Source: Nanobdella aerobiophila (GTDB taxonomy: Archaea > Nanobdellota > Nanobdellia > Nanobdellales > Nanobdellaceae). Taken from it: a stretch of 32,000 bases of DNA. Below, in pieces: positions 1 to 32,000 of this stretch. Location of the stretch: positions 30,001-62,000 of the forward strand of contig NZ_AP019769.1 in the NCBI RefSeq assembly GCF_023169545.1, written 5' to 3'. The notes beneath the pieces are model-generated. The model searched no databases. It worked only from the letters and a program-made list of their open reading frames with translations, and was not told the origin of the DNA. Numbering within the stretch: the first letter of the stretch is position 1; each line of letters starts with the position of its first letter. Made by a program: the position numbers and the translations under genes.

Positions 1-94
1 AATGATGAGAGATTCTTTAAAAGCTATTTTATAAATATGCAAATACCATCTAGAGGATTTAGAATTTCTCTTAAAATATTGAAATAATTTTTAA

Positions 95-1078
95 ATGACA
101 TATGTTTTAGTCAGATTAGATGGACTATATATATTTGATGACGATATAAATAATTTTAAACTTAAAGAATTAAGTTTTGATATTAAAGAACTGATTGATA
201 TAGAATCAAGAAAATTACCAGATAAAATAAAAGAATTAATAAAGGATGATTATATATTTATTGGGCAAAAATTTGAAAATTATAGATATACAGATGATGT
301 AAAAATAATAAGGAAGGCATTAGAAAAAGTTAAAGATAGATATAACAATGAATTATTATTAAATTTATTAAAAGAAAAAATATCTAATTCTGTTTCTAAA
401 GATGAATTAATCATACAGGCAATTAGGTTTTTAGATAATTTAAATAAGTCAATAAATCTAATTGTAGAAATGTTTAGAGAGTGGTATGGCTTATATTTTC
501 CAGAAATATCACAAAATATAGAAGATCATGAAAAATTTGTAAAAACTATATTAAATAAAAAAAGAGAAGATCTTATTAAAGAATATAATATTAAGATCAC
601 TATGGGTGGAAAGATATTTGATGAAGCTGATTATAATATATTGAATAATATTGGTTCTCATCTATATAATTTATATACACTAAGAAAAAATATAGAAGAT
701 TATATAGAAAAATTAATGAAAGAATATGCTCCAAATTTATCTGAGATTGCTACTCCAAATATTGGCGCAAGGTTAATCGCTTTGGCAGGTGGTTTAAAAG
801 ACTTATCTTCATTACCATCTTCAACAATACAAATACTTGGAGCAGAAAAAGCATTATTTATGCATTTAACTAAGAAAGCAAAGCCACCAAAACATGGAGT
901 AATATTTAATCATCCTTATCTACAAAAATTACCACAAAAGGCCAGGGGTGCGATGGCCAGAACATTAGCATCAAAAATATCTATAGCTGCTAGGGCAGAT
1001 ATAAATAAGGATATAATATATGATAAATTAAAGGCAGAATTAGATAGAAGATATGAACAGTTGAAGAATAGAAAATGA
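95..1078 (+). CDS. nop5: C/D box sRNP core protein Nop5 (Nop56/58 homologue)
   Basis: 327-aa ORF. C-terminal Nop-domain motifs GAEKALFMHL, KPPKHGVIFNHP and ARGAMARTLASKISIAARAD. ATGA overlap with the fibrillarin gene, the conserved archaeal nop5-flpA pair. Confidence 0.9.
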   Translation: MTYVLVRLDGLYIFDDDINNFKLKELSFDIKELIDIESRKLPDKIKELIKDDYIFIGQKFENYRYTDDVKIIRKALEKVKDRYNNELLLNLLKEKISNSVSKDELIIQAIRFLDNLNKSINLIVEMFREWYGLYFPEISQNIEDHEKFVKTILNKKREDLIKEYNIKITMGGKIFDEADYNILNNIGSHLYNLYTLRKNIEDYIEKLMKEYAPNLSEIATPNIGARLIALAGGLKDLSSLPSSTIQILGAEKALFMHLTKKAKPPKHGVIFNHPYLQKLPQKARGAMARTLASKISIAARADINKDIIYDKLKAELDRRYEQLKNRK

Positions 1079-1749
1079 AACTCAAACCATTAAAGGAGAA
1101 TAAGAATATATTCATTGATGATAAAGGAAGATTATACACAAAAAATTTAGTTAAAGGACAGAAGGTATATACAGAAAAAGTATTTAAGTACAATAATGAA
1201 GAATATAGAGAATGGGTCCTAAAGAAATCTAAATTGAGTGCTTCTATTAAGAAAAATATAGGTTTAGTTCCAATAAATGAAGGAGATAGAGTATTATATT
1301 TAGGTATAGCTGCAGGAACTACAGCATCACATATATCAGATATAATAGGCAATGATGGTATGATATTTGGTATAGATATTGCTCCTAGAATATTAAGGGA
1401 ATTGGTTCCAATAATATATAAGAGGGATAATATAATTGGTTTATTAAATGATTCTGATAAGCCGGATAGTTATCTACATATAGTTCCTAAAGTAGATATA
1501 GTGTACCAAGACGTAGCACAACCTCATCAGATAAAGATATTTTTAGAAAATATAGATTATTATTTAAAAAATAGGGGATATGGATTTTTGGCAGTAAAAG
1601 CAAGATCAATAAATGTTGCGAAGGATCCTAAAGAAATATTTAAAGATGTGAGAAAATCATTAGAGGATCATAGTTTAAATATTTTAAAAGAAGTTAGATT
1701 AGAGCCATATCATAAAGATCATGCAATGTTTTTAATAGAAAATAAATAA
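1075..1749 (+). CDS. flpA: Fibrillarin-like rRNA/tRNA 2'-O-methyltransferase
   Basis: 224 aa. SAM-binding motif VLYLGIAAGTTASHISDIIG, then YQDVAQP and the typical C-terminal LEPYHKDHAMF. Translationally coupled to nop5. Confidence 0.92.
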   Translation: MKLKPLKENKNIFIDDKGRLYTKNLVKGQKVYTEKVFKYNNEEYREWVLKKSKLSASIKKNIGLVPINEGDRVLYLGIAAGTTASHISDIIGNDGMIFGIDIAPRILRELVPIIYKRDNIIGLLNDSDKPDSYLHIVPKVDIVYQDVAQPHQIKIFLENIDYYLKNRGYGFLAVKARSINVAKDPKEIFKDVRKSLEDHSLNILKEVRLEPYHKDHAMFLIENK

Positions 1750-1773
1750 AAATTTTCTGTATATTCTTAATAA

Positions 1774-2007
1774 ATGGATATATATGTATGTAATCTATGT
1801 GGGCATATATTAAGTGGATCTAATAAATATAATAAACATATAATTAAATCGCATATATTAAAGGGTAGATATAATCATAGAAAATTTAAGAAATTACAGA
1901 ATAAGGTATTATTTATAAATGTGAAGGATGAGAACAATATACCCCTGAATCTTGAAGAAAGATATATAAGATCAAAGATAAAAAGAAAGATATTAAAATT
2001 TGAATAG
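1774..2007 (+). CDS. Small basic protein with a single classical C2H2 zinc finger
   Basis: 77 aa. CNLCGHILSGSNKYNKHIIKSH fits C-x2-C-x12-H-x4-H and is followed by a Lys/Arg-rich tail. Confidence 0.55.
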   Translation: MDIYVCNLCGHILSGSNKYNKHIIKSHILKGRYNHRKFKKLQNKVLFINVKDENNIPLNLEERYIRSKIKRKILKFE

Positions 2008-2216
2008 ATTTATATAGATAATTATATTTATTCTTACTGACATATAAATATCCTATATATCTATATCTATTGATTAGGAGCATATATTATAAATATTTTT
2101 TTCGATGATAAATAATCGATTTATAAATATAATATATAAATATTTCTGTAATTTTTTATTAGACCTTATATACTACTTTGATAAATATAAATTTTAATTA
2201 TTATCTTTTAGTAACA

Positions 2217-2768
2217 TTATAATGTGAATATCTTTATTTTTTCTTTTCCTGTTAATTCCAATAATATTCTTTTATATATTAATTCTTGTACATCTCCTAT
2301 ACCCTTCACCCTCTCTTCTATATCCTTAAAAGATTCAAATGGCTTCTTTTGTCTTTCCTCAATAATTCTTTGGACAATTATTTTTCCTATATTCGGTAAT
2401 AATTCAAGAGAATGTATCTTTATATTTATAGAACCTGCTGTATTAAAGAAATTTACATATTTAGATTCATTATTTTTTATTATATCTTTTATTACTTTTT
2501 CTAAATTTGGTCTTGCTATTTCTGGTAAATCATCTATACTTATTCTTCTTAATATTGATCTTACCTTTGGTCTTTGTTGATCTCCTATATATAATTCTTC
2601 AAATAAGTTTACAGTTACAGATGGTTTTAGCGTTAATATTAATAATGTAAAATATTCTTTTCCTACAGCATATACTACAGGTTCTCTAATGTTCCTAGTC
2701 ACATCTCCACCTGGTAAATATGCTATTACTATTGCTATATCCTCTTTTTTTAGGTTCTTTTTATACAT
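2217..2768 (-). CDS. DUF655-type putative RNA-binding protein (OB-like N-terminus, helix-hairpin-helix C-terminus)
   Basis: 183 aa. The LELLPNIGKIIVQRIIEER...FESFKDIEERVKGIG segment is HhH-like. Lies immediately downstream of, and overlaps, the rpoF-like gene, as in the conserved archaeal L21e/RpoF/DUF655 neighbourhood. Confidence 0.55.
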   Translation of the reverse strand: MYKKNLKKEDIAIVIAYLPGGDVTRNIREPVVYAVGKEYFTLLILTLKPSVTVNLFEELYIGDQQRPKVRSILRRISIDDLPEIARPNLEKVIKDIIKNNESKYVNFFNTAGSINIKIHSLELLPNIGKIIVQRIIEERQKKPFESFKDIEERVKGIGDVQELIYKRILLELTGKEKIKIFTL

Positions 2769-3075
2769 CCTTTATTATGTTCAATATTTTTTCCATATCC
2801 TCCTTTGCCAATGTATTTGTATATAATATTGCCCGTAGCTCTTCTTCATTCTTTGGTAATAATGTCAGTATCTGAATTTTTAATTCATCTTTTATGTTTA
2901 TCTCATTTAATTTATTTAATATTTTTTCTTCTTTATCTTGAGATAATTTATATACAGAATCTATATATTTTAAAGTTCTTTCTTCTATATATGATAAATC
3001 TCTTTTTTCTTTTATTTTTTTTAATATTTCTCTAGTATATCCTAGACTAATTATTTTCTTTTCTCCAATTTCCAT
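2761..3075 (-). CDS. rpoF: DNA-directed RNA polymerase subunit Rpo4 (RpoF)
   Basis: 104-aa helical protein. Size, the LSYIEERTLKYI...LKIQILTLLPKNEEELRAILY pattern and the position between rpl21e and DUF655 fit Rpo4/F. Called from context plus weak motif memory. Confidence 0.55.
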   Translation of the reverse strand: MEIGEKKIISLGYTREILKKIKEKRDLSYIEERTLKYIDSVYKLSQDKEEKILNKLNEINIKDELKIQILTLLPKNEEELRAILYTNTLAKEDMEKILNIIKDV

Positions 3076-3127
3076 TTTATATATCTTCGAAATATTATTT
3101 AAAAATATATCATAAGACTTTTATATA

Positions 3128-3421
3128 ATGACTGCAAGAAAGGGTAAAGGATCTAGGAGGAAAACAAGGGACAAATTATCTTTAAATATTCGAAATCATG
3201 GTAAGATTAGAATAAATAGTATATTAGAAAATTATAATAAAGGCGATAGAGTAGTAATAAAAATAAATCCAGCATATCACGATGGCATGCCAAATCCAAG
3301 ATTTTTGGGAAGTACTGGGATAGTAAAGTCTAAAAGAGGCGAATGTTATGAAGTTATGATAAATAATAAAGGGAATGAAAAAATACTAATTGTTCATCCA
3401 GCTCATTTGAAAAGGGTCTAA
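3128..3421 (+). CDS. rpl21e: 50S ribosomal protein L21e
   Basis: 97 aa. N-terminus MTARKGKGSRRKTRDKL, then GDRVVIKINPAYHDGMPNPRFLGSTGIV, typical of L21e. Confidence 0.9.
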   Translation: MTARKGKGSRRKTRDKLSLNIRNHGKIRINSILENYNKGDRVVIKINPAYHDGMPNPRFLGSTGIVKSKRGECYEVMINNKGNEKILIVHPAHLKRV

Positions 3422-3960
3422 GGTTCTATAACTTTATTATTATATAAATTTTTTCTATTTTTATTTATAATATCTAATATCTTGTTTAGGTCTTCCTTTT
3501 TTAATAATATTATATCTATTATTGTATTTATATCCTTGTTTACTAAGAAGGAAGATGTATATATCCTTAGTGTATATAATTTATTCAATTTTTCGTATAG
3601 ATTTTGGTATAATTTTATATCATATATACTATCATTATTTATACTATAGATATTATTATTTATTATTTGTATTAATCTTTTATCTGTAAATATTATTTTG
3701 TATCCTTTCCCCTGATAATAAAAGCTAAGAGAAAAATACATCAATATCATTAGTATAATTATCAATATTATAAATAAATAATAATTTCTATTTAAATATT
3801 CAGATATAATAAATAATATAAAATATATAGCAAATAATATATATAAATTAAAAGATTTTCTTAATGAGTATATATTTGGATTATATGACACTAAAAACAA
3901 AGGTTCTTCTTTTTCTAATTTTATATATTTGCTTATTATATCTTTATCGTATATTATCAT
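3418..3960 (-). CDS. Membrane protein with bacterial-PH (YdbS/T-like) domain
   Basis: 180 aa with two central hydrophobic helices. They are followed by YKIIFTDKRLIQI...LRIYT, which resembles the bPH_2 fold signature. 4-nt overlap with the convergent rpl21e end. Confidence 0.45.
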   Translation of the reverse strand: MIIYDKDIISKYIKLEKEEPLFLVSYNPNIYSLRKSFNLYILFAIYFILFIISEYLNRNYYLFIILIIILMILMYFSLSFYYQGKGYKIIFTDKRLIQIINNNIYSINNDSIYDIKLYQNLYEKLNKLYTLRIYTSSFLVNKDINTIIDIILLKKEDLNKILDIINKNRKNLYNNKVIEP

Positions 3961-4028
3961 AATTAAGATAATATTTATATATATTTTTAAAGGTAAAATT
4001 TATATTTAAATAATGTTTATTTAAAAAT

Positions 4029-4211
4029 ATGAGGAATGATCTTGCAATATCTACAATTATTATAATAATTATTGCTATAGTTGTTCTAATAATAGCGATA
4101 TTATTTGGATATAATATATATAAAGCTGGATATAGTTCTTCTAATACTAGCGCTAATTTTATAAATAGCTCATTAAATAATATAACCAATCAAAAGATTC
4201 CATTTCAATGA
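4029..4211 (+). CDS. 60-aa single-helix membrane peptide (pilin-like/Flp-like)
   Basis: MRNDLAISTIIIIIIAIVVLIIAILFG then a Ser/Asn tail with N-x-S/T sequons. ATGA overlap with the 790-aa ORF favours this strand over the antisense ORF 3944-4189. Confidence 0.45.
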   Translation: MRNDLAISTIIIIIIAIVVLIIAILFGYNIYKAGYSSSNTSANFINSSLNNITNQKIPFQ

Positions 4212-6580
4212 AAACGCAATTTGGTTCTATATTAGAATTTGTAGGATACTATCTAGTTATATTTATAATAATATTAGCTGGTATATTCTTTATATTAACT
4301 TATATATTTAAATTTAATTATAATATAAATCTAAATCCTTCGGTTCAGATATCTTTACAAAATCAAAATGCAAATAATAATGTAAAAACCAATAATTATA
4401 CATATAATGTTTTAGTATACGTTTATTATAATTACAATAATTATGTATATTTAACTCAAGGATTACCAGGAACTAACAATACATATAATTATAGTATAGT
4501 ACCATATATAGGCAATAGCTTAGCCCCAATAAACCCACAAATAGCATATAATAATATGACATCTACCTTACAATTTACATCTAATGCAAATGAAAATATT
4601 AATTTTTATATTAATTTAAGTAATCAGACATATACGGGTACTGAGGTGGATTATAATAATTATCAATGCCAAATATTACCTCCGAATGAACAAATCGGAT
4701 CCCCAAATCAAAATCCGATATTTTGTATAGAATGTACTGGAGGTAATAAATTACAATATTTTTATTTACAAAATCCTGAATATTTGAATGTAACTCCAGC
4801 AATTAGTTTATTAGATGGATATCCAAATGTAAATTATTATAATTATACTATAAATAATTTATATATAGAAAATATGACTGCAATTAGTTTAGAAAGTCAG
4901 GATACATATTATACATTATCTCCATTTCAAGATATATTAGTAGAAGTTGTACCACCATTTTCGAATTATATAAACAGTTATGATGGTATTAATGCAGATA
5001 ATGTATTATTCTTAATCTATTATAATAATCAATATTATGTATTGCCATCATATTATGCAGGAAATAATAATAATATATATTATTTCTTTGTAAATCTATT
5101 GAATTTTCCACAAGATATAAATAATAATGGCGGATGTAATTTCTTAACATTATATGTAGCATTTAGTAATCAGGATTTATTAACGATATTAAATGGAACT
5201 TTAGGAGGAGATCCATATGCATTAAATAATAATAATCCAGGAGAATATCTTATGTACGATAATGGATTAAATGTATTTCCTATATATGTAAATTTTTATA
5301 ATTATAATGGTCTTACGGAGGAAAGTATTATATCATGTAACAGTAATCTTTGCTTCCAACCTACAAAATATAATACTTTACCAACATATAATGTAGAAAA
5401 TATATATGCCAATAATACTTCAGGTTCTCCACTATTTTATTCAGAATCTGGACTGCAGATGTTAAATAATGGTGGAGGTGAAGGTTCTTATATTGCTGTT
5501 AACTCTACATTATTAGACAATTTTGATAATTTTATAAAAAATAATAATATAAATAATCAAAATTATGGAGACGGGATAAATACTTATATATATGTTGCTG
5601 GAGATCCTTGGGAGGACTCCCCCTCTACAGGTTTAAATCCAGAAGTTGCAGATGCAGTAGCATTTTCTATAACAAATCAAAATATATTCACTGGGAATTT
5701 AGATTCTATACTTCCGGTAGGTGGTAGTACTCCTGTACCAAATACTTCAACAACTGAAATATTTGAATATGGATGGGCTTGTACTTCGCCTGGTGCAGGA
5801 TGTTCTTCAGGATATTATGTAGGGATACCTATTAAATATTATTGTGGAGTATCGCATGGAAGTGGTGGATCTACCTGGAGTATTTTATTAAATATAAGTA
5901 CATCAGAGAGTTCGAATTGTGCTTCTAAAGTTAAAGAGTATTATTATGCAGGATCTGCAAACGGAGGAAGTAATTATTATTTTGGAGAAAATAATAATAT
6001 AGGATCTTCTAATAGTTATATACCATTTGCTCCAGAAGATCAACAGAAAAATTATAATTATGAACAATATGGGATATTATATACATATAATTGGTATTTA
6101 ACAAATCCTTCAAGTAATTCTCAATTAAATAATTATTTCTTAATGAATGGTAATATATATAATTATCCTTTGCCAAAGATAAATCAAAATACTCCTGAAC
6201 TTATACAACCAGAATCTCCGGGAGAAAACGCGGGTGTAGGACCTGCATTAGCTATTAGTTATTATAATTCATATCAGACTGCATTTGAAGCAGAGGACGA
6301 TATGCAATTATCTGAGTTCATAAACTATAATGGAGGTAAGGGTATATCAGGTATATTATGTAATTCTTTACCTAATGGTTTTATATCAGGAACATTCGGA
6401 TATATGGAATATTGTCAAGGAGTTTATAATCGTTATATAGACAACTTAGTTATAAATAATTTTGGAAATCAACCTTTTATATATTTTAGTGCAGGAGATG
6501 GAGGTGGAACATCTTATATATATTTGGATTGGTTAATATCATCATTCGGGGTACCTTATGTTGTATATACACCCTCCTGA
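4208..6580 (+). CDS. Large N-terminally anchored secreted protein, Asn/Tyr-rich, heavily sequon-bearing (putative surface glycoprotein)
   Basis: 790-aa uninterrupted ORF in a stop-rich AT genome. N-terminus MKTQFGSILEFVGYYLVIFIIILAGIFFIL. 12 Cys and many N-x-S/T sites. No recognisable enzymatic motif. Confidence 0.8.
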   Translation: MKTQFGSILEFVGYYLVIFIIILAGIFFILTYIFKFNYNINLNPSVQISLQNQNANNNVKTNNYTYNVLVYVYYNYNNYVYLTQGLPGTNNTYNYSIVPYIGNSLAPINPQIAYNNMTSTLQFTSNANENINFYINLSNQTYTGTEVDYNNYQCQILPPNEQIGSPNQNPIFCIECTGGNKLQYFYLQNPEYLNVTPAISLLDGYPNVNYYNYTINNLYIENMTAISLESQDTYYTLSPFQDILVEVVPPFSNYINSYDGINADNVLFLIYYNNQYYVLPSYYAGNNNNIYYFFVNLLNFPQDINNNGGCNFLTLYVAFSNQDLLTILNGTLGGDPYALNNNNPGEYLMYDNGLNVFPIYVNFYNYNGLTEESIISCNSNLCFQPTKYNTLPTYNVENIYANNTSGSPLFYSESGLQMLNNGGGEGSYIAVNSTLLDNFDNFIKNNNINNQNYGDGINTYIYVAGDPWEDSPSTGLNPEVADAVAFSITNQNIFTGNLDSILPVGGSTPVPNTSTTEIFEYGWACTSPGAGCSSGYYVGIPIKYYCGVSHGSGGSTWSILLNISTSESSNCASKVKEYYYAGSANGGSNYYFGENNNIGSSNSYIPFAPEDQQKNYNYEQYGILYTYNWYLTNPSSNSQLNNYFLMNGNIYNYPLPKINQNTPELIQPESPGENAGVGPALAISYYNSYQTAFEAEDDMQLSEFINYNGGKGISGILCNSLPNGFISGTFGYMEYCQGVYNRYIDNLVINNFGNQPFIYFSAGDGGGTSYIYLDWLISSFGVPYVVYTPS

Positions 6581-6616
6581 GATAAAAGTAATATAATAAA
6601 AAAATATATTAAGGTA

Positions 6617-7546
6617 TTATAGATTTTCTTTTATTATTTCTCCTCCACCTCCATAGAAACCGATTGGTATTACAGTATTATTTAATGTAAATATTGGTCC
6701 CCCACCAACATCTGGATCGTATCCATTAATCATTTTCGTTATCCCCATTTCTGGATGTTGGTAATATATCTGATTTAGTTCTGTAGCATTTATATTTACA
6801 TTATTATTTATATTTCCTGTAGCTATATCATTTATAATATTATCTAAATTATGTTCATCCGTATAGAATAATCCGACGTATGGTCTTTCATTCGAATTTG
6901 AAAATAAGCTATCTATATTTAATACTGTACTTCCATTAATATTTTCTTCAGGTATTACAACTACACCATTTCTGCCTGTATCACCTGCAGCTATTATAAC
7001 AAATGGTTCTTGTGCATATGGTCCGGAAACTGATACACCATATGTTTTTTCTATATAATTTTGAACTACCGGGCTTGTCTCTGCATAATTTATATCATTT
7101 AATAATTCTTGAACTGGTCCAAATTTAAATAATACAGGTTGAGTAATCTCATGACCATCTTGATAATAAATTTCTGTTCCAGAATATATATTATTCTGAT
7201 CTGTTGGTTTTATATTATCAATAAATACATAATTTGTATCAATTGTTTGCTCTTGAGGATGTAATATTCCGCCGCCTATTAAATATAGAGCAGCTATCCC
7301 CGCACCTGCAGCTATGCCAGCACCAATGGCTATAAATTTTCCAGGCAACCCTTGTTTACCTTTATATCTATTATATCTAGAGAATGAATCATAAGTCCCT
7401 AATCCCAACCTTACAGGAGTAAAGGGAACTGCGTATAATATAGATCTTGGATTTTCCGTTATATAACCAAGAACTTCCTTTGCCTCCTTCATTTTTACCT
7501 TGATCTTACCTAAAAGATTATCAAGACTAGCTCTAGCATTTACCAT
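6617..7546 (-). CDS. Type II-oriented membrane protein with Gly/Ala-zipper transmembrane helix
   Basis: 309 aa. A ~70-aa charged N-terminal region, then KFIAIGAGIAAGAGIAALYLIGGGIL, then a low-charge extracytoplasmic domain. It is the only minus-strand gene inside the surface-protein block. Confidence 0.75.
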   Translation of the reverse strand: MVNARASLDNLLGKIKVKMKEAKEVLGYITENPRSILYAVPFTPVRLGLGTYDSFSRYNRYKGKQGLPGKFIAIGAGIAAGAGIAALYLIGGGILHPQEQTIDTNYVFIDNIKPTDQNNIYSGTEIYYQDGHEITQPVLFKFGPVQELLNDINYAETSPVVQNYIEKTYGVSVSGPYAQEPFVIIAAGDTGRNGVVVIPEENINGSTVLNIDSLFSNSNERPYVGLFYTDEHNLDNIINDIATGNINNNVNINATELNQIYYQHPEMGITKMINGYDPDVGGGPIFTLNNTVIPIGFYGGGGEIIKENL

Positions 7547-7639
7547 GATTTAATAGTTATAAAAAAAGTTTATAAATATTTCTACAAATCTTATATTTGC
7601 AGTATAAAAAATATAAATTATAAAAGATCTTATTCTTTC

Positions 7640-8776
7640 ATGAAAAAGGGAGTTAGCGATTCTGTTATAAGTTTAATAGTTGTAATAATTGTATTTATAT
7701 TTATATTGTTAATATTATTTAATTCTTTAAGAGCAGTTTCATATTCTGGTAGACCTCAAGCAAAATTTGCGTATGCACTTTCGGGGTCTGTTAGTTTTTT
7801 AGTAGACAAACCTTCTCAAGTTGTCAGTTCTATAGGTACAGACGGTCTTATAATTGCGGGAGGTATTATAGCAGCGGCTGCTATAGTTGGTGGAGCTATT
7901 GCAGCGCATAATGCAGAGGAAGATGAAAATTTATTTAATGTATTTTCAGCGGGTGCGGCAGGATCTATAAAAAGTGTTTTAGGTAATACAGCATTCGAGG
8001 CATTTACCGGAGCTTCAGCCGGATTATTAATTACTGGAGATGTTTTTAATAGTATAGCATCTAATATACAGCAACCAATATTATATTATTTAGCTCTTTT
8101 AGATGAACAATCTGTAAATTTAACTGAATTAAATTCACAAGATTATGTATCTATGTATCAAAATCTAAATTCTACATATGCAAATTATATAGAAAAGAAG
8201 TATTCATGTGAATCTCAACCAACAAGTACGCAATGCGAAAATCTATATCTGACATATAGGATTGCACAAGATCTATATTATACTTATGGAGAAACTCTTG
8301 GGCAATCTGTGGCAATAGCAGGCGCTCATAATGAATATTTTCTAGCATTTTTTAATTATAATGATACAGAAGATAAAAATCAAGCTAATATAACATTAAA
8401 TGAAGTATTATGTATGCTATATATGATGGATTATTATAATGTTAACCCATTTAATCAAATGTATGGAAGTCAGGATATAAACAATTTAGATCCAAATGAA
8501 AATACAGATCTGGCCTGTAATATCACAGCTACTGTTAATAATCAATTACAGTTTTCAGGTTCTGGTCTACCGCAAAATATACAAAGTATGGTTGCAGCAG
8601 ATTCCGCAACATTAGATACTTCAGATACTTCAAACGGCGGACAAATCTCTCTTATCAATTATCCAAATATTATTGTTCAACCGCAAGGATCTCTTACGAG
8701 CGGATATATAATGTTTACATATGATGGTGGTACACAGGCAATAATTATTTCTTCTTTATTATATACACAAAATTAA
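7640..8776 (+). CDS. Pilin-like protein with class III signal peptide
   Basis: 378 aa. MKKG|VSDSVISLIVVIIVFIFILLILF is a canonical archaeal prepilin-type signal. Second Ala/Gly-rich hydrophobic segment GLIIAGGIIAAAAIVGGAIAA. 4 Cys. Confidence 0.8.
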   Translation: MKKGVSDSVISLIVVIIVFIFILLILFNSLRAVSYSGRPQAKFAYALSGSVSFLVDKPSQVVSSIGTDGLIIAGGIIAAAAIVGGAIAAHNAEEDENLFNVFSAGAAGSIKSVLGNTAFEAFTGASAGLLITGDVFNSIASNIQQPILYYLALLDEQSVNLTELNSQDYVSMYQNLNSTYANYIEKKYSCESQPTSTQCENLYLTYRIAQDLYYTYGETLGQSVAIAGAHNEYFLAFFNYNDTEDKNQANITLNEVLCMLYMMDYYNVNPFNQMYGSQDINNLDPNENTDLACNITATVNNQLQFSGSGLPQNIQSMVAADSATLDTSDTSNGGQISLINYPNIIVQPQGSLTSGYIMFTYDGGTQAIIISSLLYTQN

Positions 8777-8810
8777 AAATTTTATATTTTAATAGGTTGT
8801 AAATATTCTT

Positions 8811-8945
8811 ATGGATACTGGAGAATTGCTACAAATAATATTAGCATTAATATTTATTATATTAATTCTTATACTTATATTTTTAATAATTGGGCCAAAG
8901 GTCGGATTAAATTTATCTGTTATTGCACAAAATGGCATACCATAA
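8811..8945 (+). CDS. 44-aa single-helix membrane peptide (not in supplied ORF track)
   Basis: Hand-translated as MDTGELLQIILALIFIILILILIFLIIGPKVGLNLSVIAQNGIP, ATG 8811 to TAA 8943-8945. Same strand as the operon and overlaps the next start by 14 nt. Confidence 0.4.
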   Translation: MDTGELLQIILALIFIILILILIFLIIGPKVGLNLSVIAQNGIP

Positions 8946-9117
8946 AGGACAAATAAGTACATTTTTAGTAGCAATAATAATATTTATAGTGGCATTGGTT
9001 GTATTAACAATATTAATGATATTTTATTTTAAAGGTGGAGTACATTTATTTAATAGCATAAATGAAACAAATGGAACAGTAATAGAAAATCAAATCCAAA
9101 ATAATAACCTACCATGA
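8932..9117 (+). CDS. Minimal pilin-like protein (61 aa) with class III signal peptide
   Basis: From ATG 8932: MAYHKG|QISTFLVAIIIFIVALVVL, a K-G then Q-I-S cleavage-type motif. The track start at 8923 is a TTG extension. The mature part is little more than the hydrophobic helix plus a short sequon-bearing tail. Confidence 0.6.
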   Translation: MAYHKGQISTFLVAIIIFIVALVVLTILMIFYFKGGVHLFNSINETNGTVIENQIQNNNLP

Positions 9118-9272
9118 GATTAGATGATTCTATAAACTTTCTAATATTCATAATAATTGCTATAGTTATAATAATAATAGTTATACTATTATATGTGTAT
9201 ATTGTTCATACTGGAATGAACGAAAATCTTACTAGGATAGGTTATAATGTATTGAATCAAACTGATTTATAA
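9114..9272 (+). CDS. 52-aa single-helix membrane peptide (not in supplied ORF track)
   Basis: Hand-translated as MRLDDSINFLIFIIIAIVIIIIVILLYVYIVHTGMNENLTRIGYNVLNQTDL. ATGA overlap with the preceding gene and TAATG overlap with the next. Confidence 0.45.
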   Translation: MRLDDSINFLIFIIIAIVIIIIVILLYVYIVHTGMNENLTRIGYNVLNQTDL

Positions 9273-10093
9273 TGAGATCTAATGATACTCTATTTAAGGT
9301 AATATTTGAACTAATATTATTAGTTATAGTTATAATATTAATTGCAGTTTTTATAGAAGCAATTATAGGTATCTCTCAGGGACAAAACATAAAATATGAG
9401 AATTATGCAAAACAAATAATATCAAGTATACAAAATCCAAATACACCACCTATATATATAGATGGATATAATCCCGACTATTTATTTGTCTTTTCTTCTG
9501 TAAATAATTATATATACCTATCATTATATAAATGTAGTTTTGGTATTGGTTCTGGAAATCCACAAGTATTATTATGGAATATTTCTCAATATATATTCTC
9601 TCCAGATTTATCAGGATGTTTTTTAATATATAAAGCTAATACAAGTTTAAATAGTATAGAGATAAATATTATAAATTCAACAGATGTAGCTGCAGGTTTA
9701 ATAACTATTGATAGTATGGATGCAGTTCCATATTATGGGGGGGTTAGTGCAGAAATCCAAAATACTAATCAAGAAATATATATAATCCCAGATGTAGTTA
9801 TTGATTGTACAGATCATGGATGTAGTATGACTAGTCCATATAGTCAATCATTATCTTGTTATATATCAAGTTCTTGTGTAGAAATAGGAGGTTTTCTTAA
9901 TCAGGTAGGACAAGCAAATTCATATTCTAGTTCTGCTATAAATATAGGATACATAAATAATATAAATGTAGGTAATAATCAATTTACTGTTCAGGAGCTT
10001 ACATTAAATCAATTAACCTTAAACTATATATTAAAGATAGAATATACCAGTGGTACGATCAGTTTCTATTATATACCACCAATATCTACTTGA
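9272..10093 (+). CDS. N-terminally anchored secreted protein (pilin-like N-terminus)
   Basis: 273 aa. MRSNDTLFKVIFELILLVIVIILIAVF. 6 Cys, clustered as IDCTDHGCSMTSPYSQSLSCYISSSC. Low charge. Confidence 0.75.
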   Translation: MRSNDTLFKVIFELILLVIVIILIAVFIEAIIGISQGQNIKYENYAKQIISSIQNPNTPPIYIDGYNPDYLFVFSSVNNYIYLSLYKCSFGIGSGNPQVLLWNISQYIFSPDLSGCFLIYKANTSLNSIEINIINSTDVAAGLITIDSMDAVPYYGGVSAEIQNTNQEIYIIPDVVIDCTDHGCSMTSPYSQSLSCYISSSCVEIGGFLNQVGQANSYSSSAINIGYINNINVGNNQFTVQELTLNQLTLNYILKIEYTSGTISFYYIPPIST

Positions 10094-10094
10094 T

Positions 10095-11243
10095 ATGGTA
10101 GAGGACATATTAGATGCTTTAGTAGCTAGCATATTTTTAATAATTGTAATATTTATAGGGGTTAATATACCATACTTAGCAGCTAAAATATTTGGAGCTA
10201 ATAATCCTTATGCTGTTTTAGAGACTGCAGGATTTATTACATATGCAACATCCATACCAGGGGGGATTCAAGGATTAATATATATTTCTAGCGGGCCATC
10301 CATAGGTTATGAATTTAGGATTGCTCCACCAATAAATACAGGTTGGGTATTCGGTCAATATAATAATAATGATTTTTTAGTTTCTATAGGTTATTGTGAA
10401 AATCAAAACCTATGGGATCAATTTGGTATGGATTTTTTTAATTCTGTATTGACTGCAATGTTTGCTCAAGTTCCTGCTGCTGATGAAGCAGAAATTGCTT
10501 TAGAAGGCGCAGAGACCTTGGTAGAAGAATCGCCATCAGTTTCTAGTCTAGTTCAAAGTTATTTAAAATCCAGTTCAAAATTATTTGCGAATAGTTTTGC
10601 TGGAAATGAAATATTTGGAACTGCGATAGGATTATATAGATATTTGCAGGATCAAAATTCTGGAGGAATTGGTACAGCACTATATTCATCAGCTATGACT
10701 ATATTACCAACTGCATTAGAGGGCGCTGCTGTAGGTACATTGGAAGTATTGGCTGATAATGCAATTATAGCTGCTACAGGTCCTATAGGTTATGGAATAT
10801 CTATAGGCGTAAATATGATAGTCAACTCAGCAATAACATTATATAATTATGAAAATATTGCTAATAATGATTATGCAAGGTGTTATTATAATGACCAGTT
10901 ATTAAGTAGCGGTCAATATTTTGTATATTATAATTTATTATCCTTACCAGTATTTTATAATCCAGAATTTTCATTAATAAATCAATGCTATTTAGATGCT
11001 AAAAATCCGGGAAATCAGGAAGCAATATATTATGAATATTTATGCAATGGATTTAATAGCAATCAACAAAATCAAACGATATATCAATCAGGATCTCAGT
11101 ATGGATACTACATATTTAAATTAGAATTGGGTGTGGAGTATCAGGGTTATTATTATTATCCGGCTTATTTATCCTTAGATAAGAATAATTTGGATGGTAA
11201 TCATGAAATAAATATAAGTATAATACCCAATAAAATATCATGA
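10095..11243 (+). CDS. N-terminally anchored protein with Ala/Gly-rich hydrophobic and acidic central region
   Basis: Start placed at ATG 10095, 1 nt after the preceding stop; the track's 10050 start lies inside the previous gene. MVEDILDALVASIFLIIVIFIGV. Central AADEAEIALEGAETLVEE and ALEGAAVGTLEVLADNAIIAATGPIGYGISIGV. Confidence 0.75.
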   Translation: MVEDILDALVASIFLIIVIFIGVNIPYLAAKIFGANNPYAVLETAGFITYATSIPGGIQGLIYISSGPSIGYEFRIAPPINTGWVFGQYNNNDFLVSIGYCENQNLWDQFGMDFFNSVLTAMFAQVPAADEAEIALEGAETLVEESPSVSSLVQSYLKSSSKLFANSFAGNEIFGTAIGLYRYLQDQNSGGIGTALYSSAMTILPTALEGAAVGTLEVLADNAIIAATGPIGYGISIGVNMIVNSAITLYNYENIANNDYARCYYNDQLLSSGQYFVYYNLLSLPVFYNPEFSLINQCYLDAKNPGNQEAIYYEYLCNGFNSNQQNQTIYQSGSQYGYYIFKLELGVEYQGYYYYPAYLSLDKNNLDGNHEINISIIPNKIS

Positions 11244-12259
11244 GATCATTTTCTTTAAAAGATATTGTAGAATATATCATTGGTGCAGTTATAATTATAG
11301 CTGCACTATTATTTATACTAATATATTATGCAATGAATTTAACAGAATCATTTTCACAACAGTCTTATCAGATATTTGTGAATACTTTATTATTAAATAG
11401 ATTGCAATATTGTTTATATGAGGCTACTGGAAATCCTTATTATCTATTCTATGCGCCAAATATTTCTGTATTATATCAATATGATAATCAGATAAGTCAA
11501 TGCTATACAGTACTACAAGGATCTTTTTTAGATTATGTTGCAGAATCTGGTAATTTAACTGCTTTAATTGATCTTAATAGTCAAGTAAAACAAGAAGTAG
11601 CATCCACGGAAAACAGTGTAACTGGGCCAGATTCCTATTTATTGGTCTCTCAGCAGGAATTTCAGCAGTTTTTACTATATTCTAATATAACTTATTTTGG
11701 AGAGCCTTTATATATTTATTATAATATAAATAATGTATCTGCAAGTAGATATTATTTTCCTCAACAATTATTTGACATTTCTACTTATAGATATATATCT
11801 TCAGAAGCTTATTCTGAGATTGATACATCAGCATCTCCTCTTATCTCTTCAATGTCAGATTCAATAATAAATAATTTCTTATATTCGGATATATTCCCAC
11901 CAAAGTTCTCTATTTCTTATAATTCAATACCAGAGAATACTTATAATGAAATAGTAAGTTATTTATCTCAAGCATCCAATAATGAAAGCCAGATAATATA
12001 TAATATAACAAGGTATAATAATACATTTATTGATTTGTATAAAACTTGCTCCCAATATCCGTATGGACTATTTATATATCCATTGAATAGTTATGAAGTT
12101 ACATCGCCAAATTATGATACAGGTAGCATGAGGATTGTAAAAATATATTTTTTAGGTCTTGGTGCAATTAATTATGGTATAATGGGTTGTAATTATACTG
12201 AAGATAATCCAAGTACAGGCCAAATAAATGCCTCTAGCTGTACTATAATTATTCAATGA
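11240..12259 (+). CDS. N-terminally anchored secreted protein (pilin-like N-terminus)
   Basis: 339 aa. MRSFSLKDIVEYIIGAVIIIAALLFILIYY. ATGA overlaps on both sides. I count only 5 Lys in 339 residues. Confidence 0.75.
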   Translation: MRSFSLKDIVEYIIGAVIIIAALLFILIYYAMNLTESFSQQSYQIFVNTLLLNRLQYCLYEATGNPYYLFYAPNISVLYQYDNQISQCYTVLQGSFLDYVAESGNLTALIDLNSQVKQEVASTENSVTGPDSYLLVSQQEFQQFLLYSNITYFGEPLYIYYNINNVSASRYYFPQQLFDISTYRYISSEAYSEIDTSASPLISSMSDSIINNFLYSDIFPPKFSISYNSIPENTYNEIVSYLSQASNNESQIIYNITRYNNTFIDLYKTCSQYPYGLFIYPLNSYEVTSPNYDTGSMRIVKIYFLGLGAINYGIMGCNYTEDNPSTGQINASSCTIIIQ

Positions 12260-12723
12260 AATTTCAAATAGGATTTTTTTTATCTATGCTATTTGTATCT
12301 ATGCTCTTAATATTTTTAGTATTGTATTTAATATATCAAGATACATTACAGCCAGCATCCTTAAATGGAATAGCAACATTACAATTACAAGGGGTAGAAT
12401 ATCAATCCTCAAATGGTTTTCTAGGATCTAATATTTATTTTGATGGAGTATATGTACCAGTAATAGATATATTGAATGGTTATAATATAAATAATAATGC
12501 GAATAGTTATATATATGATCAATTATATAATGATACAATAAATTATTTTCAAGATTCATCTACTTTATTAGCTTTTGATTTAAATAACAATACATTAGGA
12601 GTATGCTATAATATGGACTATGTAAATTATAATATATATATAAATGGTCAAACATATAATCTAGAAGTTTGCCCTCCAACATTATTGGCTGGATATTATT
12701 ATAATATATCTTGTGTACAATGA
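12256..12723 (+). CDS. N-terminally anchored small secreted protein
   Basis: 155 aa. MKFQIGFFLSMLFVSMLLIFLVLYLIY, the same MK-x-Q-x-G n-region as the 790-aa ORF at 4208. ATGA overlaps on both sides. Confidence 0.7.
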   Translation: MKFQIGFFLSMLFVSMLLIFLVLYLIYQDTLQPASLNGIATLQLQGVEYQSSNGFLGSNIYFDGVYVPVIDILNGYNINNNANSYIYDQLYNDTINYFQDSSTLLAFDLNNNTLGVCYNMDYVNYNIYINGQTYNLEVCPPTLLAGYYYNISCVQ

Positions 12724-14198
12724 TTAAATCTTCTTTAGCTTCATTGGTAATTATAATTGGAATAATAATATTGGTAGTATCTGCATTCTATTATTTGAAT
12801 ACAGAACAAACACTAGGATTCCAAAATATGAAATATTTATCCTTAGATTATATAGCTTATCAAAATGGTATATATACATCTTTTGTAGAAATACCTTATT
12901 TGATAAGATATGAGATAAATAATTATATATATTCTATAAGCATATTTTCTAATAATATATATACAAATTTTGATAATTATATATATAGTCGAAATTCTAT
13001 ATATTATAATACCTATTATGATGAATGCTTACCAAATGAAACTTATGCATATGCTTCTTCATCATATAATCCATCAGGATATAATTATCTAAATATTTCC
13101 TATGGTTTATGTTTACCATTATTGACAGTAATAAATATACAAGATAATATATTAGGAAATGAAATAGGTTATAGTATATTAAATGATATAGAAAGTACTG
13201 TAAATAATCAAAATTATATAAAATTATCAGGAGGTGATTATTCTAGTAATCAGATAACTTTAGATATAAATTTTGAATATAGTTATCAATCAATATTCCA
13301 GCATATATTTAATATGCAACTAAATTACTCTTTTATTCCTTATTATATATATTATAATTATATTTCTGGGTATATATATAATAGATCTTTATATAGGATA
13401 ACATATTTTATTCAAAATCCACAAATAGTCGGTAATTATAACGATTATAAAAGCATAGATAATGGAAATCTATTATTATATAGTATAAATTATAATAGTA
13501 ATTCATTGTACTTAGCTGATTTATATTATAATACTTCAAACATTGAGGATCTACAATTACCTGTTCTATGCCAAACAGTAGGTCAAAATGATAATGGAAA
13601 TTGTGTTGTAAACATGTATTATAGGAACCTATGTATAGACTCGGGACAAACAGAAACATTAGCAGAGTACTTAGGCGGAAATACAGTATCTTCATCTCAA
13701 ATATTTAGTGGATATTTTTACAATATAGTATCTACAAATTATATATATAATAATAATAGCATATTACCAGATCTAATTAGTTGCACAGACTATTTAAATG
13801 ACGTTTGTAATTATAATCTATTTAATAATTATACTGTATTTACAGATGGAAATTTCCCAATATTAGTAAATACGACATTAAATGCAGTATATGATAATAT
13901 ATCATGTTCTGTATCTAGTGTTTCTGTTGATATTCCATTTGGATCTGTTAAGGAATGTCTTAAATATATATCTGGAGTAGAAGGTGCAGTTTCTCATTTA
14001 AATTCTCTTGGTATAAAATGCAGTGTAGATTCTGGTTGCGGAACAGGTACTGTAAGAGTAAGTTGTAGTAATTATCCATATATAACATATAATGGAGAAT
14101 TTTCAGTTAATTATGAAAATCTATTTACATTATTTAATATAAATGAAACTATATGCTCTAATAATAATATTATAAATTTTTGTAATGGTTTATCATGA
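12720..14198 (+). CDS. N-terminally anchored secreted protein with Cys-rich C-terminal domain
   Basis: Start placed at ATG 12720 (ATGA overlap); the track start at 12711 is TTG. MIKSSLASLVIIIGIIILVVSAFYY. 14 Cys, 12 of them in the last ~210 aa. Confidence 0.75.
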   Translation: MIKSSLASLVIIIGIIILVVSAFYYLNTEQTLGFQNMKYLSLDYIAYQNGIYTSFVEIPYLIRYEINNYIYSISIFSNNIYTNFDNYIYSRNSIYYNTYYDECLPNETYAYASSSYNPSGYNYLNISYGLCLPLLTVINIQDNILGNEIGYSILNDIESTVNNQNYIKLSGGDYSSNQITLDINFEYSYQSIFQHIFNMQLNYSFIPYYIYYNYISGYIYNRSLYRITYFIQNPQIVGNYNDYKSIDNGNLLLYSINYNSNSLYLADLYYNTSNIEDLQLPVLCQTVGQNDNGNCVVNMYYRNLCIDSGQTETLAEYLGGNTVSSSQIFSGYFYNIVSTNYIYNNNSILPDLISCTDYLNDVCNYNLFNNYTVFTDGNFPILVNTTLNAVYDNISCSVSSVSVDIPFGSVKECLKYISGVEGAVSHLNSLGIKCSVDSGCGTGTVRVSCSNYPYITYNGEFSVNYENLFTLFNINETICSNNNIINFCNGLS

Positions 14199-14766
14199 TA
14201 TCATAGAATTTTTTCATCCTCAATCTTACATTATACAATTTTTTATTGCTCTCATCTATTAATTTTCTAAAATAATGTTCATCAATTAATAATTCTCTAT
14301 TTTCTGATATCAAGGTCTCTATTTTTTCATTTCCCATAATCTCTATCATAACTCTACTATTATTTATTAAAAATATACCAGAATGTTTAAATCCAGCTTT
14401 CCTAGCAATATTTAATATTTCATAAGCCTTATCTATATTTATCGAAGATACATGTAATATAAATGGCTCTTGTTTAAAATAAATTTTTTCTTCATAATTT
14501 TTATATATATCTAGTAATCTATACCATATATAATTAAAGTCTATATAATAATGTGATTTAAATAAAAAATCTGCTTCAAATTTTTTTCCAGATTTTGGAA
14601 TCTTTAGTAATATTATTCTCCCAGCACATGATGACGTAGTAAAATATTCATTTAATGAATTTATGTAATCAATAATATAATATACAGGCTGGTCTACCAA
14701 TTGTTTTTCTTTTGCATATCTTAATTTTTCCATATGATACATTTTTAATTTATTGAAATTATTCAT
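14170..14766 (-). CDS. taw3: tRNA wyosine-derivative methyltransferase Taw3 (TYW3 family)
   Basis: 198 aa. FTTSSCAGRIILL matches the TYW3/Taw3 SSC(S/A)GR signature. Size fits. Confidence 0.65.
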   Translation of the reverse strand: MNNFNKLKMYHMEKLRYAKEKQLVDQPVYYIIDYINSLNEYFTTSSCAGRIILLKIPKSGKKFEADFLFKSHYYIDFNYIWYRLLDIYKNYEEKIYFKQEPFILHVSSINIDKAYEILNIARKAGFKHSGIFLINNSRVMIEIMGNEKIETLISENRELLIDEHYFRKLIDESNKKLYNVRLRMKKFYDIMINHYKNL

Positions 14767-14771
14767 ATTAT

Positions 14772-15230
14772 ATGGATAATGAAAAGATAATATTAAATAT
14801 ATTGTTCATAATATTTATTGTACCTGCATTAGCATTAATATATTATGCATATTCTAATTATTTTAAAGAATCAAGAACAGTTAATCCAGAAAATCCATAT
14901 GGTCTATATATATCAAATTTTATTGTAAATAATAGTACAATAGATATTTCTGTATATAATCCGTCGAATAATAGTATAAGTATATATTTTACTTACTTGG
15001 CATTGAAAAATTCTTATCAATCTTCATCCATTATTACATCATTTTCAGGATATATTTATACCATTAACCCAGATAGTTCTATAGAATTGTCTTATAATTA
15101 TTTAGATGATCAAGATACAAAGGCGGTAATATTACAATGGGAAAAATTAGGCGGATATATATATACTACACTATATTATAGTAATATAAATGATTCAATA
15201 AATGGAATAATAAATTATGAAAAAACTTAA
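14772..15230 (+). CDS. N-terminally anchored small secreted protein
   Basis: 152 aa. MDNEKIILNILFIIFIVPALALIYYAY followed by an Asn/Ser/Tyr-rich, sequon-bearing domain. Confidence 0.6.
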   Translation: MDNEKIILNILFIIFIVPALALIYYAYSNYFKESRTVNPENPYGLYISNFIVNNSTIDISVYNPSNNSISIYFTYLALKNSYQSSSIITSFSGYIYTINPDSSIELSYNYLDDQDTKAVILQWEKLGGYIYTTLYYSNINDSINGIINYEKT

Positions 15231-16414
15231 ACCCTATCTAAATCGCTCAATGTATATATCTTTACCTTATTGCTATTCTTTTGTATGGAATCTATACATA
15301 TAATATACTTAACATTTGTATTTCTTTCTATTTTCTCTAATAACTCTCTAGTTAATACACCATCCATCGTTATATATGATATATTGCTATTTTTAAATAT
15401 CATTTCATCTAATTTATCTACTGGTATTTTATTTATCGTATTAAAGTTATCGTCTAATAATAATGCCTGATCAGTTCTAAATATATCTTCCATATAGCTC
15501 TTTAGCTTTTGTAATATAGGATCTTTTATCTTCTTTTCTTCTCTTATATTTTTTATTTCTTCTATTGATCCTTCTAATTTTTCATAATATGCTTTTATTT
15601 GATCAAAGGATATTCTATTCTTTAATGATTTCATAATCTCTTTTCTTGATAGTTCTTCTACTTCCTTTCCTGGTTCTGGTTTTGCTATAAAATCTATATC
15701 TACTCCATTTATCATACATTCTTTTACTAATAAATCTCCACCTCTATCACCATCAAAGAATGTAGTCACTATTTTTTTCTTTGATAATTCTATTACAGTC
15801 TTCGGAACATTTAATCCATTTAATGCTACAACATTTGTTATTCCGTATCTTAATAGATTTAATACATCTGCTCTTCCTTCTACCAATATTATCTCTTCAG
15901 ATCTATCTATATCTGGGCCTGCAGGTAATTTTTCATTACCATAATTTGTTAATGTTTTTATATTTTGTGAATATTCCAGATATAATAGTAATTCTTTTGG
16001 GTCTGGTAGTTCTTCATTTATTAATCTTGTTAATAAATCTCTTGCTCTTTCTAATATATGCTGGACTTTTGTTTTCCTTACATCTTCTATTTTCTGTATT
16101 TTTATTGATGCGTGTGTTGGGCCTATTCTAGTTACTGTTTCAAGTGTGGCAGCAATTAAAGTAGTTTCAAATCTATTTAGGCTTGTAGGTATCTTTATTT
16201 CTCCTACTGTCTTATCATTCTCTATTTTTAGATCTACTTCTATTCTTCCTATTTTTCCAGATCTTTGTAGCTCTCTTAAATCCATTTCTGAACCTAGTAG
16301 GCCTTCTGTTTGTCCAAATACTGCTCCTATTACATCAGGTTTTTCAACGACACCGTCAATGTATACAGACGCATGTATAACATATTTTATGTATGGAGGT
16401 GATATCTTTGCCAT
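15227..16414 (-). CDS. dnaG: Archaeal DnaG-type primase / exosome-associated Toprim protein
   Basis: 395 aa. Toprim motifs ILVEGRADVLNLLRYG and FFDGDRGGDLL. N-terminal IKYVIHASVYIDGVVEKPDVIGAVFGQTEGLLG is typical of archaeal DnaG. Confidence 0.9.
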   Translation of the reverse strand: MAKISPPYIKYVIHASVYIDGVVEKPDVIGAVFGQTEGLLGSEMDLRELQRSGKIGRIEVDLKIENDKTVGEIKIPTSLNRFETTLIAATLETVTRIGPTHASIKIQKIEDVRKTKVQHILERARDLLTRLINEELPDPKELLLYLEYSQNIKTLTNYGNEKLPAGPDIDRSEEIILVEGRADVLNLLRYGITNVVALNGLNVPKTVIELSKKKIVTTFFDGDRGGDLLVKECMINGVDIDFIAKPEPGKEVEELSRKEIMKSLKNRISFDQIKAYYEKLEGSIEEIKNIREEKKIKDPILQKLKSYMEDIFRTDQALLLDDNFNTINKIPVDKLDEMIFKNSNISYITMDGVLTRELLEKIERNTNVKYIICIDSIQKNSNKVKIYTLSDLDRV

Positions 16415-16505
16415 TAAACTATATTAAAGAAAAGATATATAATTTATTATAGTATATTGGTTAGTAATAACTTAAATCTATAAATATAGAAAATAATATA
16501 AAATA

Positions 16506-17621
16506 ATGGCAGAAGGAGAAAAAGTAACAATAAGTGTCATAAAAGCAGATACTGGAAGCTTAGTTGGAAACCATATTGTTCCACCAATATTTGAAGAAAC
16601 TGCAGAAGATATATTAGAGGATTCTGTAGATGAAATAATATTAGATTATCATGTAACGCATGTAGGAGATGACATGTCTCTAATATTGTTGCATAATAAG
16701 GGCGAAGATAATCCAGAAGTTCATGGGTTAGCATGGAAAATATTTCAGAAAACTACAAAAATAGCAAAAGATATGGGGTTATATGGTGCCGGTGAAGATT
16801 TATTATCAGAAGATTTTAAAGGAAATATAAAAAATATGGGACCAGGCGTTGCTGAGATGACTATAAATGTTAGACAAACAGAACCAATATTTGTATTTGC
16901 TGCAGATAAGACAGAAGCTGGTGCTTTTAATTATCCATTATTTCAAATGTTTGCTAATCCATTTAATACTCCTGGACTGATAATAGATCCAGCGATGCAT
17001 ATGGGGTTTAAATTTGAAATATGGGACCTAGATAATCATAAAAAGATATATTTATCAGCACCAGAGGATTTATATGATATATTATCATTAATTGGTTCTA
17101 TAAAATATGTAATAAAAAGAATATATCCAAGACAAGGCCATAAAATTCCTGAAAATGAACCAGTAGCAGTAACATCTACAGAAAGGTTAAATGCAGAAGC
17201 TGGTAAATATGTTGGAAAAGATGATCCAGTAATGATTGTTAGATCTCAAAAAGGTCTACCAGCTGCAGGAGAAGTACTAGAAGCATTTTCATTTCCATAT
17301 ATGGTAGATGGCTGGATGAGGGGATTTCATTGGGGTCCACTTATGCCAGTATCTGTAAAGGATGCAAAGGCTACTAGATTTGATGGACCAGCAAGGGTTA
17401 TCTCTTTAGGATTTCAGGTAAAGAATGGAAAATTATATGGACCAGAAGATATGTTTGACGATCCAGCATTTGATCTTACAAGAAATAAAGCAATGGAAAT
17501 AACAGATTATATTAGAAGGCATGGACCATTTGAACCTCACAGAGTGTCGTCAGAATTGGCACAATATACTACTCTACCAAAGATATTAGAAAAATTAAAA
17601 GATAGATTTCAGGATATATAA
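16506..17621 (+). CDS. fbp: Fructose-1,6-bisphosphate aldolase/phosphatase (class V FBPase)
   Basis: 371 aa. N-terminal TISVIKADTGSLVGNH and the overall pattern are typical of the bifunctional archaeal enzyme. Confidence 0.92.
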   Translation: MAEGEKVTISVIKADTGSLVGNHIVPPIFEETAEDILEDSVDEIILDYHVTHVGDDMSLILLHNKGEDNPEVHGLAWKIFQKTTKIAKDMGLYGAGEDLLSEDFKGNIKNMGPGVAEMTINVRQTEPIFVFAADKTEAGAFNYPLFQMFANPFNTPGLIIDPAMHMGFKFEIWDLDNHKKIYLSAPEDLYDILSLIGSIKYVIKRIYPRQGHKIPENEPVAVTSTERLNAEAGKYVGKDDPVMIVRSQKGLPAAGEVLEAFSFPYMVDGWMRGFHWGPLMPVSVKDAKATRFDGPARVISLGFQVKNGKLYGPEDMFDDPAFDLTRNKAMEITDYIRRHGPFEPHRVSSELAQYTTLPKILEKLKDRFQDI

Positions 17622-17686
17622 AAGCTTTTATATTTTTTTATTGAATAGTATTATTTTTTAAATATTTCTATATTCTTTATTTATAC

Positions 17687-17989
17687 ATGGGAATGGAATA
17701 TGTATATGCTGTATGGTTATTACACGAGGCAAAGCAAGAAATAAATGCAGATAATATTAAAAAGGTATTATCTTCTGTAGGGCTAGAATCAAATGAAGCA
17801 ATGATAAATGCTATTTTGGCAAGCTTACAAGGAGTAGATCTGGAAAAAGTAAAAGAAGAAGCACTATCGACACCATCTGTAGCAGTTGCACAAGCCCCTA
17901 CTCAAGCTCAAGAAAAGAAAGAAGAGAAAAAAGAAGAAAAGAAAGAAGAGCAGGCATTAGAAGGATTATCCTCATTGTTCGGCTTCTAA
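17687..17989 (+). CDS. rpl12: 50S ribosomal stalk protein P1 (L12e)
   Basis: MEYVYAVWLLHEAKQEINADNIKKVL, an EKKEEKKEEKKEE hinge and the C-terminal GLSSLFGF tail. The true start may be the ATG at 17693. Confidence 0.85.
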   Translation: MGMEYVYAVWLLHEAKQEINADNIKKVLSSVGLESNEAMINAILASLQGVDLEKVKEEALSTPSVAVAQAPTQAQEKKEEKKEEKKEEQALEGLSSLFGF

Positions 17990-18023
17990 GGTTTATAAAT
18001 TTTTAGATGCATTTTTAACTAAA

Positions 18024-18884
18024 GTGAGTGATATCGATAGAACCTACAAAGGGATTTTATCCATAAAGAGAGAATTGATAAGGTTAGGAGAGGAGAAGGA
18101 ACAATTATACTCTAGAAAAAGGACTTTATACAAAGAGAGAAAAGAGCTAATATCAAGATTGAAAGAACTAAGAACAAAAAAAGAAGAGTATAGTGTTGTA
18201 CTAGATAATTTAATGGAAGAAAGACAGAAAACTCTACAAAAATTGGAAGAACTGAAAAATAAATTGAATTCGATAAAACAAGAAAAAAAGGATGTATTCA
18301 AAAATAAAGATATACTAAAAGATATAAATAGGTATAAGAAAGAACTAGAAACACTAGAGTATGTACTGCAAACAGAAATATTATCTTATTCACAGGAAAA
18401 AAAGATATGGAATAGGATAAAATATTTAAGGAAATTATTGGGTAAATATGAGCAATTATCTTCAGTATTAGAGGAGATTGACAAAATAAAAGAAGAATAT
18501 AATGCTTATAAGTCTAAATTATCAATAATTGGTCAAAATATAAGGAAGAATATAGATGAAAGAAAGGTAATAAAGGAGCAATTAAAATCTGTAAAAGAGA
18601 AGTTATTAGGACTAATTTCAGAATATAATTCTTTAAAACAGCAAATTATGGAAACGAAGGATAAAATAAAATCTTTAGAAGATAAATTAAGAGAACAATT
18701 AGAAGTTTATCTAAATCAATTATCACAAAAACCAAGATTAGAAGTTTCTGGAGAAGAAAAGACAAAGATATTGGATGAGTATTCTAGGATACAAGAAAAA
18801 ATAGTTAATGGTGGAGAATTATCCATGGATGATATATTAGTTATGCAAAAATATGAATTATTAAAGAAAAAAGGTGCAATCTGA
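18024..18884 (+). CDS. Archaeal coiled-coil protein (COG1340-like)
   Basis: 286 aa, GTG start. Almost entirely heptad-like K/E/L-rich sequence. Overlaps the alaS start by 11 nt. Confidence 0.6.
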   Translation: MSDIDRTYKGILSIKRELIRLGEEKEQLYSRKRTLYKERKELISRLKELRTKKEEYSVVLDNLMEERQKTLQKLEELKNKLNSIKQEKKDVFKNKDILKDINRYKKELETLEYVLQTEILSYSQEKKIWNRIKYLRKLLGKYEQLSSVLEEIDKIKEEYNAYKSKLSIIGQNIRKNIDERKVIKEQLKSVKEKLLGLISEYNSLKQQIMETKDKIKSLEDKLREQLEVYLNQLSQKPRLEVSGEEKTKILDEYSRIQEKIVNGGELSMDDILVMQKYELLKKKGAI

Positions 18885-21468
18885 TCTTGAGAAATTATAT
18901 CCAAAAAAAGCTTTAGAATCTTTGGATCTGTATAGGAAGCAATGCAAAATATGTAATAGATTTTTTTGGACAAAAGATAAGAATAGAGAAGTATGTGGTG
19001 ATCACGAAAATTATGGTTTTATAAAAAATCCTTTAGGTACAAAGTTATCATATAATGAAGTTTATGATAATTTTGCAAAATATATGAATTCTAGAGGTTA
19101 TATAAGTATAAATAGATATCCTGTAGTGGCTAGATGGAGGGATGATATAGATTTTGTAATTGCTTCCATTGCAGATTTTCAACCATGGGTAGTGGAAGGG
19201 TACACCGATCCTCCATCCAAAAAACTAACTGTACCTCAATTTTGTCTAAGATTCAATGATATAGATAATGTTGGATTAACAGGCAGGCATTATACAGGTT
19301 TCGTTATGATTGGTCAGCATGCATTTATGAAACCTGAAGAATATAATAAAGACCAATATTTTCTAGATCTATATTATTGGTTTGAAGAAAATAAATTTCC
19401 GATGGAGGAGTTTTTATTTCATGAAGATAAATGGGAAGGTGGAGGAAATGGGGGTACATCAATAGAATTTTTTATAAGAGGATTAGAAGTAGCTAATCAG
19501 GTTTATATGCAATATAAGATAATAGATAATCAATGGGTAGAATTGGATAAATTAAAGGTTTTAGATATGGGTATGGGTCAGGAGAGGATTGCATGGATAA
19601 CCAATGGAACACCTACATCTTATGATATTGTCTTCCCAAATACAGTAAAATTTTTGCTAAATAATATTAATTATGATATAGATTATGATCTATTTAATAA
19701 AATTTCTATGTATTCTTCTTTATTTGACTTTGAAAAATATGATATAAATGATTTTGAAAAATATTTAAGGGAAAAGGGAATTTATGATAATAAATTATTG
19801 GAAATTATGCATGCTATATATTTAATCTCTGATCATATTAGAACATTATATATAGCAATATCTGATGGAGCTTTACCATCCAATATGGGAGGTAATTATA
19901 ATTTAAGGTTAATTAGTAGGAGAATGTTTTATTTTATTGATAAGTATTTTGGAGAAGATTCTTATTCATTTATAAAAAAATTATTAAATTATATATCATT
20001 AGATTGGAGGGAGAAGGTAGATATAAATGAAATATATAATATATTAATATATGAATATGAGAAATATAAAGATATAAAGAAAAATGCTCAAAAATTATTA
20101 GATAAAAACCTGGATACTAGGAAAATATTCGAACTATATACGTCTTCGGGGATATCTCTAGAGATAATGAAAGATATAAATCCTAATATTAATATAAATA
20201 AAGAAGAATTCAGTAGGTTATTAAGCCAGCATAAAAATATAAGTAAAAAGGAGAATAAGAAAGAAGAATTTTATATAGATATAAATTATCCAGAGACATA
20301 TAAATCATTTTATGATTCATGGAAGAAATATTATGAAATATCTAAATTTTATGGGAAGATTGATTATAAGAATTCAATATATTATATATTTGATAGAACT
20401 GTGTTTTATCCAACAAAAGGAGGACAAATACATGATACAGGATATATATTCGATCTGAATAATATAAAAAAATATTCAAAAGATGTTCTGGATAATTATA
20501 ATTTTCCAGATTATGTAAAGGATGAATTAGTTAAATATATGACTGGTAATTTAAAAGAAGATTTTGAAAAATATTTCGCAAGAGTTGTCGATGTAATAGA
20601 GTATAAAAAAATAATATTACATAAAGTAGATAAGGATATTGAAATCTCAGGTGAAATATTGCAAATTATAGATAAAGGTAGGAGATATAGAATATCTAGG
20701 CATCATACAGCAACCCACTTATTAACCTCTGTATTGAGAAATATTTATGGTAATCATATATGGCAAGCAGGTGCAGAAAAAGATGAATATGAAGGTAGAC
20801 TAGATATTACTCATTATAAGGTACCAAGCTATGAAGAAATAAAATTGATAGAAAAAAATGCCAATAATATAATATTGGAAGGTAGAAAAATAAATAAATT
20901 CTATTTAAAGAGAAATGAAGCTGAAAAATTATATGGATTTACAATATATCAAGGAGGATTTATACCAGAAACAAATTTAAGAATAGTTAATATAGAAAAT
21001 ACAGATGTAGAAGCATGTTCAGGAACTCATTTAGATAATACATTAGAAATTGGGTTAATAAAAATAATATCTGTTGAGAAGATAGCTGATGGAATGATTA
21101 GATTCAGGTTTATTGCTGGAGATAGGATAATAGAAGAATATGAAAATATGGAAGAAAGATTGAATAATATAAGGAATAAATATGGTATCGATATAAATAA
21201 TTTGAATAATTATATAGAAAAAATAAATAAAGATAGGGAAGAGAATAGTAAGAAGATAAATAGTTTATTGGAAGAATATATAAGAAATAATATAAAAGAT
21301 GGGAGAATATATATGGAAACCTCCTTAAAAATATCAGATATTATTAAATATGTACTAAGGTATAAAGATATTATAAAAGATATAGAGATAAAATGTAAAG
21401 ATGGTATTATTAGTTCTAAAGGTGGAGATAAGAAGATTGATAAATTTTATATAAAAAACTATGAATAG
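18874..21468 (+). CDS. alaS: Alanyl-tRNA synthetase
   Basis: 864 aa, GTG start. N-terminal Zn-ribbon-like CKICNRFFWT...CGD. Catalytic-core FCLRFNDIDNVGLTGRHYTGFVMIGQHAF. Editing-domain HHTATHLL and CSGTH motifs. Unsplit gene. Confidence 0.92.
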   Translation: MQSDLEKLYPKKALESLDLYRKQCKICNRFFWTKDKNREVCGDHENYGFIKNPLGTKLSYNEVYDNFAKYMNSRGYISINRYPVVARWRDDIDFVIASIADFQPWVVEGYTDPPSKKLTVPQFCLRFNDIDNVGLTGRHYTGFVMIGQHAFMKPEEYNKDQYFLDLYYWFEENKFPMEEFLFHEDKWEGGGNGGTSIEFFIRGLEVANQVYMQYKIIDNQWVELDKLKVLDMGMGQERIAWITNGTPTSYDIVFPNTVKFLLNNINYDIDYDLFNKISMYSSLFDFEKYDINDFEKYLREKGIYDNKLLEIMHAIYLISDHIRTLYIAISDGALPSNMGGNYNLRLISRRMFYFIDKYFGEDSYSFIKKLLNYISLDWREKVDINEIYNILIYEYEKYKDIKKNAQKLLDKNLDTRKIFELYTSSGISLEIMKDINPNININKEEFSRLLSQHKNISKKENKKEEFYIDINYPETYKSFYDSWKKYYEISKFYGKIDYKNSIYYIFDRTVFYPTKGGQIHDTGYIFDLNNIKKYSKDVLDNYNFPDYVKDELVKYMTGNLKEDFEKYFARVVDVIEYKKIILHKVDKDIEISGEILQIIDKGRRYRISRHHTATHLLTSVLRNIYGNHIWQAGAEKDEYEGRLDITHYKVPSYEEIKLIEKNANNIILEGRKINKFYLKRNEAEKLYGFTIYQGGFIPETNLRIVNIENTDVEACSGTHLDNTLEIGLIKIISVEKIADGMIRFRFIAGDRIIEEYENMEERLNNIRNKYGIDINNLNNYIEKINKDREENSKKINSLLEEYIRNNIKDGRIYMETSLKISDIIKYVLRYKDIIKDIEIKCKDGIISSKGGDKKIDKFYIKNYE

Positions 21469-22871
21469 TCATTAGTTATTAGATCTTCTATAAATTTATA
21501 CCAGATGTTTTTATTATTTAATTTATTATAATAATCTATTGAAAATATTAATAATAATATTAAGAAAGATAAACTGGAAAATATTATATTGTTTATAAAC
21601 AATGGTGCCATGTCAATAAATGTATATATTGATAATATTATTATAGATAAAAAGTTTTTGATATCTAATCTTGTGAACTGTCTATCATAAGAGTATCCTT
21701 TGTATTGTGGATTTAATTTTCCAGAATAGTACCAAGAAGGTATATTTATAGATATTGGTAATAATATTATTGAATATATAGAATATATATAGTAAATATT
21801 ATTTTTTAGTATAAATAATATGAAAAATGATATAATAAATGGTAATAATATCTTGTAAGAATTGTTTAATCTGTAGTTCATCTTTTTTCTAATATAATTC
21901 ATAAAATAATAATTTCCAGCATTTACCCATACTCTTTCAAAGCCAATGGATAGCTCTAGACCTACTGCAGAACTATATAATAATAAAAAGATAATATAAA
22001 TTGAAAATATATTTTTTATATAAAAAAATATAAATATTAAAATAGAGATAATGGAAGAAAATATAATTAAATATTTTAACAAAGAGTTCGATATATCTTT
22101 TATAGGATCTTTAGTTCTAAATATAGATCTATTTTCTATAAAATTTATATCATCATTGTATATAGAATATGGATCTGTATAAAACTTATAGAAATCTTTT
22201 CCAGATATTAAATATATTATTATTAAATATATTGATAATATTGGTGTAAAGTATATTTTGGATAATAATATATTTATTTCAGGATAATAGAATATATTTA
22301 GAAAGATTAATAATATAGGGAAGATAGAATATATAGTCTTTTTTATTATATTAGATGGTAAATATACTATAAGAGATATTATATATGAATATATTAAAGA
22401 ATTTAATATAGTAATTAATATTATTATGGTGTTTAGTTGATGGAATAAATATAATTGATATATATATGAGAAAAAAAATGGTAATATTATAAAATATATA
22501 AATATTAAGAATGATAGACTCTTAAGTAATATATATCTATCTATCTTAAGATCAGATGATAATATAAAATCAATTTCTGTTTTTGTATATACGATATTGC
22601 CATATAGATTTATCTTTTTATTTCCAGAATATATGTTTATTATTATAAAGAAAATATTTGTTAATATTAATATAAAAGATATCCATAATAATGCTCCAAT
22701 ACTAGAAGAAATATATAGAAATGGAAATATATTTTTTGGAATTATTTTATATAAATTTAGAAAATATATAGAAATTAATATAGGAGAATAAATGAGAATG
22801 AAATATATCAGCATATATAATAATATTTGACTTTTGGTATACATATCCTTTATTATAAATTTCAATATCAT
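21459..22871 (-). CDS. Polytopic membrane protein, putative ABC-2-type permease
   Basis: 470 aa, extremely hydrophobic with 10 or more predicted helices. 4-nt overlap with the upstream ABC ATPase gene. Confidence 0.6.
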   Translation of the reverse strand: MILKFIIKDMYTKSQILLYMLIYFILIYSPILISIYFLNLYKIIPKNIFPFLYISSSIGALLWISFILILTNIFFIIINIYSGNKKINLYGNIVYTKTEIDFILSSDLKIDRYILLKSLSFLIFIYFIILPFFFSYIYQLYLFHQLNTIIILITILNSLIYSYIISLIVYLPSNIIKKTIYSIFPILLIFLNIFYYPEINILLSKIYFTPILSIYLIIIYLISGKDFYKFYTDPYSIYNDDINFIENRSIFRTKDPIKDISNSLLKYLIIFSSIISILIFIFFYIKNIFSIYIIFLLLYSSAVGLELSIGFERVWVNAGNYYFMNYIRKKMNYRLNNSYKILLPFIISFFILFILKNNIYYIYSIYSIILLPISINIPSWYYSGKLNPQYKGYSYDRQFTRLDIKNFLSIIILSIYTFIDMAPLFINNIIFSSLSFLILLLIFSIDYYNKLNNKNIWYKFIEDLITNDYS

Positions 22872-23554
22872 CTTAATAATTTTATTATATTATCTTCTAA
22901 ATTATCTTTAATCTTTTCTATATTATCATTAAATATTATTTTACCTTTATTTATTAATATTATTCTATTAGCTATTTTTTCTGCTAATGATACTATGTGG
23001 GTAGAAATTATCTTTAGATTATTTCTTTCCTTTAATAAATTAATCGTTTTATATTGTGTTTCTAGATCTAGATAATTTAATGGTTCATCTAATAATAATA
23101 TTTCTGTATCTAATATTAATACCATAGATAATGATAATTTTTGTTTATTTCCTCTAGATAAGTTTATTGCTCTGTAATTTTTATATTTATCTAGATCAAA
23201 GAAATTTAAATAATAATCAATTTTATTATATAAATTATCTATACTTCTTAATAATCCTATATACTCTAGATTTTCTTTTACAGATAAATTGATGAACGGT
23301 ATTGGTTCTTCAGGTAAATATCCAATATACTTCTTAGCTCCTTCAGGATTTTTTAATAAATCTATATTTTTTATATATATGTTTCCAGAATCTGGTTTTA
23401 ATAAACCTGCTAATATCTTTATTGTAGTGCTTTTCCCTGCACCATTTGGACCAATTAAAAATACATTTTCTTTTTTATCTATTTCAAAAGATATATTATC
23501 GAGAGCCTTTATATTTTCATAGCTTTTTGATATATTCTCTACTTTTATCATCAT
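22868..23554 (-). CDS. ABC transporter ATP-binding protein
   Basis: 228 aa. Walker A GPNGAGKSTT, signature LSRGNKQKLSL, Walker B LLLDEP. Confidence 0.9.
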   Translation of the reverse strand: MMIKVENISKSYENIKALDNISFEIDKKENVFLIGPNGAGKSTTIKILAGLLKPDSGNIYIKNIDLLKNPEGAKKYIGYLPEEPIPFINLSVKENLEYIGLLRSIDNLYNKIDYYLNFFDLDKYKNYRAINLSRGNKQKLSLSMVLILDTEILLLDEPLNYLDLETQYKTINLLKERNNLKIISTHIVSLAEKIANRIILINKGKIIFNDNIEKIKDNLEDNIIKLLR

Positions 23555-23564
23555 ATTTATATTT

Positions 23565-23984
23565 TTATTGATCTATTGATATATTTAATTTTTTATATAT
23601 AAATTCTCTAACCTTTTCAGCAATATCTATAGCTTCTTTAGCATCTTCTTCAGTAACATTTTCTATAGATTTAGGATCATATCTAGATTTTATGGAATAT
23701 TTTGATAATTCTTCTATCATTTTTACTCCTGTAGATTTTTCTAATGAATTGAAGCTTTTGTCTATGTTTTTGCATTCATCTATTAATATCCTTATATCAT
23801 GAGTTCTATGTTTATATATATCAAAATAATTTTTGTATACTAAAAATGCTTTCAAATACTTTTCTACAGATTGTTGAGATAAAAAACATGCAATTCTATA
23901 ATGAGAGAGTTTATATATATCTTTTGCAGTTTTTAAATCGTCATCAGCTAATTTTAACCAATCTATTATATTTTCATCAATCAT
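23565..23984 (-). CDS. HEPN-domain protein (putative toxin), unit 1, last gene of array
   Basis: 139 aa. QQSVEKYLKAFL, THDIRIL and SRYD motifs of the MNT-associated HEPN family. The C-terminal EEDAKEAIDIAEKVREFIYKKLNI is shared with the other three, but the last 4 aa are SIDQ rather than DNNI. Confidence 0.8.
   Translation of the reverse strand: MIDENIIDWLKLADDDLKTAKDIYKLSHYRIACFLSQQSVEKYLKAFLVYKNYFDIYKHRTHDIRILIDECKNIDKSFNSLEKSTGVKMIEELSKYSIKSRYDPKSIENVTEEDAKEAIDIAEKVREFIYKKLNISIDQ
23581..23651. repeat. Partial copy (HEPN-tail part only) of the 215-bp junction repeat
   Basis: atatttaattttttatatataaattctctaaccttttcagcaatatctatagcttctttagcatcttcttca is identical to the corresponding part of the full copies. 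Confidence 0.85.
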
Positions 23985-24307
23985 AATAGTATCTTTCCTT
24001 CATTTTTAGCCCAATAATATACAAATAATTTACTTTTAGATCTTTTATCAAATTCTTGATTATCTACTATTAGTAAATCGACGGATTTATTCAATGAATT
24101 TACTAAATAATAGTGTATATCACACCATAAATTATCATATAGATCTTTATCCAATTTATCTTCAGTTATAATTAATATATCATAATCAGAATCTTCTCTA
24201 TAATCTCCTCTAGCTCTAGATCCAAATAATATAATTTTATCTATTTTAATATTATATTCATTTGCAACATCATATATTACTTTCTTAATTATTTCCAAAT
24301 CATTCAT
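23981..24307 (-). CDS. Minimal nucleotidyltransferase (MNT, putative antitoxin), unit 1
   Basis: 108 aa. Pol-beta NTase motif LFGSRARGDYREDSDYDI, third acidic residue in SVDLLIVD. ATGA overlaps on both sides. Confidence 0.85.
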   Translation of the reverse strand: MNDLEIIKKVIYDVANEYNIKIDKIILFGSRARGDYREDSDYDILIITEDKLDKDLYDNLWCDIHYYLVNSLNKSVDLLIVDNQEFDKRSKSKLFVYYWAKNEGKILL

Positions 24308-24391
24308 ATATTATTATCTATATTTAATTTTTTATATATAAATTCTCTAACCTTTTCAGCAATATCTATAGCTTCTTTAGCATCTTCTTCA
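24177..24391. repeat. 215-bp junction repeat, full copy 1
   Basis: By-eye comparison shows nucleotide identity with 24913-25127 and 25619-25833. Spans the first 44 MNT codons, the ATGA overlap and the last 28 HEPN codons. Confidence 0.9.
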
Positions 24392-24720
24392 TTAACATTT
24401 TTTATAAATTCTATATCATATCTAGATAAGACAGAATAATCTGAAACTATTTGGAACTTTTCAATTCCTATCAATTCTCTCAATATTATAAAATTATTAT
24501 CTATTTTTATACATTCATCTAATAATTTATTTATATTATGAATCTTATGTTTTTTAGGATTAAAGATATTATTTTCTATTAGAAATGCTTTTAAATATAA
24601 TTCTATAGCTTGTTGACTCCAAAAACATGAACTAGAGTACAAAGAATTTTGAAAACTTTTTTTAGATGTATCGAGATCTATATCAGCAATTTCAATGTAT
24701 TCTTTAGTATCTTCTTTCAC
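24304..24720 (-). CDS. HEPN-domain protein (putative toxin), unit 2
   Basis: QQAIELYLKAFL, KIHNINKL, SRYD. Start placed at GTG 24720 (GTGA overlap with the MNT stop). This aligns VKEDTKEYIEIADIDL with the N-termini of units 1 and 3. The track's ATG at 24750 would add MGGKGRYINK from inside the MNT gene. Confidence 0.75.
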   Translation of the reverse strand: MKEDTKEYIEIADIDLDTSKKSFQNSLYSSSCFWSQQAIELYLKAFLIENNIFNPKKHKIHNINKLLDECIKIDNNFIILRELIGIEKFQIVSDYSVLSRYDIEFIKNVNEEDAKEAIDIAEKVREFIYKKLNIDNNI

Positions 24721-25043
24721 TTTATTAATATACCTTCCTTTTCCGCCCAATAATATACAAATCCTCTATAAATCTTTTTTTCTTCAAATTCTTCTTTATT
24801 TATACAAAGAAGATCTATTGATTTATCTAGCTTAGCTAATAGTTCCCAATTTATTTTTCCCAAAAATTTATAGTATAGATCTTTATCCAATTTATCTTCA
24901 GTTATAATTAATATATCATAATCAGAATCTTCTCTATAATCTCCTCTAGCTCTAGATCCAAATAATATAATTTTATCTATTTTAATATTATATTCATTTG
25001 CAACATCATATATTACTTTCTTAATTATTTCCAAATCATTCAT
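24717..25043 (-). CDS. Minimal nucleotidyltransferase (MNT), unit 2
   Basis: 108 aa. The first 44 aa are identical to the other three MNTs. GSRARG...DSDYD motif. Confidence 0.85.
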   Translation of the reverse strand: MNDLEIIKKVIYDVANEYNIKIDKIILFGSRARGDYREDSDYDILIITEDKLDKDLYYKFLGKINWELLAKLDKSIDLLCINKEEFEEKKIYRGFVYYWAEKEGILIK

Positions 25044-25127
25044 ATATTATTATCTATATTTAATTTTTTATATATAAATTCTCTAACCTTTTCAGCAATA
25101 TCTATAGCTTCTTTAGCATCTTCTTCA
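24913..25127. repeat. 215-bp junction repeat, full copy 2
   Basis: Identical to the copy at 24177-24391. Identity with that copy extends a further 39 nt (24874-24912 = 24138-24176). Confidence 0.9.
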
Positions 25128-25438
25128 GTAACAATATATTTTACTGGATATCTTATTTCTATTCCTATTGGATATAATTTATCAGCATTAATATTGTATA
25201 GATATTTAAAATCTGTATCCATTTTCATACAATATTCTATTAATAATGATATATCATGTATTTTATTTAAAGGTATATTTTTATAAGTTATAAAGGCTTT
25301 TAGATATTTTTCTATTGCTTGTTGAGAATGAAATAATGAATAATCATATAATTCGTTATATAATAGTATTTTAGCAGATTTTAAATCTCTATCTGCTTTT
25401 TCTAACCATTCTTTAGTTTTTTCAATTATTTCATTCAT
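25040..25438 (-). CDS. HEPN-domain protein (putative toxin), unit 3
   Basis: 132 aa. QQAIEKYLKAFI, KIHDISLL, IRYP. Conserved C-terminal 28 aa. Confidence 0.8.
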   Translation of the reverse strand: MNEIIEKTKEWLEKADRDLKSAKILLYNELYDYSLFHSQQAIEKYLKAFITYKNIPLNKIHDISLLIEYCMKMDTDFKYLYNINADKLYPIGIEIRYPVKYIVTEEDAKEAIDIAEKVREFIYKKLNIDNNI

Positions 25439-25749
25439 AATATTTTTCCTTCTAAATTTAAAATTCCGGCTATATCTCCATATGTATTTTTATATTTATC
25501 AAAATATTTTTTTTCTAATATTATTATATCTATAGGTTTCATTATTTTTCTAACTATCTCTCTATGTACTTTAGATATAAATTCTTTTAGGTCTATAATA
25601 CTATAAACTATTATTGCTATATCATAATCAGAATCTTCTCTATAATCTCCTCTAGCTCTAGATCCAAATAATATAATTTTATCTATTTTAATATTATATT
25701 CATTTGCAACATCATATATTACTTTCTTAATTATTTCCAAATCATTCAT
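25435..25749 (-). CDS. Minimal nucleotidyltransferase (MNT), unit 3
   Basis: 104 aa. Identical N-terminal 44 aa, then a unique C-terminal half. Confidence 0.85.
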   Translation of the reverse strand: MNDLEIIKKVIYDVANEYNIKIDKIILFGSRARGDYREDSDYDIAIIVYSIIDLKEFISKVHREIVRKIMKPIDIIILEKKYFDKYKNTYGDIAGILNLEGKIL

Positions 25750-25833
25750 ATATTATTATCTATATTTAATTTTTTATATATAAATTCTCTAACCTTTTCA
25801 GCAATATCTATAGCTTCTTTAGCATCTTCTTCA
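25619..25833. repeat. 215-bp junction repeat, full copy 3
   Basis: Identical to the other full copies. Spacing between copies is 736, 706 and 709 bp. Confidence 0.9.
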
Positions 25834-26135
25834 TTAACAATAATAAATGGAGGATATCTAGTTCCAGAATAATATTTGTTTAATTTTTCTGGTTTTATAT
25901 TTAATAAGTATTCAAAATCTTTATTATATTTTATACATTTATTTATTAGCTCTTTTATATTATGTATAAAAGGATATCCATTGTTTATATATAATAGAAA
26001 AGCTTTCAAATACTTTTCTACAGCCTGTTGTGCCAAAAAGCACGAAATCCTGTAATGATTTAGTTTTAAATTATCTATTGAAGAATTTAGATCATCGTCA
26101 GCAGATTTTAATAATTCTTCTATATCTTCTTTCAC
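25746..26135 (-). CDS. HEPN-domain protein (putative toxin), unit 4
   Basis: QQAVEKYLKAFL, FIHNIKEL, TRYP. Start placed at GTG 26135 (GTGA overlap) rather than the track's ATG 26165. Confidence 0.75.
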   Translation of the reverse strand: MKEDIEELLKSADDDLNSSIDNLKLNHYRISCFLAQQAVEKYLKAFLLYINNGYPFIHNIKELINKCIKYNKDFEYLLNIKPEKLNKYYSGTRYPPFIIVNEEDAKEAIDIAEKVREFIYKKLNIDNNI

Positions 26136-26458
26136 TTTATTAATATACCTTCCTTTTCCGCCCAATAATATACAAATCCTCTATAAATCTTTTTCTTTTC
26201 AAAATCTTTTTTGTCTATTAATATTAAATCAATATCTTTATGTAAGATATCTGTTAATCTATCAAATAGAGAAATCCAAAAATCATTAATTATATTATAA
26301 TCAATCTTTTCTTCAGTTATAATTAATATATCATAATCAGAATCTTCTCTATAATCTCCTCTAGCTCTAGATCCAAATAATATAATTTTATCTATTTTAA
26401 TATTATATTCATTTGCAACATCATATATTACTTTCTTAATTATTTCCAAATCATTCAT
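26132..26458 (-). CDS. Minimal nucleotidyltransferase (MNT), unit 4, first gene of array
   Basis: 108 aa. Identical N-terminal 44 aa. The C-terminal KKIYRGFVYYWAEKEGILIK is identical to unit 2. Confidence 0.85.
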   Translation of the reverse strand: MNDLEIIKKVIYDVANEYNIKIDKIILFGSRARGDYREDSDYDILIITEEKIDYNIINDFWISLFDRLTDILHKDIDLILIDKKDFEKKKIYRGFVYYWAEKEGILIK

Positions 26459-26491
26459 ATATTATTATCTATATTTAATTTTTTATATATA
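26328..26491. repeat. Partial copy of junction repeat (MNT head plus 33-nt orphan HEPN tail)
   Basis: Identity continues past the MNT-4 start codon into 26459-26491. On the minus strand this stretch still reads IYKKLNIDNNI-stop, although no HEPN body precedes it. Confidence 0.85.
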
Positions 26492-26575
26492 GAGGGGTTG
26501 AATATATACTTTCTTATAAAAATAAAGTAAAGCAAAATTATATATTATATAACTTTTAAACTAAATAATATATAT

Positions 26576-26659
26576 GCGGCGGTGTCCGAGAGGCCAAAGG
26601 AGATCGGTTTAGGTCCGACTGGTGTAGAACCGCCAGGGGTTCAAATCCCCTCCGCCGCA
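26576..26659 (+). tRNA. tRNA-Leu (anticodon UAG), class II with long variable arm
   Basis: Hand-folded. Acceptor GCGGCGG/CCGCCGC, anticodon loop UUUAGGU, variable arm GGUG...CGCC, T arm AGGGG-UUCAAAU-CCCCU, discriminator A. No encoded CCA. One A-C mismatch at the base of the anticodon stem. Confidence 0.85.
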
Positions 26660-27214
26660 TTAGTATTCTAATGTAAATCCTCCTATAACATCGCCTTTGA
26701 TTAAATTATATTCTATGTTTTCTACTAGTAAAAAAGGATATAATCTTGGTTTATGATTTAGAAGCTTTTTTATTAGTGAGAAATCCTTTTTGATTGTTAT
26801 ATAATCTATACCCCATATAAAATCGAAATTCAGATCTTGGATATAGTACTTATTGTTTATTATAATATCTTCAATTTCAGAGTCTTTTATAATCATATCT
26901 AGATTCTTGACTGGCATAATCTTATATTTAGTAGTATTAAAGTTATTGTTGTATATAATTGTAATATACATATTTTTTATTTCTTTTCTATTAGATCTTG
27001 ATATAAGAATAAGGTCTTTGTGGGTTCTATTTAGGCTTTTATAAAATTTTTCTATATAATATAGCAAATCTTTTTTAGTATAAAAATAGTCAGTATAATA
27101 ATTTTCAGTATCTTCAACTGTAATATAATAAAAATCAATGTCTGGTTCTATGTATTTTAGTATTTTATTAGATCTTAATAATACATTCCTTATTTTAGAG
27201 TTGATATTCAACAT
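26660..27214 (-). CDS. Hypothetical protein (orphan)
   Basis: 184-aa ORF with no recognisable motif. Its stop codon directly abuts the 3' end of tRNA-Leu. Confidence 0.5.
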   Translation of the reverse strand: MLNINSKIRNVLLRSNKILKYIEPDIDFYYITVEDTENYYTDYFYTKKDLLYYIEKFYKSLNRTHKDLILISRSNRKEIKNMYITIIYNNNFNTTKYKIMPVKNLDMIIKDSEIEDIIINNKYYIQDLNFDFIWGIDYITIKKDFSLIKKLLNHKPRLYPFLLVENIEYNLIKGDVIGGFTLEY

Positions 27215-27926
27215 TTTAAATATTTGTATATAAATTTTATAATTTATTATTATCTAGTAACCAAAAAACTTTATATTTACCAAAAGCGTATTATAATATG
27301 TCCAATTATTTTTATAGAAAATTTTATATAAAAGATATATAAAGAAAAAATCTATCAATATTATAAAAACCTATAAATTTAATTACTTATCAATAAGAAA
27401 TTTTATATAAAGTCTTTTATCTAGTTATATGATTATATGATATATTTTTACTTTTATAGCTTCTATAATTTATTTCTAATATATAGTAATAATCTATAGG
27501 AGAATTACATTTTATATTTGTAATAGAAGATTTAATTTGATTTCCAGGATATTATATTATCATTTTGGCAATCAATATAATATAGATTATATTATATTCT
27601 GGATACAGATATGATCTGAAGAATTATAGTTTAATATATTAATTATACAATCTTTCATATTTATTGAATTAAGTTCATTAGTGTAAATAATAAAGTATTA
27701 TTATCATTCAATATTTGTAATAGAAAAATGAGTAGATTTTGCAGGATCAAAGGTGTAATAGAACTTCTATTTTAATTGTTATAAGAATTATTATTCATCT
27801 TTTTATAATTTCCATTAGTTGCTAATTTAATTGATCTAAAAGATATGTGGTTTTCTTGAAAATATAAAAAATAATTTTGCTTTATTAATTTCTTTCAAAT
27901 AATAATACTAATTTGTTCTATATATA

Positions 27927-28001
27927 TGGACCCGGGGGGATTCGAACCCCCGATCTCCTGGACCGCGACCAGGAATTTTATCCATGCTAGACTACGGGTC
28001 C
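27927..28001 (-). tRNA. tRNA-Arg (anticodon GCG), atypical
   Basis: Hand-folded. Acceptor GGACCCG/CGGGUCC, anticodon stem CCUGG/CCAGG, loop UCGCGGU, T arm GGGGG-UUCGAAU-CCCCC, with U8, A14, G18G19 and A58 present. Position 33 is C instead of the near-universal U, and the D stem has a C-A mismatch. Confidence 0.6.
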
Positions 28002-28477
28002 AATTTTGGTAGTACTAATTCTCCATATTTCTTGTATTTATTATTTATATAAAATAATCCGGATAAAAAGGCTAGATATGCATCATAAATATCTTTATAT
28101 CTAAATATATGATCAAAATATTCGTATTTTAATTTTAATATTTTTTCTACTGCTCTAGGAAATGTTTCAATAAATTTTATATCTTTTAATTGGCCCATAA
28201 TATAGTTTGTTCTCTCATAAAGAGCTTTCATAGATTTTATAGATAATGGTAATGGTTTAAACCCTTCTTTATATAATAATCTCTCTTCAATCCTATATGG
28301 ATATTCATAACTTACTGGTGCATCAATAAATACAAATTTAAATCCTACTTCTTTTATTAGATTGATTATATCTTTATCTTTATGAAGTATACCATAGTTT
28401 ACATTATCTTTTATATAAAAGTAACCTGTTTTATTTTTTTCCTTTGCAGATAGATCCAATCCTAATATATTATCCAT
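27992..28477 (-). CDS. RNase H-fold DUF429-like protein (tentative)
   Basis: 161 aa. The N-terminal ILGLDLSAKEKNKTG and FIDAPVS pattern resembles the DUF429/predicted-nuclease family. The last 3 codons and the stop codon lie inside the tRNA-Arg 5' end. Confidence 0.35.
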   Translation of the reverse strand: MDNILGLDLSAKEKNKTGYFYIKDNVNYGILHKDKDIINLIKEVGFKFVFIDAPVSYEYPYRIEERLLYKEGFKPLPLSIKSMKALYERTNYIMGQLKDIKFIETFPRAVEKILKLKYEYFDHIFRYKDIYDAYLAFLSGLFYINNKYKKYGELVLPKLDP

Positions 28478-29069
28478 ATTTAAATTTATATGAGGTATCC
28501 CAATAATCTTTGTAATAATCCATCCTATCTAGATAATAATTTAATATCATTATAACTTGAGAAGAAAAATAATTTATATCACCTAAAGATATTTGAATTA
28601 CCATATCCTTTATTTCTTTTTTTATTTCTTTTGGTATCCCTAAAAAGTCTCCTATAATAAATACAGGATTTTTTATTTCTACATCTTCTATATATTCACC
28701 TTTCCTATCTAGCAAATATATATTATTTTCTTTATAGCTATTTAGTAGGTCTATAAATCTTATTTTATCTACATAAATTCCCGGAAATGGATTTTTTATT
28801 TTTTTCTTATTAAATTTTATTAAAGATAATGATAATAACTTTAAAATATCTTTTTTCGACCATGGAGTATTAATATTAGATTCTATTTTTATTAGCCTAT
28901 AATCGCTATTATTAATAAATAAGTTAAAATTTATGTGCTTTCTTATTCCATTAGATATAAAAAAAGCATGTATTATAGAATTTATTGCAATATCTATTCT
29001 GTTAGTATGGATATCATTAAAATTACCATTTATATTTATGGTGTTAGAATAAAAAATAAAATTTCTCAT
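28470..29069 (-). CDS. trmY: tRNA (pseudouridine54-N1)-methyltransferase TrmY (SPOUT, DUF358)
   Basis: 199 aa. MRNFIF..., NRIDIAINSIIHAFFISNGIRK, PGIYV, NIYLLDRKGEYIEDVEIKNPVFIIGDFLGIP and ISLG match the TrmY pattern as I recall it. Confidence 0.7.
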   Translation of the reverse strand: MRNFIFYSNTININGNFNDIHTNRIDIAINSIIHAFFISNGIRKHINFNLFINNSDYRLIKIESNINTPWSKKDILKLLSLSLIKFNKKKIKNPFPGIYVDKIRFIDLLNSYKENNIYLLDRKGEYIEDVEIKNPVFIIGDFLGIPKEIKKEIKDMVIQISLGDINYFSSQVIMILNYYLDRMDYYKDYWDTSYKFKYG

Positions 29070-29761
29070 TGATTATACCCTCCATCTACAGGTATAACCA
29101 CTCCATTTATCCATTCTGCTTCTTCTGTAAACAACCAAGATGCTACTACTGCTATATCTTCCGGAGTTCCACGAGGTTCTCCTATCTTTCTTAATTTTTT
29201 ATAGTCCCTTTCGGGTTCAAAATCGCCTTCCATAGTCCCCGGAGCGATCCCCACGACCCTAATATTTTTATCTATTAATTCTGATGATAATATATCAACT
29301 AATTTTGCATTAGCAGCTTTTGAGATACTATATGAAAGATTTTCTTTTATCTTTCCTCTATTAAGTATATAGGAATTTGAAACTAATAATATTGTAGAAT
29401 TATTTCTTAAGGAGTCTAGTAACTCATTTATAATATATATAGGATATTTTATATTATTATTTATTAGTTCGTCAATATTGCCAATATTATATATATTGTC
29501 TTCGAAATACCCACCTATTGATATAGCTATTCCGTCTATATTTCCTATTTTTTCTTTTACATATTTTATTGCCTCTCTAGACCCTACATCAGCATCTATT
29601 ATTTCTATATTACCGTACTTTGATAATTTCGCCTTTATTTCCTCTAGTTTTAATCTATTTCTTGAAACCAATACAACATCAAAATTCCTTTTTAATAAGA
29701 AATATGCCAATGCATAACCAAAACCTTTACTTACACCTATAATTAATATTTTCTTATTCAT
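29066..29761 (-). CDS. Short-chain dehydrogenase/reductase family oxidoreductase
   Basis: 231 aa. N-terminal Rossmann ILIIGVSKGFGYALA, NSTILLVSN, catalytic YSISKAA (YxxxK), and IAPG. Confidence 0.8.
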   Translation of the reverse strand: MNKKILIIGVSKGFGYALAYFLLKRNFDVVLVSRNRLKLEEIKAKLSKYGNIEIIDADVGSREAIKYVKEKIGNIDGIAISIGGYFEDNIYNIGNIDELINNNIKYPIYIINELLDSLRNNSTILLVSNSYILNRGKIKENLSYSISKAANAKLVDILSSELIDKNIRVVGIAPGTMEGDFEPERDYKKLRKIGEPRGTPEDIAVVASWLFTEEAEWINGVVIPVDGGYNQ

Positions 29762-29980
29762 AATAATATCATATTAAAAAAACCTAAATTTATTTTGTTA
29801 ATTTTTTCTTTTGAATCTCTATAATATGAAGAAGTGATTGCTAATGATATAAAAATAATTGATAAACGAGTAGATGAAATCAAAAACGTTATTATCTTCA
29901 AGGACTTCCATATGTAGATAAGATTTGCAGGTAAATTGTGATGGTATAGTAAGCAAAGATTATATATGATGAGGCAATGA

Positions 29981-30440
29981 ATCATCGTTAAGTTGAGCAA
30001 ACAAGACTGGTAAGAAGGAGTAAATACATCGTCCAAGGTGAGAAAAGTTAAAACATCTAATGGAAACAAGATAGCCTACATAGGCTTAGGTATCAATCTA
30101 TTAGCAAGTGTAGTAGTTAATGATGAGACTTGATTGTTATATAAGGGAGTTGATCTAAAGAAGATTACTTCTATTTCCAGAAGAAATAGTTAAAGTACAG
30201 TCATTAGCTGACAAATCAAAGAATATCGAATAAAGGTATTTGAGGTTGTTGAATATAATATCTTAAAGGGTGTCATTAACTGTGCTAAGGGAAATAAACT
30301 ACACAGCAATCTAAACGGTGCATTGAACATCTTGAAGAAAGCAAGAAACATAATGGATTTTAATAATTTAACTAGTAGCACCCGTAAAAGAGTGTAACTC
30401 TTTAGATCCCGGGAAAACCATCGTCCTTTATGGGGGCAGT
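29981..30440 (+). pseudogene. tnpB: Decayed TnpB (IS200/IS605-family OrfB) remnant
   Basis: One reading frame interrupted by several stops. It encodes KIAYIGLGINLLASVVVNDE (RuvC-I-like (V/I)GIDLGxxxLA with the Asp lost) at 30068-30130 and HSNLNGALNILKKA (RuvC-III H/D-x-N-A-A-x-NI motif) at 30302-30343. The span is far too short for an intact TnpB. Visibly higher G+C than its surroundings. Confidence 0.5.
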
Positions 30441-30715
30441 CTGTAGCAAATACAATAAAGCCTATATTAAATACTCTTGCTTAAGTATATATCTCCAATT
30501 TTCCAAATAAAGGAGAAAAAGAAATCAATAACAATAAATATACCAATATTATCCATATATAACAAAATATAGAAACATTCAAATATCTAGATATTGTAGA
30601 TAAAGCTAAAATAACTTTTTATATAGCGCTCATTAGAGTTCCAAGTAATATAATTATTAATATTCGTTTTTATAATTAATTAAAATTTTTAATTAGAAAA
30701 GTCTATTTAAGTATA

Positions 30716-31300
30716 ATGCTAATTCTAGTTACCGGGGTACCTGGTGTTGGAAAAACATCTATAATTAAGGAAGGAATCAAATATATTAAATATAATTTTA
30801 ATATATTAAGCCTTGGAGATATAATATTAGATATTGCTAAAAAAAATTATAATATAAATAATAGAGATGAAATAAGAAAAAAATTATCAATAAAAGATCA
30901 ATTAAATTTACAGATGGAAGCAATGAAATATGTAAAAGATATAGAAAAAAATGAAAATATTATATTGGATACACATCTAGTTATAGAATCCTATGCAGGT
31001 TTCGTACCTGGTATTATTAGAACATTTGCGGATATATTGAGGCCAAATGGCATTGTAGTTATAACTTCAGATCCTGATAAAATATTCTTGAGAAGATTAA
31101 AGGATATGGAGATTAGAGGAAGAGATATAGAGAACCTAAAGAGAATAGAGATTCAACAAAATCTAACAATATATTTTACTACGGTATTTATGTTCGAATA
31201 TCATACAGTAGTAGAGATAATAAATAATGAAGAAGGATTATTAGATATATCATCTAAGAAATTTGCAGAATTTATTAACAAATTAATTGGTAATGAATAA
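30716..31300 (+). CDS. adkA: Archaeal-type adenylate kinase
   Basis: 194 aa. P-loop LILVTGVPGVGKTS at the extreme N-terminus; size and pattern are typical of AdkA. Confidence 0.85.
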   Translation: MLILVTGVPGVGKTSIIKEGIKYIKYNFNILSLGDIILDIAKKNYNINNRDEIRKKLSIKDQLNLQMEAMKYVKDIEKNENIILDTHLVIESYAGFVPGIIRTFADILRPNGIVVITSDPDKIFLRRLKDMEIRGRDIENLKRIEIQQNLTIYFTTVFMFEYHTVVEIINNEEGLLDISSKKFAEFINKLIGNE

Positions 31301-32000
31301 AAAAATATTTTTTATCTTAATAATTTTATTATTATCAAAATATATAAACTCTCAGTCTCTCTTTAATATCCCAATCTACCCAGCTCCAGATTCCTTTTTT
31401 AATTTACAACCTTTATCCTCTTCTAATAGCTTACCGGGATATTTATCTGTTTATGATATACAATATATACCTTCCAATAATTACGAAATAGCTACTTTTA
31501 CAATCAATCAAAGTTCAAATTATTATATATATTTTAATATGACTTATCCAGTTAATATAAATATTTATAATTCAAATAAACAATTATTATATAATCAATC
31601 AGGATCAAATATATTTTCTAGTATAAATTTAAGCCCAGGAACATATAATATGGAAGTATATAACTATAATAATCAGAGTACAACTGGTGAAGCTATATCT
31701 TATGTATTAAATTCTTCAAGTTTTTCTCAAGGAGTATATTTACCATACGGGATATCTAATCTAGGATTTGCATTTATAAACAATTCTGTTTATGAGTATA
31801 ATTATAGTACGAATCAATTTGTTGGATATATTAATTTGCAGAGTTTGCAAGATTATATAAATAATTATTGTCCTGTTAGTAATAATATACAGCAATATTA
31901 TGAAAATAATAATATAACAGGATCTGGAATTTCAATCCAACTGAATTCTATGCTTTACATTGAAACGGATTCTGGATCAAATCAATTATACTTCCTTCAG
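31293..32000 (+). CDS. Secreted thermopsin-like (peptidase A5) protein, 5' partial (runs off window)
   Basis: Not in the ORF track because it has no stop. ATG 31293 overlaps the adkA end by 8 nt. Signal peptide MNKKIFFILIILLLSKYINSQS. PYGISNLGFAF, FVGYINLQSL and GISIQLNSMLY...LYFLQ resemble the thermopsin family pattern (G-I-x-D/N-x-G ... QLN ... Y-x-x-Q-N-V). Confidence 0.5.
   Translation, partial: MNKKIFFILIILLLSKYINSQSLFNIPIYPAPDSFFNLQPLSSSNSLPGYLSVYDIQYIPSNNYEIATFTINQSSNYYIYFNMTYPVNINIYNSNKQLLYNQSGSNIFSSINLSPGTYNMEVYNYNNQSTTGEAISYVLNSSSFSQGVYLPYGISNLGFAFINNSVYEYNYSTNQFVGYINLQSLQDYINNYCPVSNNIQQYYENNNITGSGISIQLNSMLYIETDSGSNQLYFLQ

Follow-up and report, generated by a model that had tools for sequence, protein, structure and literature searches.

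A conserved nine-gene operon of helix-anchored surface proteins in Nanobdellales, possibly a divergent type-IV-filament-like module

Archaeal type IV pilins (Aap and Ups of Sulfolobales, Epd of Methanococcus; substrates of PibD/EppA) have a very short charged leader with K/R at position -2 and a small residue at -1, a hydrophobic helix of about 20 residues and glycosylatable extracellular domains, and their genes can be apart from those of the ATPase and platform. Prepilin signals of Sulfolobales read KG|LS. Bacterial minor-pilin and pseudopilin operons (FimU-PilVWX-PilY1, GspHIJK, ComGC-GG) are co-translated with implied fixed stoichiometry, and their products differ greatly in size, have dissimilar globular parts and share only the N-terminal hydrophobic helix. 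Flp/Tad and other helix-only pilins consist of little more than a helix and a short tail. PilN/PilO, GspL/M and ArlF/ArlG consist of a short cytoplasmic N-terminus, one transmembrane (TM) helix and an extracytoplasmic domain, and are encoded in operons adjoining their ATPase and platform genes. A leader of only 3 residues suffices for processing by PibD (PMC10117864); positions -2, -1 and +1 are decisive, and the basic residue at -2 is archaeal-specific (PMC3387779). A cone-type attachment organelle has been imaged in the Nanobdellales, namely in Nanobdella MJ1 and YN1 (PMC11104419, PMC11420986) and in YN4 (10.64898/2026.06.04.730037); cryo-ET of N. aerobiophila, YN1 and YN4 resolved a cone, a portal, a barrier and a 7-8 nm tube or filament.

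The window analysed here is a 32,000-nt stretch of Nanobdella aerobiophila MJ1, a tiny parasitic archaeon. It contains nine + strand genes at 7640-14198 (numbered g1 to g9; 378, 44, 61, 52, 273, 382, 339, 155 and 492 aa). An ORF check confirmed the coordinates and sizes given in the first-pass annotation, and its junctions were correct from coordinates and sequence: from g1 to g9, a 34-nt spacer, a 14-nt overlap, ATGA, TAATG, a 1-nt gap and three further ATGA overlaps. Ortholog alignments back the start codons at 8932, 10095 and 12720. Every product begins with a short polar stretch followed by a hydrophobic helix of 20-28 residues (Kyte-Doolittle 19-residue maxima 2.8-4.0), and the proposal of one translationally coupled operon of extracellular, N-terminally helix-anchored proteins is supported. 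The AT-rich divergent intergenic region upstream (7547-7639, + strand) is, as read from sequence, the presumed promoter, with TATA-like boxes 14-30 nt ahead of the first ATG, although such strings are common at 25% GC; the mRNA is probably leaderless. The architecture had been limited to these nine genes, but it recurs on either side of them, in a 790-aa product with an N-terminal helix, an Asn/Tyr-rich composition and 12 Cys (4208-6580, + strand) and in a 152-aa product with an N-terminal helix and a Ser/Thr/Tyr-rich ectodomain (14772-15230, + strand). The former is also the upstream neighbour in Nanopusillus/Nanobsidianus (4 loci, 35-38% identity), is missing in Nanoclepta-like loci and is possibly an accessory outside the coupled operon, while the latter has TYW3 and DnaG as its neighbours in all lineages examined (55-60% identity).

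All nine genes occur in the same order and the same housekeeping neighbourhood (ArgRS or L21e upstream; TYW3, DnaG, FBPase, P1 and AlaRS downstream) in 13 of 13 related loci from Nanopusillus, Nanobsidianus, Nanoclepta and uncultured or deeper lineages, which comprise 8 genomes and 5 more divergent loci. A profile search with g6 (MJ1_0047) recovered 14 relatives at E < 1e-3 among 1.84 billion representative proteins, and those with an organism name all belong to Nanobdellales/Nanopusillaceae. Judged from these searches, the operon appears confined to hot-spring nanoarchaea of this group and was not detected outside the order. The ORFs are conserved as protein, including invariant Cys, Pro and Gly residues, and all nine genes are real. 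An integrated virus or mobile element, or ORF artefacts of AT-rich sequence, would fit with all products being orphans and with a weak PHROG membrane-protein match of g1 (E = 0.0022, TM region only), but is highly improbable given the recurrent housekeeping context, the protein-level conservation and the lack of relatives in 2.9 million viral contigs. Synteny and conservation effectively refute this reading.

The ectodomains are rich in Asn, Tyr, Ser and Thr and, as first described, nearly Lys-free; Arg is likewise scarce (K+R 0-3.4% vs 10.8-23.1% in 14 cytoplasmic proteins of the window), a mark of acid-exposed extracellular domains. N-x-S/T sequons had been called dense but are no denser than composition predicts (e.g. 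10 vs 10.9+/-2.6 expected in g9), and g7 alone is modestly above expectation (9 vs 5.0+/-1.9). Searches of Pfam, NCBIfam, PHROG and PDB assigned no operon protein to a family, be it S-layer, solute-binding or other, a point that supports the first-pass reading. Ectodomain-to-ectodomain comparison detected no similarity, the ectodomains not being paralogous to each other, and the literature searched held no paper naming these genes. They encode undescribed cell-surface proteins.

The large proteins diverge rapidly (26-38% identity vs 82-84% for the adjacent DnaG), whereas the three helix-only peptides (44-61 aa) are better conserved. The first 35 residues are better conserved than the remainder in 9 of 11 families (g6, 0.58 vs 0.33; g2, 0.74 vs 0.14). 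Runs of single-TM genes are general in these genomes and not operon-specific, since about a quarter of the proteins in the gene table of the relative N. acidilobi have one predicted TM domain (rough count), with further runs such as Nps_00470-00525. It is conceivable that the locus is likewise a set of independent surface glycoproteins and small membrane peptides, merely co-transcribed in a streamlined genome without a common assembly, and both the fast evolution of the large proteins and the mutual dissimilarity of the ectodomains agree with this. We consider it unlikely: order, overlaps and content are strictly kept across lineages down to ~20% sequence identity, the translational coupling argues for fixed stoichiometry, and peptides that are almost only a helix, yet more conserved than the large proteins, would be odd as independent surface proteins.

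In the 378-aa g1 (7640-8776; by position MJ1_0042), the leader MKKG|VS and N-terminal TM helix are followed by a conserved loop (SY[SA]GRP.AKF.YA), a conserved second TM segment (residues ~65-88, KD 2.1-2.4), a weak third hydrophobic segment that is probably also TM, and a 4-Cys extracellular C-terminal domain; orthologs in 8 loci are 34-38% identical. With its second TM segment, g1 is not the simple N-anchored protein first envisaged but probably a polytopic membrane base, and not a pilin. The 44-aa helix-only g2 (8811-8945; MDTGELLQIIL...) has an acidic leader and an N-terminus resembling that of g6 (hhalign probability 42%). It is 67-69% identical in 4 of 8 Nanopusillus/Nanobsidianus loci, those where blastp recovered it, and its counterparts in Nanoclepta-like lineages are ORFs of 43-44 aa. 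The best conserved member is g3 (8932-9117; 61 aa; leader MAYHKG|QI; 64-73% identity to orthologs), one helix with a polar tail of ~20 aa bearing conserved N-x-T sequons. A single helix and a short sequon-bearing tail also make up g4 (9114-9272; 52 aa), which in Nanoclepta-like lineages is in the same reading frame as g3, in an ORF of 108-114 aa.

Among the larger products, g5 (9272-10093; 273 aa) has an N-terminal helix and a 6-Cys ectodomain and gave the operon's only match to a pilin model, sub-threshold to Pfam Pilin_N (E = 0.019, 16.3 bits vs a cut-off of 25.2) and not seen in its Nanoclepta ortholog. The 382-aa g6 (10095-11243; acidic leader MVEDILDA|LV) is near-invariant over its first ~80 residues, Gly/Ala-rich and helical in the middle and beta-rich at the C-terminus. 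In g7 (11240-12259; 339 aa), the leader MRS|FSLKDIVEY and helix precede a 5-Cys ectodomain; position 3 is S/A/G in orthologs and follows an invariant Arg. The pilin-sized g8 (MJ1_0049; 12256-12723; 155 aa) has a conserved Cys pair close to its C-terminus and a [G/S]-F-F-L opening of the helix that is invariant in Nanobdella, Nanopusillus and Nanoclepta-type members. The largest ectodomain is that of g9 (12720-14198; 492 aa), with 8 of its 14 Cys invariant across lineages and an Ala just ahead of the helix kept in all of them; the 3' end of g9 shares 29 nt with the convergent TYW3 gene. The Cys counts reported earlier for g1, g5, g6 and g9 (4, 6, 4 and 14) are correct. AlphaFold2 models (n = 2; pLDDT 49.9 and 54.8) were too poor to use, and Foldseek with the g8 model (pLDDT 54.8, confident in the N-helix only) gave no meaningful match.

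The class III signals proposed for g1 (MKKG|VS) and g3 (HKG|QI) are present, but their Gly at -1 is specific to Nanobdella: orthologs have KS|IS, RS|VS or RA|IS in g1 and KT|QV, RA|IV, KA|LV or RT|IV in g3. With the -1 residue not conserved, the suggested analogy to EppA substrates, based on Gln at +1, fails. What is kept across lineages in g1, g3 and g7 is a basic -2 and a small -1 residue (G/S/A/T) right before the helix, as [KR][G/S/A] before [IV]S in g1 and [KR][G/A/T]|[QIL][VI] in g3; g3 is the best class III-like candidate of the operon. Small extra upstream ORFs of Nanoclepta-like lineages share such a pattern (KKS|VE, KKA|IA, RG|TS). The other six families have no consistent K/R plus small-residue motif, and g6 fits only via an acidic Asp-Ala. 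S, T, G, D and N, the residues found at the helix boundary, are also commonplace as helix N-caps.

Compared with archaeal type IV pilins, the operon products have the same very short charged leader and hydrophobic helix, the K/R and small residue at -2 and -1, [IVL]-S at +1/+2 in g1 and g7, whose signals are much like those of Sulfolobales, and glycosylatable extracellular domains. They differ in that the -1 Gly/Ala is mostly Ser or Thr, some leaders are acidic, one protein is polytopic, and nine unrelated families of up to 492 aa take the place of paralogous pilins. Pilin, Flp, TadE and archaellin models had no match in the Nanobdella or Nanoclepta orthologs. The earlier idea of one minimal pilin with a set of minor pilins is not upheld, given the polytopic g1, the dissimilar ectodomains and the unmatched pilin models, and the pilin reading as a whole is only partly supported. 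The resemblance to bacterial minor-pilin and pseudopilin operons would be one of architecture only; the G|F-x-x-x-E signature and homology are lacking. g2, g3 and g4 resemble Flp/Tad pilins in size and build but have neither the G/XXXXEY processing motif nor a Flp_Fap or TadE match, and no TadV/TadA/TadBC genes are adjacent. No sequence or model similarity to PilN/PilO, GspL/M or ArlF/ArlG was found and, unlike the genes for these, the operon does not adjoin ATPase and platform genes.

A domain search of window ORFs of at least 90 aa found no FlaI/PilB, FlaJ/PilC or A24 peptidase domain, bearing out the statement that the 32 kb hold no assembly machinery, and none of the 14 loci has an ATPase, platform or peptidase linked to the operon. 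The locus is unlike archaellum, Ups, Aap and bindosome loci, as had been noted. The missing machinery is no puzzle in itself: N. acidilobi has the orthologous operon and, at a distance from it, two TadC genes and a T2SS-F/ATPase pair. Nst1 has three clade-2 and one clade-4 ATPases besides the archaellum ATPase. The N. acidilobi annotation lists no prepilin peptidase, and two nanoarchaea are noted without one.

Our preferred reading, held tentatively and at somewhat less than an even chance, is that the operon encodes the subunits of one Nanobdellales-specific extracellular assembly, most likely a divergent type-IV-filament-like (pilin- or pseudopilus-like) module. The proteins would be inserted N-in/C-out, and their N-terminal hydrophobic helices would hold the assembly in or above the membrane. 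A class III-type peptidase that is less selective at -1 may trim at least g1, g3 and g7. The small, highly conserved peptides, g3 and perhaps g2 and g4, would form a helical core, g5-g9 would supply large variable ectodomains like minor pilins or tip proteins, and g1 would be the membrane base. Assembly would be driven by a type IV pilus ATPase/TadC pair encoded elsewhere, and the product would serve host-cell contact. In support of this module, the operon has overlapping genes in fixed order, a leader and helix in every product and the composition of disulfide-bonded, acid-exposed surface domains; conservation is generally higher in its N-terminal helices than in the ectodomains, G/S/A/T exchange at -1 after K/R, and the [G/S]FFL of g8 is invariant. 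Against it stand the unmatched pilin models, the polytopic g1, the acidic leaders of g2 and g6, the six of nine families without the motif, the unlinked ATPase, platform and peptidase, the peptidase missing from the N. acidilobi annotation, and the single-TM proteins that the N. acidilobi TadC locus has adjacent to itself. The orthologs were also undetected in tryptic proteomics, though they are nearly free of Lys and Arg.

Several of these points would also suit a static complex of the envelope that has no relation to type IV filaments, in which uncleaved signal-anchored (type II) proteins and small membrane subunits pack helix to helix without ATPase-driven extrusion; it could correspond to the repetitive cone, portal or barrier of the attachment organelle or to an S-layer-anchoring scaffold. 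The unlinked machinery, the relatives without an annotated prepilin peptidase, the nine unrelated ectodomains, the polytopic g1 and the Gly/Ala-rich helical segments of g1 and g6, which are unlike pilins, point this way, and specific packing within the membrane would account for the conserved TM helices just as well. We regard such a complex as only slightly less likely than the filament-like module; against it, neither K/R plus G/S/A/T at the helix boundary of g1, g3 and g7 nor the invariant opening of g8 has an obvious rationale in a plain anchor, and the three small peptides bear short glycosylatable extracellular tails.

The organelle is extracellular or envelope-embedded, with repetitive densities and a thin filament, and its range is compatible with that of the operon. 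Operon presence was checked in MJ1 and YN1, and both of these lineages, in which the cone was imaged (PMC11104419, PMC11420986), carry it. The link to the organelle is circumstantial: no result places any product there, and the distribution fits any order-specific trait equally well. As undescribed surface proteins restricted to these nanoarchaea, the operon products are therefore candidates for host-contact parts of these cells.

The region from position 7640 to 14198 encodes nine plus-strand ORFs, all of which (9/9) were found at the predicted sizes of 378, 44, 61, 52, 273, 382, 339, 155 and 492 aa (g1–g9 in gene order). The g6 product (10095–11243) matches MJ1_0047 of Nanobdella aerobiophila at 100% identity. 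This archaeon is thermoacidophilic, is in cultivation and lives as an ectosymbiont on Metallosphaera sedula; the contig is 668,961 bp long, the window has a G+C content of ~25%, and the operon takes up about 1% of the 669-kb genome. Archaeal housekeeping genes lie upstream (Nop5, fibrillarin, RpoF, L21e) and downstream (TYW3, DnaG, class V FBPase, P1, AlaRS). Starts at 8932, 10095 and 12720 are backed by ortholog alignments against the longer ORFs that mechanical calling would give. The gene junctions were as described in the first-pass annotation, namely a 34-nt spacer, a 14-nt overlap, ATGA, TAATG, a 1-nt gap and three further ATGA overlaps, and so were the cysteine counts (4, 6, 4 and 14 in the products starting at 7640, 9272, 10095 and 12720). 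Every product begins with 3–10 polar residues followed by a hydrophobic segment with a Kyte-Doolittle maximum of 2.8–4.0 (19 residues). Past this helix the proteins are indeed rich in Asn (9–17%), Tyr (7–13%) and Ser+Thr (11–22%) and nearly devoid of Lys, with 0–3.4% Lys+Arg compared to 10.8–23.1% in 14 cytoplasmic proteins of the same window, as expected for domains exposed to hot acid. The supposedly dense N-x-S/T sequons did not hold up, as their counts equal those of shuffled sequences of the same composition (e.g. 10 versus 10.9±2.6 in g9); g7 has the sole modest excess (9 versus 5.0±1.9 by shuffling), and sequon enrichment was dropped as an effect of composition.

When one genome per species was scanned for the g6 protein, eight Nanopusillus and Nanobsidianus genomes were found to encode it, and all eight loci carried all nine genes in unchanged order, followed by TYW3 on the opposite strand, a helix-anchored protein of 152–157 aa, DnaG and FBPase. 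Identities to the window were 82–84% for DnaG, 70–72% for TYW3, 52–73% for the three small peptides (g2–g4) and 26–47% for the six large operon proteins. Candidatus Nanoclepta minutus has the operon in this context too, as do four uncultured lineages of greater divergence; in these, g6 identity drops down to the detection limit and the counterparts of g3 and g4 share a single reading frame. This joined ORF has 108–114 aa (L010, 8849–9178; L011, 6927–7253; L012, 4292–4630; L013, 5544–5888; all loci of Nanoclepta-like lineages), with a Lys/Arg-rich linker between the two parts; it is either a two-helix fusion with a different topology or a frame in which the g4 counterpart is made from an internal ATG. 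Nanoclepta-like lineages also have two to four extra, mutually overlapping helix-first ORFs directly upstream of the operon (L010, 6688–7483; L011, 4792–5661; L012, 2301–2970; L013, 2111–3985), so that the cluster comprises 11–13 genes there. These are mostly 32–137 aa long, with a single exception of 500 aa in L013, and include class III-like N-termini such as MKKS/VEIA, MKKRS/IAIE and MRG/TSIP (here and below, the slash precedes the putative +1 residue). The operon genes are thus real and old. An origin from an integrated virus or mobile element was ruled out by the constant housekeeping context in all lineages, and no relatives of the operon proteins were found on viral contigs. An island of surface proteins that act independently of each other is quite unlikely, as it would hardly explain why gene order is strictly conserved, why the genes overlap and why three tiny peptides are conserved.

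The protein families are narrow. A g6 profile of 41 sequences, scored against 1.84 billion representative proteins, matched 14 proteins at E < 0.001; its named members come from Nanobdella, strain YN1 (YN1_3890), Nanopusillus, Nanobsidianus, Nanoclepta and Nanopusillaceae MAGs, the remainder being unnamed metagenome proteins. Neither a Nanoarchaeum equitans protein nor any named match beyond the order Nanobdellales was among them. The g8 family is similarly narrow: a single-sequence search returned only g8 itself, and a search with the ortholog alignment returned 43 relatives. Clear homology to a known S-layer or solute-binding family, which the first-pass annotation had considered incompatible with its proposal, was not seen, as no operon product scored above threshold in Pfam, NCBIfam or PHROGs (in Pfam likewise for the Nanoclepta orthologs) and profile searches of the PDB with g5, g6, g8 and g9 gave zero matches. 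Among pilin and archaellin N-terminal models the best match was that of g5 to Pilin_N (PF07790; E = 0.019, 16.3 bits, cut-off 25.2); pilin-type matches were absent from the other products and from seven Nanoclepta orthologs of operon proteins and g10 that were scanned with Pfam (g10 being the 152-aa downstream neighbour), and NCBIfam gave the same result. Comparison of all family pairs by hhalign, with and without the N-terminal 40 residues, gave probabilities below 2% for ectodomain paralogy, and weak likeness was limited to the helices of g2/g4, g3/g4 and g2/g6. The operon therefore consists of nine unrelated families and not of duplicated pilins, at odds with the suggested major-pilin/minor-pilin set. 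The operon products are established as co-expressed, stoichiometrically coupled, extracellular and restricted to the order.

Two N-termini had been described as textbook archaeal class III (prepilin-like) signals. Both, KG/VS in g1 and KG/QI in g3, are real in Nanobdella, but Gly at −1 is not conserved among orthologs. The g1 N-terminus reads MKKG/VS in the window, MKS/IS in all Nanopusillus and Nanobsidianus, and KRS/VS, KRA/IS or KRS/IS in Nanoclepta-like lineages; that of g3 reads HKG/QI in the window and KKT/QV, ERA/IV, DRA/IV, ERT/IV or DKA/LV elsewhere, with K/R at −2 and G/A/T at −1 in every lineage; and g7 proteins start with MRS/FS, MRS/LS, MRA/LS or MRG/IS. In g1, g3 and g7 alike, a small residue (G/S/A/T) comes after a basic one exactly where the hydrophobic stretch begins, a pattern also seen in the extra upstream peptides of Nanoclepta-like lineages (KKS/VE, KKA/IA, RS/VE, RG/TS). 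A FlaFind-like pattern applied to the orthologs was consistent only in g6 (9/10, via Asp-Ala) and fitted few orthologs of g1 (1/10), g3 (2/10), g5 (2/10) and g7 (3/10); with Ser permitted at −1, it fitted g1 and g7 in 10/10 each. The class III pattern did not fit g2, g4, g9, g10 or the 790-aa upstream neighbour g0. In g8, (G or S)-F-F-L is invariant at the helix start in Nanobdella, Nanopusillus and Nanoclepta-type members. Whether a class III leader is cleaved in archaea depends on positions −2, −1 and +1, a basic residue at −2 being the archaeal hallmark (PMC3387779), and PibD tolerates leaders down to three residues (PMC10117864). Given these requirements and the conserved motif, three, possibly four, of the families look like class III substrates, which would call for a peptidase with relaxed −1 specificity. 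Against this reading count the remaining families, which lack the motif and of which two have acidic leaders, and the fact that the motif residues are also common helix N-caps; in the methanococcal system, changes of the −1 Gly abolish cleavage. Flp/Tad pilins carry a G/XXXXEY processing motif in a prepilin of ~50–70 aa. This motif is absent from g2, g3, g4 and their orthologs, and no operon product matched Flp_Fap or TadE.

Not all products are pilin candidates. In three lineages g1 has a conserved second hydrophobic segment (residues ~65–88, KD 2.1–2.4) and a weaker third one ahead of a Cys-containing extracellular-type domain, and the N. acidilobi gene table lists three transmembrane domains for its ortholog (PMC4935971); g1 is not a pilin. 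The N-terminal 35 residues are more conserved than the remainder in 9 of 11 families, and the first ~80 residues of g6 are nearly invariant across 41 sequences, which speaks for helices that engage in specific contacts and are not passive anchors. Such helices are as good a fit to a filament core as to an intramembrane complex. An alternative that we rate as nearly as likely as a pilin-like assembly, if itself doubtful, is a static envelope complex whose signal-anchored proteins stay uncleaved. AlphaFold2 gave mean pLDDT values of 49.9 for g6 (41 sequences) and 54.8 for g8 (40 sequences), with the N-terminal helix alone confident, and a Foldseek search of the PDB with the low-confidence g8 model yielded noise (best E-value 0.81, no pilins).

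The window offers no assembly machinery, as had been noted before: domains of type IV pilus ATPases, platform proteins and A24 peptidases are absent from its ORFs of at least 90 aa. None of the three was found near the operon in the 14 loci (the window and 13 related ones), the 10 kb on either side of the operon in the other loci contain no PilB/FlaI-type ATPase or PilC/FlaJ/TadC platform, and the most divergent lineages have no operon variant adjoining an ATPase or TadC, the context being housekeeping throughout. Elsewhere in the N. acidilobi genome, the gene table lists FlaI, FlaH, adjacent TadC genes (Nps_01915/01920) and a T2SS-F/ATPase pair (Nps_02245/02250), and no prepilin peptidase (PMC4935971). 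A survey of type IV pili across archaea, published in 2016, assigned three clade-2 and one clade-4 secretion ATPases to Nst1 besides the archaellum ATPase, named two nanoarchaea as exceptions without a recognisable prepilin peptidase, and could not find pilins to go with certain nanoarchaeal secretion ATPases (PMC4858521). Nanobdella has ArlBHIJ and swims, and archaella are made by these organisms despite the lack of an annotated prepilin peptidase in N. acidilobi and of a recognisable one in those two nanoarchaea. With ATPase and TadC genes elsewhere in relatives, linkage to the operon is absent and the capability is present. The TadC genes Nps_01915/01920 are flanked by uncharacterised single-TM proteins (Nps_01900, 01910 and 01925; PMC4935971), which are alternative pilin candidates for that system. 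A 2026 preprint relates 'YN4_047' to type IV pili.

The reading that we consider most likely, albeit tentatively, is a divergent pilin-like assembly of the operon products. Its helical core would consist of the small conserved peptides, the large proteins would be minor-pilin-like ectodomain subunits, the polytopic g1 would serve as the membrane base, and one unlinked ATPase/TadC pair may drive assembly. If pilin-like, the operon is a strongly divergent variant; if not, it is a new envelope assembly.

Several observations concern the surroundings of the operon. The upstream neighbour g0 (4208–6580, plus strand) has an operon-like design with an N-terminal helix, 16% Asn, 11% Tyr, 12 Cys and 1.5% Lys+Arg, and no family match was found for it; it lies upstream of the operon in Nanopusillus/Nanobsidianus (35–38% identity) and is absent from Nanoclepta-like loci. 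The helix-first, Ser/Thr/Tyr-rich g10 (14772–15230, plus strand) sits between TYW3 and DnaG in all lineages examined and, with 55–60% identity in Nanopusillus/Nanobsidianus, is more conserved than most operon proteins. Divergent from the operon is a 309-aa ORF (6617–7546, minus strand) with a polar N-terminus of ~65 residues and a Gly/Ala-rich transmembrane segment at ~69–96; it has no similarity to the two same-position ORFs of N. acidilobi (313 and 413 aa), apparently Nps_00210 and Nps_00215 (arCOG10265, arCOG10353). Further downstream, a 470-aa ORF without Pfam match (21459–22871, minus strand) overlaps the start of an ABC-transporter ATPase gene (22868–23554) and is probably the cognate permease, missed by current models. 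In this genome of 669 kb, four consecutive HEPN/minimal nucleotidyltransferase (MNT) pairs in overlapping frames (23565–26458, minus strand; 139+108, 148+108, 132+104 and 139+108 aa) make up a tandem array of toxin-antitoxin-like modules. ARAGORN predicted an 86-nt tRNA-Leu (anticodon TAG) at 26575–26660 on the plus strand; the Rfam tRNA model at its gathering threshold recovered only a tRNA-Arg (27927–28001).

Only a few DPANN archaea have been cultivated, and Nanobdella, YN1, YN4, Nanopusillus and Nanoclepta belong to these. Nanobdellales attach to their hosts by an organelle in the shape of a cone, which includes a portal and a 7–8 nm tube or filament; this elaborate host-contact organelle was seen by cryo-tomography, and its molecular identity is called unknown by the authors (PMC11104419). 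The distribution of the operon is compatible with the organelle, and we infer the biological role of its products from context. That the nine proteins are the structural genes of the organelle, as a host-penetrating device that is either derived from type IV filaments or convergent and built from all-new families, is a bolder proposal and an unlikely one. Small helix peptides and larger subunits would then build the portal and the 7–8 nm tube or filament into the host, and Gly/Ala-rich helical segments of g1 and g6 may engage or insert into the host membrane.

Since the locus tags MJ1_0042, MJ1_0046 to MJ1_0050 and the Nst1, Nps and YN1 ortholog tags are absent from the literature searched, we regard the operon as undescribed; the main text of a preprint on Nanobdella surface architecture treats other proteins and discusses no gene in the MJ1_003x–005x range. 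The orthologs Nps_00220–00255 are listed in the N. acidilobi table as 'uncharacterized', without arCOG, and went undetected by tryptic proteomics (PMC4935971), which is unsurprising because Lys and Arg are nearly absent. The fixed order across Nanobdellales and the solely extracellular, helix-anchored orphan products make the operon a short and concrete list of candidates, which serves either problem, the components of the attachment organelle or the missing pilins of the nanoarchaeal ATPases. If the operon encodes only an envelope scaffold, it would still provide nine new order-specific protein families, of local interest. Its value lies in testable candidates for the host-contact apparatus of cultivated nanoarchaea.

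Follow-up and report, generated by a model that had tools for sequence, protein, structure and literature searches.

The window analysed here, 32,000 nt of the Nanobdella aerobiophila genome, contains four tandem pairs of genes encoding a minimal nucleotidyltransferase (MNT) and a HEPN protein. The DNA at the boundaries between pairs is identical from copy to copy, whereas the DNA between these boundaries is strongly diverged. This layout raises the question of what holds the junctions identical, and why the conserved unit is shifted in phase relative to the genes.

Four intact MNT-HEPN pairs are joined by identical DNA

Eight co-directional minus-strand ORFs at 23565-26491 alternate between MNT and HEPN; ORF and Pfam matches agree on this point with an earlier reading made from the sequence alone (hereafter the sequence-only reading). 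The MNT ORFs match PF01909/PF18765 (E values of 1e-9 to 1e-14), and the HEPN ORFs match PF05168 (1e-24 to 1e-28). All eight are intact, with GSX10DXD present in every MNT, and QQxxEK, H and RY present in every HEPN. Specifically, unit Nae1 comprises MNT4 (26132-26458, 108 aa, 100% identical to the NCBI entry 'nucleotidyltransferase [Nanobdella aerobiophila]') and HEPN4 (25746-26135); unit Nae2 comprises MNT3 (25435-25749, 104 aa) and HEPN3 (25040-25438, 132 aa); unit Nae3 comprises MNT2 (24717-25043, 108 aa) and HEPN2 (24304-24720); and unit Nae4 comprises MNT1 (23981-24307, 108 aa) and HEPN1 (23565-23984, 139 aa). The starts of HEPN2 and HEPN4 are most likely the GTG codons at 24720 and 26135, rather than the upstream TTG codons of the mechanical ORF list (26165 for HEPN4); HEPN4 homologues begin MKE(D/E)T at the position aligned with GTG 26135. 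With these GTG starts, which form GTGA overlaps, the genes overlap by 4 nt (ATGA or GTGA) at each of the seven internal junctions. The array contains all four MNT4 homologues returned for N. aerobiophila by protein search. Downstream, an ABC ATPase gene starts 10 nt from the HEPN1 stop.

The three internal junctions between pairs share a minus-strand block of 216 nt that is identical in all three copies, in which 84 nt belong to the HEPN 3′ end and 132 nt to the MNT of the next pair. Block J43 (25618-25833) comprises the last 28 codons of HEPN4, the ATGA overlap and the first 44 codons of MNT3, while J32 (24912-25127) joins the 3′ end of HEPN3 to the 5′ end of MNT2, and J21 (24176-24391) joins those of HEPN2 and MNT1. 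The sequence-only reading had placed three 215-nt blocks at 24177-24391, 24913-25127 and 25619-25833; these are the same at all bases, and the true extent is 216 nt. Pairwise, identity exceeds 216 nt, reaching a maximum of 254 nt between J32 and J21. In an AlphaFold2 model, the block-encoded parts correspond to MNT residues 1-44 (α1, β1, G-loop and β2) and the HEPN C-terminal helix (residues 105-126). The inter-block segments have 55-64% nucleotide identity to each other, and the units recur with periods of 736, 706 and 709 nt, in agreement with the 706-736 bp reported earlier.

The array is bounded by partial copies of the block. The terminal copies noted earlier, at 23581-23651 (71 nt) and 26328-26491 (164 nt), are both exact sub-strings of the block. 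The upstream copy (26327-26491, minus strand) comprises the first 132 nt of MNT4 and a 33-nt non-coding stretch (26459-26491) that matches the HEPN 3′ end exactly. The downstream copy, in the HEPN1 3′ end (23580-23658, minus strand), is identical to J32 over 79 nt, of which 71 nt are common to all copies; the identity stops 15 nt ahead of the HEPN1 stop, and no MNT follows HEPN1. A secondary minus-strand shared tract, 90% identical over 127 nt and spanning the MNT stop and HEPN start, links the cassette of unit 4 (26089-26212) to unit 2 (24674-24797).

Recombination accounts for the identity of the junctions

Within the array, sites with identical residues use the same codon at 416 of 416 pairwise sites in the block, compared with 278 of 396 (0.70) in the variable part, where the codon usage of the window predicts about 0.64 (0.63-0.65). 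A chance origin of the block identity is excluded by this codon test. Between genomes, the same-codon fraction is 0.58-0.77 in the block versus 0.60-0.71 in the variable part; at synonymous sites the block is as scrambled as the variable part, indicating an absence of DNA-level constraint across lineages. At the amino-acid level, block identity falls from 0.89 within genomes to 0.68 between genomes, and that of the variable part from 0.41 to 0.38.

The ends of the shared tract vary among copies, lying 132, 149 or 170 nt into the MNT and 84 or 90 nt into the HEPN. Furthermore, the identity to the block continues through the 33 nt upstream of MNT4, where it is non-coding; this copy of a HEPN 3′ end is a recombination footprint. 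Among related loci (designated by L numbers), L167 carries a 66-nt footprint upstream of its first MNT, and L108 carries a 42-nt MNT remnant 3′ of its last HEPN. In one Aenigmatarchaeota MAG, similarity among MNT 5′ ends follows that of the preceding HEPN 3′ ends (rho 0.84; Mantel, 4 of 720 permutations), but not that of the MNT's own partner HEPN (rho 0.17; 212 of 720), supporting the earlier proposal of a homogenised unit out of phase with the gene pair. The synonymous-site test, the non-coding footprint and the differing tract ends likewise bear out its preference for gene conversion or unequal crossing-over over purifying selection, and support the conclusion that block identity results from recombination, not from selection on the sequence.

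The architecture recurs in other archaeal lineages

The same architecture is present in a JGI metagenome contig, several Aenigmatarchaeota MAGs, Nanobdellota YN1, a Desulfurococcales MAG and another contig. The shared block measures 262 nt at 99.6% identity in L004 (BLAST; 100% over the reference copy in another listing; periods of 736 and 709 nt), 248 nt at 99% in L005, 237 nt at 97% in L167, 204 nt at 90% in L108 and 254 nt at 98% in L015, and L006 and L169 have the same block architecture. Tandem pairs in a Chloroflexi MAG (L017) have no shared block, indicating that a tandem layout alone is insufficient for the pattern.

UPGMA groups the blocks strictly by lineage, whereas it groups the variable parts by cassette type, across lineages and phyla. 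Nae3 clusters with JGI1, AenA2, AenB2, YN1_3, AenD1 and AenE1; Nae2 clusters with AenA4, AenB3 and AenB6; and Nae1 clusters with YN1_1. The four units of the window represent four different cassette types, all intact, in a 0.67-Mb genome. Across phyla, the variable parts of MNT and HEPN form largely congruent clusters. Consistent with the suggestion that cassettes can be gained, lost or reordered, arrays differ in copy number and in the order of types. The neighbour after a B2-like unit is B3 in L006 and a B4-like unit in L169, and L167 has the J3-like and J2-like units in reverse order compared with L004, although L004-L006 are short-read assemblies in which unit order across identical 250-nt repeats could be wrong. 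Thus, the block and cassette pattern recurs in several archaeal lineages, and the cassettes are ancient and common to different archaeal phyla.

A model for the array

We consider it probable (roughly 80%) that the locus comprises four intact paralogous MNT-HEPN modules, whose junction DNA is homogenised by recombination and whose centres are distinct ancient cassettes. Each module encodes a minimal Pol-beta nucleotidyltransferase and a HEPN-T/PF05168 protein. The repeats would recombine homologously, by gene conversion, unequal crossing-over or both, and so hold the junction DNA identical; the homogenised junction encodes the HEPN C-terminal helix and the MNT α1-β1-G-loop-β2 catalytic core. 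The centre of each unit, encoding the MNT C-terminal half and the HEPN N-terminal three quarters, would be a separate ancient cassette type, too divergent to recombine. Homogenisation would be limited to the two protein segments most conserved across the family; because the two adjoin where one pair meets the next, the phase of the homogenised unit differs from that of the genes, and crossovers in the block could duplicate, delete or reorder whole cassettes in frame. The layout could be a by-product of recombination confined to these two segments, and the four cassettes may be held distinct by selection. The literature searched contained no earlier description of this architecture, in line with the novelty claimed by the sequence-only reading.

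A tenable but less probable alternative is an adaptive system of specificity cassettes, in which the variable segment encodes both halves of a cognate recognition surface, pairs are insulated by selection, and the block is kept as a recombination module (and promoter) for swapping matched cassettes within or between genomes, as for CDI/Rhs orphan toxin-immunity cassettes. The MNT and HEPN variable parts do lie on a single contiguous DNA segment, four intact types are kept in a small genome, and cassette order varies; however, physical linkage alone predicts the congruence of the variable halves, and recombination limited to conserved segments requires no adaptive design. The Legionella HEPN-MNT complex has an MNT of 108 aa that contacts the HEPN through its α2 helix and α2-β3 loop, and the HEPN side of the contact is α3/α4 (PMC11586414). 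The equivalent elements fall within the variable segments in a fused AlphaFold2 model of the array proteins, hinting by analogy that the variable part forms the MNT-HEPN interface, although the model is only moderate (pLDDT 76, pTM 0.56) and gives no contacts. Moreover, the Legionella HEPN, a member of a different subfamily, carries RX4HXY and gives no match to the HEPN profile at E ≤ 0.1; the analogy therefore holds at the level of the fold only.

Function of the pairs

We infer that the pairs are toxin-antitoxin systems that work like type VII pairs, in which the MNT would nucleotidylate the Tyr of the HEPN 'RY' loop. The MNTs score 44-46 bits against the MntA equivalog, below its 60-bit cut-off, and the array HEPNs lack both the HepT motif RX4HXY and Rx4-6H. 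Of the earlier description as a cassette-like toxin-antitoxin array, the MNT-HEPN pairs in cassettes stand, while the MntA and HepT signatures are missing.

Alternatively, the pairs could be split two-subunit nucleotidyltransferases of the kanamycin-NTase or HI0073-HI0074 kind, the HEPN being the substrate-binding subunit and the variable segment setting which small molecule or macromolecule is modified. HEPN-T was in fact originally suggested to be the substrate-binding subunit for MNT, Makarova 2009 left open the choice between toxin-antitoxin and antibiotic nucleotidyltransferase, and NCBIfam and Foldseek return weak similarity to ANT(9), LinB and AadA; the absence of Rx4-6H also fits. We nevertheless regard this assignment as unlikely: an MNT-first arrangement in which the genes overlap by 4 nt is typical of antitoxin-toxin operons, Anantharaman 2013 cites a genome-wide screen in which motif-less HEPN proteins proved toxic, and the conserved Tyr of the RY loop lies where type VII systems have their AMPylated Tyr.

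Other explanations of block identity

A TATA-like sequence, TATATATAAAAAA, sits 21-33 nt 5′ of every MNT ATG. Upstream of MNT4 it occupies 26479-26491 on the minus strand (-33 to -21 relative to the ATG), exactly where the non-coding copy starts, and in each internal HEPN the same bases encode (F)IYKK. In L015, a locus of 48% GC, the shared block starts at a TATA-like TTATAAAAG, about 30 nt 5′ of the MNT ATG. TATATATAAAAAA is possibly an archaeal TATA box present in every block, and every block may also bear the promoter of the next unit. It is very unlikely, however, that the block as a whole is a functional DNA or RNA element (promoter or operator, translational-coupling signal, or structured RNA) under nucleotide-level purifying selection. 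Its synonymous sites are randomised between lineages, indicating that most of the 216 nt is unconstrained as DNA, its RNA is no more stably folded than shuffled sequences (z = -0.10), and a promoter would account for only some 15-40 nt of the 216-254.

A scenario in which a single pair was recently duplicated in tandem, and the copies then diverged very rapidly in their middles, would fit the near-constant periods of the tandem units, but is contradicted by variable parts that have diverged within the genome as much as between phyla, are near saturation at synonymous sites, and often have their closest relatives in other phyla, leaving it highly improbable. Equally improbable is an assembly artefact joining strain variants or dispersed paralogues across the shared repeat: Logan short-read contigs from two runs break within the terminal block (about 23609), indicating that the repeat confuses de Bruijn assemblers, but the window matches a cultured strain's finished genome of 668,961 bp, the HEPN-stop/MNT-start junction sequence is possible only with tandem pairs, and independent assemblies, including the Nanopore-hybrid YN1 genome, show the same architecture.

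Comparison with known systems

The array resembles the MNT-HEPN modules of thermophiles (COG1708/COG1669 MNT and COG2250 HEPN-T, PF05168; Makarova 2009, Anantharaman 2013) in its Pfam families, MNT-first order and small proteins, and those modules likewise have a patchy, mobile distribution and are expanded in (hyper)thermophilic archaea. Crenarchaeal clusters with several MNT and HEPN genes are mentioned in this literature, but the two papers report no identical junction blocks, no concerted evolution of HEPN 3′ and MNT 5′ ends, and no cross-phylum cassette types. The type VII HepT-MntA systems of Shewanella, Aphanizomenon and Legionella share an MNT with GSX10DXD upstream of the HEPN and a conserved HEPN Tyr in the loop preceding the last helix, and the Legionella MNT, like those of the array, is about 108 aa and lacks the long α4 helix. 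However, HepT is a DUF86 protein with RX4HXY, while the HEPN here is a PF05168 protein with 'RY' and a separate His. KNTase and HI0073/HI0074 also combine a Pol-beta nucleotidyltransferase domain with a helical HEPN-like partner, fused or split, but full-length structural matches to the array proteins are poor (rmsd 11-15 Å), and the locus has no resistance context.

Orphan toxin-immunity arrays (CDI cdiA-CT/cdiI and Rhs) are tandem variable cassettes, each a matched interacting pair preceded by a conserved homology stretch that permits in-frame swapping by recombination. The array shares this tandem organisation of matched partners and homology stretches, but has no large main gene that receives cassettes; all of its units are complete and presumably expressed, and its conserved stretch extends over two genes from adjacent pairs. 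In fliC, hsdS target-recognition domains, Neisseria opa/pil and streptococcal emm-like genes, flanks are homogenised by gene conversion, centres are old allelic types, and flank trees conflict with centre trees. The array has the same converted flanks, old divergent centres and discordant trees. Unlike in these genes, its variable unit consists of parts of two genes (an antitoxin-like C-terminal half and a toxin-like N-terminal part), and its homogenised flank crosses the boundary between gene pairs. The locus is concerted evolution in a new form.

The array consists of four overlapping MNT–HEPN pairs

In the window, whose G+C content is 25%, the minus strand carries eight alternating MNT and HEPN open reading frames from 26458 to 23565, each scoring above its Pfam gathering threshold. 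All four MNTs reach 38–52 bits (cut-offs 21 and 26.9 for PF01909 NTP_transf_2 and PF18765 Polbeta, respectively) and carry the GSX10DXD motif (G29-S30, ten residues, D41-Y-D43), which is invariant across a 34-sequence alignment. MNT4 is a 100% match to an annotated nucleotidyltransferase of Nanobdella aerobiophila, and the protein search returned no MNTs of this organism beyond the four of the window. The HEPNs score 86–99 bits against PF05168 (cut-off 22; HEPN-T type), and their profile matches 1wol and 1ufb (E 1e-12). A Foldseek search with an AlphaFold2 model matches 1wol, 1ufb, 1o3u and 2hsb, which confirms the two folds and nothing more.

The MNT gene precedes the HEPN gene in all four pairs, with ATGA or GTGA overlaps. 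GTG is most probably the start codon of HEPN2 (24720) and HEPN4 (26135), because homologues begin there (MKE(D/E)T...) and because the GTG overlaps the MNT stop codon as GTGA. Given these starts, a 4-nt overlap occurs at all seven internal junctions, and the eight genes therefore look like one translationally coupled unit. Upstream of the array, at a distance of 84 nt, lies a G+C-rich, 86-nt tRNA-Leu(tag) gene (26575–26660, plus strand; ARAGORN), which does not appear in the Rfam gathering scan, where the sole tRNA listed is tRNA-Arg (27927–28001). A 184-aa ORF without a Pfam match (26660–27214, minus strand) abuts the end of the tRNA-Leu gene. On the other side, an ABC-transporter ATPase gene (22868–23554, minus strand) starts 10 nt beyond the HEPN1 stop codon and overlaps the gene for a 470-aa membrane protein without a Pfam match (together 21459–23554, minus strand); the array may be co-transcribed with both. 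No integrase or mobile-element gene was found among the 184-aa ORF, the ABC ATPase and ten further ORFs between 15227 and 31300.

The HEPNs share an invariant QQxxE..K motif, a His and an RY loop. Specifically, they have R-Y-(P/D) with no His 5–7 residues past the Arg, as RX4HXY (Rx4-6H) would require, and their conserved His lies ~30 residues upstream. The MNTs score 44.5 and 46.1 bits against the MntA equivalog NF047752, below its cut-off of 60, and no NCBIfam model matched the HEPNs. Because the MntA cut-off is missed and the HEPNs lack both RX4HXY and an NCBIfam match, we assign the pairs by their motifs and profiles to the thermophile type of HEPN-T/MNT modules, outside the HepT-MntA family. 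PADLOC reports the candidate family PDC-S09 and nothing else. By analogy, the MNT would nucleotidylate the loop Tyr of the HEPN. The toxin–antitoxin nature of thermophile-type HEPN-T/MNT modules has been predicted and left undecided (Makarova 2009; Anantharaman 2013).

Identical blocks span the junctions between pairs

The sequence-only reading had described three copies of a 215-nt block, and no base differs among them; the two partial copies that it placed at the termini are exact sub-strings of the block. The stretch identical in all three copies is 216 nt long, comprising 84 nt of the HEPN 3′ end and 132 nt of the next MNT, and pairwise identity extends up to 222 and 254 nt. The array has periods of 736, 706 and 709 nt, and the segments between blocks, which encode the C-terminal half of an MNT and the N-terminal three quarters of its HEPN (hereafter cassettes), are 55–64% identical. 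The identical tract reaches 132 nt into the MNT of unit 3, 149 nt into that of unit 4 and 170 nt into those of units 1 and 2 (units are numbered as their MNTs); in the HEPN it extends over either 84 or 90 nt, and its edge there is polymorphic (VN/VT). A second shared tract lies within the cassettes of both unit 4 and unit 2 (26089–26212 and 24674–24797; 90% over 127 nt) and spans the MNT stop and HEPN start. This tract gives the two MNTs a common C-terminus, KKIYRGFVYYWAEKEGILIK, and conversion has therefore also occurred inside cassettes.

In an AlphaFold2 model of fused MNT3 and HEPN3 (4-row alignment; moderate confidence, pLDDT 76, pTM 0.56), the block covers the last HEPN helix and, on the MNT side, the alpha1-beta1-G-loop-beta2 segment with the GSX10DXD core. 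A TATA-like sequence, TATATATAAAAAA, lies at −33 to −21 of every MNT ATG, and the non-coding copy of the block begins there. In a Desulfurococcales MAG (L015), the block likewise begins at a TATA-like sequence, TTATAAAAG, at a similar distance from the ATG. From this position at the block start, each block may also carry the putative promoter of the next unit. Inverted repeats were found neither inside nor flanking the blocks, and block RNA has no excess structure (folding versus shuffles, z = −0.10). An exact-protein search with MNT4 matched no contig, and one with the ABC ATPase matched only short Logan contigs that break off at the repeat. Two Logan short-read contigs, L001 (DRR287719) and L002 (DRR261008), both stop inside the terminal partial block, near position 23609 of the window; this is the behaviour of a de Bruijn assembler at a real repeat.

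The junction block recurs in other lineages

Profile scans of genome and metagenome contigs with the MNT alignment returned at least 80 loci, N. aerobiophila not being among the 80; the matches listed were mostly distant bacterial MNTs, and the useful loci among them were L006, L015, L017 and L108. A viral contig scan gave no close relatives. A 141-kb JGI metagenome contig (L004) has three tandem pairs with periods of 736 and 709 nt and a 262-nt block at 99.6–100% identity. One Aenigmatarchaeota MAG (L005 and L006) has ten pairs, with blocks up to 99% identical at neighbouring junctions and 85–91% at distant ones; a separate Aenigmatarchaeota MAG (L167) has a 237-nt block at 97%, a further one (L169) a 195-nt block at 87%, and a second JGI metagenome contig (L108) a 204-nt block at 90%. 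In the Desulfurococcales MAG (48% G+C), two MNT genes share 254 nt at 98% (282–535 and 1844–2096); the shared stretch begins ~30–40 nt upstream of the MNT ATG, and the HEPN of the second copy is truncated. The Nanopore-hybrid genome of the Nanobdellota strain YN1 (L003) has dispersed pairs with a block at 84%. A Chloroflexi MAG (L017) has two tandem pairs and no block; therefore, tandem arrangement alone is insufficient.

Several other features accompany these loci. The first unit of the L005 array (3027–3846), with its HEPN cut to 88 aa and a 125-nt gap after its MNT, is a decaying cassette within an otherwise intact array. In YN1 and the Aenigmatarchaeota MAGs, an ATPase gene (AAA_14 and DUF4143) is oriented convergently to the last HEPN gene of arrays and overlaps it (L003 6818–8074 and 10720–12036; L005 5259–6353; L167 2234–3502; L168 1306–2574), an association missing from the N. 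aerobiophila window. A 300-nt repeat of YN1 (L003 6751–7050 and 10653–10952, 97%) covers the ends of the ATPase and HEPN genes. In L169, PIN-domain and AF2212-like (COG2880) genes, a predicted toxin–antitoxin pair, adjoin the MNT–HEPN array (1351–1931). Unrelated repeats comprise a 346-nt sequence duplicated in tandem (99%) ahead of a Pyrodictiaceae MNT (L009 122–467 and 478–823), three tandem ~270-aa NTase-like genes of a Dehalococcoidia genome, ~94% identical over 1.5 kb (L085 4307–6689), and 45-nt-period repeats of a Latescibacterota locus (L021 2508–2820).

Recombination keeps the blocks uniform

The blocks of the ten-pair Aenigmatarchaeota MAG are not fully identical and therefore carry information. 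In this MAG, MNT 5′ similarity follows the 3′ similarity of the preceding HEPN at the same junction (Spearman 0.84, reached by 4 of 720 label permutations) and not the similarity of the MNT's own partner HEPN (Spearman 0.17; 212 of 720), which bears out the earlier proposal that the repeated unit is out of phase with the pairs.

Codon choice was compared wherever two paralogues carry the same amino acid. In N. aerobiophila, all 416 such sites of the block agree in codon, as do 278 of 396 (0.70) in the variable part, against 0.63–0.65 expected from the codon usage of the window alone. Between genomes, the same-codon rate is 0.58–0.77 for the block and 0.60–0.71 for the variable part, with no difference. 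Block synonymous sites thus vary freely between lineages and are uniform only within a genome, which is characteristic of gene conversion or unequal crossing-over. Non-coding footprints accompany this pattern: the 33 nt that precede the start codon of MNT4, non-coding there, are an identical copy of the final codons of a HEPN; L167 has a footprint of 66 nt upstream of its first MNT; and L108 has a 42-nt MNT 5′ remnant beyond its last HEPN. The synonymous test and the footprints uphold the view that gene conversion or unequal crossing-over, rather than selection alone, is at work.

Selection on the block as a DNA element is rejected, since its synonymous sites are as scrambled between genomes as those of the variable part. 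Recent tandem duplication is rejected because variable parts are as diverged within a genome as between genomes. An assembly artefact is rejected by the same layout in other assemblies, including the Nanopore-hybrid YN1. That recombination keeps the blocks uniform is well supported: identity is higher within than between genomes in the block only, it extends to synonymous and non-coding sites, and the tract ends are mosaic, as in concerted evolution.

Across the family, conservation in both proteins is highest in the parts that the block encodes (0.68 between genomes, versus 0.38 for the variable part). In the simplest account, only these segments would keep enough identity to seed homologous recombination and, once homogenised, would stay the preferred substrate; the phase shift would arise because the two conserved segments abut across the pair boundary.

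Cassette types cross lineages

Identity and clustering were compared over 21, then 29 units. Amino-acid identity of the block is 0.89 within and 0.68 between genomes, and that of the variable part 0.41 and 0.38. Blocks cluster strictly by lineage (UPGMA); variable parts form clusters that cross lineages. Specifically, one cluster contains Nae3 (MNT2/HEPN2 of the window), JGI1 (from L004), the Aenigmatarchaeota units AenA2, AenB2, AenD1 and AenE1, and YN1_3; a second contains Nae2 (MNT3/HEPN3), AenA4, AenB3 and AenB6; a third, Nae1 (MNT4/HEPN4) and YN1_1; and a fourth, JGI2, JGI3, AenC2 and AenC3. The four units of the window are four different cassette types. The order of types varies between arrays, in keeping with the cassette reordering envisaged in the sequence-only reading. 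The cross-lineage clusters and differing order indicate either great age of the cassettes or their exchange between lineages, with flanks re-homogenised in each genome. Mantel tests of MNT-variable against HEPN-variable distances were significant, as were those of all other segment pairs, and do not discriminate.

Implications

We give a probability of roughly one in three to the reading that the block is an exchange module, providing the next promoter and the homology for duplicating, dropping, reordering or importing matched specificity cassettes (MNT C-terminal half and HEPN N-terminal part), and that DPANN and crenarchaea share an ancient pool of insulated type VII-like toxin–antitoxin (or defence) cassettes. 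If true, this would be an undescribed recombination-based cassette system for toxin–antitoxin modules. No paper among those searched joins HEPN, MNT and gene conversion. The two comparative studies mention MNT/HEPN gene clusters, not the junction-block pattern (Makarova 2009; Anantharaman 2013), and work on Nanobdellota genomes does not mention these genes; within these papers, the suggestion that the architecture is new stands.

Both proteins are naturally partitioned in the array and in counterpart loci of at least five other lineages: within each genome, the last HEPN helix and the catalytic core of the NTase are uniform, and the remainder persists as old, distinct types. This partition predicts where cognate or target specificity resides, and offers a route by which toxin–antitoxin-like arrays could alter copy number and order without broken or mismatched genes. 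It also places recombination-driven concerted evolution in a 0.67-Mb symbiont genome. Few gene pairs of thermophilic archaea are as abundant as MNT–HEPN modules; to our knowledge, the determinants of partner specificity and the diversification of their families are poorly known.

Comparison with known systems

Integron-like systems have an integrase or recombinase nearby and imperfect attC-like inverted repeats at cassette borders. The window differs from such site-specific systems in having no nearby integrase, no block inverted repeats and no excess RNA structure. In CDI/Rhs systems, a large main toxin gene has its C-terminal domain swapped for downstream orphan cassettes; in contrast, the array has no large gene upstream and is bounded by the tRNA-Leu gene and the ABC transporter.

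The MNT of the Legionella complex (108 aa) touches the HEPN through alpha2 and the alpha2–beta3 loop, the HEPN side being alpha3/alpha4 (PMC11586414). These elements would correspond to the variable segments of the window's pairs. Mapping the interface onto the pairs by sequence gave no match to carry over; the Legionella HEPN belongs to the RX4HXY kind and, unlike the HEPNs of the window, is missed by the HEPN profile. An adaptive role of the variable part as a specificity interface would be one possible reading. The pairs differ from type VII HepT-MntA in falling below the MntA cut-off and in HEPNs without RX4HXY, but resemble it in gene order, with the antitoxin-like gene preceding and overlapping the toxin-like one.
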